From Blasia pusilla (Eukaryota): a stretch of 64,000 bases of DNA. The stretch is taken from the NCBI GenBank assembly GCA_050084515.1, contig CM114271.1, forward strand, positions 19,096,001 through 19,160,000, in the 5' to 3' direction. The translations under genes were made by a program, and so were the position numbers. Positions 1-64,000 of this stretch are shown piece by piece (the stretch's first letter is position 1; each line of letters begins with the position of its first letter). The notes below the pieces were generated by a model. That model was not told the origin of the DNA. It saw nothing but the letters and a program-made list of their open reading frames with translations, and did not search any database.

Positions 1-203
1 CCATGGATATTCAACTTGGAGTAAGGTTAGAGGAGCAGATTAGTTTTGTATGATTGCATGCACATTTAAGGATCTGATTTCTTGGGTGCACTAATAGAGC
101 TAAGCGTTATTTCAAGAAAGATGATAGCATGTATATGGCCTTCCTATTACCATCTATATCAATGCTTAGGTTGTCATCGCCAATCCATGCATTGATATAG
201 ATA

Positions 204-1475
204 TGTGATACCCAAAATTTTGTACTTTTGAAGATTTACATCTTTTTATTCAAAGAAGATTTGTATATACACTGTGATTTTGATATTATGGTTGCGTAGT
301 AGAAGAATAAGTGAGATTAGAGTGAATCACGAAGCTCCAAGGACAAGGCAGAGAGATAGAAAATCAAGGATTTGCCTGAGAGGAGAGGAGAATACAATAA
401 CGAAGTCTAAAGACCCATCGTGAAGCTTGAAAAAGACAACGAAGCTCTATTAAGAAGTTGTGTATGAAGTGCTTCGGTCCTAAACGAAGCATGAAGAAGA
501 AGAAGAGAAAGAAGTACTTTGCTCTTGAACGAAGCACGAAGTACCAATGAAGAATGGAGCGCTTTGTCCTCAAAGGAAGAGCTTCGGAGATTCAGACTTC
601 AGAGCGGAGTGAAGCTAAGACTGCCAGTGATTTCAAGCCACACATAGTTAGAACAGTTAGAATAGGAAAAGACACAACTCTTTTTATCAGATGGATAGTT
701 ATGACAGTTTTGTTTCGCAGATTCATAGGGATCTTAGGAAAAGATAAGAGCACCATAGATCTAGGTAGTTACAAATATTTAAGAGACACCAACTTCATCA
801 AGACCACTTCGAATCTTTGGAACACTCCTACTTCAGAGAGTATTTAAGAAACATGAAAGTAGCTATCATCATCATTCTTTCACGAAGTCCTTATGCTGTA
901 GGAATGGTCCGAGCAAGGGAGTAGTACCCACTCAAGCTTGAATAACACTTTGAAGCTTTCTCATTCTTGATGGAGTAGTAAAGCACTCATTCCTTCATTT
1001 TGATGTGCGATGCGTATGTCTGAATATTCTTTTTGGGTCTGTAGAGTGAAGAGTGAATCAGGTGAACATTTCTCATCAATGGAATAATCAACATGGAGTT
1101 GTAGGAAATCTGTTTGACGGAGAGTAGCCTGCCGAGACGGATTGAATTCCGAAAGTAGGAGAAGCCAACTTTTGTGTTGAGGTCTCTGTGAGGTTTCTTG
1201 ATGTTGAGAGGAAATCTACCTGAGCGTGATGTCGGCTCCACTAGAGAGAATTGAGGAAAGGAATCTTGGTACTAAGAGAGATCCAACGACGTTGATAAGT
1301 CATTTAATCTAAATCATATACACTTAAATACAATTATTGCAAGAGAATTGTAATTTTGAACTCTCTTTCCACCAAAAAATGATCCTTTTGGGGATCGAAC
1401 TCATTAAATTACTGTAAAAAGATCAATCTGTTACTCATTGTACATTACATATAAGTGATAAAACTTTTTGGGTGC
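204..1475 (+). repeat. Left long terminal inverted repeat (~1272 bp)
   Basis: Reverse complement of 9137-10408 along its whole length. ORF-track peptides 364..573(-) and 987..1241(-) recur as 10039..10248(+) and 9371..9598(+). Confidence 0.95.
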
Positions 1476-1494
1476 AGCGGCCTTCACGTCAAAA

Positions 1495-1583
1495 AGTTCA
1501 AAATTACAATTCTCTTGCAATAATTGTATTGAAGTGTATATGATTTAGATTAAAGGACTTATCAACGTCATCGGATCTCTCTT
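1495..1583. repeat. 89-bp internal complementary repeat
   Basis: Direct copy of 9250-9338 and reverse complement of 1274-1362. Contains the stop codon of the extra 3' ORF. Confidence 0.9.
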
Positions 1584-3037
1584 GTTGAGCAGCTTCTGTT
1601 CTGCCTCCAAGACTGCGATCCTACCCGTAGCCTCCGACCACTGTGCCACTAAGTCTTTGTTTGTTTCTTGATGTTCTTGAAGCAACTTCAAAGAATAAGC
1701 ATGTTGTGTGGCCAATTTCTTGAACTCGTGGCTGATACGATGCACTTGGTGTCGGCATTTTTGAATCAATTGCAAAGCTTCCTTGACCTGCGAAGCTAAC
1801 TGATGAGCCCCACACTCCATGTTAATCGCCAAGCTCTCCCATTGGTGTGCTTTCCGTGCTTTGTACTGACTCTGGACCAAGTCGCTTTGAACTTTGCGAA
1901 GCGTCGTCTTAGTGTCTTCGAGTTCTTGATCCTGTAGCTGAAGGTTTGTTTCCGCCACTTTGCGCTGTGCTTCGTTCTCTGACGAAGCTTGGGCCCTACT
2001 GTTGAGGTCATCAAGCGCTTGTAAATACTGGTCCACCTCCGCTGTGTCTTCCAAGTGGAGAACTTGTTGTAGTTGATTCATGACCGGGACAACCAAATTC
2101 GAGAACCACACCATGTCGTTGGTTGTCTGGGACATGAGACGAAGAGCCGGACGGTGATTGCTAGCACGAGGCGTCTCGTCCAAGTCCTCTTGGGTTGCTG
2201 GCTCTGTTTCAGAGGGTGTTTCAAAATTGACTCGGCCGCGCTTCGGTCTTGGCAATTTGGTGAACTCCCCGTCCTTCTTTGAAGCCGAAGTATGTGGATG
2301 TTGCTTTGGGGCTGCTTCGCGCGGCGGGATCACTTCGCGGCTTCCACTAGTAACCGTTCCGCTCTTTCTTGGTAAGCAGACGGGAGTAACTTTTGACCAA
2401 TCCAACGCCTGCAATGAATATACAGATGGATTAAAAAAGGAGATAGGAAGGACTTTGTGCTCGGATGAAGTGCTTCCAGCATTGCGCGTACATGCCCATC
2501 CACAAAAGAAGCAAAGTCGACACCCGGTGCTTCGGGGTCCAGGTGTTGATTCCAAAGGATATAGCACATCTTGACGAGCTTATTTGTCAGGTAGTAAGAA
2601 CGAGCAGGATAAAACAAAGTCATCCAATGCTTGCAAAACTGTCCAAACAATGGCGGAGACAACGAAGTAGCCTTGTAGCCATTCCTGCCAAGGCGATCAG
2701 ACGCTATATAACCGAGTGCCAGCAAATCTTCATGCTTTACCAGAAATTTGGTGTCATACTCGTACTCCGGAATGGCCGGGAGCATATAAGTTGCTCGCCA
2801 GTCATCCGGTGTCCATTGTTGTAGCTGAGCTCGATACCAAAGACCCTTTCTTTGAAACTTGGCTGCTGTAGTCGAGGAACAAATCTCTCCGAGGAGTTCC
2901 CCGGACGTCAAGGTCCAATTTGCTTGAAAGAAAGTCGCCAAAGATTGCTCCTCAAGCGCTTCGACTAACTCTAGTGACAGCTTGACCAAATGAATGGCCG
3001 CACTTCGCAAAATAGGCGTAGAGTCTTCATGAGGCAT
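1545..3037 (-). pseudogene. Extra 3' ORF of the retroelement (globular N-terminus, low-complexity linker, C-terminal coiled coil), frameshifted near 2340-2400
   Basis: Overlapping ORFs 2330..3130 and 1545..2567 on the element's sense strand, downstream of integrase. Heptad-rich C-terminus (LQLQDQELEDTKTTLRKVQSDL). Confidence 0.65.
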
Positions 3038-3249
3038 GGTGGTAGGTCGATCTCGGTGAACACCCTGCTTCGGTATGCTATGCAACTTTGTGGTGACTCT
3101 GTCCATGGAAATATCCGCCCGGTTAAGCAAGGACGCTTATATAGTCCAAGCACTATGCGGGTTCTTGGTCTTGGCACTCGAACTGCAACAATCAGGTTGG
3201 CACTTTGCTCTTCAGCGAAGCTCAACCTGATTTTTCAGTCCGGGTAGGG

Positions 3250-6200
3250 TTGAGGCTCATGATACCGCCAAACATGCATCCCATTGACACAAGTTGGAAG
3301 TGCTTTGCCCTGTAAGGTCCTCAACTACAACGATCCGTTATCATATATGGCCAATACCCGGTAGGGTCCCATCCAGTTCAATTTTAACTTTCCGGGGAAC
3401 TTTATCTGACGGTTATCATACAATAGCACCAAGTCCCCAACGCTTATAGATTGCGGCCGGAGATGTCGATCGTATCGGTGCTTGCGTTTATTTTGCACAC
3501 GTTTGGTTTGGCGTAAAGCCAACGTGCGTGCTTCCTCCAACGCAACTAAGGTCTCATTCCTTCCGTGGAAAACCTCGGCGACCGCCTCCGTTCTTGTTCC
3601 TTCCAACACTTGATAAGTGGGCAGAGCCCATTCAATAGGTGTCAAGGGATGAACACCATAAGTCAGGAAGAACGGGGTATACTTTATAGTAACCTTCTCG
3701 GCTTTTTGGTATACCCACAATGTAGCGGAGATTTTCATATCCCAATCATAGGAATACGTAACTGTCAATCGATTCAATATCCGGCAATATGCGCGTGGCC
3801 ACCGCCTCCACCATCTTGGTACAATAGTCGGTAGCTATCAAAATATATTTTTGCCTTGTGTGGCGGGTAGCGGGTGAAATAGGGCCCACAAAGTCAATAC
3901 CCCATTTTTCAAAAGGAGCTAGCGGCATGATGGGTATCAAAGGCCACCTTGGGATAGCCGTTGGTCGACCTGCTCTTTGGCATGCATCACAACTTTGAAT
4001 AAAGTTACCTACATCTTTGTACATAGTTGGCCACTAGTAACGTGCGGCCAAGATTTTCTTAACGGTATTTTTAACAGCGTAGTGTCCACCAGAATCAGCC
4101 TCATGCATGGCTCTAATGATGTGGGGGATTTCTTCTGCTTCCAAGCATCGCCGATACTCTTCATCCGCACCTAATTTGAATAGTACCCCCTGACATATCT
4201 CATAGGATCCTATCTTATGTAAAAAGACTGCTCGTTCCTTTGCTCTGATAGGGGCGGGAAGTCATAGAGTAATTAAGAAACGTAAAATGTCTTCATAAAA
4301 GGATTGGTACAACCGGTCCTCCGTGATCTGGAACAGGTCTTCGTCGGGAAAGGTGTCATCCACGGATTGTGTGAGGTCCACGTTCGTCATCCTCAACCGG
4401 GAAAGAAAATCTACGTTGGTATGAACCTTGCCGGCATGGGTAATGACATCAAATATGAACTCTTGGAGTAACAAGATCCATCGCGCAATGCGACCTGACA
4501 GGTCCGCCTTAACCATTAATGGTCGGAGTGCAAAATGATCTACATGGAAGACAAACTCATACCCTAATAAATAATGACGAAACTTTTTGCACAAGAAGAC
4601 GATGCCTAATGCCTCTCATTCGGTAGTTGTATATTTCTGTTCAACTGAAGATAGTTACCAGCTTGCATAGTAAACCGGGAAATCATGTTTGTTCTCATCC
4701 AGTTGGCTGAGCACCACTCCAATGGCAAAGGAGGATGTGTCCACATATACGTGGAAGGGTTTGGTCCCATTGGGGGACCAAAGTACAAGAGCCTTTTGCA
4801 ATGCTTCCTTTAAGGCTTCAAATGCCGCTTGGTAGGGTGGGCTCCACTACCATTTGGTAGTTTTTTTAAGTAACGTGGTTAGGGCTCCTACTTTCACCGC
4901 ATAATCCCTAATAAACCGTCGGTAATATCTGACGTGTCCCAAGAACCCTCTCAATTCTCTAAGATTTGTGGGTGGTTCCAATGCGATGATAATATCCACT
5001 TTGGCCTTGTCGACTTCAATTCCTTGGGCCGACACTCTGTGCCCCAACAAAATCCCTTGTTTCATGGCAATATACGATTTTTCCGTATGGAAGGACAAAT
5101 GCACTTTGCGACAACGAGCGAGGGTCAATTCTAATTTTTCCAAGTGTTCGGCTTCTGTACTAAAGATACAAAAGTTTTCCATGAAAATTTCAACAAACTT
5201 CCACAGATACTCTTGGAAGATGGAGATCATCATCCGTTGGAAGGTGGCTGGCGCATTGCACAACCCAAAAGGCATCACACGATACGCGAAAGTTCCCAAG
5301 TCCGTGGTGAAAGTTGTGAGGGGCCGATCTTTTTCTCTTATGGATACATGGTTATAACCCAAGTATCCATCCAAAAAGATATAATGCTCGTGGCCAGCGA
5401 CTTTGTCCAAAATGCTGTCAGTGAAAGGTAAAGGGGTGATGGTCCTTTAAGGTGGCCGAATTCAATTTCCGATAATCTTGGCATACTTTGATTTTTCCCG
5501 TTTTTTTTTGGGTACAATTACAATGGGTGACACCCAGTCGCTACTTAACACAAGATAAATTATTCGTGCTCGAGACGCTGGTTGATTTCTTCCTTGATTA
5601 ACAATGAGTACTTCGGGTTGAGGTGATACTGCCTCATCCATACCGGGACCACACCTTCTTTTAGATCAATCCGGTGTTCACCATACTATGCTAGAATGCC
5701 TGTCATTTCATCCATGGAGTACGCAAACACATCCAAATACTCAAACAATAAGTTTTTATACTTAATGAGTTCAGTAGGAGATAAATTCGCTGAGAGGCGT
5801 AGAGACTTCTGACTTGTAATTAAGACCTGCACGTAGTCTTTTTCTTGAAACATATTTTCTATGAATAGGAATGTGCTATGACCTAGCTACTCTTCCTCCT
5901 GGGTCAACCTCTATTTGCTAGATACTGACTCTTCATCTATTTCATAGCATTCTAAATAGTACAAGTTAGACGAGGACTCAGTAGCTGTAGTCCCTCTTGA
6001 TCTGACGTATAGCCTTCATCCGTCGGTGGCGTTTCTCCTTGGGGTGGTCGTGATTTCCTCGACAGCTTGATGAGTCGTATGAGACCTGGTCCGGAGCCTG
6101 GAACGTGAACCGTCTCCTTATCCAGTCCGTAGTCACTCTCGCACCATAAAGCCAGGGTCTTCCAATAAGCAAGGGATAACCAGTGGCCGTTAAGGGCTGC

Positions 6201-6700
6201 AACACTAAGTAGTCCAATGGAAATAGCACTCCGCCGAGCATGGTCGGGATCTGAGTGAGCTGTCCGAGGGGTCGCTTCCAGGACTGGTCCGCGAACTGTA
6301 GATACTTGTCGGTGGGCTCGTACTTCGTGTATCCCAGTGCCCGGGCCGTCTGTTCTATGATAATGTTAATTCCACTTCCCGAGTCAATAGGGACCTTCTT
6401 AATGGTGTGTCCCTCAATCTCAACTTCGACCTTTGGGGCTCCCAAATCTTCCACTTCGATACAGAATAGATCCACTACCGGTAGACTCTTTGCGGACTTC
6501 TTGGGTTTTCTGCGGCTTATCTTCCACTATTGCAGAATTTTACCGTACATAGGGTTATCCATTAATAATTGCAGCAGGGTTATATTTGCGGGTGTTGATG
6601 CCAAGTCCCTGAGTAAGTCGTAGGCTTCCAAGACCAGAGGTGACGTCACGATGGCTTGTACTGCCGGAGCCATTCGGGTTCTCAAATTCTCTGTTGTCTG
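3250..6700 (-). pseudogene. pol: aspartic protease, RT, RNase H, integrase (stops and frameshifts)
   Basis: Protease IDSGSGINII (5978-6475). RT FLDGYLGYNHV and MPFGLCNAPATFQR with degenerate YxDD (FMEN) (4847-5410). RNase H KKFRHYLLG..VDHFAL (4262-4790). Integrase SCDACQR, WGIDFVGP and GPY motif (3325-4130). Confidence 0.92.
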
Positions 6701-7046
6701 CCTCCCTTCTAGCCCTTGGTTCTGGCGAACTTAAGCCCAAACATGGTCCTCGATATCCTGATGCAAGTACTTAGGGTGACTTTGATCGAAGGCAGGGTCA
6801 ACATCTCCTTTTAGAATGGCCTTCCGGACGCGGAAGGTGTCGACACTCTTTAGCTTTGCATGAAGATGAAGCGCCTATCTGAGTCTTGGTTTTCCCTCCA
6901 GTCTGGGTTTTGGACCTCGTGGTGACCGCGAGAGCTTCGTTTAGGAGTTTCGATGGCCACTCCGAGGAGTCTTCAGTTGCCGTCCCATCGGCCTCCTCTT
7001 CCCTAATGGTAACTTGTATTGCTTTAGGGGATACCAACTCCTCTAC

Positions 7047-8402
7047 TCAAACGAGCTGAACATTCACTTCATTTTTGGACTCTGTTGGTGCCGCTGGGGT
7101 AGTTACATACTTGACCAGAAACTGAGAAACCTTGGGCTCCGAGCACTCCACTGCAGTGTGCCCGCCTTTCTTACAATTTCTGCACAAGGGATTGAGTTCG
7201 ACAGGCCTCTTGGGGTTTGGGCAATTGTTGGCCCAATGGTTGGCCGCCCTGCAGTTATAACAACTGTTCTTTTTTATTGGCGGCGTGAAGGCCGCCGCAT
7301 CCATAATTTGTCTTAGGGGTTGTTGCTCCCTGTACTCCGGGGGTACATATCTCGGGATCCAACTTTGTCCTGAATTAGAGGTTGGCATGGCGTGGATTGC
7401 ATAACATCCTTCCCATTGGTCGGCTTCATACCACCCTTCTTCCGCCGTTGGTTCTTCCTAGATCCAACGTAAATCTCTTTGATTATGACATTCTTGAGCA
7501 GTATGCCCTTGGGTTCCACAGGCAGTACACCACACGTTGAGCCTCATCAGACCTCGTCGTCTTTTGGGGTCGTGCTGGGCCGCCAGACGTACTTTTAATT
7601 CCGCCATTTGTTTGCTTAACTCTTCAATGGCAGACTTGCCCGACCTCTTTGATGTCCCTCGTACTGGGTTGACAGACCCTCGAGCACCATGCTTGGTAGG
7701 CTTGTCTTTCCTTCCTCGCTTGAGAGTGCGGTGGCGTATATGTCGCTTCCGTTTGGATTTTAGGTCCTCTTCGGAGTCTGTGGACTCAATCGTGCCATCC
7801 GTGGAGGCTTCGGTGTCTATAGAGGACGCTTTGTCCTCGGAAGAAGAACTAGTTTGCAAAGAACCTCGTCATTGATGACGCCGTCTTCGCATTTTTTGGG
7901 ATTTCTCGGAGGCCTCGTATGCCTCTGTGGATGCTATGATTGTATCCAGGGAATCTCGTTGGCCTCGCCGATAGTACCGGTCTATTTCTTTGGACAGTCC
8001 CGACACAAACCAATCAACCAATTGTGAGGTAGTTGTGTGTTCAAGTTTTTTTACAAGGCTACGAAACCTTTGGGTGTATTCCCTGAGAGTTTCCTTCTTT
8101 TTACGTTTCAGATCGCGAAGCTTTGTCAGAAGCCTGTCCTCAAACTCCAGGTCCCAGAACTCATGAAGAAACACCTCCAATACCCTTTTCTAGGTTTCCG
8201 TGACATCCGCTCCCACACCCTCGTACCATTGGCTTGCTCACTTCTTAAGCAAGCCAAGAAAGACTTGCAGCAAATCCTCCTCTGAGCCTTCCCCATAAGC
8301 CTTAGCTACATGGGTAAATTCAAGCACAAAGTTGTCAACATCATCTCGCCGTCCCCTTGCAAATGTGGGGTATCTTAGCAATATCTTTCTAGTGTTGGCC
8401 AT
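7047..8402 (-). pseudogene. gag with three CCHC zinc knuckles (may extend upstream to ~9090)
   Basis: Capsid-like LRDLKRKKKETLREYTQRF..FVSGL. Knuckles CTACGTQGHTAQEC, CYNCRAANHWANNC and CRNCKKGGHTAVEC. Confidence 0.85.
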
Positions 8403-9124
8403 TGGGAAATTTCTGCTGCTGGGTCCCGAGCTTGATGCTTAGGAGGGAGGAGGCAGCGGTTCCGATCTGGTTGATTTGGTCGGCTCCTCGTCCCCCGAGT
8501 CCCCAAAGGCATTCCAGGTTGACTCTTTGTCCGACTACAAACTAGCAAGAGATGTGCCGGAGAGCATATTCTTGTCTCTCTTCTTGCTCTTGGGCTTTGT
8601 GTGAGGCCAAAGATTGGGAGACATCCCCGGCGGTCTCCAAGCCAGGGGATCTTCTTGTTTCTTATTGCGTCAATCAGCGAGCTGATCTCGGGATGAGGGC
8701 TGGGAGACTTCCATGAGTCCCTTCTGGGATTCGAGAGCTTGCTTCCGCACCCACGATTGCCATAAGGTAGGGGTCCATGGAGGGAAATTGGATCTTCCTA
8801 ATTCCTATAGGAATGTGCGGGTGCTCTTAATCTACCTGCCAGGTTTTCCTCCCATAAACAAAAGTACCGGGTCATCACCAAGTATAACTGACGCTCATGG
8901 GCACCGTTTGGCGACTGGTTCTTTGACAAAACTAATTAGTTGTTCTATCTTTTCTAGCACCAATGCAGCAAACTGGTTGTTATCTTCTTTCATTCATTGT
9001 CTTAGGGGGATAGCTAGATGGTCTTCAGTAAGAACTAGATGGTTGGGTCTTCTAGGAGACGAGGTTTCTTTCCCTACTCCTGGGTTCCCCATGTGTCTCT
9101 CTCCCTCTCCAGCAAAGCTTATGA

Positions 9125-9142
9125 TCCCCGGCAGCAGCACCA
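9125..9142 (-). promoter_or_regulatory. Primer-binding site, tRNA-Asp type
   Basis: - strand TGGTGCTGCTGCCGGGGA has 3 mismatches to the Athila-type tRNA-Asp PBS TGGCGCCGTTGCCGGGGA and sits at the inner edge of the right terminal repeat. Confidence 0.8.
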
Positions 9143-10408
9143 AAAAGTTTTATCACTCATATGTAATGTACAATGAGTAATAGAATTGATCTTTTTACAG
9201 TAATTTAATGAGTTCAATCCCCAAGAGGATCATTGTTTGATGGAAAGAGAGTTCAAAATTATAATTCTCTTGCAATAATTATATTTAAGTGTATATGATT
9301 TAGATTCAATGACTTATCAACGTCGTCGGATCTCTCTTAATACCAAGATTCCTTTCCTCAATTCTCTCTAATGGAGCTGACATCATGCTTAGGTAGATTT
9401 CCTCTCGACATCAAGAAACCTCACAGAGACCTCAACACAAAAGTTGGCTTCTCCTACTTTTGGAACTCAATCCGTCTTGGCAGGCTACTCTTTGTCAAAC
9501 AGATTTCCTACAACTCCATGTTGATTATTCCATTGATGAGAAAGGTTCGCCTGATTCACTCTTCACTCTACAGACCCAAAAAGAATACTCAGACATAAGC
9601 ATCGCACATCAGAATGAAGGAATGAGTGCTTTACTACTCCATCAAGAATGAAAAAGCTTCAAAGTGTTATGCAAGCTCGAGAGGGTACTACTCCCTTGCT
9701 TGGACCATTCCTACAGCATAAGGACTTCGTGAAAGAATGATGATGATAGCTACTTTCATGTTTCTTAAATACTCTCTGAAGTAGGAGTGTTCCAAAGATT
9801 GGAAGCGGTCTTGATGAAGCTAGTGTCTCTTCAACATTTGTAACTACCTAGATCTATGGTGCTCTTCTCTTTTCCTAAGATCCCTATGAATCCGCGGAAC
9901 AAAACTGTCATAACTACCTATCTTATACAAAGAGTTGCGCCTGTTTCTTTTCTAACTGTTCTAACTATGCGTCGCTTGAAATCACTGTCAATCTTAGCTT
10001 CGTTTTGCTGTGAAGTCTGAATCTCCGAAGCTCTCCCTTTGAGGATGAAGCGCTCCATTCTTCATTGGTACTTCATGCTTTGTTTAGGAGCGAAGTACTT
10101 CTTTCTCCTCTTCTTCTTCATGCTTTATTCAGGAGCGAAGCACTTCATACACAACTTCTTAATAGAGCTTTGTTGTCTTTTTCAAGCTTCACGCTGGGTC
10201 TTTAGACTTCGTTATTGTATTCTCCTCTCCTCTCAGGAAAATCCTTGATTTTCTATCTCTCTGCCTTGTCCTTGGAGCTTCCTGATTCCCTTGAATCTCA
10301 CTCATTCTTCTACTACGCAACCATAATATCAAAATCATAGTGTATATACAAATCTTCTTTGAATAAAAAGATGTAAATCTTCAAAAGTACAAAACTGTGG
10401 GTATCACA
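9137..10408 (-). repeat. Right long terminal inverted repeat (functional 5' LTR, ~1272 bp)
   Basis: Reverse complement of 204-1475. Followed on the - strand by the PBS and gag. Confidence 0.95.
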
Positions 10409-11032
10409 AGATAGTACTTCATGTATCAATTGATAGAGGTTTTGCAATGCCTCTCTTGGTCGTCAAAGAAGTACCATATCCTGTAGGCATCCGAGTTGAG
10501 GCTAGTCTTCACAAAAAAAAATTTACTACAAACCTATCACACATGTGGCCTAAGCATCCAAACATCTTGCTCCACAACCAACCATATCTTTGGAACACGT
10601 TCATCTCGTGCATACTAGTGTATGAGAATCCTTGTCTTTATGGCCAAATAAACAATCCATCAATAAGCACATCATATTCTCCTTAATGCGCATAGGATCT
10701 TATACTAGGGTGTTTATATAACACCCTAATTTCTTCAAGCATGTTGATATCGATGCTCCTATCTACGATGCAAACTCCCTCCCGTAGGGTGAGTAACTTC
10801 TTCACAAGCAACTTGAGCTACATTTATAATAGATGGCGAGTCATCTTTGGTCATGCGATGTGATGTGTATAACCCATGCACCATATTTGAGAAAAATGTA
10901 AAATGTTTGCTTAAGCAAATATATCACATGGAGATAAATGTGAGGTCTCATGCCAAAAAACATAAGGAATGTTAAACTTGTACATAGGATGATCAACCCC
11001 ATAATAAAAAAAAAACCCTTATTCATAGCAAG

Positions 11033-11102
11033 TTAAGTGTATGTAGCTATAATCTTCCCTCTTAGCTTGTTAAGAGGGAAGATTATAGCTACATACACTT
11101 AA
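11033..11102. repeat. Perfect 32-bp inverted repeat with 6-nt spacer
   Basis: TTAAGTGTATGTAGCTATAATCTTCCCTCTTA-gcttgt-TAAGAGGGAAGATTATAGCTACATACACTTAA. Confidence 0.95.
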
Positions 11103-11828
11103 TAGGATTATGACATGAGGCTACATGGGTATATCCCATTGATAGTAAGATCCGATGGCATGTTACAAGGCTTTGTCCTCCAATCTGAGTATGTGGTCTC
11201 CATATACAAGTAAGCTAGAGAGTCTACCTCCAAGCACATCATACCATTTTTGATGGGTGATGTTTACGCCACAACATCAACTTTTCCAATGAAAATATTG
11301 TGTACATAAGCAAAAATTGTGGAATGATAAGAAATTGCGAAAGAACTTTATGAGGTATATCTCTTTATATATCATCTCAATAGCAGGTGGATCTGGAATG
11401 TGGGCAAAAATTCAAGGATGACACATGCCTCCAATGGTCATAAGGGCATGCATGGCTAACTTACCTCACAAGGACATAATGTAGTGAGTGTAGTCTCATG
11501 TGGCTCACTAGCTATCGGGCGGATGATAAGACGTTAGGGGAAGCGTTCCCTTTTGGACTATTTTGTTAGGAATCTGTTGTGCAATAGGTGGAACAACACA
11601 TACATAAACACCTTAAAAACAAAAAACAGATATTTTATCTTTAGAAGAAGCAAGATAGTTTCCATGCAAGATATCTAAGCATGTGCACCCCACATGATAT
11701 AATGGAACTTGCCCATCTTTGTGTATATGATCGCCATGCATATTGACCTTGATATTAAAGGAATGGCTATGGGGAAAATCTTCTATGTCATTATCATGGA
11801 ATAAGTCGGTTATCTCTTTTGCACGCTC

Positions 11829-11858
11829 ATCCTCCTCCTCCTCCTCCTCCTCCTCCTC
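11829..11858. repeat. (TCC)n microsatellite (poly-Glu on the - strand)
   Basis: Seen directly in the sequence. Confidence 0.9.
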
Positions 11859-12785
11859 ATGATCAGATCTACCATCATCACTGGTGTATCCATTGTTACC
11901 CTCGTCTCCTTCCATATCACAGCTTGATGGAGAGCTTGGTTGGTTAGTAGGCATCCTCCTAGCCTTGAATTGATCCTCTTAGGAAGAAAAAAAGGGCATA
12001 TATTTCCTCCCATGAAAAGATGCTGCACCTTGCAATGCCTCCAAGATGGAGGAAGCCTTTGTACATTGGTTGTAGATATGTCAAAATATACTTCGTGGTT
12101 AGGGTTTAGGCTACCTCAAAGAGGAAATAAAAAATAAAATTCAAAAAAGATAAAAGAGAACATGTGTTTTATGATGCATGTATATACAATGGGAACATTG
12201 ATTTTTCATAGGTCTTCGGCATTTATAACTAACAGTTTGGATTATCTCCTTGCCTATGTGTATGGTTTTGCAATTGGTAGCAAAACCAAACCGCTTGTGT
12301 TGTCCTTCCACATACTTCCACAAGGTGTTTTCCTCAAGATTGGGACTAGATAATTTAATTTACCCAGCTATTTTACCACATCATACAAAATCATCATTAA
12401 TAGATTGTCTATGACAAGAGTTTCTCACAATAATACTATATGGGGATATCTACGAGACTTGGAGAAAGATGGAGCCCTATTCACCAACTCTTTCCATATG
12501 GTGAAGAAGTATATGGTACCAATGCACAATAATAAGACAAGATACATAGTCATGCATGTCTCTAAAAAGTGATAATATATCATATCTAGGATGAATACAC
12601 GAAAACCCGTCCAAAGACCTAAAGTCCATCTATCACTAGGTATCTTGTACCCCATATGTGTAGAAGCTCACGTGCATGGATGATCTAAGGACATCCCCAT
12701 AGGTTCATATCACACATATTCACACTCCAAGTTGTACTTTACATAAGGGCCTATCAACTCCACATGTCCATGTTTGATGGGCACA

Positions 12786-13110
12786 AGGTTGCACGTAGAC
12801 AAAGTCCGTGTCCGTGGACTTATGTCCGTCTTGAGGATGGACATGTCCGTGCGGGCCTGGATGCGGGCTCCATGAGCCCATGGCCCGTGCACATCGAGCA
12901 TTCCATCCTTTCTTAGCCAGTGCAAATCACGCCCAATGCCCATTTTTAGGTCAGGCCCACGTCACGGCTAAGTTCGGCCCGCGTCGCACCCTCTGATTCA
13001 TCACGTCAAGCCGTAGCCCACATGCGGGCCCAAAAGTCTACGCGCCCTGCCCCCCAATGCAGGCCCATGAGCCCGCGTCTGAGCTTGCATGCGAGCCCCC
13101 CGCCCCCCAA
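12786..13110 (+). repeat. GC-rich dispersed repeat, probably a transposon end; similar to 53371-53720
   Basis: GTTGCACGTRGAnAAnnTCCRTG..GTGGACTTATGTCYGTC..GGAYGGACATGT..GGGCCTGG occurs at both 12786 and 53371 in the same orientation. Confidence 0.65.
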
Positions 13111-13664
13111 TAATGAAGTCTTAGAGTCACCTCATAGATGGTGGCTCTAAGAAAAAAATAATCTTGGGCATATAGCACCAGAGTTGATAGCAGGGCCTCT
13201 GAATCTCCCTTTTAGCAAGGCCACTAAAATCTATGCTCTAGGAATGATTGTGAAGAATTTTAACTATCTGACATACAACCTCTTTGTCGAGAATGCCCAA
13301 GCGAACGTGAGATTTACTTATTTGGAAAGGATTCCAAAGTGGGCATCAGCTCCAAATCCCTCTAATCACAAAAGCTTAGAGTATCTTATTGCATATATCT
13401 GAGCAAATGCCAAAGTATTAGGTGTAGACGATGTAGATTTGGGATTAAGGCCATCAACAATGATAGTGTGATTGTAAAATCTATTTGAGGATACGATATT
13501 TTTCATGAGAGATGGAAGACTTGGTTCAAAAAGATGAATATGTTAGTATAATTTTTTGTAAATGATGAAGCTTGATTGATCTATGGATGTATCGTGTGTC
13601 ATCGTATGACTATTACTGGAATCATTTCTAAATCACCTTTTTTTATATTTTGGTGAAAGACAAG

Positions 13665-15830
13665 ATGGAGTTGCCACCTCATGAAGATTGTAGCCCTCAC
13701 GACAATGAGCACAACAGAAGAGGGGAAGAACACCTCGATACACCAACACCACAGATCCCCGCAAAGGTGAACAAGAAAAGGGTCTCGCAATTTGTCACGG
13801 AAGATGAATTGAAGGCGTACTTGGATAGTGCCATTGACCCACAATTTGTGAAAGGAGAGTTCAAGAAGTCACGGTTGAAGTGGCTCAAGCGTGCGATTGG
13901 AGAATTTGAAAGGAAAGTGGAAGAGAATGAGTAGAAAAAGGATTGGGATTTATGCAATGGCATCCGAAAGTACAAAGATCTCCCTAAGAGGAAGAGGGAG
14001 TTAGTGAGCAAGGTATTTGTTTAGCTCAAAGTCGCGAAGTTGATGAAGGATATGGAGGTTCAGTACAGGGATGTGGATGAGGGGTCTTCAAGAAGAGATA
14101 AGAGACCTAGAGAAGAAGATTGTATAATCCCACCCGAGATCCCACTGCCATACTTAAAAAAAACAAGAGTGGAAGCTTCATCACCACAAGCGTCATCACG
14201 CCATTATCACCAAGGTGGATTGTCAAGAAGCCTTAGAGCCATACTATCTTCCTTGGATGGTCATAGAAGAAATCATTGTGTTAAAGAAGAGATACATGAT
14301 GAGAGTGGGGATGAAGGGTGAGTGCAGATGGGGGTGAAGGATAGACAAGATGGTTTGAATAACCTCTATGTAGGTCGTAGTACGATCTTTGATGAGCCCG
14401 AGGAGAGTTTTGATCGCCCTTTACATAGCGGTGCTCTTCCCCAAACCTTTTTTGGGGAGAGTGCTTTGGATAATCGCGAGGTAATGCCTCGTCTATCATA
14501 GTTGGAGAGTTTAATAAAAAAAATTCGACACAATGTTGATTTAGCCACGGAATACAACGTTTTGAAGGGGAAGTATGAATAGCTATGTGAGGAGGATATC
14601 AGATTGAAGAGAGAGATGGAGAGGCTTTTGAATGAATCTATTGCCAGAGATGACCTCCATAGAAGGCAAAGAGCTGTAATGGTTGACCACACACAGTAGT
14701 GGAGGAGAGCATATGAAAACATCATGGCAAGTGACAACAAGAGATGAATGAACTATTGCGATGGAGAGCAAGGGGTAACATGGGAGAACTCACCCCCAAG
14801 ACAACTCTACTTCAGGGTCGTCTCGTGAAGGAGGTTGATATAATCTTATTTCAACCTATCGAGAAGTTGTGGCCTCCAGCTCTACGTGCAAGATGGGACA
14901 ATGTCGTAGATCCAAACGCTGCAAACTATGCCTCTACGTAGTTGGCACCAACACCTCTTAATCGGAGCACACAAGTGCAAGATCTTTCGGATTGGATGAA
15001 GGCAATCGTAGTAAGTGAAGGAGGGGCCCTCACGCCAAACAAATGGCCCAAATGCATGATCTGCTTCAATCCCGTTGGTGGAAAAGGTTGCCACGTGATA
15101 GGCATATGTAAAGCTTGTTATTGGAATCCATATTGTCTTCAAAAGGCCATGCTACTATCTCACAAGTGTCCAACTTGTAGACAAGCTTTGTCAGGAAGAC
15201 TCTATCACCTTTTCGGCATATCTTTCCGCTACCAATCTTGATGGCAATGCTCCACCCAAATATCGAAAGCAAACCCAAGAGCAAGAAAATTTCACTTTTA
15301 CTTTATCGTAGCCCTCAATCGAACTATGACCTCAAAGTGAATATAGATGGGGTGGTTCAAGAAAAAATCCCTCGTCAACAGAGGATTGATCGGGCAATGC
15401 GAGCGTGGCTGGTCTGCTTCATTGACATGTACGATCGAGGAGACCTCATCGACGGAATAGCCATTGATCTCCATAATCGAGAGGCGGAAAACTTCTTCTT
15501 TGCTTAGGGGTTGAATCCACAGGAAGTTCAAGACGCCCTCAACACAACTCGACAACTTGTGCTAAACCATCATCATTGGTGGATGACCTTGTTTTCAAGA
15601 GACTTGAATTGATCTGGCCACATTTCTTATGGCAAGATATTTCTCAAATGACGGAAGGGGGATATCCTCGAACATACCATTATCCTTGTCCAACGCAGGA
15701 CAACCTCTTTGGATTCTTCAAGAGAGAGTGGGAGATGTTTTCGACATAGCCAACACAAGAAATAGATCATGTTGAAGCCAATGTTGAGTTGGAGAAGACT
15801 ATTCCTCGTGGAGGTGAGGCGCGTGACTAG
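13665..15830 (+). pseudogene. Decayed TE-associated ORF with a coiled coil and a RING-like Cys cluster
   Basis: Successive + strand ORF fragments. CMICFNPVGGKGCHVIGICKACYWNPYCLQKAMLLSHKCPTCRQ at ~15053-15185 has RING-like Cys spacing. Confidence 0.45.
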
Positions 15831-17019
15831 AGCTAGGGGAAGAGGAGGAAGAGTTGGTGAGACATCAACACCGGTGTTACATATATCTGATGATGAATGA
15901 GATTAGATAGAATGAGTTCATATTTATATCTTTGTAATGTACATAAGTATTAGGTTCCTCTCAATCCGGATGTTCTGTGGGGTACTACTCACTTTTTGTA
16001 AATACATTTTCAAAATATTTCACTGAGGAGACTTGTGAATGTGAGCCAGTCACGAATGTTGTCTATAAAGTGACTTCATGAAATGAATGAAAGTTTTCTC
16101 TTGGTTATAAGTCTTTGGATAAGATGGAAGGAACGATAATTGAAAGGTTTGTTTGATATTAATTTTAATATTTTATTTATTGATATTTTTTTTTGCATAT
16201 ATTCAAACATCTTGAACTTATACTTGATATAAGGAGTTCCCATTAATTATTTTATAAAATAATTAATATCCAAGAAGAGTATTTTGATTTTTTTCCCAAT
16301 GGGCTATATCATACTATTAAGGACGTTAGCCATGGCTAACGTGCTCCTAACGCCACGCGGGAAGCCTATTTATTTCTCAATCATTTTTGAATAATTTCCC
16401 TATACTAAGGTAAGTTTTGAATAGAAAAGAGGAATTTATATTAATTTAATTAAAAAAATATTTATTATATAATGAATAAATATTATTTCCCAAATATTTT
16501 TGCAGCTCTTCATTTTGATCATTTAAAAAAAATATAATTTAAACTAATATTTCGGAATTTAGGAAAAAAACCTATACTTGTAATTTCAAGTTAATTTTGG
16601 AAGGGAAATTAATCTTCTAGAATTTTTTTCATTTTTTTTATCTCTCCTCATTTGAAAATTTAAAATTATTTTTGTAGGTTTATGCAAACAAAATTTAAAG
16701 TTTAGTTTTGAGGGGAGATTAAATTTTCTTTTGGGAAAAATGAAAAGGATAATAGGATAGTAATGGGAGAAGAATTATTCTTCAAAATAAAAGAAGACAT
16801 ATCATTTCTTTAATATTTTTAACTTTCAAGTTAGATTGGGGGAAATTTAATCCCTCTTTTGGGAAATTAATTGATCAAAATAAGAGATTTTCTTATATTT
16901 ATTGAAATATGGGGATTGGAAAAAGGAATTTTTTTTTCAAAATTAATAAATAAAAATATATGTTTGAATCAAATTTTAAAGGAAAAAAGTGTTTGAATTG
17001 TGTTTAGTGAGCAATATTG

Positions 17020-20000
17020 CATGGGGTAGAATTCGAAAGGGATTTGGGTGGAGTAGAAAACAAAGGCCGGCGATTTGATTTGGGAACTACAGTTTGGAAA
17101 ACTCTCGCTTAGGTAGGGACTCACGTCTCTGGAACCAAAACCTGAGTTCCAATTGATCATCCCTGTTATTTCAAGAACTGGATCTAGAAGGAAGCCGGGA
17201 AAGAGGCCTGCGATTTGATTTGGGAACTATAGCTTTGAATGCTCCCATTTGGGATCAGTTTGAACTTGAGTTCTAGTTGATCCTCATTATCATTTCGAGA
17301 ATTGGATCTCTAGTTCCAATAGTGAGGAATCGGATAAGGAGGCCCACGATCTCATTTGGGAACTACAGTTTCAAAAGAAGCCATTTGGGCTCAATTGAAC
17401 TGGAACCCGAGTTCCGATTTATCTTCCTTCTCATTTCAAGAACTAGATCTATATTTCCGATGGTGAGGTAGCAAGGAGAGTGGTCGAAAATTTGATTTGG
17501 GAACTACAGTTCCAAAAGTAGCTAGTTGGTTTCGATTAATCCTCCTTCTCATCTCGAGAACTAGATCTCTAGTTCCCATGGTGAGAAAGCCGGGAAGGAG
17601 GTCTACGATCTCTTTTGGGAACAACAATTCTGAATGCCCCCGTTTGGGCTCACTAATCATGTCAGGAACGGGAACCTGAGTTCGGATTGATCCTCCTCAT
17701 TTTGAGAACAGGATCTATACTTCCGATGGAGAGGTAGTGAAGAATGAGCCCGGCGATTTGATTTTAGAACTATGGTCCTGAAAGCCCTCGTTTAGGTAGG
17801 GACTCCCGTCTCTTGAATCGGAACCTGAGTTCCAATTGCTCATCCTTCTCATTTCGACAACTAGAACTAGAGTTCCGATGGTGAGGTAGTAAGGAAAGAG
17901 GACGAGGATTTGATTTGGGAACCGTTCCGGCTTTGTTGTCTAGTGTGGAACCGGAACGGGAGTTCTCATTGATCCTCCTTTTCAATTCGAGAACTAGATC
18001 TAGAGTTCTGATAGTGAGGTAGTAAGGAAAGAGGCAGATGATTTGATTTGGGAACTACACTTCCGAAAGACCTCATTCCGGGATGGACTCTCGTCTATGG
18101 AATCGGAACCTGAGTTCCGATTCATTCTCCTTCTAATTTTGAGAGTTGGATATGGAGGTACGATGGTGAGGAAGGTGGGAAGGAGGACGGCGATCTCATT
18201 TGGGAACTATAGTTCCGAAAGCATCTGTTCGGGCTCCGTTGTTGAGTGTGGAAGAGGAACTTGAGTTATGATTGATCCTCCTCATTTCAAGAACTAGATC
18301 TAGAGTTCTAATGATGAGGAAGTAAGGAAAGAGGCCGGCGATTTGATTTGGGAACTACACTTCCAAAAGACCTCATTCCGGGATGGACTCTCATCCATGG
18401 AACAAAAACCGGATTTTCGATTCATCTTGCTTCTAATTTTGAGAGCTTGATATAGAGTTCCCATGGTGAGGAAGCCACGAAGGAGGACAACGAACTCATT
18501 TGGGAACTACAGTTCTGAAAGTACCCATTCGGGCTCACTAGTTGTGTCTGGAACCGGAACCTGAGTTCCAATTCATCCTCCCTCTCATTTCGAGAACTAG
18601 ATGTAGAGTTCCGATGGTGAGGTAGTAAGGAAAGAGGTCCGCGATTTGATTTGGGAACTACACTTCTTAAAGACCTCATTCAAGGATGGACTCTCGTCTA
18701 TGAAACCAGAACCTGAGTTCTGATTGATTGTGCTTCTGATTTCGAGAGTTGGATGTAGAGTTCCGATGGTGAGGAAGCTGGGAAGGAGGACGGCGATCTC
18801 ATTGGGGAACTACAGTTCCGAAAGCAGCTAGTCAGGCTCCATTGTCGAGTGTGGAACCAGAACGTGAGTTTTGATTCATCCTTCTTCTCATTTTGAGAAG
18901 TGGATCTCTAGTTCCGATGGTGTGGAAGCCGGGAAGAAGGCCCGCAATCTCATTTAGGAACTATAGCTCCGGATGCCCCCATTCGGACTAAGTTATTTTT
19001 TCAGGAACTAGTATCTGAGTGCCAATTGATCCTTCTTCTCATTTTGAGAATGGGATCTCTAGTTCAGATAGTGAGGAATCTGATAAGGAGGCGTGCGATC
19101 TGATTTGGGAACTACAGTTCCGAAAGCAACCGTTTGGGTGCCATTGTTGAGTGTGGAACCGGAACCTTAGTTCTGATTGTTCCTCCTTCTCATTTTGAGA
19201 GCTAGATCTAGAGTTTCGATGGTGAGATAGTAAGGAACGAGGCCGGAGATTTGATTTGGGAAGTACAGTTCCGAAAGCCCTCGTTTAGGTAGGGACTCCC
19301 GTCTCTCGAACCGGAACCTATGTTGTGATTGATCCTCCTTCTCATTTCAAGAACTAGATCTAGAGTTCCGATGATGAGGTAGTAAGGAAAGAGGCCGGGG
19401 ATTTGATTTGGGAACTACACTTCCAAAAGATCTCATTCAAGGATGGACTCTCATCTATGGAACTAGAACCTAAGTTTGGATTGATCCTCCTTCTAATTTC
19501 AAGAGCTAGATATAGAGTTCTGATGGTGAGGAATCCAATAAAGAGGCCCGCGATCTCATTTGGGAACTACAGTTGTGAAAGGAGCCGTTCGGGCTTAGTT
19601 GTTGCTCTGCAACTGAAACCTAAGTTCTAATTGATCCTTCTTCTCATTCTAAGAATAGTATATGTAGTTCCAATATTGAGAAATCCGATAAGGAGTCCTG
19701 CGATCTCATTTGGGAACTACAAATCCAAAAGCAGCCATTGGGGCTCAATGGTTGCGTCTTGAATGAAAACCTGAGTTCCGATTGATCCTCCTTCTCTTTT
19801 TGAGAACTAGATCCATAATTTCCATTGTGAGGTAGCAGGCATAGAGGCCTGCGATTGGATTTGGGAACTCTGGTTCTGAAAGCACTGGTTTAGGTAGCCG
19901 TTCATTTCTAGATTCAGGGCTATCAAACTCATCCTAGATCCATACTTCCGGTACAATTGAATATATGGCTTTTATTGCGAGGCGGGAGATGTCATGCAGA

Positions 20001-20300
20001 GTTGGATTCCTGAGTGCCCTTCGTGAAGGTATTTTGGTCGTTCTATCATTTCTAGAAGTGATATGCTTGTCAGTGTTAAGGTTTTAGGGTTTGCAAGTAC
20101 ACTTTCGATTGACAACCTACATGTAGAGTTACAAAAATGGTTTAGGGAATTGGATTCACTTATCATTTGTTCAACTAGATCTATAGTTCCGATTCTTAGG
20201 TACTCCCAACCAACTGAGGTCAGCTTGGTCTTTTGGAACTAGAGTTCCAATTGCTAAATGGGCTGGAATGAGTTTGCATTTATGGAATTGGATCTATAGT
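17020..20300. repeat. Tandem satellite with a ~150-bp unit and A/B alternation (~300-bp higher order)
   Basis: TTTGGGAACTAYA(G/C)TTCC recurs at ~18051, 18203, 18351, 18503, 18654, 18805 and onward. Each unit also carries GGAACCTGAGTTCC and GAACTAGATCTAGAGTTCC. Confidence 0.92.
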
Positions 20301-21399
20301 TCTAATTCTTATGTAGTCCTTGTAAAGGCTAGCAGTGTTATTGAGAACTGTAGATTAGGTATCAAAACTTGGGTTGATTTGAGTGAGGTTATCACAGTGC
20401 AATTGCGGCGCTAACGCGTGCCACCGCCTTATTGAGTTTTAGTTCTGAATGCATTTTGCTGATGGCTAGCCGTGCTTTTTGAGGAGTTGGGTCACTGGTC
20501 TATTTATCTACTACGTTTGTAGTATAAACTTCTCTCTTTTAGTCCCATCTTACTAAAGTAGATAATGGTGGAGGGACAAGGAGAAAGAGGAACGTCAAAG
20601 GCTGCAATACTTGGCCTCTGATGCTTGGGTTTCTTCCTGACAGTGTATTTAATTTCATTAAAGGGATTGGCTCGTACGGTTTGAATACCGGACGCAACGG
20701 TTAGTATGTTAAGATCTACGATTCTACACGTGGGAACCCACATAGATTATGATCTGCCATGTTCAGTCAAGTATGGACTTGAGATCCTATTGCAAGCCCC
20801 CTAACCTCGTAATGATTCAAACGTTGTATCCCTTCAAATGCTATAACGCTTCGTTCAGACGTGGTAATGTTTCTGATGTAGTAGCCTTTCTGATATGGTA
20901 AGTATCCAAACGTAGTATCCTCTAGGACGTGGTAATGCTCCATCCTTGTAGCCCTCCAGACATGCAAACGCTTCACACGTAGTAGTCCTTCACACTTGGA
21001 AACCCTTTAGACTTAGTACTCCTTCAGAAGATATCACCACTTCTAACGTCGTGGCAATTTAGACGTAGTACCCCTTCAGCGTTATGCTAAGTTTTTTGTA
21101 CTGTGGACAAAGAACCAATCATGAAGAATTGCTATCGTTCACTACTTTGTGTTGCGATTGGTAGAGGTTTGGAGGGAGTACTTTTGCAACTACCCTAAAA
21201 CTAGAGTCTATTGTAGCCATGCAAGCCTACATAGTTTTGGCGGGCGAATGTATGCTAGAACTATATCTAACATGGAAGTTTGATTGAACCACGGGGGTAA
21301 ATTGGAACATATGTTAGGGTGAGGAATCCTATAACACAATTAGGCGGCTGTCAAATTTCCTCCTCTTTCGGACAATGAGGTTCTGACCAAGGTGGACGT

Positions 21400-24300
21400 C
21401 ATCCTTGTTGGGTTCAATCGGATGTTGGGACATCATTGTTGTAAGTTTTAGTATCAATTCCTAGATTTACGAGAGAAACAGAAGGACGTTCTGTGATACA
21501 TTATTGAATCAGGAGTTTGGATTGAATCTGATGGTGTCAATGGACCCCCGGTTCAAAATCTTTAGCTCATTGAATTCCACTGTAGACCAGAGCAACAAGT
21601 GCCTAAGGAACCGAGTTCCGAAATTCCTTAGGTTGTGCAGATCTCCACTTTCCAATTCACCAAGGTTAGTTCACGTCTACATATGTTCGCACCAAATGGA
21701 TTTATGATGAATACTATTTTGTTCGATTCTTGTCTATCGTGCGTTAAGAAATGCGTTATCTCTCCTGTGTTTAACGCATTTCTTACGAATTCTCATGTTG
21801 TAGTAAAGTTTTTCGGTCTATAATCATGGTTACGAAGCAGATTTTTACCCGGACAAAGGTTCTAGGTGCTTTGATCCGCAACCAAAGATTGACTTTCAAT
21901 TTGAACTCCATAAAGCCGATTTTTCGGGCTTAAGGGATGAACTTTAGAATATCGGTTGGGCGAAGGGTGTCCGAAATAAGACTGAATGTCAAACTTGCAA
22001 GGAAGGAGAGCGCAATTTTGGGTGGAATGCACTTGATTAGGTGTAGCATTGTTGCTAGTGATACATTCTTGGTGTTGCATCTCTTAGATGCGGATAATGA
22101 AGAGAACTATTATATGGATATTACTCAATCCGTCGCTTACCAAGCCGACTTGAATTCGGGAGTTCAAACTCGTCCTCATGATATCCAAGAGCTAGTGATG
22201 AGAGGTCTTGTTTCATCAAACATTCATGACGTTTGTAAATTTTTTAGAGAGGTGATTCGGGTAGCTATCGAGGTTGCTACCCCCGAGTTTGCATTACCAT
22301 TGATGCTACAACAAGAAAAAAAAGGTAGCGCCCATTGGGTTGGGGAAAGAGACGACAAGTTCTCGTCTGGAAAAGGTTGTAGACTCTATGTTAGAGATTG
22401 GGTCTATTGTCATGGTCCAAGAAAACAAGGTCGCCAAGCTTCATGCAAGGGCGACACAAGAGTTTGTTGAGTGTACGAAGCCGACACAAGAGAGATTGTG
22501 GGAGCAGTTCAAGGAACGTATTATATTTAGAACTCTACTCTGAAAATCTTTCGATTAGATGTCAATGATTTCATACTTGCCCCGCTTGACATCAAAGCGA
22601 GGGAGCTTTATCAGAAGTGAGTGAATGCCCTGATGCATAGTCTCTTGCTGCCAACTCGATATCAAGTTGGCAGCAATCAAGAAGAAGTGGAAGAGGAAGA
22701 TTGGAGAATTGGTGGGTTTCCTTCCATTAAGGATCACTAATGCAATACCATTCGAATCAAAATTTGAATTTCGTATCGGAACTTGAATTTTGATAGAACA
22801 GATACTACACATGCCATCTCTGCCTTTAATCAGTCTGAGTTGTTATCATTGGTATTCTAATTGAACTTAAGTTCCATATTTTCAAACCATGATAAAGAGG
22901 CTGAACGCCCGTATCGGTTCCAGCCAGAAGGAGATAAAAACCTTCCTCTAAAATTGCTCTCCCGCCACATGGAATATGTGGCATGCTGTCATGGTTGCCT
23001 ATGAGGAAGGTAAACTCATGGTTCGAGATGGTCTCACATACTCTGAGTACTGGCTAAGACATAAAAGAGCGTTGAGAAGAGGAGGCTCAAGAAGACCGAC
23101 TTGAGACCGCTCCAAGGGCTTTACAAAGAGAATGTGATGCGAGTCGTAGAAGAAATCCTAAAATTGAGGGTGCAAGTGAGGCCAGTATCTACTCAAAAAA
23201 TACAAAATGAAGACTTGATGGACCTGAAATCCTACTACGAGAAATTGAAACACGAACAAGTGAATGTAGGCGCCATTTGTAAGTTCTTTTTCACGGAGAA
23301 GGAGATCTCTGTTGGGAGAATTTGCCAAGATTTCTGTGAGCAATTAATTTTGGATAAAGAATTCTACGTTGATGATGCACAGATTCTCCTCAATATTCTA
23401 CTCGAGGAGACGATGTGTTTGAAGAAGCATCTCTCCTACGCAGGACGAATTTGGTATTCCTCCAGATGAATTTTGTAGAAAGTTGCAAGATTTAATTCGA
23501 TTGCGGAGGGCCAAATGCCCAACGACTGACTTTCTTGTATATACCCACAAGGAAGTCATTAGTAGTTTTGATACAACCTCATCCGGATTTTTCCGGACTA
23601 TTGTAAATTAGGCAGTGGAAGATGATGAGTGGGGTGTGTTTTTTGACATAGTATTTGTAAATATGGTTAGCGCATCAAATGATTATGAACGGCTCAGTGT
23701 AAAAGAATTCGGAGAATATTTTTTGAGGGGTCTGGTCTCAATGCAAGCGAAAGATTATTGGTGTTCTTTGCTGAGATCAAAATACTCGGGAATCTTATAG
23801 TTGCTTGCTAGAGAGCCTCCAATATCTAGTTTAGAGTAATTCCTTGTATAGTGAGATCTCCAATGATTGATCCAAAGAGATAGAAGATTCAGAGTGGAGG
23901 ATATCTTATGGTTGTTATAGCGGTATTTTTCAATGGTTTTGATGAGTCCACTCTAGATGAACAACTCACTGTTGTAAATAGAGTACTTGGCAGAGAAGTT
24001 CTTCCCACCTCCCTCTTTGACACAAGAGATATGATGAACGAGGAGTATGGATTCCTTCCGACTCTCAGAGAGAACAAGTTTCGAATGGATAACCTCATGG
24101 AGATTTTCTCCGGCTTGTCAAAGGTTGAAGCGCGGAAGAATGTCATTGTGGTAAATCCAGGTTGCCGCATACTAGCGGCTCTAGTGGTGAGTTTCTCACT
24201 TGGAACCTAAATTGTGATCATGATTACATGCATTCTACTTAAGTTCTTATTCAAAGATATGTACTAACTCCCCGAGCTGATACCCTTACAAGTTTCGGAC

Positions 24301-24470
24301 ATCCATTCCCAAACATTCCGTTTGCAAGTGGATGGGGCAACATTGTCGGACTTTTGCCTAATATTAGATCAATTTTTCAAGATTGATGCAAATCGTAGCC
24401 TTCTAAGGACTACCCCTACAGTGAAGTCCAATCCAGACAGGAAGGTGGCATCTTCCGAAGGCAAAAAATA
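21400..24470 (+). pseudogene. Long decayed ORF of unknown function (possible ParB-like and methyltransferase-like remnants)
   Basis: Chain of + strand ORF fragments (21937-22470, 23101-23469, 23615-23800, 23908-24210) with protein-like composition. Domain assignment is by eye and weak. Confidence 0.4.
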
Positions 24471-25139
24471 GGAGGGTGCCCGGAATCGCAAAGGAGCAAA
24501 GGACCCGGACATGGAAGAAGAGTCAGAAGATGATGACGAATCAGAAGTAAGCTCCGAGATTTTGTGCCTCTAATCATGCCAGAAGTTTGTTTCTCTTCGT
24601 ACTACTATTCGATTCAAGCAAGCCATTACTGATTTTGGTTGGTTTATGGCTCAAGACGATGGAGTCTCGGAGATGAGGGCGAGGGATTGGCTCCCCCGAC
24701 TTTTGAAAGAGTGACATCGCCTAATGCGTTGAACCCTCAAATTTTGAGAGGGGAAACTAGTGCTCTAGCTACTCCTGGTTCGGCAAGATATTTTGACAGA
24801 ACTATCCCCATACCGCTAGGAGAAAATATTGTAAGCTCAATTTAAGAACCTCGTTGTGAAAAACCTTTATGCTTTTGATTGGGACGATGATTGATACATA
24901 TGGAATTCTAATCTAAGTATTCTTTTGCAAAGCAGTCATCTTCGACTGGTAGAAAATCACTCGGACTATCGGTGCTCATTCGTGAGGGAGATAAGGATGA
25001 CGAAGTGATGGAGAGCAGATCCAAGCAAACGCTGTCGTAAAAAATACCAATTGTGGTGAGAAATTTACATGATCTTCTATGATCCTCCCTAATGCATGCA
25101 AATCCTTCCTAGTATTAGTTTCAAATTAATAGTTTTGTT

Positions 25140-25670
25140 CTCATTACATTGAGTGTCCACAAGGAGAAAATGAGAGGGATGGATTGCGTAGGACGGAAAA
25201 GAAAATTTTGATGTCATCGAGCTTATCTACTTAGGTGAGTAACCCAATTAATTTTTCCTATTCTGATTTCAGTTTCCCAGCCTCTTCTTGCAATAATATA
25301 GAACTTAAGTTCTCATTATGTCGAGCATTTTTCCATTACACAGAGAGAAGAGGAGAGAGAGGGACTTCTTGGGACAGAAAAGGAGACTCCATTGTCATCG
25401 GAATCTCCTTCTGAGGTGAGCAACCCAATTAATCTTTCATATTGTGTTTTCAGTTTCCCAGCCTCCTCTTGCATTGATGTAGAATTTTAAGTTCCCATTA
25501 CGTCAAACATTTTGCCACTACACAGGGAGAAGAAGAGAGCGAGGGACTACTTGAGACGGAAAAGTAGACTCCGCTGGGAGATAAAGGGATTGAGGGACTC
25601 GAAGGTATGGTAAAGCTTACTATAACATTACCGGATTTTCCGAATCAGGTGAGCAACTCAAGTAGTGATT
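25140..25670 (+). repeat. Three tandem ~180-bp exon/intron-like units
   Basis: Each unit has an acceptor (CAAG/ACAG), a purine-rich ~70-nt segment and then GGTGAG(T/C)AAC (donors at 25235, 25416, 25649). Confidence 0.7.
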
Positions 25671-26199
25671 AACTCATCTAAAGTTCTCATTGTATTCAGC
25701 GTCTCCATAGTTTGAATTCAAAAAATAAAACCTCATATTGTGGTTTCATGCAGGAGTCACTCGATGGAACGTGTAGTAGGTTGACGTTTGAGTGTTCAAT
25801 TGTTGGTGACTCGTTACTTAGAAAAGTAGTAAATACTATCCTCGAGAATGACGTCGCTACTACACTCAAAAATCGGATTCTGACAACTCTACACACAATT
25901 TAACAATGAAATGTGTAAATGCACATAAAAATGATATATCTCAAGTTCAACTCAAGCTCTAGTGTCTACAAAGCCTACGGCTTCAATGAGAAGTACATCG
26001 CCAAAGAAAGATACTAGGCCAAAAAATGAAGGGAGAACGAACACTAACATCTCCGGGCCACGTAGAGTCATCGTGCCGAAGGCTTCTATAGGAAATATGG
26101 ACAAGAAAAAAATACAAAATGGATCCCATATAGAATAGTATCAACGAAAGTTGGAGACTCTAGCGGTTTGGGCGCTTCTCAGAAAATTTTAGCCGTGAA

Positions 26200-27983
26200 A
26201 CCTTCAAAGAAAAAAAAGCATATTAACCCATCCCCAACATGTGGAACATCGACCAGGGGACCTCGTCCTTGATAAGACTCAATTGGCATCATCTTTACTA
26301 TCAGGGGTTTCACACAGACTTTGATCATGCCGAGCGAGAGTTGAGATTACTAGCGGGTGGTGGTTCCATAAAGTTGAGCATGGAGGATAAAACCTCCTTG
26401 GAAACCATTAGAGAAATGAGTGCGGAAATTAGATCTTTGGATTTTAGCACCTGGGGAAGTTTGAAGTGAAAATCATTTTGATTTATATCTTAATCGGAAC
26501 ATCAGTTCCCATTCACTCCCTTGTGACTACCTTTTATCAATTATTATATGAAGTTTAAGGGTTTTGCCCTTGCATCCCTTCTGCATACGAGAGGTGCAGT
26601 AGTTAATGTAATGTTACCAGTCGGAGAGTTGAGGACTTCTACTTTCATGTTGTGTTTCATTTTCTCCTACAACCTTGCATCCCCTTTGTATTTTTGTATC
26701 CTTTGATTCTGATCGAAAGAAATGTCTGATGCAGACGCGGCCCAAATATGGTAAAATCATGCTTCTTTTTTAACCGCACAAGGTATTGGTTTTCTTCCCT
26801 ACTTATCAAAACACTAGCAACTTGAAAGTTACTAGCATCAGACGAGGATATGGAGGATTTCTCCACGCAGCTAGTGATTACTTTGCTTTGGGCCTGTGAA
26901 CATGTAAGAATGAAGATAATCTGACCAGAATGGATGTTGCAATTTCGAAGCACTTACAATCTTCCCCCGGTTAAGTTCACTTTGGTTCGTGCAAATAACA
27001 GTCCGTGTGGAAGTCGAGCAGCTCCATTCAAACTTTTGAACTATTTTGACGAGGCAACAAGACTTTGGTTGGATTTGGACAGCCAGCAACAGATTTTGTT
27101 TTTTGACATGGTTGGAAACAAGAACCACCACGATAGTATATAACATTTTATGAAGGTTCCAAAATGGAAGTCATCATCGTCCAAAGATAGTTTTCTCATG
27201 ACAGTGTTGACACACTCTATGGAACTACTGCAACTTAGCATATCCAACGGCCACTTCTAGACTCCGTGGGAGTTCATCCAACAATGCGATTTACCCTCTA
27301 ACTCGAGGAAGGTAATGTGAATTTCTACCCACTATGAACGAGTCTTAACCAATCTTACACCTTTAAATTTGGGATTGATCCTAATATTGAAATATTTCGC
27401 ACAGCGTGGTGAGTATCGACTTTACTATGAACCAAAGGAGCCTACTTTTGAGCCGCAGAAGTCATCTTTGGCCACATGGATCAGATATCTGTGGAAGCTG
27501 CGAGTCCAACATGCAATATTAATGCCTTCCTTACTACCAGATGGTGTTTGGAGTATCCGAGGGAGAAACATCTCCCGGCTGGAGTTCTTGACAACATCGT
27601 GAAGTTGGGGACTCGCTTGTACGTGAAGTGGGAGAATCAGTCTAGTTTCAAGGCCGTCATTGATAAAAGCGGCTTCTTAGACCTAGAGTTTGTAGTAGGG
27701 TGGAGTCAGAAGGGTGGATTGTCATTCGATGTCTATATCCACACCAAAATGAGCTTTGTGGGGTATGTCTCCCTCCCTTATTTATATGACGTTTTCCCTT
27801 ATGGTGCCATGCTAGATGAGAGCATGCACACTGTGTGGAATGAAATGGTGCACTACGAGAGAACCGACAAGGTGTTTATCGTCACCTTGTAAGAGCATCA
27901 CTTTGTGCTAAGGGTTGTAGCCAAGTTGATCACCATTGTAGATATCCTAACTTCCCGCCTTGATCGGGAATGTAAGAAGGCGT
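26200..27983 (+). pseudogene. Decayed ORF fragments, interrupted by the solo LTR and resuming at ~33958-34424
   Basis: ORFs 26239-26469, 26934-27143, 27476-27892 and 34182-34424 are all on the + strand and flank the LTR insertion. Confidence 0.4.
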
Positions 27984-28869
27984 TGTTGTATAGAAAAATC
28001 ATCCATTTTGTAAACTCCTCTATCATTAAGTGTTAGAGAGAGTTTTATTAGTATTAATTAAATGAGCTTAGGAAAATGAATATTCCATGTTTTAACCTCT
28101 TTAAGATGGCTCATTTGTGCGGGCTGAACTTAGGAAAGAAGTAATAAATAAAAGATGGGATTATAAAAGTAAAGTAGTGGGGTTAGTGCTTTAATGAAAG
28201 AAAAGCAAAAGTAGTCTTGGTTGGTGGTTAGAGTAATTGTAGTAGTTTAGAAGATATGAAGTGAGTAAAAGAGGATATTTTGGAAAAGATAAGAACTAAT
28301 CTCTTTGTGCCAAAATGTGATTGGCTAAGCCTTGAGAAGAAGTCATGTGGCACAAGATAAGATTAGACATATTTTCTACTCTTGTGGATCCCTTGTGAGT
28401 ATATAAAGAGAAGGGACCTTCACGCCAATCCATGGATTCCATGGAATCCTTATATAGCAATCCATGGACGTCAATAGGCCTGTTGTAACTCTCCAGCTCA
28501 CGGGACCACTCTAGAGTTGCTCAAAGGTAGAATGCCCTCAAGGCCTCTCCTCTTCCTTTATATACTTAGAGATAGGTACAATGAAGAAAAATTAGCTCTA
28601 CCTATCCTTATGCCATATGTCCTACTGTCATAGCATGAGAGGATCTCCTTTGGAGTGTAATGTCCCAACCTCATCTTTCTCAACCTCATCCTTATTTTCC
28701 TTTTTACCAACCTATGGCCCAACTCTTATCTTTATGTCATGTATCTTGTCGTTTCTCTTTTTGGTTGATTCTTTCCCACTTATGCGCTTCATGTCATAGA
28801 TTCTAACTTAACTATGACTAACAAAAGATGGTTACAAACCTCCCCCCATTTAAGACACAACGTCCTCGT

Positions 28870-30630
28870 TGTGAGAACTTTCAAACTCTTGCACTATTAG
28901 TGGTGCGTTCACCAAGTTGGCTGAGGGTTCCCATCTGGCCTCAAAATAGTGGATATCCTTTCCATTAGACCAAATATTCAACTCGTTGGTGATAAGCTCT
29001 CAAGTGCGTTTCTTCAAGATACATTCCACTTCAAATTCTTCATGATCTCCAACTATTTGAGATAGTGGTGGAGTGACAATATTGTCCTTAAATCTCTTAG
29101 GGCGTGGAATAAACGTTCGAAGAAGAGAGACATGAAACACATGATGGATTTTCATATGTATTGGTAGATCTAGCTTATACGCCACAACGCCCACTTTTTG
29201 TAGGATAATGAAAGGCCCAATATAGCAAGGATTAAGCTTACGAACTCCTACTAATGATAAATTGGTTGTTGTTAACCAAACCTTGTCCCCTTTAAAAAAC
29301 TTGACATCTCGACAATGAGCATCTACATGTTGTTTTTGTTGATTTTGGGCAATAGCCAACTTCTCCTTAGCAAGTTGAACCCCTTTTTGAATCTGGTCCA
29401 CAAACTCATTAACTGCAACTACCTTTGTAGGTTCCCTCAGACTTTTCCCTATTCGAGTGAGACTAGAAGGAATTGAGGGATGCTCGTCATGCATTAAAAA
29501 GAACGTTGTGATCTTAGTGGAAGAGTTCATAGAATTATTTTATGAGAACTCTACTAAGGGTGTCAATGAGTCCCATCCTTGTTGATCCTCCAATGTTAAG
29601 GCGCGTGGCATATCCTCAATGGTATGGTTGGCCCTTTTAGTTTGTCCATCAGTTTGAGGGTGATAAACCGTAGACATGGCTAGTTTAGTTTGGAGCAATC
29701 CGAATAAAGCCTTCCAAAATAAACTCGTGAAATGGATTTCGCTATCAATGATAAGCACTTTATGAAGACCATGATGGACAAAGACTGTCTCGATGTAGAT
29801 CCTAGCCAATTCTGGTGCAGTCACAATCTTCTTGGTTGGATGAAGGTGTATCATCTTGCTTAGTCTATCCATAAAGACCACAATAGAATCATATCCCGTG
29901 ATCGTACATGGTAGCTCACAAACAAGATCCATAATGACTTGTTCCCAACGTTTTTGAGGTATTGGGATCGGCTGCAACAATCCTGCTGGTTTTGTGTTAC
30001 TAGCCTTGATTTGTTGACAAATCCTACAACTCCTTACATATACGTCAACATCTTCTCTCATTTTGGGCCAATAGTATGCCCATTGTAATCCCTCTAAGGC
30101 TTTTTCAGCTCCCATATGACCCGCAATGACTGTGTCGTGAGCTTCAGACAATACTTCAGTGTGTAATTGTGGATCTTGTGGGATCCATATTTTACCTTTA
30201 TGGAAAACCAATCCTTGAGCCTTGTATACTCTATTGGCATGAATAGCAACTGCAATTTCTTCATCCTCCTTTGTGGCTTTTGGATAACTTTTTCCACCAA
30301 CTAGAGTGAACCTCCACTTCAGATATGTTATTCATCTGTCAAGACGTTTGCCAATTGCTTATTTTCTTCCACTTAGAAAATTTTCATCATGAATTGTTGT
30401 CGCCATTCTGCCCATCGAATTTGACGTTTGGAGAGCTCCTTTTTGGGACTCTAAGTAGACCAAGGGCTTGTGATCAATCTCCACCACAAACTCCTTATCG
30501 CTCAAGTAATGTTTCCAATGCTTGGTTGCCAACACAATAGCAAGTTCTTATCGCTCAATTGTATGGTAGTTTTGCGTAATGATTGAAAAGAAATCTCTTG
30601 TGATGTGCCCCAATTCCATTTTTGTCCTTT
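28870..30630 (-). pseudogene. RNase H C-terminus, integrase and chromodomain of the chromovirus
   Basis: HDTVIAGHMG..SCRICQ zinc finger, MDLV..YHPQTDGQT core, IGPF motif, and EEFEVECIL..EYLV.WKGY chromodomain. Confidence 0.9.
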
Positions 30631-30632
30631 CT

Positions 30633-30926
30633 TGTGATACCCACAATTTTGTACTCTTGAAGAATATATCTTTTTATTCAACGAAGACTCTTGTATATTA
30701 TGATTTTGATTATGATTATTTATTATTATGAAGAAGAATGAGTGAATCACGAAGCTCTTGGGACAAGGCAGAGAGATGGAAGATCAAGGATTTGCCTTAG
30801 AGGAGAGGAAAACACAATAACAAAGCTTAACGAAGCTCAACGAAGATGTACGAAGCTCTGTCTTTGAAGTGCTTCGCTACATAACGAAGCATCACGAAGA
30901 AAAGAAGAAAGAAGTACTTCGCTCTT
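30633..30926 (+). repeat. Diverged terminal fragment of the inverted-repeat family of 204-10408
   Basis: TGTGATACCCACAATTTTGTACT...GAGTGAATCACGAAGCTC..GGACAAGGCAGAGAGAT..GAAGTACTTCGCTCTT aligns with 204-526. Confidence 0.88.
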
Positions 30927-30929
30927 CCT

Positions 30930-32530
30930 TCAACTCGTCTCGTACCTCTGAATATTTTTTCAAACCACAAACATCTATTATTAAACCTAGGAAACATACA
31001 TCTTGATGTTTGATGGCGGTTTTTCCTATTATATATAGGAGTAGGGTTTTAAGACGTGATCTGATTCTATCTTTGTTAAGCTTCCATTGTCGGGTCTTCA
31101 TAATCTTTTTTCTCCAATTTACCTCTGGATTATATTGTTCCATCCAAGGCATTCCCAAGATAATATCATAACGTGCTAACCTAATGACCTTCATCTCCAA
31201 CTCTTCTAGATACTTTCCTATCCTCAACTCTACCCTTCGAGGAAGCTTCTCAATCTTTTCTGTTTGCCCGTCTGGTAATTTTACCTCTTCTTTTTGATCC
31301 CTCTCTAAAGCTAAGCCCAATTTCATGGTTATGGCTCTTGAAAGGAAGTTTTCTATTGCCCCAGGATCAATCAACACTCTAACTTGGGATCCTTTTACTT
31401 CCCCATCTATAACAATGAGACGTGTTTCTCCTCTCTTCAAACCATTTACCTCCATATGTTTGTGTCGACCCTCGACTTTCCTCCTTTTGTTAGAACCAGT
31501 ATATCCACGAGGCGCGATTATTGGTGGTTGGCGTTTCCCCGAGGTCCGCCTTCTTCGTCATCTTCCTGCATATGTTCTCCTTCAAGATGATTAAGGGGGC
31601 GACGATATGGCCTGTTTCCAAGCCTACAAAGATAAAAATTCATGGCTATATGACCATATCTACCACACTCAAAACATTGGCGTGTATCTCTTCAGACTTT
31701 GAATTCTCTCTCTCCTCTAGGAACCCCAACCCTATCGGTTTGAGGAGCAATCCCTTGTATGTTGGGGTCCGATCTCTCTCCATTGGCACCCTTCCATTAT
31801 ACCTTCCCGGCGCATAACTATCTCGTGCTCGAAGATTACCCAACTCCATGGGTGTGGGTCCGTAGTGGTTGTTCATGGAAGCAACCACCTCTCTTCCTCC
31901 TCCTTCGTACACATTTGCCATACGTTGGACACATACGATTGCTTCATTGATATCTTTTGGGTTGACTCGAATCACCTCTTTACATACCTTCCTCTTCAAA
32001 CCTCTCTTAAATAGATAGAGAGCTTCTGGCCCACTCATGTTGCGGATTTGTATCTGCAAGTCACGAAACTCTTTGATATAGTCCTCCATAGTGCCTTTTT
32101 GCTCCAATCACTATAATTTCATTCTAGCAGTGAGGATTGGATCCACAACTTGGAAATTTTGCAACTGCCCTTGCTTCAGTCCGCTCCATGTAATTTGTTG
32201 AATTGTTTCAATCAAGGATCTCTCGCGTCCTTGGTACCATTTCAATGCTTGATCGATTAACCAAGATCTTACAAACATTCCTGAAATATGATTATCAATG
32301 TTGAAAAGGGATAAATGGATTTCCATCCGAGTCATCCAACCCTCTAATCAAATGCAACTCTCAACTTCTTTTGTACGGTTCTACTTTGGATGCCTTTGTC
32401 ATTTTCAATATCAATGATGCTTGAGCATTTATCTCCATCTCTCTTTGTGTTGCTTGGGCCTCCAATGCTCGTGCCCTTAAGGTTTCGTCACTCTCCCCAG
32501 AAGTCACGACACTCGTGGTTTCTGTCTCCA
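30930..32530 (-). pseudogene. gag and protease of the chromovirus
   Basis: EQKGTMEDYIKEF..FKRGL and GPTPMELG (gag); VLIDPGAIENF..YDIILGMPW (protease). Confidence 0.88.
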
Positions 32531-32725
32531 TCCCACTTATCGTAAGAACTCTCTCTCTCTCTCTCTACTCTCATGTTTTTGACCGAAGCAACTACTTGCA
32601 CTAATTCCTGGACTTGGTTTTAACTTTGATCAAATGCAACTCTCAACTCTCTCAATTCACGAATCATATCCCTCAAAGTTTCTTCCATGATCGCTCCGAC
32701 TTTCCCCTGACCCTTTACTATCACT

Positions 32726-33158
32726 CTAATATAAGATCAAGATATACACCTGCCAATTTTGCACAATAGGGACTACAAAAGGCAATGTTGACGCAATGAC
32801 TTCATCATAATACTCTTGGCCAAACTTCCTCACCATAAACTCTCTATATGCTATCTTAGGTTCACAAACCACATGGACTATACATGGAGTGTTTAAAAAT
32901 ACTTGTGGGGGCTTATCCAAATCCATTCCCCATATCTCCTCTAAAACAATATATAAATAGTGCAATCCCACACACGATCATATGTAACAATAGGGAGGAT
33001 CATCGGATAGCGAGACTCCATCACTTCGTCATGAAAACTTCACCAAAGTGATGTACGAGATATCTCGTGAATCAGTGTCTATCTACATATAAAAGTTTGA
33101 TGGTGAACGGATTAAGAAACGGAAAATTAGGAGCCACTCTCGCTCCCCCTCCATCCAT
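32726..33158 (-). pseudogene. Tandem small ORFs A (33158-32941, disrupted) and B (32926-32726, 66 aa) in the chromovirus leader
   Basis: Collinear protein similarity to 55804-56022 and 56029-56229, with matching lengths and stop positions. Confidence 0.75.
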
Positions 33159-34909
33159 TACCTGCAAAATAGCCCTTCCCTCTTACTTTACTTGCAGCTC
33201 TATAGCCACTGCCAGCTTGTAACAACCTATCTACTCTAAACAATATATCATTACTTGGTCATCCTTCCAAGAGGGATAATCCACTCTCGTTGGAAGAGCA
33301 ACCTTGATGTGATACCATTGTAACTCTCCAACTCACGGAACCACCCTAGAGTTTCTCAAAGGTAAAATGCCCTCAAGGCCTCTCCTCTTCCTTTATATAC
33401 TTAGAGATAGGTACAATGAAGACAAATTAGCTCTACCTATCCTTATGCCACATGTCCAACTCTCATGGCATGAAAGGATCTCCTTTGGAGTCTAATGTCC
33501 CAACCTCATCTTCCTCAACCTCATCCTTATTTTCCTTTTTACCAACCTATGACCCCACTCTCATCTTTATCTCATGTAACTTGTCTTTTCTCTTTTTGGT
33601 TGATTCTTTCCCACTTATGCGCTTCATGTCATAGATTCTAACTTAACTATGACTAACAAAATATGGTTACACCTGCTTGAGTAGAGTTTAACACTAGTTA
33701 TGCTATTTTCCTTGTGTACAAATGTAAAGCTGTTTAGAAGGGCTTCATAGTTAGGAATTTCGGGGTTCCATGTTATGAAGAAGTGATCGCCTTTGCAACA
33801 CCATTCGTGATTTCTATCATGAGAGAATGGAGGGTTTACATAATAATTCTATACTTAAAAAAGAAAACCTCTTACAGAGTTTGACTTGCATCAACCACGT
33901 CTGTTGCAGCTAGAAGGTCCGCCCTTACTCAAAGAAAGACTCTCGACACGAGAGCGTACCAAATCTTCTTTGACTCCAAGGCGTGAGTTGTGGTGGATAA
34001 CGTATTCCACTTTTCCATCAAAGGGAATGATCTCCAACAACCACCGGAATAGTGCTTGTTGGTGATGGGGCAAGAAGTTGCATGTTTTTTCCTTGACGAG
34101 TACGGCCTGCACGAATTGAAGCATCACTTTTTTGGTTACAGCATCGCTATAGCTAAGGACTAGGATATAGACCTTTGCAGTTTGGACGAGGAGTATGAGA
34201 AGAAGAATTTTGATAAGTTCCAAGCTATCTACGAGACCCTAAAGCAAGATCTCCACATTGATTTCACAAGGATTGTTTTGACTCCAAGGGAGGGAAGGTT
34301 TAGTTGGAGTAACTTCGCCAAAGGACTCAATACGTATATCCATGAGGTTCAAAAGGAGATTACCGACCTTGCCACGGATGAGACACTCTTGCAATTGAGT
34401 AGGAAGATACCTCACCGAGGGTAATAGGTAGCTGAAATGATAGTGTATTTTGATGCCATTGGGTACATTTGTAAATAGAACGTGAAATGTAGCATATTGA
34501 AGCAGATGGATTAAGGAAGTATGTTGCCCAAGTTTGAGCCGGTTGATGTCACAGATTTAGCAACGCATAAGACTCTCCTCTGATTGGAAATATCTTGCCT
34601 ACACTTATAAATTCTCTGGTACTAGATATTTATAGTCATGTACAGCGAGAATTATAACATATTGTAGAGAATGGAAGCTAAGATTGCAAGAATTGTAACA
34701 TATTGCAGAAAGTGGAAGCTAAAGATTCTGAATCCATGTGATTTTCGGGGATTTTTTTAGCATCCCGAATTGGAACTTGAGTTCCAAATCTTATATATTC
34801 AAAGAGCACATTTACCGTCATCTAATGATCGTACGATGGACTTTCTTATGTGATATGTGTGTACAATTTCTTCTTGTAGAGCTTGCATCCTCAACGTTGC
34901 CATCCTCTA

Positions 34910-36570
34910 ATCGATTGGAAATGTAGTTCCAATCAGCCTGCTCCTAAGATCCCAACGTCGGAAAAAATATAGAATTGGAACTTTGGTTCTAATTGTGTCC
35001 CAAATTTCCGCGCCTGCTGAATGTCATTTGGAGCCATACTTGGACTAAGACCGATTGGATCCTAAGATCCAACTCCGACCATAGAAGGCGTCTATAAAAG
35101 GGAATTCCCCATCCTCCATTGGAACTATAGTTCTGAATGGCATCCTCCTAATATTCCTACGTATGAGACAAATATAGAATCGAAACCTAATTGTGTCCCA
35201 AACTGCCACGCCCTCCGAAGGTCATTTGGAGCCATGCTTGGACTAAGTCCAAATGGATCCTTAGATCAATTCCAGCCGCAGAAGGCAACCCGTAAAGGGA
35301 AATGCCCATCCTTGATTGGAACTGTAGTTCCGGATGGACTGCTCCTAACATTCCTATGTCTGAGACAAATATAGAATTGGAACCTAAGTTTTGAATTATG
35401 TCCCAAAATGCCGCGCCCATTGAACGTCATTTGGAGCAAAACTTAGTGTGAGTCCAATTGGATCCTAAAATCCAATTCCGGCTGTAGAAGGTGTCCAGTA
35501 AAGGGAAATCCCCATCCTCCATTGGAACTGTAGTTCTGAATGGCGTGCTCCTAAGATCCCTATCTATTAAGAAAATATAGAATCGAAACCTAAGTTTTGA
35601 ATTGTGTCTCAAAAAGCCGCGCCCGATCAACGTTATCTCGAGCCATACTTGGTCTAAGTCCAATTGGATCCGATGATCTAATTTTGGTTGCAGAAGGCGT
35701 CCAGTAAAGGGAAATCCCCATCCTCCATTGGAACTATAGCTCCGAATGGCCTGCTCCTAAGATTCCTATGTGTTCAGCAAATATAGAATCGGCACCTAAG
35801 TTATGAATTGTGTCTCAAAGTGCCCCGCCTGGTGAACGTTATCTCGAGCCATATTTGGTCTAAGTCCAATTAGATCCTAAGATCCAATTCTAGCCGCAGA
35901 AGGCGTCCGATAAAGGGAAATCTCCATCCACGATTGGACATGTAGTTCCGAATGGCCTCCTACTAAGATCCCTATGTGTTCAAAAATGTAGAATCAGAAC
36001 CTAATCTGTGAATTTTGTCCCAAACTTCCGCGCCCGCTGAACATCATCTCGAGCCATATTTGGTCCAAGTCCAATTGGATCCTAAGATCCAATTTTGGCC
36101 GAAAAAAAGGCGTCCGGTAAAGAGAAATCCCCATCCTTGATTGGAACTATAGTTCCGAATGCCCTGCTCCTAAGATCCCTATGTGTTCAGCAAATAGAGA
36201 ATCGGAACCTAAGCTCTCAATTGTGTCTGAAAGTGCCACGCCCTTTGAAAGTCATTTGGATCCATACTTTGTCTCAATCAAATTGGATCCTTAGATCCAA
36301 TTCTGGCCGTAGAGGGCGTCCAGTAAAGGGAAATCTCCATCCTTGGTTGGAACTGTAGTTCCGAACGGCCTTCTCCCAAGATCGCAATGGGTCGACAACA
36401 AATGTAGTTCCAAGCTCATTTGGAACTAGCGTTCCGAATGCTTTTGCTTGGCACTCGATGGGAGCTTTTCCGGGGCCGAACCAGCACATTCTACTATCAA
36501 CTTCATTGCTATCTCGAGCGGTAGAAACCAAATACTTTCGAGTTCATTTGGAACTAGAGTTCCAAACGCC
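34910..36570. repeat. Tandem satellite with a ~206-bp unit, about 7-8 copies
   Basis: ATTGGAACTRTAGTTCCGAATGGC recurs at ~35521, 35727, 35933, 36140 and 36346. Confidence 0.92.
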
Positions 36571-37604
36571 ATTCAATAACCTTCGAGTGGAAGTGTACTT
36601 CCAAATGCTGTGGAAATATCAGTAGGATGTATTCCAAAGTCAAAACAACTCCTTCAGCGGGCAATAGTAGATCTATCGGCAATAGGACTTTACACATTCT
36701 TGGCGGATGGGGGAATGGGGTTGGAGCGGAGGGTCCATGAGGCCAAGATTATTTGTTTCTTTATTGGAGAATGCTTTGGAATTGCGTCTTAAGCTTCGAT
36801 TGGGTTGACCAACGCACAAACCTTGGCAGAGTCCGCATTCAATCGTCCGCCACCTCCTTTACTGTGAAGTCGTGAAATAATTTAGTTTATCTTGCAAATA
36901 TTGCTCTGACTAGTCTACGACGACTGTAACCACATCACACCCTAGCCTTTGCTCTCCCGAGATGTCCAAAGAAACGAGCAAAATAAACACTGTCAACATC
37001 ATTATGAACATTTTAACTTCAAGATCCTACCATAAGGGTTGTCGATGACTAAAAGAGACTTGATTGGCTGCAAAAGAGCTTGATTTTTTATTCAGATTAA
37101 TATGGACTTAAGTCTTTATTTTACTTGTAAGCATGACTTCAAGAAAGTCAAAAACCCATAAATATTTTAATTCACGAGGAATGCCAAAATTGGTGTTGTA
37201 TCCACTAAAATTAATATTTCCAAGTCTTCCTTTTGGGAGGGTCTTTGATGTCCCCTATTCATTCCAAACCACAAGATAACACTTAACACATGATAGAAAT
37301 ATAATTCTATGTACTCATCAAATTTAATTATTTGAATAATTAAGAAGTGACTCCTTGATACTAGATGAAGAAATCAAGAGTTAATTCAAGAAATATTTTT
37401 TAAAGACAAATAAACTTGAACAATAAAAGAAACACATGATTTCAAATTGAACAAAAGGGGACTAAAAGACATGTGATCCTAGTGACTGCAATACATCTCA
37501 GTGGAATTTTCTAATAAATGCTCATAGTGTTTAACATTAGGGCTACTCAAAGTTATCATGTAGCGCTTCCAATCTATATTCTTGATTTGCAAACATCTCT
37601 TTGC

Positions 37605-37723
37605 CTGACGTGTGGCAACTGGACAACAGGAAAATATTTCCCTCTATGGGCAATAAGAAAAAGATTTTATGTGCAACATGATTAGTCTTTTCACTCCCGT
37701 GCATGACATGGACTGCCCACTAG
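37605..37723 (+). mobile_element. Helitron-type 3' end; related copies at ~51845-52006 and ~52190-52280
   Basis: Shared GAAAATATTT...AGAAAAA..ATTTATRTG..ACATGATTAGTC block, followed by a CCCRTGCAT..CAYGG hairpin and (C/T)TAG|T. The third copy keeps only CTAG|T. Confidence 0.55.
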
Positions 37724-38865
37724 TAAGCCATAAACATTATTTACAATCAACTAGAATGCGAACAACATCCCACGCGTGTTGTAGTTTTACAATATTTGTA
37801 TTAGGCTCTTTAGGAGCCTACTTAGAGTGGACGGAAACTACTTAGCTTCTTTTCCAAAGAAACCTAGAGATGATAGCGAAGGGAGTCGAGCTTAAGTCTT
37901 TGAACCCATGTCTACCACTGGTTTCTCGACCTTCCCTTTTACGGCCCCTCCAAGGTTTTTTTTCTCTCCATCTGACCTATCCACGCAACACAAAAATGGT
38001 TTAAATATTTTTGTCTTGGGATGAATGTTGTTCACAAGGTGAAGAGCTAAAACTCCAAAATCATAGGCGGTTACGGCTTAAGTGGAAGTCATTTGGGCTT
38101 TTAAGGAGCGGGTTGAAATTAGGTTAAGCCCTATTAATATTGAATTGAAAATTCAATATGGGGAGTGCATAGTGAGAATTTGGGAGGTGCATGAACTCAC
38201 TACATCTTATCGATATAAAATGGAGCTAAACCCATATTGGTAGGGTTAAACATACCCTCCCAATCCCACTCAAGGTGATTCAAAGTAATATGATTTTTTT
38301 AAATGGGATTTAATTTAATTTAGGAGTAGGAGGTCGTGAGAAATGGTAGGCTACCCAGGTCTGACCTCTACTGGTGGTGACTACGGTTCTCTACTCGGGG
38401 ACTCGGGCCAGTTATCTCGCTTGAAGTTTGACCGCGGTTACGGACGCTACACCGTGGGAGGCTCACAGTAACGGAGGGCTTCTTAGGGTTGTGTTTCCCG
38501 GCCACTGTATGTCGATGGCCGAGGCGGGCAGGGCAGTATTGTCCCTTTCTCCTGAGACGTGGCTGCGGGAAGCTGGAGAGCAAGAACGATGGACACACCA
38601 CTGGAAATGCCGCGGCTATCCAGGACTTGCACTCTTCCGGGTCCAAGGATTGTGGAGATGATGATATGAAGTGGGCTGACCTTAGAGAGGAGTGCGTCCC
38701 AATCGATGATCGTACTGTACCGAAGAGGCTGGATTCTTCACTCCTTGCACGCGAATGATTCGAGCTACTGTTTTGCTGTATGACAAAGGAATGAAAGTGT
38801 AATTGATGAGTGCAGGAGGTCCCGATCGAGCACATGCTTTCGCCCGGAGCCCCGGATCCCAGCAC

Positions 38866-39090
38866 ATGGCTCGTTGCCGAAAGGATTGCATAGTTTACGC
38901 CGTTGTGTTCTTCCTTGTGAATCATTGTATTTTTGCGACGCTTGGACGAGCGATACAGCCAGCGTTTGGGTTCAATGGCGTCCTCTCCGATCCGCTTCGG
39001 TCGCCAGTTACCTTCTCTTCATCTAGTCTCCAATCTCGACGAGGGCTAGCACTAGCGCCTGCGTCCAGAAATTCCTCAACCGTCAACTAG
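38866..39090 (+). CDS. Candidate small secreted peptide precursor (74 aa)
   Basis: MARCRKDCIVYAVVFFLVNHCIFATLGRA reads like a signal peptide; RRGL lies near the C-terminus. No homology support. Confidence 0.25.
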   Translation: MARCRKDCIVYAVVFFLVNHCIFATLGRAIQPAFGFNGVLSDPLRSPVTFSSSSLQSRRGLALAPASRNSSTVN

Positions 39091-40623
39091 CCAAATCCTT
39101 CGGGCCAGAACTATATTCCAGCTTCTGGCAATGAGAAGGTGAGGAGGAGTAGGAGGCTAGAGCTGCTTCACGATAGGGGAAACAATTTTTCAATGTGTAC
39201 AGTGCTCTTCCCATTTTCGTCCTTCCGCAGCATTTTCAGTAATATTCGGATTATCCGAGTCTAGATTCAAGTACCAATACATCTTCCAGCCTTGTTCACT
39301 TCTCCTAACTTCATCCATCGCCACGGATTCGAAACGCTGGCTTCCTCATTCGTGTTGAATCCCTGAATGCCTTTTCTGGCGAGCTACCACGCGCGCTCGG
39401 TTGATTGCAAACTACTTGTGACTAATAAAACGCGGCTGCACCAGTACCACGTCGTCGCCAACGTACACATCCCTTGATGCTCCTCGAGTTCTCATCATCA
39501 CTTGTATATGAAAACTCTCCGTCGAAATACATTCACTGCCTCCTAAATCTAAGGAGATGGCTTCCTTCCCGTTCTGGACGACAAAGGCACTTAACTACGA
39601 AGTTCAGACATCTTTCAGACACGTAAGTCGAGAGGTACAATGTTTAGGGTAAGTTAAAATGTAATAATTTTTCTTGATGTTTACTATGAAATTATACGTA
39701 TAGAATAATATGAAACTCGATGAGCTATAGCTTAAACGGTTTGCTACACAGAGAATCCATGAAACGATTCGCTGATTTCCATTCATTTAGCGTCGAGATT
39801 CAATGGAAATATTGCCAAGGCTAGGTATGCCCTCCAAATGCTTTAAAGGAAGGGACTTTCGAGCCAGTGCTATGGAAGGCTTTGACAGAGGTCAACCGCA
39901 GTAGACCCATTATTTTATTCTTGCCAAGCACTCGAATCGAATCTGACTGCGGAAGGCAGCTGCACCCACGATGAGGACCACCAGTTGACTCGTCACACAT
40001 CCATCCATGAACACATGATATGAAAAGTCATCGCAGGTAAACGCGAGGGCTGTGTGTCCAGTAATTGAAAGACTTACAACAAACAAATCAAGCGACCGAA
40101 TAGTCAATTACCAAATAATACTTGTGACTAATTCTGAACGATCGATGGTCAGTACGATCAGCACTATTTCTCCAGCTACAGCCCATCGGCAAGCCGGAAG
40201 GATTGACTTGTACAGTTTGGAGCGAGTCGTAGAGCATATCAAACGAGAAGCTTGTAATGAGGGCCGCAGTTATTGTGCAGAGCAGAGCAGTGCCGGCGCC
40301 GGCGCAAGATCCCAAGGGGGTTGCAACGAAGGGAGGGAGCGGCTGTCAACTACAGCAGTGATCGATGGACTCGGGCCCCCGCCTCCTCTGCAGCAGGTCG
40401 TATCAAGTGTTGACATGTTGTCTCGTGCGACTCCGAGGTGGACGTCGGAATCACAGAGGCTTCAGTTTGCGTTCGCCGCTGTAGACGACTTATTTAATGA
40501 AATATTCGCGATGAAGATCATGATCGATGTCATATGGATGCCAAGCTCCACGAGCTCGAGGAAGAAATAGGAGGTCTGTTCGTTCCCGGCGTCAAGGATT
40601 GGAGTTTATGACCTTATCTATGA

Positions 40624-40631
40624 TATATAAA
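40624..40631 (+). promoter_or_regulatory. Probable TATA box of the expansin gene
   Basis: TATATAAA about 230 bp upstream of the ATG. Confidence 0.55.
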
Positions 40632-40856
40632 TGTCTGCTCTGCACTCCCTGGAGAACTCACGGTCTGGGAAATTAGCTTGCGCGCGGTCGAGCACTTTCG
40701 GAGCTCGAGCCGATACTTCCTTCTCTCTCGAACTCGGGGAATTGAACTTCATAATGAGTACTTCTTACGACATTTAGTACTGCGTGCTGCAAGGTGGTCG
40801 ATAAGCCCAACTACTCCATTTTTCAATATCGATCGCGATCTTGCAGCTCAAGAGGA

Positions 40857-42987
40857 ATGTTGATATCGATGTCCTCGATTAATTACCTGGCAGTGGTCCA
40901 GGTAGTAGCCATCTGTGTATTGTTTCTCGGCGATTATGCGAGTGTCGTGGATGGCCAGCAAGCATGGCAGGTCACAAGCTGGACTCCTTCTCATGTGACG
41001 TTTTACGGCGAAATGAGTGGTGCATCAACGATGGGTACGTGATCACAACATTTCCGCCGCTATCCCTTCTATAAAGTTTGTATTGGAATCTGTTTTAGCC
41101 TCGATAAAAGCTGTGAAAACACTCTGTGCATCTCTACAGCTGCTGGCTCATCCGATCAAGCAGACACGTCTGGTAGTGCTCAGAATGGAGCGTGCTCCAA
41201 ATGCGCATGTCCGTTGCATGCCGTTGCTTCGTTCATCTAGAAAATTTAAAGAAAGTGGAGGTAGTAGCTATACTGAGATCGAAGCTAGCATATGGCCAAC
41301 ACTGAGCTGCGTAGGCTATGGATACTTAAGTCGATATCTACGACTAAGTTATATCCATGTGACTCAAGAATGTGGCTCAAGATTACAAGTGTACTCATTC
41401 GAACTATCTGCATCTATTGCAGATGCTAGAAAAAGAGAACTCCTGAATTCTTCTGTAGGTATACACAGAGGTAGATATCAGTCCCATCGAATTCAATTTG
41501 GATAACGGTCGCAGTCGCTGAACTCTTTATGTGGGTATGTACTTGCAGGTGGTGCGTGTGGGTATGGAAACCTTTGGTGGCGTGGGTATGGGCTGAACAC
41601 AGCTGCCTTGAGTCAAACACTGTTTAACAACGGGCTCACTTGCGGAGCATGCTTTCAGATCAAGTGCGATGTCGCTTCAGGAACATACAGCACCAGGTGG
41701 TGCTGGGCTAACTCCCCAAGCATCACAATTACTGCCACAAATCTTTGTCCTCCGAATTGGGCCAGACCGACCAATGATGGAGGATGGTGTAATCCACCCA
41801 GAACCCACTTCGACCTGCCCGTGGTTATGTTCCAGCGTCTTGCAGACACTGTCGCTGGAATTATTCCCGTCCAGTATCGCAGGTACAGCTCTTTAAATTT
41901 CATATCTTCTTCCGGAGCTCATCTTCATGAATAGTTTGTGGTCCCTTCGAATTCCTTTAACTCCAGTCTAAATTATGCTAGCGCCGATCGTGATTGCTCA
42001 CTCCATTATCCTAGCCCATTCATTCAATTTGCGAGTGCGTGTAAGAAAAACCATATTCCTCCACTTCAACAGATCCTGGATTCTAGTTCTGATTCGACTT
42101 TGATCTTGCTCCAAAACGTGGGCTACCTCGAAAGCTCCGAACAGTCGTCTACAGACAATCAAGAAAACCAGCCTGCTGCGCTTGTTGGTGTGTCCAGTAG
42201 GGCATGCATCCATGCTTAGCCTAGAAAGAGGACAGAAGGTGAATGCTCATAACATGTCCGCAATTTAGCTTTCCTTTCTGGGTAGTGCTGGGAAAATGCA
42301 TCTACATTACCAATTCAAATGGAGACTCCGATCCAGGCTATGAGCGTGAGAATTTAGGAAATTTGGTCGATGCTCTCCGCATGATATGAAGTGACACACA
42401 CGGTGGGAGGCCATCAACAGCCAAGAGTTCATTCACAATTCTAATCAAGTCGATAAATGTATACATCTCCCTTGAACTAATCATACACATAGCCACGGCC
42501 AACACGACATACGGGATATATATCGGTCGGGACGTCCAGTGCGATTTTATTTTGTACTACAATAGCTCACATATGTTCTCTCCAGAATCCTTCCTCGCCA
42601 CCGATATCGACCCATTGATCTGCTGAGTGCCGAGCTATTTTATGTGTAACTTGTTCTCTGACTCCCTTTCTTGGCCGCAGAGTGCCATGCGTGAAGACGG
42701 GAGGCATCCGATTTTTTCTGAGCGGAAATCCGTGGTTCAATCTCGTCCTGGTCTACAACGTCGCCGGAGGCGGTGATGTGCAGGCGATGCGAATGAAAGG
42801 GGATCAAACCAATTGGTACAGCATGACGCAGAACTGGGGCCAATACTGGCAATGCTCCTACCGATTGACCGGTCAGGTCCTTTCCTTCATGGTGACTTTG
42901 GGCAACGGACAAGTTCTGGTGGCTAACAACGTCAGTTCGGCTGTCTGGTACACCGGACAGACTTACGAAGCGTCGTCAAATTTCTGA
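40857..42987 (+). CDS. EXPA: Alpha-expansin, 3 exons (40857-41034, 41549-41882, 42681-42987), 272 aa
   Basis: Signal peptide, [70 protein letters not shown] and M.QNWGQ.W. GT-AG introns at the conserved EXPA positions (phase 1 and 2) give an open 819-nt CDS. Alternative ATG at 40869. Confidence 0.97.
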
Positions 42988-45900
42988 TGCGGAATGGTCG
43001 ACCGGCTTTCGCTACCATGACCAGAGGCCGGCGATGCATCAGCAGGCCCGGCATTGTAGCTTGCTTGCCACATGCACGAATCGATCTGCTGATCTTGAGC
43101 GACTGAGGCTGCCATCAAAGAGAGCGCGATTGCATCAGGGTTCGATCGAGGAGATGGATCTAGAAAGCTATCATACACGCTGAAGATCCTTATTAGTTAC
43201 TACTGGTAATCGTATATACGTACTAAGCGCATCGATCCATCGATCGATATATACATACATATATATATACTTGTGCTACTCTAGGTAGCTAGGAAATTAA
43301 CTTAATCGAAGCTTTTAGTGAATTATCGCCACATCGTGTACATGTTAGCATGAGTCCTGTAAAAATAGCTGACCTGATTCCGATCCATGCCCAAGACAGC
43401 TAGCTACTGACATGCGTTAGTTTTTAATATTAGTCAGATGTCGAATTCATCCATCTTGACGGAGACCTTTGCTATTGTCTTACTTCAATTCGATTTCGAG
43501 TTTCGAATGTACGTGGAAACAGGACACGTGAGAAGGATGACTGTCCAGATCATAGAAGCGGAACGTTAGGACTGCCCTGTCCAGTTTTCACAGTCGGAGA
43601 CTTGGTTTATGGTCACTTGCTAGTCGACCGACGAGCATTTTTGTTTATTAATTCCAGCAATCTTATTATGCCGCTGGCTTACGACCGATCGGCAAATGGG
43701 GCGAATCCAATGGTTTCTACATGTATGTTCAGACGTTGATTTTCCTCATAATCACAGGATCTCTGGATCCGACCGGACCCCGAGTCCGCATTCTTCGATG
43801 GAGTCTATACTTCGCAGATTCGAAGACTCCCAGGCCTTTGTGGTGATGGCGATTGATATCGAGCAGACCTCCGGCGACCTCTACTACGATGGTAAGATAG
43901 ATCGAAGCTAGCATGCGTGAATGTCATGAACGTCTAGTTTGTAGGTCTCCGAGTTGTTCGCTCGCCAAGTTACAGAGGCGGTGGAAATACTTGGAGCGGT
44001 CGATCGATCACCGGTTCTCGAGCGCGACTCGATGGCACAAAAGTTCGGCATGCATCTCAATCAGTTCAGTAGACCTCAAAACTTTGCCCATTTCTATGGT
44101 TCATTCAGATGCAAGACATTCAAGATCTACACTGCTCGTTTGGTTTGGTTTCGTTTCAATCTATCACCTCTGCATCCCGGAGGCGAGCACAATGCTGTGT
44201 TACTGATCATGATCGCCCGCCATCGGTGTCCGCCGTGTAGAGCCCTCGTGACTGTACCGTCGGGGCTTCGTCGACCCGGGAATCGTAGATGTTCCATAGG
44301 TGCTGAGGTGAGAGCCGCCACAGGTGAGTGTGTACATCGGGCTAATCCATGGAAACCGAGTCATTCTCGTGACGCTGGTGGGATTTCTAGACCCGTGCGT
44401 TGTTATCTGTTCGAATATCTGTGCGTACGTATGCGTGCCATCACAACGTGATAGCTAGCTAACTACCCTTCGAATGGATCCCATTTCGCCAAAATTTCTC
44501 AAGTTTCGGGTGCGAGAGCATTTTTCCTACCCGGAAAGTGCTCCCATTCGGTAGGAGATAGGTAGGTATCTCCCAAGTAAAGCTGCGGAGATTCGTCCAT
44601 GTGCAGTCGACGTGAATCGAAATTAAGCGTACACGCTCGTTCTCATGATCGCGGGAAGCGTGAAGTAGAATACTCGCGTCATCCCAACCTCACTCGCCGC
44701 TCACGTACGCGCGAGCGGCACCCACGGATTCGAGACGGGAAGCTTCCAGCTATGCCGCAGGATGGATTGCTGTGTGAGGCATACGGCATGGACGGATACT
44801 CCTTGCGAAGTCTGTTTCTATGAAGGTAGAAATACGCACAGAGCGCGCATTATCCATGGAAGACTTTATCCAGCGAGAAAGTAGCTGGGACTATACATTC
44901 CAGTATCAAAGCTGCCATGTCGTGCATGCATCGGCCATCCGATTAAAAGCATATTCATGATTGTGCATCAGACACTGACGCATTTGTGTTTACGACGGAG
45001 ATAATCCGTGAATTGTAGAACAAGCGAGTTCTCCGGTCGCGCCGATATCCTGATCATGGTAGAGAACAGGCGCACTCCCCAAGCACATCCGGAAAGCTTT
45101 AGGGCTCTATCGGACATGTGCAAAAGCATCTGCGAGCTGGCGTTTGCGGCACGGACTGCGCTCGTGGATAGACGCCTCCGGGCGGGCAAGTATAGAAGAA
45201 CTCAGATAAATTCCAGAATCTAACATCGGTGCTGGATCACAGATACCCCATTGAGACTCCGATCCTGATGGCACAGTTACCAGTGATTCTCTACCTTTTG
45301 CTTCGCGAGGAATGTAAATAGTATCTGCGCATACAATCGACGAAACAAATATTCAGCCCGGCCCTATGCATAAAAGTGAAGTATCGATCAGTGTGTAGTT
45401 CTTGAACTTGTGGAGAGAGCATAAGACAAAGTGGGAAAAAAAGTGGATGGGTGCAAGAGTCAGAAAAGCGGGACGTGTAAACTTGTGCATACGATTATAG
45501 GACTCGGAAGATGAAGTATAAAGCTGTTGTGAAATGATTGGATCAGAAACCAGATTTAAGAATATTTGAGACCAAGAGAGAAGACATGTTAACAGGTCAC
45601 AGGGTTCAGTCGAACAAGGAGCTACATCAGATGCATCACACATCACAGTAATCATTTTAGAGACTTTTCTGGCTTGGAAATAATTCAAGCGGGAGAATTT
45701 CACATTCACACTATATGAGAGTGTCTCCTCCTCTCATATGGTACCTTCTTCACTTGTTCCTCTCTCTACACCCATCCCAAGCACCGTCCAACCAGGGGGC
45801 GGGGTCTATGGTCGCAAGGCTACGACAGGCACCACTTAATGAGTACAGTCTCTCTCTCACGCGTCTGCTCTTCTGATCAGCAGCGCCTACTCCTCAGTCT

Positions 45901-48788
45901 CCTCTCTCTCGTCACTGCTCCTTCAAGAACCTGTGTCCTTCTCTCTCTAAACGAACAACCTCTCTAGAGATACGAGTTCTTTTTTTTTACTATGCTTCAC
46001 TCTTCTATCCGGTTGAATTCAATCTCTACTATAACACTACCCCTTCAATCTGATCGGATCGCTCTACATAAGAAGACACATTCTTTCGTCAGAAAAAATT
46101 GCCATTCCTTGTGATATGAGTCATGCGATCCATGGCTTACGATTAAAAGCCAAGGAGAAATTGTGAAAGAAAAGCCGTAGGATGTTGCACTTTATGACAA
46201 GGCATATTCAGAGAATCAAAGAAAATATGCACATCCGTGCTACCAAAGATTTTACTATCCCCATAAACCAAGCTAACCCTATGATTCAAATTAAAGTCGA
46301 AAATTAAAGTCTAAAGAGAAATTAATTAAACCCCATAAACCAAGCCAAACCCTATGAGCAAAACAGGTTCATGACTCAATAACTCCAATTTAGAGGGACA
46401 CGTATACACTTACTATATTCGGGAAGAAGAGGTGAAGAAGGAAACATGCCCATTCCCAGCTCTTGGTAAGTCGGATAGTATTCTAAATTTTCACTTACAG
46501 AGGTGCTACTTTGTGGGTTCGCAAATAATTGGAGGAAGTATTGGAGAACCCGGTGGAGAGAGGAGCCTGTGAAGACGGTAGAAAGAGCAAGTGAAAACCT
46601 CTGTTGCGAGCTTGCAACTCTCAATTAAATCTGGTATTTTTCTATTATATCTACATAGAAATGACGAATTAAAAGCACGCATAGCCCCGTCAGAACTTCA
46701 CAATCGTGAAGTTCTGGAAAGAAGATCAGTATAGTAGCTGGAAAGAGGTTTTCAGAAAAGTCTATCAGCATCGTGTATGCGCCTTGTATGCAGAATGTTG
46801 TATAAGCTTACATGTGTCAATGGCATAAATTTTGTTCTGCTTTACAGTTGTGAGGAAATATTCTGCTCCTTCTCCGTTGGGGAATATTTTTCGTTGTGTA
46901 CATTTTTATCCGGACTTCTGAAGTCCATCTCCGCACATGCTTCCACTCACTGTCAGGGCCCATTTTATCAGTGCAATTTTGTGATCAGCTATTCAAACTG
47001 AGTTCTATATCAGGTCCAACGGAGTGTAGGGAAACAGAAAATTGAAGTCGTCGTATTGTGGACCTTCATGAAGATTAAGAAATCGGACTCAACAAGACAT
47101 CCCTAGGATCGGAGGTAAGAGGAGGCTGAAGAGCTAACTAACAACCTCCAAAACCAAGACCTAAAGGAAAAGAAAAGGGAACCCTAAACCAACTCCCTTC
47201 ATCATCTGCGGGAATATGATTAGCAGAAAGACCAGAAGTAGTGTGGCGTTGGCACAATGCTGCGTGCGCAAACCCGAGAAAGGTAAAAGTAGCACTCTTC
47301 CTTTTCTTGTATCAACTCCAATTGTTCTACTCGTAGACATAAGGATTTGTGATACGTGACTCGTCTAATTATTGTCTTAAAAAGTAGTGCGTACGTTGGA
47401 TTCTTCGTAGTTTAGGATTCCTAACAATGTAATTATTTTTTGCTTCTTAACGTAGATTTGAGCCTTGCAATTGATGCGTGTGTCGGTGCAACCTAGAGAG
47501 GCTTCTTCCCATATGAGCTCAATGCAAATTGCAACCTCGACAACTGTACCTCTCTTTCTTCTTTCTTCTTTAAGGTTCGTTCCACCTTCTCCTCTTACAC
47601 AATTGGGTCCCCGATGATTCCCGGCCCCGACCGACATCCACTCCCCATACTCCGAAACCCGCATCCGAACCTCCTACGACTCGTCATCTTTCTTCATGAT
47701 TGTCCCGCGATTCAAATTGGAATCATTTCCGATACTGGTGGGGCGCTTCAGATCCGAAGCACCCGATCTTCGTGCTTCCCGTTCGCATCTCCTACAGATC
47801 CTGTGGGACGTCCCTCGAATATAGTCTATAGCTCATGATCGTTCATCAAATAACTCTAGCCTCGATTTTCGCCTCTTTGGTTTGTCCCCGGCGAGGACCT
47901 AAACATGTACCTTCAAGATCTGCTCCAGAAAGCATAGCATTGGACACTCTATGAAGTCTTGGTAGACTCTCGTCCGCGTAGAATCCCCAAGTCTCTAACC
48001 CGCAATGATCGGAACTTTCAAAGCCGGAAATAGCAATGCGGTTTTGGATCTTTGCAGAATTGCTGCGAACAAATGTCTCCTTTTAAACCAAAGTGACGCC
48101 TTCAACAGTGGTGAGTTATTACGAAGATTCAATTGCTTGTAAATTATTCCATGGTTTTAACCTGTTCTACATTCTGAGCCTCGGCATACTTCCCAAACCC
48201 CAGCGCGCCGTAGTTACACGTTTTGAATCCTCCACAACATATGTAGCTCTGAACTGTTCCATTTTGGCCACTGTCTTCCTCCGATGGTAGCATGGCTAAT
48301 TCCAGAGGTGAGTGAAAAAGCCGTGAATCCTTGCTGCAAATCAAAACGTGCGGAAAATATCCCAACACTTATTAGTACGTACGCAATCCTCGCGCCATTT
48401 TGACGATCCAGAAGGAAGCCTCCAACTTGTACGGCTCCGCGAACGATTGCACTCGTCGAGCTTGACATCGATTGGATTGATCTCAGTCGGACCGATTGAC
48501 GTGTTCCGGAGTCTGCGTAAGGCACAACAACAAGCACAATCGAACGTTGAACATTCCCTTCAGACGGAGCTCGATGACCTGCAGCTGGATACAACGCACC
48601 GAAACTCAATCAGCTCATGTCTGGAATCATTCGCGAGCCCCACGCTGCAGATTACGAAACGGCCGACGGTAGCCGCAGGGCCGAGCTCGTTCCAAAGCGC
48701 CGTAAATGGTAAGATACGCAGGTGGTTCGAATGACTTTCACAACGACCAGCTTCAACGTAGTTTCGCGCCTGGCATCCGGACTCGCAC

Positions 48789-48857
48789 TCCGCCCTGCGC
48801 TATGCACGGAGGATTGACTCATGCGCCCTGCGCTATGTGCGCTGGATTGACTCATGC
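48789..48857. repeat. Short tandem duplication (~33 bp x2)
   Basis: CGCCCTGCGCTATG..CG..GGATTGACTCATG occurs twice. Confidence 0.8.
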
Positions 48858-50429
48858 GTTGAAGGACCCCATGGGAAACAGGCGAGGTGGGGACGGACGG
48901 AAGGGCCTACACGGAATCTGAAGTGAGCGCAGCCCAGAGATGCTCGGTGGCTTGGTGGGGCTAAGTTCAACGAACCGAATAAATAAATGAGGGCCGGGTG
49001 CAGTAGAAACAAGAAATTAAATGGACTATATGCAGAGTATATCGATCCGCTCGTTCCCCGCGTGAACGGGAAGGGGTGGGGGTGGGGGGGAGACTCGCGT
49101 TGAGTCCTACTTGCATCATTGCGGGGAGAACTTTGCAAAATAGCTGCGATCACAATTCCTCCATGTTGATTGATCTCGGTCTTCTCTGGTGTCTCTTGCA
49201 AGGGAAGAAACTCCTAGTCTCGAGGATGGGGGAGGAAGGGAGAAGATGCGGTATGCAATGAGAGTCTCCCTGTCCGGTCCTGAGTGAGGCGTTTGAATCT
49301 AGGCGTCGAGAACCGGACTCTGTAATGGACGTTCGTTGGAACTCGAATCCGCGTAAGCTGTCGTCGTCGCAGCTCCAGCTGTACAGCTTCGTAACCGCCG
49401 ACGATCTTCGAGGTCCGCATCTCCAGGCGAGGCTGAAGCAGGGGAAGACCCCCTGTGCATGTAGCCAGACGGCACAGGCTTGTCTTGACGCTTTTCGCGA
49501 GCGTCGAAGGTGCGTCCGAAGATTATGATGATGTTCGAGCGAGAATAGTCAGCACTTGTCAAGAGACTGCGAGAGCTCACCGTTAGAAATTAATGGTCCA
49601 GCCACTCATCCTGACAGCGCGGAAGCCGGGAGTGGAAGCAAGAAGATGCGGATCATGGAAGGGGATATCCAGCAGAAATCCAGCAACGTACAGTTTGCAA
49701 CAGTGAAGGCAGCCGCAATGGGACTTCCGAAAAGCGCAGATGCGGATCTTGGCAGAGGATATCCAGCAGAAACGCAGCTCACCACTGTTCGTAACGGTAA
49801 AGGCAGCCTAAATGGGTTTGGAATAGATCGAGCTAAGTCAGCGGTAGGAGCCCACCCCGCCATACCAGGCGCACAAACGGGGGACTTCACCCCCCACCCC
49901 AAAACCAGACCATAGAATCAAAACGCCTCTGTCCACAATCTGCCAAGCGCTTCAAAACCTCGCGCTCCATAGGGACCCCTCGGAACTATGAAAGTGGGGG
50001 GATCAGACCAAGTTTAGCACAGACAAAGTCAGCAGATTCTGCAGCCCAACCAGGCGGAGGTGATTTTAACTCTCTGGTCTATGAAACGCTGATAGCCGGA
50101 CTCGACCTAGTATCAAACCATGTCAGCAGATTCTTAATTCCACGTACCATTTAAAGAGCGGGCAGTTCCAACCTCCCCTCACTAGTCAAACGTAGCCCGA
50201 TCGAATGCCCCTCTCAAAGACCCCTTCTTCCTTTTCTGGTCATGTTGTGGCCTTCAGGTTTTGACTCTTTGAGTCCCCCTCTTTTGTACTTCCGATGGGT
50301 TTTCCATCACTCGTTTTTATCGAAGTGCATCTTCCTTTTCTCAAAGACCCTAAACTCCTGCTCGCCAGGCCGACGATGCACCATAACGGCCGACAACAAC
50401 CGCAGGGGCCGACCGGTTCTGCCCGAACA

Positions 50430-50900
50430 TCATCAATGTTCGGGCAGAACCGGGGTTACGTGTTGAGCTAGCCGGGAGAATTTGGAAACTGCCGATTCTG
50501 AAGTACCGGCCAAAAACCAATGTGCGGGGAGAACGGGGGTTACGTGTTGAGCTGGCCGGAAGAATCTGAGAATTTCCGATTCAGGTCGTCATTTACCGGC
50601 CAAAAACCGAAGGTTCAGGGAGGGTGTCCTTTGTATTCGTACCTGTATAGCCGGCTGGAATGAAGAAAACTTCGAAAATTGCCGCTCGGGTTTGTAGAGA
50701 CCGGAAATCTACCGGCTGTCACGAAAAAACTCCCGGGACCCTGCCAAAAACCGACGGTATAGGGAGGTCCTCCTTTGTATTTGTGTCTCTTTAGCCGACC
50801 CGAAGGAGGAAAATTTCAAATTTTGCCGTTCGGTTTTGGGCCGCCTTTCTTACAGACCGGAAATATACCGGTTCTCTCGGGAAAACTACCCGGACCGTGT
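50430..50900. repeat. Degenerate CCGG-rich tandem duplications (~85-bp and ~145-bp units)
   Basis: GGGGTTACGTGTTGAGCT.GCCGG x2, CCAAAAACC x3, AGGGAGG..TCCTTTGTATT x2 and AGACCGGAAAT.TACCGG x2. Confidence 0.7.
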
Positions 50901-53370
50901 TTCGGATCTCGGAGCTCCCATAAGTGACTCCACACAAAAGTTGTCTCCAATGTAAGCGGGCAGTGTAGACGGATCTGCTCGGCAGCTACGTACCTCGAAT
51001 GGGAATGAACGGTTAGTTTCCACTTCCAATGGATTCATCTCGGGAGATTGTAAAATCTTCCTCTTTGCGGTGTATCCTCGTCCTACGAGAGGCGGAAGGA
51101 AGAACCATAGCTTTCCGGTTCAGGTTGGACTTGTTCGAAGCTCCAAAACTAGAGTCAATTGCTAATCACTCACGCCGACGATTTAGTACGCATGAGCTTT
51201 CGGACTAGACGAGTTTATCGAACGACTTTGCAACTCTGTAGGGTGTCCTCTTCGAAGGGAGTCAATGCTCGATTAAACTAATGGTTTTCTCATAATGGAG
51301 TGACTATCACTTCCCTTGTAGGGATCACACAAGGAAAACGGCTCCTACCGATTAAGTAGCCACCGAATGCGAGGAACCAGGTTCGAAATTTTTGAATCAA
51401 TCGTGCATCTAACAAAACTTATGGTAACCGAGTGCATGTGGTCTATCTATATTAAGCAACTTAATTATTTATTCTACTCGAGTATCGAACCGGAGAGGCA
51501 TCGAAGAGAGCATAGAATAGGATATCCGCCATATAATTTGGATTAGAGTTGAAACTTTCTCATAGCATTCCATGGAATTTCACATTACTCACCTTGCACT
51601 TTTCTTGTCATTATTTTTCAGATGATTGAAATCATGTTTCTCGCGCACACGAACAAACAACAAAGGCTAGCGGGGCCTCATACCTTCGTGGTTTCCCAAG
51701 GCCACTTGGAGCACGAGAGGAGGTTTAGGTTGTTCCGTATCATGGATGGATTGTGGTTATCTTTTTCCGTTTAGGAACATTATGTTGCACTCATCTATAT
51801 TGTTAGGGAAGAGTGCCTTCTTGATGTGTAAACACCTCTTTGCTTGACACGTGGCAAGTGGGCAGCAAGAAAATATTTCACATGCTACGTGCAACAAGAA
51901 AAAAATTTGAATTTATGTGCACCATCATTAATCTCTTCCCTTCACGAACTATACACTAACTCTTCAAACCTTTTTTCATTTCCCATGCATCACACGGGCA
52001 CCTTAGTAACACTAAACTACTTATTGATGCAGTAAGTAAGACCAGCTATATTTCTAGAGAATGGGGGCGAAGCACATTCTTCAAATATTTCATGTCCAGA
52101 TTCCATGAGGATAAACTGTAATTTTTGTTATTAAGTAATAATTTATATTTCTATTGGAGAGTAATTTCTTTTTAGCAAACACTTCAAGCACATGACAACG
52201 GGAATTAAGAAAATATTTGTTATAAGAGGAGAGAAAAAATTGAATTTATATGTAACATGATTAGTCCTAATGGAGACTAGTTATGGTCCCAAATAAATCA
52301 AATTTTTTAAATGGTAGTTTGTAGTTGGGCCGCAACCCCTTTAATAAGAGTGTGCTCTCACACATCCAACTTTAAGATGGATTCTATAAATTTATTTATT
52401 TTTTAGCACTTTATAAGTATTTTTAGAAACAAGTGTCTTATTGAGAGGGGTGGAAAAAAGGGCCACACACTAGTTTGCTTTACTATCTATTAGCCTTCAA
52501 TCGCCGCAGCCTTTCATATGTCATAATCTAAATTTACTACATTAGTTTAGCATGTGACATAGATTTTGTTAAAATCTTTCTAAGTTTTTAATTCTAGTTG
52601 CGATGGATTTTTTAGACTTTATGTTTATTCCGCCTTCAAATTTCTACCCTTAAATTGTTTCAACCTTTAGAGGCAACATTCTATTTTTTCCCTATTGCTA
52701 GTAGAGCTAATGGGACTCCAGGTCGCCAATGGCAAAAGTCGTGGGACCAATTACGTAAAACTCTGAGAAAAAATCCTCTTTGGCTTAAGTAAGTGTCACT
52801 ATGCACATATCAATTCAAGATGGATTGAAACCCCCATATAACAAAAATGAAACCATGACTTTCTTGATGATGATGGGCCTTTGAGGTTGATATTGCTTTA
52901 GATATGTCTTGAACTACTTGTTGCTATATGATCAATTGGTGCAATGTCGATCTAATGGCCTCCATAATCCCAACAATAGCATTCATAGTGCACACTCAAA
53001 ATTTGTCAAAAATATCCCTCCATAGACTAGATATATTTTGGATGCTAACATACTGTCTAAACCCTTCTATGGGATTTCTATCACTTAATAGTCAAACGAC
53101 GTAGGGCTAAGGACTTAACCATATCTTTAAGACCAATCAGAAGTCGCACAAGCAAAGTGATTTTCATTCAAGATGCTATTAGATCAGAATTGAGAAATCT
53201 CAAAATGTGGAATTTCCTATCTATGCACCCAACTCTAGATAAAGCCTCATAAGATCTCTTCATGCCATTTTTGTATGTATACATATCGTTCTCACCAAAT
53301 ATAAACACAAGATCAATACCATAATCATTTATGATATGTGAACACAAGGATGATCATGTAATAAAATCAA

Positions 53371-53720
53371 AGTTGCACGTGGAAAATTTCCATGCTTGTG
53401 GACTTATGTCTGTCCCGGGGACGGACATGTTCTTATGGGCCTGGGTGCCTGCTCTATGGGCTTGGGTACCGAGGCATGCACCTCCGCCTACACCACCCAA
53501 ACATTACGCCATTACTTAGGTAGCCCGCACCTCGTCCCAACAACCTGACCCCCATTTTTGTCACCCGATTTCTAGCCCGTGCCGTAGACGAATTGACCCG
53601 CATCGTGTCCGTATGCTAGACCATCCCCACTTTTTGTGTCGTGTCCACGTTGAGCCTCCAAGAGGCCCAAAAAGGCCCAGACCTAGCCCATATGGAATCC
53701 TAGATCGCCATGTGTCACCT
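53371..53720 (+). repeat. Second copy of the GC-rich dispersed repeat seen at 12786
   Basis: Aligns with 12786-12900 over the first ~100 bp. Confidence 0.6.
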
Positions 53721-54917
53721 TTAGACTCATCCTCCACGCTCACACTCGGCCAGCATCCCACAAATCCCACAAGTATACATGGCAGCGTTTCATTGGTAGA
53801 GGCTAAGTGCGAACTAACTTCCCCCCTTTCTACATCCTAAAATGTGTTGGATTCTCAACATCCACTTCTCTGAGCACCATTAATCTGATCGGCCCCTTTG
53901 TATGAGGAGAAGCCTAGATTGATGGTTCGGACTTAGACGTCAAAGGAGTCATAGTAATATGACGCAGGTGGTTTCAGGAGTAGCATTACTAGGATTATCG
54001 AACTCCCAAATCTCGATCGACGTCTCGGAATACCGAATGCGCATCTGAGAACTCGACTGTTCGGAACCTTCGTGCATCTGCAAGAATAGAGCGAGAAGCG
54101 AAGGGGCTCATGGCTCACGAAGAGAAAAGCCGAGGTCCAACACCTGGGCTCCGATAGGCGTGGGGGTCCGTATGCGCAGCTCCCGGAAAAAAATTTCTAT
54201 TAATAGAAATGAATAAAAGTAGGTAAAAACCCTAGTTTCCTGAGTAGTGAAATAGTCGGGAGCCGCAGCGGTTGCGCATTCTCGTATGTCGAGTTATCTC
54301 CATGTTCAGGTTCCATCAAAGCTCTTTTGTGAGCGCACGAACGGACTAGGCCACTTTGTATCTCTAAGTTTTGTAAAGATTTCTGTGATTTTGTCTCTTT
54401 CTGTTTTCTCACAAAATGGGTTGTAAACAAAAACCTATAAGCAAAGAGTCCACAAGTGGAGCCCAAAATGCTCATAAGTACGTGGGTGATTAGGGGTTAA
54501 TTAACTCATATTTTCTCCATTTCCTTCATGCTTTTCCTCCTTTACTTTGAGAGGAGGGATAGTTTTGGATTAGGCCCCAAATTTCGTTGTTGCCTTGAGA
54601 GCTAAGGGATTTCAAGGTTGTTAGGAATTTTGGGGAAATCTACTGCATGCATTTGGGGATAATAAGATAAATTTGGTTTTGAACAACTTGGATATTTGTG
54701 CTCCTTGTTATATTTTAAACAAAATCTAATTTATTCCCCATTAGGTGAGAGTCGGTGTCGGGAGAGAGAAGAAAAGGGCAGGTTTGGGTCTGGTAGCCGC
54801 CGGGGGCTATCAAGTAAAGACGGCTAGGTTAGGTTGTGAAGGTTAGATTTAGGGGCGCGGACAGAGGACGGGCGCGGCGAAGTAGACGGGCGCGGAGGCG
54901 GACGGAGTCGGGGCCGT

Positions 54918-54960
54918 CCCTTACCTTCCCCTCCGCACTTTGGGGAGGGGAAGGTAAGGG
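54918..54960. repeat. Perfect 17-bp pyrimidine/purine hairpin
   Basis: CCCTTACCTTCCCCTCC-9 nt-GGAGGGGAAGGTAAGGG. Confidence 0.9.
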
Positions 54961-55803
54961 TACACGCCCGCTCAACCACGTAGCTCTCCTAACCATGTAA
55001 GTAGTTCCACCCTGGTAGCCGGATCACCACATCCTGAACCCTACCACGTTGTCGTATAGTAAAATCAACCAGTGTGTAAACTCCTTCGTCATTAAGTGTT
55101 AGATAGAGTTTCATTAGTATTAAGTAAATTGGCTTAGAAAAAGGAGATTCTTATGTTTAAACCTCTTTATGGTGCCTCTTTTATGCGGGCCCAACTTTAG
55201 GAAAAGGAGGTAATAAATAAAAGATGACTTTATAAAAATAAAGTAGTTGTTTTAATGAAAAGGAAAAGTAGTCTTGGTTGGTGGCTAGGTTAGTTGGGGT
55301 AATTTGGAAAATATCAAGTGGTAAAAGAGGATATTTTGGAAGAGATAAGAGGAAATCTACTTGTGTCAAAATGTGATTGGCTAAGCCTTGAGAGGAAGCC
55401 ATGTGGCACAAGATAAGATAAGCTCTATTTCGTACTCTTGTGGATCCCTTGTGAGTATATAAAGAGGAGGGACCTTCAAGGGTTCATCACCTTCTATTCC
55501 ACATCTTGAGTCTCTCGTGTCTCTCTTGAGTGTATGGCTTTGGGATTGCTTGCTCTTCCAATGAGAGTGGATCACCCCTCTTGGGAGAGTAACTTGATCA
55601 TGGTCTATTCTTTGAGAGGTTTCTAGAGTGTGGTGTGTGTGTGTGTGGGGGGATGAGAGGTTTGTCACCGTAGAGGAGTTTAGTCATACTAAAATAGCGG
55701 ACGTTTTGGCTTGTTACTTTCCCAATGAGAGTGGATTACCCCTCTTGGGAGAATAACTCCGCCAAAACCCATTCTTGAGGAGAGTAGAGAATGTCTGTCA
55801 AGC

Positions 55804-56229
55804 ATGGATAGGGGTGGAGCACGAGCTGTGCCCGACTTTCCTTTCCTCAATCCTTACCATGTCAAGGTACTCTTTGTAGATAGGCACTGGTTCACTCGCT
55901 ATTTAGTTTATGACTTTGGGGAGGCGTTCATGAACCAGGTCATGAAATCTCCAACTCCGGTGATTCTTCCTATCGTCACATATGGAAGGACATGGGATTG
56001 TACTTTGTATGTCCTTATATAGCGATCCATGGATGTCAATAGGCCTGGTCAAGTAGGGTTTAACACTAGTTGTGCTATCTTCCTCGTGTACAACCGTAAA
56101 ATAGTTTATAGGGATTTTATAGTTAGGAATTTCGGGGTCCGATGTTACGAAGAAGTGATCGCGTCGGCACTTCCATTTGTGATACCTGTCGTGAGAGAAT
56201 GGAGAGTGTACATCATAATTTTGTATTGA
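55804..56229 (+). CDS. Two tandem small paralogous ORFs inside the LTR (72 aa at 55804-56022; 66 aa at 56029-56229)
   Basis: Both are open. Protein-level conservation with the chromovirus leader copies and with the solo LTR copy (28463-28483 plus 33672-33858). Confidence 0.65.
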
Positions 56230-56382
56230 AAAAGGAGAACTTATTGGAGAGTTCATCTTGCATCGACCGCAGCTAGAAGGCCCGCCCTTGCTCGAAGAAA
56301 GATTCTCGACACGACAAATGGTGCTTCCATTGAGAGCTCTTTGAGGCGGTAGATTGTGTTTGCAAGTTGGAGTCTTAACAAG

Positions 56383-58667
56383 ATGACTACTTTTGGGAGT
56401 ACTTCATCAATGGGAACTGAGGGAGCTGAGGATCTTCTCCGAACTTTGACAACACTGCTAAGCCAACAAGGAGGAGTTCACATCGGAGAGCAAAGATCAA
56501 CAAGGGCTCTCCAAGCGATTGTTAAGAAGTTGGGGAGATTTGATGGCAGGAACATCACCAAGTATGTTCGAGAGTACGTCTGTGAGATGGAGGTAAACCG
56601 TGTACCCGAAGGTGATATGGTGTCAAGTTTTGAGTTAGCTGTAATACCAAAGATCCGTAGTGAAGTAAAGAAGTTGAGAGTAGAAAATCCAACCTCATGG
56701 GAGGAGTACGATTAGTTGCTGAAAGGAGAATTCTTCGATGATGATGTGGATCGGGTGAATAAGAGGAGTTTTCAAGAATGGATAGAGCAACATCCAAGAA
56801 AGGGAATGACTCCAAATGAGTTGTTGCGTGAGTTTGAGAAGCGGTTTTTTCAGCTTTCTCCTTCTGAAAGGGCAACTCTAGACTTGAGGAAAACCGAGTT
56901 ATTCCTTGAGGCGGCAGATGAGAATTTGGAGGACAAGCTTTTCATAATGTTGGCGGACAAGAATGAAGAAGGAGGTATGAGCACTAATTGGAAGAAAGTG
57001 GAAGGAGCTGTTGCTATCCTCACAAAGTAAAGTCGAAGTAGAGGTAGAACCACAGTATTCAAGTCGGAGGTACCAATTTCAAATCCATTGCCTAAGCCCA
57101 TGCCAGCAAAGCTTGAAGATTCTACCATTGATGAGTTGGTGAAAGGTTTGAGAGGGTTGAGAGTAGAAATGGCTCAGCTTAAACTTGATAGGAATCCTAG
57201 TGTTGGTGCTCCTTCAACAAGTAAGAACTTTGTGAGAAGATGTATATGGTGTGATAGTGTTGAGCATCAACGTCGAGAATGTGAGGAATTTTCAGAAGCT
57301 CTTAGAAATGTAATAGTAAACTTCAAAGATGGGAAGATTCATTCGACGTAGACTGGTATGCCGTTGAATACCAACTTTGGTAGAGGAGGTATGAAAGGAT
57401 TAGTGAGAAGTCAAGTAGGAGTTGCCACTACGACATTAGATTCGACACCTTTGCAAAGAAAATTGAAGCGCCTATTGTCTCTGTAGCTAAAAGTGAATCA
57501 TTAGAATTTCTTCGAGAAGTTATGTACGAGGGGCAGAGACTATCCGTCATCTGACTGGATGGGATGATCCAGTGGAAGCTGGGTGTGTTAAAGCATACCT
57601 AGCACAAGAGAAACATGTGAGTTGGCAAGATGCTGGTGTGGAGGAGAAGAGGAGACGCGACAATGATGGTGTTGATGCTGAGGAAGCCGCAAGAAGAGCG
57701 AGGATCTTAAGAAGAAAAGGACAACCGGAGGCGCAGCCATCAAGAGAAGAAGGACCTTCCACATTTGAATCTGTGAGGGATTCTCATGTCAAAGAAGCGA
57801 GGACAAAGGAGAAGCAATTGAGGTCTCCTCGAAGACCAAGGGTAAGACTCCTACATACAAGTCGATCGATATCGAGACAAGCACGAATTTAAAGGAGATT
57901 CTTGAGGAGAGGATTTTGGATGCAAAAATAGAGTTTTCTTTGAGGGAAGTCTTGGGCATAGCCAAACGTGACTTTCATGAGTTGATCATAGATGTGATCA
58001 AAAGGAAGAGGCAGATGACTGCAGATATGGTGATGGTGAGAGCTTTGATACCGACATCACAGAAGAAGAAGATGAAGAGCTTTGCCAAGTGTTTGGAAAA
58101 AAAACCTTGACTTACGGGGAAAAGAGGCGAGAGTAGGAGAAGCCTTGTGAACAAGGTGAAAAAGGCATAATGGTGGACACTATTCTCGATCATATTGGCG
58201 CGTGCAACGACAGAGGCTAGAGTTCGACTTGGCTCTCTTCAAGAGTCGAGCCGGCTCGTTGATCATGGTTCGGAGATCAACATCATGTCGCGAAGTGTAT
58301 ACGACAAAGGGATGTGGCCAATTGATACAGGGCATGGATGGGTACTACGAGCGGCTAACAACCAAAAAGGTGAACTCTTTGGTGCTTGTCCATCCGTCAA
58401 AACTTGTATCGGAGATGTGTTGATTGAGCAAAATTTCTTTGTTCGAATGGAGTCGCTTATCCTGTGATTCTTGGGCAACCTTACATCACAAAGATTTAGA
58501 ATGGAGACCAAAGTCATGGATGATGGGTCTCATTATGCCCGTATTAGAAGTCGAGGATGGAACAAGATCAGTTCAATTTCTTCATTTGTGCAGTAGGTCA
58601 TGAAAGGAATAGAGAGAAGTTGAGAGATGGTCCTATGAAGGTAGAGAAAGAGTTTTCGGATTTTTAG
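56383..58667 (+). pseudogene. gag-protease (decayed)
   Basis: LGRFDGRNITKYVREY, zinc knuckle CIWCDSVEHQRREC, protease LVDHGSEINIM. Ends at TAG 58665-58667. Confidence 0.85.
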
Positions 58668-58701
58668 TTAGCACTCCTATAGAGCGGGAATATGGGGGTG
58701 C
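58658..58701 (+). promoter_or_regulatory. Putative -1 ribosomal frameshift signal (gag-pro/pol)
   Basis: G GAT TTT directly before the stop, a 6-nt spacer, then a 10-bp stem GCACTCCTAT/ATGGGGGTGC. Confidence 0.6.
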
Positions 58702-61298
58702 AGAGAAAAGAAAGAGTCTTCCGCTAGTAGAGGGGGAAGAATCATATATGTTTAGGTGTGGGTTTTCTCAATTTTTTCTTCGTGGTCTAGTAGATTCCAA
58801 ATGATGAAAGAAATGAATGAAAAGAAAAGACGTTTTATAAAAAAAAAAAAGGAGGGTTTGTTAAAATGTGAGGGTGTTCTATTTGATGAAGAGTTCATTA
58901 GTGGGATGTATGAAGAAGAGGGTTTTGGAGATAGTCTTGAAGAGGTGTTTACCCAGATGAACACCGATTTGCTGGATATAAGTGTGATTGCAATTCACTC
59001 GCGTGAGTTGCATGAAGAGATATCAAGGTTCATGGAAGGAGAAAATGAATATGAATCTATGGAGAAGGAAGCGGATGGGCACGGGTTTGAGTCTAATTTA
59101 ACATCCCATGGAGGCACAAGTGCACACAAAATACAAGACAAAGGCCCGGAAGGTGAAACCAATGGCTACTCAACTACCTTGAGGGTTGTGGGAGACAAGT
59201 AGAACGTGCATCAATGGAGCCAAGTCTGCGGGATGTCAAGAAGATAGGACACAAGTTCACGAAGAGACGCTAGATCGCTGCAAATCGGAGGGGTGAGTTT
59301 CTCACGAGAAATTGAAAGAAAATGCTTTTGGGAGATGTTAAGGAGACATGGTAAGGCTTTCTCTTTTACTACACAAGAAATTGGTTGTGTAGACACGAGT
59401 ATGGTGGCACCGATGGTAGTTTTCACAGTTCCACATGTGCCTTGGGATTTGAAACCCATACCAGTACCACGAGCTATGATTCCCAAGCTGATTGAGTTAT
59501 TGAAGGAGAAGAAACAGATGGGTATCTTAGAGCCATCTATGGGGCCTTACTCGAGTCGATGGTTCACTGTGCCGAAGAAATCAGGAGCTCTCCGGTTCAT
59601 TCAAGATATGCAACCGGCAAATAAGGTAACCATTCAAAATATGGGAGCAGGGCCTAGAATAGATGAAGTCGCAGAAGCTTTTGCAGCCCGTGCTATCTAT
59701 TCTATAGGAGATTTGCACTCAGGATATGATCAATTCCAATTAGCTACAGAGAGTAGAGATATTACCACTATGCGCACTCCACTTGGGCTTGTAAGAATGT
59801 GCACATTACCTCAAGGAGCAACAAATTCTGTCGCTCACATGCAGAGTGCAATGAATAAGATCTTGAGAGAGTTCATTCCTGAGAAAACCATTCCTTTTGT
59901 AGATGATATCCCTAGAAAGGGGTGTGCAATAGAAGATAGGATTGAGAGGGTTGTGAAAGATGGGTGTAGAAAGTTTGTGTCTGATCATATTCGAGATATG
60001 GATATGATCCTAACAAGACTAGAAGAGGTCAATCTTACTCTTTCTGGAGAAAAGTGTAGCTTTGGGGTTCCTCAGATTGTGGTAGTGGGTCATCTTTGTG
60101 GAGAGTTTGGCCGAAAACCAAATCCACCAAAAGTTGATGTTATTGGGAGGATACGAGAATGCGAAAACGTCACCGAAGTGAGAAGGTTTTAGGAGCTTGT
60201 GTGTTCTATCGGTGTGGATTCCTCATTTTGGCCACATATCGATCCTTTGTATGAGTTGTTGAGAAAGAAGAAGAAGTTCACTTGGGAGCGAAACAAAGAG
60301 CAAAGAATGATGCGATTGAAAGGAGGCATTGAAGTCGCCACCGGTTCTACGACAAATGAGCTACGAACGCGACGACCTATTATCATCACAGTGGACACTA
60401 GCCCTATTGCTATCGGATGGGCGGTTAGGTAGGATGACGCGGAAGGAAGAAGATTTGCGACAAGGTTTGGAGCTCGTGACACTTACTTTAACGACAGAGG
60501 AGGTACCCTAGGTAAAGAGGAGCTTTGGGGAGTTGTAATCGCAATGAAAGCTGAAAAGGAGTATCTTATGGGAGCCTATGTATTTCTTGAGGTTGATTGT
60601 CTACCTTTGTTAGGTATGATTTAATTGTACGACTCGGATATAGCCATGCTACGTTGGATAGCCTACATTAGGTCCTTGAATCCACAATTGAAGCATATAG
60701 TGGGAAAGAGAACTCGATGAGTGACATGTTGTCTAGAGCTAGATTTAGTCAAGAAGAAGATATGGAGGCAACTAAGATAGATGAGGATGATGCACATGTG
60801 TGGCAAGTGTTATCTCAAGAACGAGGTGGCATAGAGGATGTTCTAGCCTTCAAAGAGGATTTGTATGAGGGCAGGTTAAAAGAAATTGGGCGCTATTTAA
60901 GCACTCTGCAAAGAGATGGAGGGTGGACAGAAAAGTTCTTCAAGGAGATTCGACACAAGGCGTACGGCTATCTACTACAAGATGGATATCTTTGGAAAAG
61001 GCCAAAGAGGAAAGATGGAATGCCCTTGAGGGTGATGGATGACAATGGGACAAAAATGGAAGTGCTCAAAGAATTCCACAATTCTTTATGGGCAGGTCAC
61101 AGAGGTACTTGGGCAACTTTCACCAAGATAAAAGAGAGGTATTGGTGGAAGGCCTATATAAGGATGTTGAGAGATATGTTGGGTCGTGTGTTGAATGTCA
61201 GTTTCAATCAAAAATCAGAGTGAGAGATGGACTTAAACCCACGTATCCTTTGTCTATTCATCATCAATGGGTTATAGATCTAGTTGCTATGCCACTAG
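58668..61298 (+). pseudogene. pol: RT, RNase H and integrase N-terminus
   Basis: IGDLHSGYDQF, LPQGATNSVAHMQ and FVDDI (RT); TVDTSPIAIGW (RNase H); HNSLWAGHRG..CVECQ and QWVIDLV (integrase, truncated). Confidence 0.92.
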
Positions 61299-64000
61299 GT
61301 CGGCCTATCCATCCAATTGCCATACATATCCTTCTTTGCCGGCATGACTATGGCAGATGCATACTCCCCATGTGATAACTCCACAAGTCCTGACTCTTGC
61401 TCTGAATCAAGGCTCGCTCCATATCAAAATACCTGTAGGATCGAAGAAAGATTGGCGTATCACTAGCCAACTCAATCCGTATCGCGGGACCCTTCAGCAT
61501 ACCCAAGTCTCTCATACTGAAGGCAAAACAACTCACATGCCCTCTCAAAAACCTATGAACTTGCCGTCGCTCTCCTCCTATCAACTTGAGACCTTATCAC
61601 AGGCTCCCAAGTCTCCATCGTGACCTCACTCGGAGAGGACGCAACCTCCGGCTTTGGTTGCTATGTAGCAACCCTAGCCACCTCCGCAACAACCACTCCA
61701 CTCTGACCTCCTACACCATGCTCCACATCCAAAAAATGAACATGTGCTACTCTGGCCGCCTTCGCACTCTCTCCTCGAACGACATCCCAAGAAGTCCATG
61801 GGTGCCTATCTCTCCTCGTCTTGCCCCCAACCAATGCCTGTACAGACCCTGTAGGCAATGGTCTAACTCATGGACGTGACGGCATGGGTGACACTTGCAT
61901 CCGTCTCTGCTCAGCCATACCTAGGCTGACTATCCATGTGAGACAGTTGAGGTCCATTACCTACCCCAACATCTGTCTCCGGGATGCCTCAAACATCCCT
62001 GGCACCGCCCTAGTACCCGTAGCAAACCCCATGGTGCGGTCGCGCTCATTTGCTGTAGGCTCCTCCAATGCTCCGGTCACCTCATCCCAAATCATGCTTG
62101 GCCCTCCCTGACAAAAGGCATGGGATGTTGGGAAGCTCACCATCGTAGGTAAGGCTTCCCTCAACTCCCCCACCCTATTGGCCATCGCCAACGGTGGTCT
62201 ATCATCCCGTGTCACCACCTGAGATTGATGCCTTGAGCCCAAAATAGCATCCACTGTGAGATGTGGTGCTCTTTGACTCCATCGTATGCTCGACTTAGTT
62301 ACTCTGATGGTATTAGGTTTGTCCACCATAGTCGTGGACGATGAGCACGTGATCCAACTCTCGCTGCATCTAACAACACAGCAAGTCCCAACCAAGACCT
62401 CACCTGATGCACACTCGTCATCACACGTGCACGAGTGTCTCCCAACAACGGCACGTTCTCCAAAATGTACGTTGGAGAACATGTATGACTCTCCTGCAAG
62501 TGTCGTACTACTCGTAGCATCTCCCAAAACATCCCTGACCTCCGATCCTGCAATCCAAGTCCTCGGCCAGTTGATGAATGACCCTAACATGGCCATCCAG
62601 CAATCACCAAATGAATGGTGCCAACTCTATCCAAATCTTGCGCCCCCATCAAAGAAATGTTGGCGGGTAGTGTATGCTCATATCTCCGTACTGTCAGATG
62701 CCGACAACAACTCAAGATACCTCTGGACCAATCTTGCCACGTGACGTAATGATACTCACCGCGCGGTCTCATCTCTCTCCACATAAAGGTACTGATGCAC
62801 CTATATGCCGCCTGCAATACTGCAGCCAATCCGGTGCTAATTCCTCCAAAGAGATCTAACACCCTAATACCCTCCTCTTGGCACTGCCACACAACATGTG
62901 TGATATCCAGTGGGGTCAGCATCTCCACTCCAAGAGCTCGATCACCACGTGACTCTCGCTGCTCTGGGATAAAAGCATGACTCCACGCCTGCCTCACGAG
63001 GTCGTCGACACTCCTCTGTAGCTCTCGAGTCGTACCCCACGATGGTGAAGAGGTCTCGCCAACATGGGAAGAGACACCCGCCAAGGCATGTCTCTCTATG
63101 GGACTATCCGCTACTGGGACATGCTCCGCATGTGCATTCCCCTCCAACAACTCTCCTGGCCAGCTAACACTACGTGTAAAAGCTGCCAACGTGGTCATAG
63201 ACTTGCCTCGTGATCGACCACCTCGTCCCGCAAACTGCACGGGTAACCGACTAATCTGTCCTTTACCTGACCGCCACCCTGGCCGATAAGCAACGGTCTC
63301 CTCCTAAGTCGAGGATGAATCCTAGGGGATATAACACTGTACTCCCCACCAACACATCGTACGACTCAGCTGGTGTCGTAATCGCACGTGTGCGCACCAT
63401 AGCACTATCCGTCGCATGCTCTGGCTAGACTCGAATAACTATCTCCTGTCGAGTCATATACTGCGTGGGTGAAACGCCCCCAATCAAGGTCTGTATCTAA
63501 AAGGGACAAGGCTCAATGTCGGCCTTCCGTAACCCCAACGTTAAACAGGCCGCCTTCCCTAACATCAAGGGTTGCACTCCCGAATCAAGTAGGATGCGCA
63601 GTGGGTGGTATACTGTCCCCGTGGGACTAACCAAGCGAAATACTCTAGCTCGGTTATCCAGTCACACTACTCCAAGTGTCACCACTGCTCGCTCTATGGC
63701 CGGTCGAGCTGGCATATCTACCAACTCGCCGTCATGCCATGACTCTGTGGGGAAAATGGCTCGAGTGCAAGTCCACCACCTCCTCAACTACCTCTCGAAC
63801 AAGAAGCGCTTATCTCTCCACGCCACACAACCTGGCGGGGCTAGAACACCTCAGCTGGTCCAACTCCCAACGTCGCCAACTGTATGGCGAAAAAATAGTG
63901 GAGTGTGACTCACTCTCGTGGCCACCTCCAACACTATGGTCGACACTGACTCCACTTGAGCCGGCATAGGAGTTGTCACTCCAACTCCTCGTGACGTCGA
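61299..64000 (-). mobile_element. Fragment of a Ty3/gypsy element with the order protease, C5 DNA methyltransferase, RT N-terminus; runs off the window end
   Basis: Protease ILLDSGVQPLMLGK (~63555-63600). Methyltransferase at 61925-62875. RT start FAFSMRDLG..IRIEL..TPIF..YR..GLVELSHGEYASAIVMPAKKD (61310-61560). Confidence 0.88.
61925..62875 (-). pseudogene. Retrotransposon-encoded C5 cytosine DNA methyltransferase (DNMT3-like), disrupted
   Basis: Motif I IRVLDLFGGISTG, IV IAGWPC*G, V DRRSGMFWE, VI YILENV, VIII LDAARVGSRAHRPRLWWTN, IX EPTANERDRTMGF and X RRQMLG*VMDLN, in canonical order. Confidence 0.9.

Follow-up and report, generated by a model that had tools for sequence, protein, structure and literature searches.

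The described systems closest to the locus reported here are the Athila/Calypso-group Ty3/gypsy elements (ATHILA, FIDEL, Diaspora), for which the accessible parts of the published descriptions give, in elements of this PBS type, direct LTRs, a PPT and 5-bp target-site duplications (TSDs), with a gap between LTR and PBS of up to ~9 nt; in FIDEL, the LTR occupies positions 1-1531 and the PBS stands at 1541 (PMC2844528). DIRS elements are described as encoding a tyrosine recombinase and producing no TSD. Departures from the regular LTR layout have been reported as well: complex LTR-retrotransposon insertions with TSDs were attributed to template switching (Sabot and Schulman 2007, PMC1950507), reverse transcription was named as the source of defective HIV proviruses in which LTRs are asymmetric and inversions occur (PMC9278108), and integrase-mediated insertion is stated to need just ~20 nt of either terminus, U3 or U5 (PMC7240061).

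Here we describe one old, dead element located in a 64,000-nt window (the whole stretch of DNA that was analysed) and bounded by inverted LTRs; its family, Athila/Calypso-like Ty3/gypsy, is otherwise repetitive. The copy was probably born rearranged; rather than a novel type of element, it most likely represents a single mishap of replication whose product still integrated cleanly. Its features, in window coordinates, are as follows.

199-203, no strand: left AGATA flank, candidate target-site duplication (sequence reading)
204-1468, plus strand: left arm, a full LTR copy with a short pre-PBS stretch, in LTR sense and inverted relative to the element (repeat search, blastn, arm alignment)
1469-1482, plus strand: partial PBS copy (first ~13 nt), TGGGTGCAGCGGCC, with one extra G, where arm homology stops (arm alignment)
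1483-1494, no strand: 12-nt filler without a second copy in the window (sequence reading, window search)
1495-1583, minus strand: 89-nt LTR piece in direct (element) orientation, copy of 9250-9338 (repeat search, alignment)
1548-2579, minus strand: coiled-coil-like orphan post-pol ORF of 344 aa whose final 12 codons (1548-1583) fall within the LTR piece (ORF list)
2330-3136, minus strand: second orphan post-pol ORF, 268 aa, in a different frame (ORF list)
3325-4261, minus strand: integrase remnants in three frames, with Integrase_H2C2 at 3746-4033, the first ~40 core positions and a GPY-type C-terminal stretch seen by eye (Pfam, ORF list)
4262-4846, minus strand: RNase H in two frames, RT_RNaseH_2 at 4655-4846 and RT_RNaseH at 4262-4615 (Pfam)
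4847-5446, minus strand: reverse transcriptase RVT_1 (Pfam, E 2.9e-17)
5978-6526, minus strand: weak aspartic protease (Pfam E 0.013, below cutoff; DSG motif by eye)
7047-8189, minus strand: gag remnants, Retrotrans_gag at 7869-8189 and zf-CCHC zinc knuckles at 7047-7457 (Pfam)
9124-9142, minus strand: primer binding site (PBS), tRNA-Asp type, TGGTGCTGCTGCCGGGGAT (comparison with published PBS)
9143-10408, minus strand: 5' LTR of the element, 1266 nt (repeat search, blastn, reading)
10409-10413, no strand: right AGATA flank (sequence reading)

As the first-pass annotation had proposed, the terminal repeats are reverse complements of each other: a single blastn alignment pairs 204-1482 with 10408-9130 at 93.28% over 1280 columns (1194 matches, 59 transitions, 25 transversions and 2 gap columns; K2P 0.069), and the repeat search returned the inverted pairs 204-1427/9185-10408 (1224 nt, 93%) and 1427-1471/9140-9184. 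Two directly oriented LTRs are absent, direct copying being limited to the 89-nt piece. The same terminus at both outer ends and AGATA on either side, likewise claimed at first pass, were both found again. The ends are TGTGATACCC (204-213, with the complement at 10399-10408), and the flanks match over exactly 5 bp while the bases beyond differ, a match expected by chance for two random 5-mers from the window with p = 0.0012 (~1 in 825). An abnormal LTR arrangement with outer LTRs alike thus stands inside one TSD. Identical outer termini together with an exact 5-bp duplication are most economically read as one insertion of integrase type through two U3-type ends. Similarity between the two flanks is not significant (scores 17-18 vs. 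a shuffle mean of 19.2), no ORF runs across the joined flanks, and the 203-to-10409 joint of an empty site is absent among the read joints listed, as are breaks at 204, 1471, 9141 and 10408 among the read loose ends listed.

The PBS that follows the right-hand LTR agrees with the published sequence, 3 sites being C/T. No CA stands directly before it, in agreement with the first-pass remark on the inner repeat ends; the nearest is ~20 nt upstream, and the pre-PBS stretch contains GTGATA in the orientation of the LTR start, so that this copy shows no evident normal U5 attachment end. Only 9210-9252 is shared between the element and two large classes of reads (the match runs upward from 9210 in 162 reads and as far as 9252 in 160), and a TATA-like stretch, TAAATATAATTA, lies 26-37 nt upstream of 9250. 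A putative start of R near 9250 would fit both the read boundary and the TATA-like stretch, and would make the junction of the direct piece a landmark of reverse transcription. The RNA run X14 contributed 51 reads, mostly partial matches over 715-1071, in which no transcript start or end is readable, and the 64,000-nt window contains no tRNA genes.

At the opposite end, the left arm includes ~13 nt of the tRNA-Asp-type PBS (the same 13-mer as the ATHILA PBS core in the published description) and is therefore a second 5' LTR plus PBS rather than a flipped 3' LTR. The first-pass statement that no U3 follows the last ORF proved wrong, for 1495-1583 directly copies the LTR piece 9250-9338, corresponding to LTR positions about 1071-1159. 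This direct piece joins the interior without a PPT and without the remaining U3, and a purine-rich 16-mer lies 9 nt ahead of it; on reading, no PPT adjoins an LTR start anywhere in the element, which upholds the earlier observation. The piece pairs with 1274-1362 to form an 89-bp hairpin stem with a 132-nt loop. At the four sites within it where the arms differ, it agrees with the left arm at three and with the right arm at one, and it has three private changes, a pattern that fits all three copies being of about one age. The joints 1494/1495 and 1583/1584 are absent among the read joints listed.

The interior, read on the minus strand, runs through gag, zinc knuckle, protease, reverse transcriptase, RNase H and integrase, and continues into ~1.7 kb of orphan ORFs. 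The Ty3/gypsy domain order claimed at first pass (gag-PR-RT-RH-INT) is thus present by Pfam, with the protease and the integrase core below cutoffs, whereas the DDE/GPY integrase claimed with it lacks a complete DDE: only profile positions 3-42 of the 102 of the rve core are matched (E 0.029, below cutoff), and the middle of the core is missing. The coding region is broken into many frames with stops, and the Pfam scan of the 18 ORFs of at least 100 aa found no recombinase domain. Lacking a PPT, a sense-oriented R at the 3' end and a complete integrase, the copy cannot represent a functional design. The post-pol ORFs (about 1545-2579 and 2330-3136) match no Pfam family, the ATHILA-specific one included; they have no relatives among 1003 candidates or in the atlas comparison (scores of 0.78 or less), and a metagenome scan gave 55 pattern matches with 0 confirmed. 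The C-terminal 101 aa of the 344-aa ORF, which hold the junction between ORF and LTR piece, found no match in the 1 candidate examined, and a single weak, coiled-coil HMMER match of a post-pol ORF (E 1.1e-5) is to a 2189-aa protein, over residues 279-340 only.

A comparison with the Athila/Calypso group reveals likeness in domain order, LTR length (>1.2 kb), the 5-bp flank duplication, the long post-pol region with ORFs and the tRNA-Asp-type PBS, which equals the FIDEL PBS given in PMC2844528 at 16 of 19 positions. The locus departs from the group in its inverted second LTR with a copy of the PBS, in the absence of a PPT next to any LTR and of a CA directly before the PBS, and in post-pol ORFs without a match to any Pfam family, the ATHILA-specific one included. 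Assignment to the group is thus suggested by the PBS, LTR length and post-pol region, without an ATHILA-specific or env-like protein. The template-switch insertions of Sabot and Schulman, in the available text, share the abnormal multi-LTR structure within one TSD and its reading as a single integration of aberrant cDNA; theirs have direct LTR-internal-LTR-internal-LTR order and normal U3/U5 ends, whereas the present copy has its extra LTR inverted and a U3 end on either side (PMC1950507). DIRS elements also have inverted terminal repeats around gag/RT/RH and an internal piece related to the repeats. In contrast to them, the present copy has Integrase_H2C2 and the rve start, a 5-bp duplication and no recombinase domain in the scanned ORFs, and its internal piece comes from within the LTR instead of being complementary to the repeat tips. 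Defective retroviral proviruses resemble it as one-off strand-transfer errors that were still integrated, but a fully inverted LTR with PBS at one end is not described in the accessible part of that report (PMC9278108). The present layout is likewise not described in the titles and abstracts of the papers found on inverted LTRs in retrotransposons, which cover DIRS, yeast Ty pairs and others.

Reads of the wider family place this copy among many diverged relatives. In run X11, 3907 of 4414 reads are 90-95% alike to it and 32 are at least 99% alike; 66 family reads part from it downstream of 3332, and 2857-3213 is rarely covered. Read depth in the deepest bin is about 300 for the LTR vs. about 30 for the interior. 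A 205-nt contig of run X1 equals 7615-7818 with zero differences, and an exact 21-mer of the LTR start was found in 0 metagenome contigs and 0 viral contigs. Elsewhere in the window, a gypsy element at 28483-33671 lacks the RT and has in its place a related LTR fragment that begins exactly at LTR base 1. Post-insertion scrambling is common in this window, as the missing integrase core, the break at 3332, the 2857-3213 stretch and the insertion and deletion in the neighbouring element indicate.

We somewhat favour an origin from one aberrant cDNA with two U3 ends that was inserted once by integrase. During or just after reverse transcription, and prior to integration, a DNA strand would have switched onto a plus-sense template consisting of LTR plus PBS and copied it as far as its last base, LTR base 1; the left arm, an LTR with ~13 nt of PBS whose outward end is exactly that base, is what run-off copying of a plus strand would give. 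The resulting linear cDNA would carry a 5' LTR and PBS at each end in inverted orientation, both 3' termini reading ...TATCACA, and integrase acting on these two U3 ends would leave the usual 5-bp duplication, AGATA. Such a product, having no PPT, sense 3' R or 3' LTR, could not replicate further and would then decay, consistent with the ~7% divergence of the arms. We infer the pre-integration timing, the template switch and the ending of the direct piece at the U3/R border. Against this origin, at least one further event is required, since the direct piece is a partial LTR joined without a PPT; the 12-nt filler is left unexplained; the copy carries other rearrangements in a window where scrambling is common; the searches for related copies yielded no second example; and the left arm has just 13 nt of PBS. 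Plus-strand strong-stop DNA usually includes 18 nt of PBS. Other mechanisms were considered and rejected: neither a simple inversion of the 3' LTR nor one between the LTRs can supply a PBS or bring LTR base 1 up against the flank on each side, inverted elements that undergo homologous recombination would restore canonical elements, and autointegration would yield circles.

A rather less probable origin lies in two convergent insertions of the same family followed by an illegitimate deletion, which would have taken nearly all of the left element past its PBS and, in the right element, the 3' end as well. Repair of the break would have copied the filler and the 89-nt piece from the LTR that lies 132 nt off, and the AGATA match would be due to chance. 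Deletions and nested fragments of the required kind are evident in the window, both within the copy (the lost middle of the integrase core and the break at 3332 seen in the 66 reads) and in the neighbouring gypsy element with an LTR fragment in place of its RT. The 89-nt piece sides with the nearby left arm at three of the four differing sites and forms a snap-back hairpin with it, like templated filler, and the 93% likeness of the arms is not above that of the copy to most X11 family reads. This sequence of events must nevertheless accept the 5-bp coincidence, ~1 in 825, must land a same-family pair close together, must leave about one element's interior after the deletion, and leaves the end of the piece, within 3 nt of the read boundary, without explanation. 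Misassembly, with two different LTR copies misjoined at 1483-1494 or 1583/1584, appears very unlikely. In its favour are the repetitive nature of the family, junctions unsupported by homology and the scarcity of X11 reads that reach 99% identity. Against it, the 6.7% difference between the arms means that this is not a single molecule duplicated by folding back, matching 5-bp flanks at exact LTR termini are not what a chance misjoin would produce, and the X1 contig means that at least the interior exists in an independent data set.

The first-pass annotation had itself proposed a gypsy lineage with a non-canonical scheme of reverse transcription. Under such a scheme, cDNA bounded by two U3 ends, with LTR plus PBS in inverted orientation at both, would routinely be produced and inserted in an Athila-like sub-lineage, and this copy would be one decayed member of it. 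We consider this very improbable and found it unsupported. The untidy inner junction (PBS copy, filler and partial LTR piece) looks accidental, the integrase is truncated, the copy departs from most family reads downstream of 3332, and transcription from the right LTR would give an RNA with neither a terminal R repeat nor a PPT. Although the distance of the nearest CA from the PBS and GTGATA in LTR-start sense speak for such a scheme, a distant CA is unusual, not unheard of, given the LTR-PBS gap described for the Athila/Calypso group, whose published members of this PBS type have the canonical layout. Also in its favour, a direct joint from interior to LTR start is absent among the read joints listed, and standard finders would miss inverted LTRs; against it, the several-fold excess of LTR over interior depth hints at solo LTRs, which need direct repeats, an excess that LTR segments shared with sister families could also explain.

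Overall, the picture of gypsy replication is unchanged by this element. Copies with inverted LTRs are invisible to tools seeking direct LTR pairs, and they create 1.3-kb inverted repeats 7.7 kb apart at which fold-back or recombination is possible. If the reading as a single integration is true, the locus would be a natural record of a plant gypsy integrase inserting cDNA via two U3 ends, and accidents of reverse transcription would be able to make inverted-LTR insertions, beyond the known direct three-LTR complexes.

The retroelement domains that Pfam recognizes in the gypsy-type element at 204-10408 all lie on the minus strand, so that the right arm (10408-9130) represents the 5' LTR:

7869-8189, minus strand, Retrotrans_gag (Pfam E 3.5e-8)
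7047-7457, minus strand, zf-CCHC (Pfam)
5978-6526, minus strand, aspartyl protease, weak match (Pfam E 0.013)
4847-5446, minus strand, RVT_1 (Pfam E 2.9e-17)
4655-4846, minus strand, RT_RNaseH_2 (Pfam E 8.5e-17)
4262-4615, minus strand, RT_RNaseH (Pfam)
3746-4033, minus strand, Integrase_H2C2 (Pfam E 9.8e-7)

The PBS, TGGTGCTGCTGCCGGGGAT at 9124-9142, adjoins the right-arm LTR; compared with published plant elements of the Athila/Calypso group, it equals the tRNA-Asp PBS of peanut FIDEL, as printed in PMC2844528, at 16 of 19 positions, and contains, with three changes, the 13-nt PBS core of ATHILA as excerpted. In keeping with that group, the LTR measures 1266 nt and the whole element ~10.2 kb, including ~1.7 kb of post-pol sequence. 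Two long ORFs in this sequence, of 344 and 268 aa, matched no Pfam family, and sequence searches found no relatives for them, the sole other result being one weak coiled-coil match. This copy is old and broken, with its pol spread across many frames and its integrase core matching only profile positions 3-42 of 102. Among the matches listed, 66 family reads depart from it immediately left of 3332, a point 5 nt ahead of the stop closing the integrase frame. Family-read depth is ~6 over 2857-3213 vs. 20-45 around it, and the stretch 2857-3331 is rare among family reads.

The core observation of the first-pass annotation, namely reverse-complement arms with the same outer terminus and AGATA flanks, is borne out by a repeat finder (204-1427/9185-10408, 1224 nt, 93%, with a second inverted pair at 1427-1471/9140-9184), by a single blastn alignment of 204-1482 with 10408-9130 (93.28% over 1280 columns) and by the flanking bases. 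Both outer ends read TGTGATACCC (204-213; complement at 10399-10408) and are flanked by AGATA at 199-203 and 10409-10413; the adjoining bases beyond are unlike, and the duplication is thus exactly 5 bp. Two random 5-mers from the window would be equal with p = 0.0012 (~1 in 825). Global alignment of the arms yielded 1194 matches, 59 transitions, 25 transversions and 2 gap columns (K2P 0.069), 28 of the 84 substitutions falling at sites with CpG in one arm. At the rice LTR rate, and assuming that both arms started out identical, this distance suggests an age of a few million years. The left flank also holds a small imperfect palindrome (152-202, 78% over 51 nt) that ends at AGATA.

At the inner junction, the arm alignment continues past the LTR through GG(G)TGC(A/T)GC(G/T)GCC and then stops. 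Since homology extends into the PBS, the left arm consists of an LTR plus ~13 nt of PBS, i.e., a second 5'-type LTR, and not of a flipped 3' LTR, which would carry no PBS. Directly after it comes a 12-nt filler (1483-1494) with no second copy within the window, followed by an 89-nt copy of 9250-9338 (1495-1583) that is oriented as the right arm and abuts the post-pol ORF. The first-pass annotation had overlooked the PBS copy, as well as this direct LTR piece and the filler. Together with 1274-1362, the direct piece pairs into an 89-bp stem enclosing a loop of 132 nt (-92.5 kcal/mol, z -17.5). At the four arm-differing sites within it, the piece matches the left arm three times and the right arm once, and it carries three private changes; the pattern is roughly star-like, as if three copies were of one date, on small numbers.

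A sample of ~1 read in 100 from DNA run X11 gave 4414 reads aligned to the window, 32 of them at >=99% identity to this copy, 475 at 95-99% and 3907 at 90-95%, with depth of ~10-45 in the interior and up to ~300 over 9283-9639; this spread and depth mark the family as old and repetitive. In one 254-nt contig from sequencing run X1, the sequence from letter 81 on corresponds to this copy from 204 on, which fits another copy with its LTR start at the same base and another flank; a 205-nt contig matches 7615-7818 with no differences. Among the matches listed, 162 reads agree with this copy above 9210 but not below it, and 160 agree as far as 9252 but not beyond. The LTR looks mosaic relative to the family, two or more LTR types of greater abundance having only the 43 nt of 9210-9252 in common with it. 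These read classes, the first-strand transfer scheme (R/U5 of one RNA joined to U3 of another, as outlined in an excerpted review) and a TATA-like TAAATATAATTA at 9276-9287 place the start of R, by inference, near 9250-9252; this U3/R border is at most 3 nt from 9250, where the direct piece ends. RNA run X14 gave 51 reads from which transcript ends are unreadable. Its reads pile up over 715-1071, continuing into unlike sequence at 721, 775, 841 and 1068, and their source is probably a related transcribed sequence elsewhere.

Other repeats of the window are as follows:

28483-33671, minus strand, second Ty3/gypsy element, direct 354-bp LTRs (28483-28836 / 33318-33671, 94%)
27981-28422 / 55047-55478, dispersed repeat, 83% alike, flanking an LTR of that element
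33672-33951 / 56044-56314, dispersed repeat, 78% alike, flanking an LTR of that element
17064-19897, tandem array, 151-bp period, 303-bp higher order, ~13 copies, 71-73% matches
34911-36407, tandem array, 206-bp period, ~7 copies, 79% matches

The second element has capsid, protease, integrase H2C2 and SH3 domains and no RT. Between its protease and integrase sits an LTR fragment (30633-30926) that corresponds to the initial ~320 nt of the LTR studied here (75% alike) and begins at LTR base 1, exactly at TGTGATACCC; the sequence upstream is pyrimidine-rich, with no PPT.

With moderate confidence, we favor an origin of the inverted-LTR copy from one aberrant cDNA, integrated once. It would have formed when a DNA strand, during reverse transcription or shortly afterwards, jumped to a plus-sense template of LTR and PBS and copied this as far as LTR base 1. 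Such a cDNA would have two U3 ends, each ...TATCACA-3', and its insertion by integrase would duplicate 5 bp. Four features argue for this origin: the TSD, the outer terminus being exact, the presence of PBS sequence in the left arm and an inner junction that falls at the inferred U3/R border. In addition, the excerpted literature offers precedents for integrated reverse-transcription accidents (PMC1950507, PMC9278108) and describes ~20 nt of U3 or U5 end as enough for integrase (PMC7240061). Against it, an extra deletion is needed, from the interior to LTR position ~1071, the 12-nt filler must be added, and just 13 nt of PBS are present in the left arm. Comparable scrambling nearby, in the second gypsy element, speaks for two convergent insertions followed by a deletion with templated filler, AGATA matching by chance, but this course of events presupposes a coincidence of ~1 in 825 as well as two neighboring insertions of one family, and we consider it rather unlikely; misassembly is very improbable. 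A flipped 3' LTR or an inversion between two LTRs would account neither for LTR base 1 beside both flanks nor for the extra PBS. Inverted copies that recombine would revert to normal elements, and autointegration would yield circles.

Very improbable too, in our estimate, is the lineage-wide scheme of non-canonical reverse transcription proposed in the first-pass annotation, by which inverted-LTR gypsy elements would be made regularly. The stretch before the PBS, which lacks CA for ~20 nt and contains GTGATA oriented like the LTR start, leaves this scheme a small chance. The LTR-PBS distance of ~9 nt in FIDEL, as excerpted, indicates that some spacing is usual for the group, ~20 nt being on the long side. 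The copy is unable to replicate as it stands, since its integrase is broken and a right-LTR transcript would meet neither a sense R nor a PPT next to an LTR; the inner junction looks accidental, and relatives with a tRNA-Asp-type PBS, in the published excerpts, have direct LTRs, PPT and TSDs. No gypsy element combining inverted LTRs with a TSD turned up in the main texts of the literature searched, the nearest described in the excerpted sources being a direct three-LTR complex with a TSD (PMC1950507). Overall, we regard this copy as a probable aberrant single-integration product and not as a new element class.

Follow-up and report, generated by a model that had tools for sequence, protein, structure and literature searches.

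Against transposons, the main weapon of a host is cytosine methylation. A transposon with a methyltransferase of its own is therefore a paradox, and the purpose of retrotransposon-borne C5 cytosine methyltransferases (DNMTs) remains unexplained eight years after they were first reported. The first report, in the sections drawn on here, covered dinoflagellates and one charophyte alga (PMC5890265). The same question is now raised by a locus in a land plant: within the window, by which we mean the whole stretch of 64,000 nucleotides analysed, the initial annotation had placed a C5 methyltransferase between the protease and the reverse transcriptase (RT) start of a gypsy polyprotein. We conclude with high confidence that positions 61304-64000 of the minus strand are a dead fragment of a Ty3/gypsy LTR retrotransposon whose family Gag-Pol has a DNMT3-like C5 methyltransferase between protease (PR) and RT, an enzyme that may self-methylate new cDNA or insertions. 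We are surer still of the identity taken by itself, namely that this is a Ty3/gypsy Gag-Pol family bearing a DNMT3-like C5 cytosine methyltransferase between protease and RT.

Of the methyltransferase motifs that had been read from the letters, I, IV, VI, VIII, IX and X were each located on the minus strand and in canonical order (Table 1); in this domain we take I to be the FxGxG motif, IV PC, VI ENV and VIII RxR, with IX and X following. The catalytic Cys is kept in the window copy, and the next codon is a stop. When one in-frame TAG was read as X, the N-terminal two thirds of the domain matched the DNA_methylase profile (PF00145) with 33.3 bits, above the cut-off of 22 (E 4.4e-8), as the initial annotation had led us to expect, while with the ORF pieces left unjoined one of three DNMT pieces touched PF00145, below the cut-off (19.3 bits, E 8.6e-4).

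All parts of the element lie on the minus strand, spread over three reading frames. Searches by tblastn with Marchantia polyproteins covered the protease, the linker, the DNMT and the RT start at 49-74% identity, and this collinearity with Marchantia PR-DNMT-RT proteins bears out the proposed order of the three parts on one strand. Aligned with uninterrupted relatives, the stretch is collinear and shows no intron-like gaps. The linker between protease and DNMT, which is also found in the moss-type proteins P0003, P0004 and P0008, matched no Pfam family.

Table 1. Features located in the window (positions counted from its first letter).
Feature	Position	Strand	Evidence
Expansin gene	41506-42984	+	DPBB_1 E 4.2e-21, Expansin_C E 2.6e-24
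Neighbouring unrelated Ty3/gypsy element without methyltransferase (gag, protease, RT, RNase H, integrase start)	56353..61301	+	
Head-to-head junction of two truncated retrotransposons	61301..61303	.	Loose read/contig ends; no LTR on either side
RT N-terminus, ~95 residues	61304..61593	-	Aligns with P0094 residues 701-802, 64-74% identity
Linker methyltransferase-to-RT (VSLGMAEQRR...HPWTSWD)	61594..61930	-	Aligns with Marchantia P0087 residues 1190-1260
DNMT3-like C5 cytosine methyltransferase domain	61931..62970	-	PF00145 match, motif coordinates, relatives' profile, tree placement
Motif X, LG-TAG-VMD	61969-61952	-	
Motif IX, ERDRTMGF	62047-62024	-	
Motif VIII, RAHRPRLWWTN	62349-62317	-	
Motif VI, ENV	62460-62452	-	
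Motif IV, GWPC then TAG	62598-62584	-	
Motif I, LDLFGGISTG	62859-62830	-	
Linker protease-to-methyltransferase, conserved (AYRPGW...LLEGN...)	62971..63300	-	Aligns with Marchantia P0087 residues 735-850
Aspartic protease region of pol	63308..63772	-	tblastn to Marchantia P0087 residues 595-731 (59% identity), P0094 residues 89-244
Protease motif LLDSG	63592-63578	-	

The copy is heavily decayed. The protease region holds three in-frame stops (63664-62, 63499-97 and 63427-25), followed by a frame break at ~63305, at the protease-side end of the protease-DNMT linker; the DNMT domain holds five stops (62803-01, 62758-56, 62586-84, 62301-299 and 61963-61) and three frame breaks (~62812, ~62695 and ~62276); the DNMT-RT linker holds one stop (61870-68) and a frame break between 61715 and 61593; and the RT fragment, which ends ahead of the catalytic core, has a frame break at ~61396. 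This amounts to nine stops and six frame breaks from 63772 to 61304. The ORF at 62584-63303 had been taken as one true frame, which proved mistaken: the two compensating breaks at ~62812 and ~62695 hide a relative-matching stretch in another frame. The upstream side of the element runs past the window end at 64000, the copy is truncated at both ends, and gag, RT core, integrase and LTR of the element were all absent from the window. Because of these stops, frame breaks and missing parts the window copy cannot make protein; it is dead, without function of its own, and neither this nor its truncation on both sides had been noticed in the initial annotation.

The association of the domain with gypsy pol extends to many other copies. 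The domain was present in 84 of 1285 and 23 of 1650 candidate database proteins, with Marchantia, Calypogeia, Riccia, Sphagnum and Closterium among the named relatives, and in up to 72 DNA contigs of the same organism at one place. In the relatives P0260 (2327 aa) and P0325 (2138 aa), the order CCHC-protease-DNA_methylase-RVT_1-RNaseH-integrase is uninterrupted, so the domain is in frame with pol in intact elements, as proposed. The gag-PR-DNMT-RT-RH-INT order was also found in gene models of Marchantia, Calypogeia, Sphagnum and Closterium, where the Marchantia and Closterium models may have been spliced around stops, and the same order with the same linkers was found in metagenome contigs. 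Just 1-2 of about 2180 residues differ among P0161, P0259 and P0260, which may be one locus in three assemblies. The DNMT match stays within a single ORF in only 4 of 33 long metagenome loci, and most known copies are therefore dead. At four loci (L003, L029, L049 and L066) the DNMT is surrounded by LTR pairs of 307-342 bp that are 86-94% alike and 8.7-10.6 kb apart; no such pair was found in the other 15 of the 19 relative loci examined, and no flanking LTRs were visible for the window copy, which is cut at both ends. The representative library contains 473 matching clusters at E <= 1e-30, an ESM Atlas look-up of P0002 returned generic DNA_methylase clusters only, with no informative taxa, and the relatives from the homology searches included no Klebsormidium sequence.

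Within the organism itself, DNA contigs of at least 90% likeness stack on the DNMT stretch, where the summed depth in run X3 is 1800-5200 versus 130-300 on the neighbouring element, and as many as 72 different contigs cover a single place. Both the protease-DNMT and the DNMT-RT linker stretches are covered by many contigs from two independent DNA studies. In two raw-read RNA runs, reads on the DNMT element came from one strand only, opposite to the neighbour's, at a depth of 0.1-12.6. In this organism the family is highly repetitive, with weak transcription from the sense strand; the RNA reads are few, mostly belong to other copies (each read has 2-13 differences) and could stem from read-through.

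The stops at PC(Q) and LG(Q) had been attributed to CAG>TAG deamination at methylated CHG sites. Both are indeed TAG, and all aligned relatives have Q there. At the stops at 63427-63425 and 62803-62801 the window has T where nearly all other same-organism copies have C, and there is an excess of places where the window copy has A/T and other copies G/C (80 vs 29, run X3). CAG/CAA>TAG/TAA is among the few single-transition routes to a stop. The observed/expected ratio in the element is 0.72 for CpG and 0.86 for CWG, compared to window averages of 0.73 and 0.68, and other repeat blocks in the window are far more depleted in CWG (0.38-0.41). Since single-transition routes to a stop are few and the CWG ratio of the element is above the window average, the CHG-specific part of the proposal is unsupported, and the data agree with the CAG>TAG reading without being diagnostic of it.

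At its RT end the element meets its neighbour head to head. Loose ends fall at 61301 (RNA, 96 and 122 reads) and at 61303 (DNA, 41 and 9 contigs), where the same-organism contigs of other copies run on past 61303; the neighbour's Integrase_H2C2 match stops at the junction, and no read bridging 61301/61303 was present among the matches listed. The neighbour was recognized by Pfam (RVT_1, E 1.1e-15; Integrase_H2C2, E 3e-9), and its family is strongly transcribed (RNA depth 83-195). The expansin gene noted earlier in the same window was recovered with both of its domains (Table 1).

A profile of eight relatives matched DNMT3A at 1.5e-19, DNMT3B/C at ~1e-17, DRM at 2.6e-12, M.HhaI at 3e-7 and DNMT2 at 2.5e-4, and no DNMT1-type chain was among its 54 matches at E <= 0.01. 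The AlphaFold model of the domain reached a pLDDT of 91.8, and all Foldseek matches listed, to rank 49, were DNMT3A, 3B or 3C, with target-normalised TM scores of ~0.8-0.85 against isolated DNMT catalytic-domain chains. Judged by profile and predicted-fold ranking, the domain is DNMT3-like; our trees contain no named host DNMT3, DRM, CMT or MET1. Like cellular DNMT3A/3B/3C, its best profile and fold matches, it has an unrearranged motif order, unlike DRM. It differs from cellular DNMT3 in an identity of just 19-23%, in being embedded in a polyprotein, in exceeding the catalytic domain of DNMT3A by ~80 residues (TM 0.65 query-normalised vs 0.84 target-normalised) and in having no companion reader domain: PWWP, ADD and the plant DNMT3 type were all absent by Pfam from P0260, P0325 and the window pieces. 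These companions are PWWP/ADD in animals and a domain of unknown function in plants (PMC12344493). Three other sources for the domain were rejected: a host DNMT3 gene with introns, because the stretch is collinear with intronless polyproteins; DRM, because the motif order is unrearranged; and a contaminating bacterial restriction-modification methylase, because M.HhaI falls twelve orders of magnitude below DNMT3A in the profile. Codon comparison indicates that the methyltransferase domain is under purifying selection: between the window core and 51 moss-type loci the median dN/dS was 0.15, an approximate value since dS is ~2 and saturated. Among the moss-type loci themselves, which are mostly dead, it was 0.55 (1158 pairs).

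In the domain tree, the window's domain falls inside a clade of element-borne domains with a support of 99. The PR-DNMT-RT and RT-RH-DNMT-INT orders lie on opposite sides of one branch (SH-aLRT 94), with 0 of 96 and 0 of 22 misplaced by architecture. An RT-RNase H tree, built from 5 rows of type A, a random 45 of the 85 rows of type B and 2 outgroups from the window, was uninformative: type A was one side of a branch with a support of just 45, and the outgroup rows were very long (4.8 and 1.6). The sister clade of the window's type, at 31-39% identity and with common signatures around motifs IV, VIII, IX and X, consists of chlorophyte RT-RNaseH-DNMT-integrase-PHD gypsy elements, with named members from Monoraphidium, Haematococcus, Chlamydomonas eustigma and Cymbomonas. 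Their DNMT is likewise fused into gypsy Pol but lies between RNase H and integrase, and in most of them (21 of 23 long representatives) the C-terminus bears a PHD finger. We found no paper on these chlorophyte elements in the literature, nor any report of DNMT-carrying gypsy elements in land plants.

The closest published kind, among the elements treated in the sections of de Mendoza et al. 2018 (Nat Commun 9:1341; PMC5890265) used here, is KnitGypsy-Dnmt3 of the charophyte Klebsormidium nitens. As described there, it shares with the window family an intronless, non-rearranged DNMT3-related domain in a Gypsy Pol ORF and a streptophyte host; key catalytic residues are conserved in both, Ka/Ks is < 0.2 against ~0.15 here (with dS saturated), and copies are silent and methylated, or decayed (PMC5890265). 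The two differ in host (the window family occurs in a land plant, whose expansin gene lies in the window, and its named relatives in liverworts, Sphagnum and Closterium) and in repeats, since the same source gives KnitGypsy-Dnmt3 a DIRS-like arrangement (PMC5890265) and the moss-type relatives here have plain flanking LTR pairs. The survey table of that paper includes Physcomitrella and Selaginella and does not include Marchantia (PMC5890265). SymbioDIRS-Dnmt3 and SymbioLINE-Dnmt of Symbiodinium are likewise retrotransposon-borne C5 methyltransferases, and the former is DNMT3-related, lies in Pol and, by the account given there, methylates CG de novo in yeast (PMC5890265). These belong to other classes (tyrosine-recombinase DIRS; LINE) in a dinoflagellate host, and are treated by the authors as independent acquisitions (PMC5890265). 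EpiLTRs of Cymbomonas and Euglena are also LTR retrotransposons with a cytosine methyltransferase, which, in the part of the preprint drawn on, is sister to DNMT4, lies at the 3' end of pol and is accompanied by an adenine methyltransferase and a chromodomain (bioRxiv 10.64898/2026.05.21.726589). The same part of the preprint separates EpiLTRs from Gypsy-DNMT3 (bioRxiv 10.64898/2026.05.21.726589).

What might the enzyme do for such an element? Made as part of Pol, it would accompany RT and integrase into the particle or the pre-integration complex, and there it would most likely methylate cytosines de novo, to 5-methylcytosine, in the double-stranded cDNA or the fresh insertion of the element itself. 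Each new copy would thus reach chromatin already bearing the host's mark, and a possible benefit is that the cDNA is masked as 'self', that the element's own expression is damped or that harm to the host is limited. Drawn from domain architecture, self-methylation of new cDNA or a fresh insertion by the Pol-borne enzyme, which the initial annotation had also suggested, is our preferred reading, and we put it forward tentatively.

An unlikely alternative is that the domain acts in trans on host or rival-transposon DNA in the nucleus, reshaping the host methylome or slowing retrotransposition to the gain of the host and hence of the element. Both possibilities are raised for retrotransposon DNMTs in the relevant section of de Mendoza et al. 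2018 (PMC5890265), and the PHD finger that follows integrase in 18 of 21 RH-DNMT representatives of the chlorophyte sister clade points to chromatin engagement. The full-length streptophyte relatives P0260 and P0325, however, have no nuclear targeting or reader domain, and an enzyme fused into Pol is produced together with Gag-Pol and probably enters the particle.

It is less probable again that the domain has been kept for a role other than DNA methylation, such as DNA binding or chromodomain-like tethering of the pre-integration complex, or RNA methylation, which a section of de Mendoza et al. suggests for a LINE-borne DNMT (PMC5890265). Such a role would suit the Glu that replaces Pro before the catalytic Cys of motif IV in 62 of 157 family domains, but Pro-Cys is retained in the bryophyte clade, the window copy included. 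Among 49 diverse domains (31-78% identity), the catalytic Cys, the Glu of ENV and three more columns are invariant and 28 further columns are at least 90% conserved; the invariant or at least 90% conserved positions, which include the motif VIII arginines and motif IX, argue for catalysis, and both fold and profile match the DNA-acting DNMT3 and not DNMT2 (E 2.5e-4).

The last alternative, a one-off chimera in which a host DNMT3 pseudogene or a nested insertion landed by chance in one gypsy copy, or an assembly artefact, could draw on the bad decay of the copy and on the unexplained head-to-head junction at 61301/61303, with no bridging read among the matches listed, but we regard it as extremely improbable and, for the domain itself, as refuted by the shared order and linkers in Marchantia, Calypogeia, Sphagnum, Closterium and metagenome contigs, by the many same-organism contigs from two independent studies across the linker stretches and by the 99-supported clade of element-borne domains that holds the window's own.

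A land plant now joins the hosts of this kind of element; liverworts (the model Marchantia polymorpha among them), Sphagnum and Closterium have relatives of it, and green algae have a large sister clade. This suggests that the association of DNMT with gypsy elements is old, widespread and kept by selection, and not one alga's curiosity. More speculatively, and on balance doubtfully, these elements may form an old green-lineage Ty3/gypsy clade that has carried a DNMT3-like enzyme since before the streptophyte/chlorophyte split. Such a clade would have two fixed architectures, PR-DNMT-RT for Closterium, liverworts, Sphagnum and this plant and RT-RH-DNMT-INT-PHD for green algae, and would comprise hundreds of clusters at 50% identity; in land plants it would still be transcribed and might be mobile, and it would methylate its own nascent cDNA. 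If this is true, such elements would write their own epigenetic state and would not wait for the host's RNA-directed machinery. Tractable organisms are now at hand in which to measure whether the enzyme is active, in what target context and with what effect on new insertions; and since Marchantia polymorpha has many copies, the role of retrotransposon-borne DNMTs would, if that reading holds, be testable in a genetic model.

Translation of the minus strand of 61299-64000 in three frames, together with a reading of the DNA itself, places an aspartic protease, C5 cytosine methyltransferase (DNMT) motifs I, IV, VI, VIII, IX and X in order, and the start of a reverse transcriptase (RT) on one strand, confirming the initial annotation's observation of a DNMT between protease and RT. 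When the methyltransferase was searched as separate ORFs, one of its three pieces touched the Pfam profile PF00145, at a score under the cut-off, while the N-terminal two thirds, with the in-frame TAG codon read as X, scored 33.3 bits (cut-off 22). Since this read-through clears the cut-off, the methyltransferase is real, far beyond chance, and identification of a gypsy element with a pol-borne C5 methyltransferase is supported. The expansin gene reported from the same window was also recovered; its domains occupy two ORFs separated by about 690 bp, implying at least one intron, and CpG observed/expected is about 1 across 40-52 kb, unlike the repeat-rich rest of the window.

Features of the methyltransferase-bearing element and of the rest of the window
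Feature	Position	Strand	Evidence
Aspartic protease, LLDSG	63592-63578	-	translation
Conserved linker, protease to methyltransferase	between LLDSG and motif I	-	translation
DNMT motif I, LDLFGGISTG	62859-62830	-	translation
DNMT motif IV, GWPC, then TAG	62598-62584	-	translation
DNMT motif VI, ENV	62460-62452	-	translation
DNMT motif VIII, RAHRPRLWWTN	62349-62317	-	translation
DNMT motif IX, ERDRTMGF	62047-62024	-	translation
DNMT motif X, LG-TAG-VMD	61969-61952	-	translation
Second linker, methyltransferase to RT	between motif X and 61593	-	translation
RT start, ~95 residues	61593-61304	-	translation
Neighbouring gypsy element: gag, protease, RT, RNase H, integrase zinc finger; no methyltransferase	56353-61301	+	RVT_1, Integrase_H2C2
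Expansin gene	41506-42984	+	DPBB_1 E 4.2e-21, Expansin_C E 2.6e-24
Decayed gypsy-type element: protease, integrase, SH3_Tf2-1; no methyltransferase	29003-31557	-	
Decayed gypsy-type element: gag, CCHC, RT, RNase H, integrase; no methyltransferase	3749-8189	-	

Alignment to Marchantia polyproteins revealed 9 in-frame stops and 6 frame breaks in 63772-61304; this copy is dead, a fossil, and the long ORF initially read as one frame contains two compensating frame breaks. Its gag and 5' LTR are outside view because the element runs past the window end at 64000. At the other end it stops at 61303, immediately ahead of the RT core, head to head with the neighbouring gypsy element, which breaks off mid-integrase. 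No more than 1-2 bases, and no LTR, separate the two opposite-strand retrotransposons at 61301-61303, where each is cut mid-pol; the junction may be a rearrangement or an assembly join.

For other copies in the same organism, we mapped contigs of two DNA runs from separate studies (X1 and X3) and raw reads of two RNA runs (X21 and X22) on 60300-64000 at a likeness of at least 90%; all four runs share one species label, and 6-12% of each RNA run was read. Contigs of sibling copies extend beyond 61303 (41 in X1, 9 in X3), and their translation there matches the residues that follow in the Marchantia RT, so the truncation is private to the window locus. Summed contig depth in X3 was ~1800-5200 on the methyltransferase element versus 130-300 on the neighbour, with up to 72 distinct contigs overlapping at one place; the domain is present in other copies, and sequence variants of the element are many, depth not being equal to copy number. 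RNA depth was 0.1-12.6 on the methyltransferase element, where first mates mapped exclusively to the plus strand, and 83-195 on the neighbour, where they mapped to the minus strand; if the library is stranded, these opposite mate strands indicate sense transcripts of both families. The neighbour's family is strongly transcribed in both RNA runs, and its transcripts continue beyond 61301 with different letters. Three of the nine stops (63663, 63427 and 62803) fell within the difference rows listed, where nearly all other copies carry another letter, as do the covering RNA reads at 63663 and 63427 (zero RNA reads cover 62803). Three of the six breaks in frame (~63304, 62274 and 61594) are sites where some copies or transcripts differ by one or two bases in length, their share ranging from a minority of X1 contigs to most RNA reads (61594).

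The initial annotation saw the stops in motifs IV and X as consistent with CAG>TAG deamination of methylated CHG sites. Both stops are TAG, and relatives carry Q at each site. In moss-type loci, Q at the motif IV site is encoded by CAG in 42/66 and CAA in 14/66, and at the motif X site by CAA in 35/46 and CAG in 5/46; independent TAG stops occur in 2 loci at the former and 5 at the latter. At two further stops the window has T where nearly all other same-organism copies have C. Over 3.7 kb, positions with A/T in the window and G/C in the others outnumbered the reverse by 80:29 in X3, 73:53 in X1, 74:44 in X21 and 47:33 in X22. Together, the A/T excess and the C-to-T stops show that the copy decayed mainly by C-to-T change, which is usual for methylated DNA and is also the commonest mutation generally, CAG>TAG being among the few single-step routes to a stop. 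The CHG-specific part of this reading is not demonstrated, since CWG observed/expected is higher in the element than in the window (0.86 against 0.68), CpG is equal (0.72 against 0.73) and C-to-T change is generally common. Three other blocks (12001-16000, 28001-32000 and 52001-56000) are far more depleted than the element, with CWG observed/expected of 0.38-0.41 and CpG of 0.53-0.63, and may represent old repeats that have undergone heavy deamination.

A word-indexed search with the window read-through found relatives in 84 of 1285 candidates of similar length and 23 of 1650 longer ones, at 41-59% identity across most of the query. Those with names were all bryophytes: Marchantia polymorpha, M. 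paleacea, Riccia sorocarpa, Calypogeia fissa and three Sphagnum species. The Marchantia proteins have gag with CCHC knuckles, matching protease and linkers, the methyltransferase and then RT-RNase H, and Closterium gene models share this gag-PR-DNMT-RT order. Because gene models may splice around stops, we sought ORF-called proteins, and found that P0260 (2327 aa) and P0325 (2138 aa) carry zf-CCHC, aspartic protease, DNA_methylase, RVT_1, RNase H and integrase matches unbroken, placing the DNMT in frame with pol. P0161, P0259 and P0260 differ mutually at 1-2 of about 2180 residues, which fits recent copies, unless one locus was assembled three times. Among 80 metagenome loci retrieved, the DNMT match lay within one ORF in 4 of 33 long ones; most are as dead as the window copy. 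Four of 19 loci examined have direct repeats of 307-342 bp, 86-94% alike and spaced 8.7-10.6 kb, around the methyltransferase, as an ordinary ~9 kb LTR element inserted long ago would show.

To which class does the enzyme belong? A profile from eight aligned relatives, run against all solved-structure sequences, ranked DNMT3A first (1.5e-19), then DNMT3C/3B (~1e-17), plant DRM (2.6e-12 to 3e-9), M.HhaI (3e-7) and DNMT2 (2.5e-4), with no DNMT1-type chain among 54 hits at E <= 0.01. DRM has a rearranged motif order, whereas this family has the ordinary one. An AlphaFold model of a moss-type domain (P0002; 49-sequence alignment, mean pLDDT 91.8) matched DNMT3A, 3B or 3C chains throughout the best 49 Foldseek matches listed, with target-normalised TM of ~0.8-0.85 against isolated catalytic-domain chains and 19-23% identity. 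Pfam found no PWWP, ADD or other reader domain with the methyltransferase in full-length relatives. Across 49 domains (31-78% identity to the first), five columns are invariant, including the catalytic Cys and the Glu of ENV, and a further 28 show conservation of 90% or more, motif IX and the arginines of motif VIII among them. In motif IV, the Pro next to the catalytic Cys is replaced by Glu (GWECQ) in 62/157 domains, e.g. at P0161 residue 1061, with the Cys retained; the window's clade keeps Pro. Comparing the domain core of the window copy with those of 51 moss-type metagenome loci gave a median Nei-Gojobori dN/dS of 0.15, an approximate value since dS is ~2 and saturated. Pairs drawn from these loci, which are mostly dead, had a median of 0.55 (1158 pairs), as expected where much divergence is post-insertion decay.

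An exhaustive profile search covering 1.84 billion representatives yielded 12071 hits at E <= 1e-3, of which 2383 reached <= 1e-10 and 473 reached <= 1e-30. Each of the best 150 scored 244 bits or more, many of them being polyproteins 1000-3456 aa long. Pfam placed the methyltransferase after RNase H in 21 of 23 long proteins; integrase follows it in 20 (the remaining one terminates before that point), and 18 carry a PHD finger at the C-terminus. Of the other two, one has the window's order and one lacks RT. The same two architecture classes emerged from a BLAST-based census of 271 proteins. The midpoint of a FastTree of 158 domains separates 125 rows (96 RNase H-DNMT-integrase, 29 unclassified, none protease-DNMT) from 33 (22 protease-DNMT, 10 unclassified and the window). 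In a quick IQ-TREE of 54 rows (3 near-duplicates dropped, 24 of the 96 drawn at random), one branch divides the types (SH-aLRT 94), and the window sits in a 15-member clade (support 99) with Marchantia, Calypogeia and moss-type sequences. Named members are streptophytes on the window's side (liverworts, Sphagnum, Closterium) and chlorophytes on the other (Monoraphidium, Haematococcus, Chlamydomonas eustigma, Cymbomonas), a lead that rests on the minority of members with names. P0110-P0317 form a large RT-RNaseH-DNMT-integrase-PHD gypsy family, with extra Tudor (P0117), G-patch (P0165) and chromodomain (P0275, P0285) matches, and an unbroken 2182 aa ORF of this order on a 14.2 kb metagenome contig (L069:4860-11405, +) is possibly an intact element.

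The enzyme is coded in Gag-Pol between protease and RT, selection keeps it, and its DNMT3-type catalytic core looks intact in live relatives. It would be produced along with RT and integrase, either staying fused or being freed by the protease, and its putative target would be double-stranded cDNA or a fresh insertion, so that new copies would begin methylated. We regard such self-methylation as the likeliest of the mechanisms considered, though tentative. De Mendoza et al. argue similarly for a Pol-embedded DIRS enzyme, which performed de novo CG methylation in yeast; the benefits they name as possible are masking as self, protection from editing and self-restraint (PMC5890265). That the DNMT acts in trans on the host genome seems unlikely, and a non-catalytic or RNA role for the domain is still less probable.

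Gypsy elements with a pol-borne DNMT3 are an already known kind. KnitGypsy-Dnmt3 of Klebsormidium nitens has an intronless DNMT3-related domain in Gypsy Pol, under purifying selection (PMC5890265), and a 2026 preprint calls this kind 'streptophytes (Gypsy-DNMT3)' (bioRxiv 10.64898/2026.05.21.726589). The 2018 survey table of de Mendoza et al. does not include Marchantia (PMC5890265). Our literature search, with subscription journals and supplementary PDFs outside its scope, found neither Gypsy-DNMT elements for liverworts, mosses, other land plants or Zygnematophyceae nor the chlorophyte RH-DNMT-INT-PHD elements, an absence that is no proof. The surprise is not the window locus; it is the apparent age of the family and the fact that it reaches into land plants, a genetic model among them.
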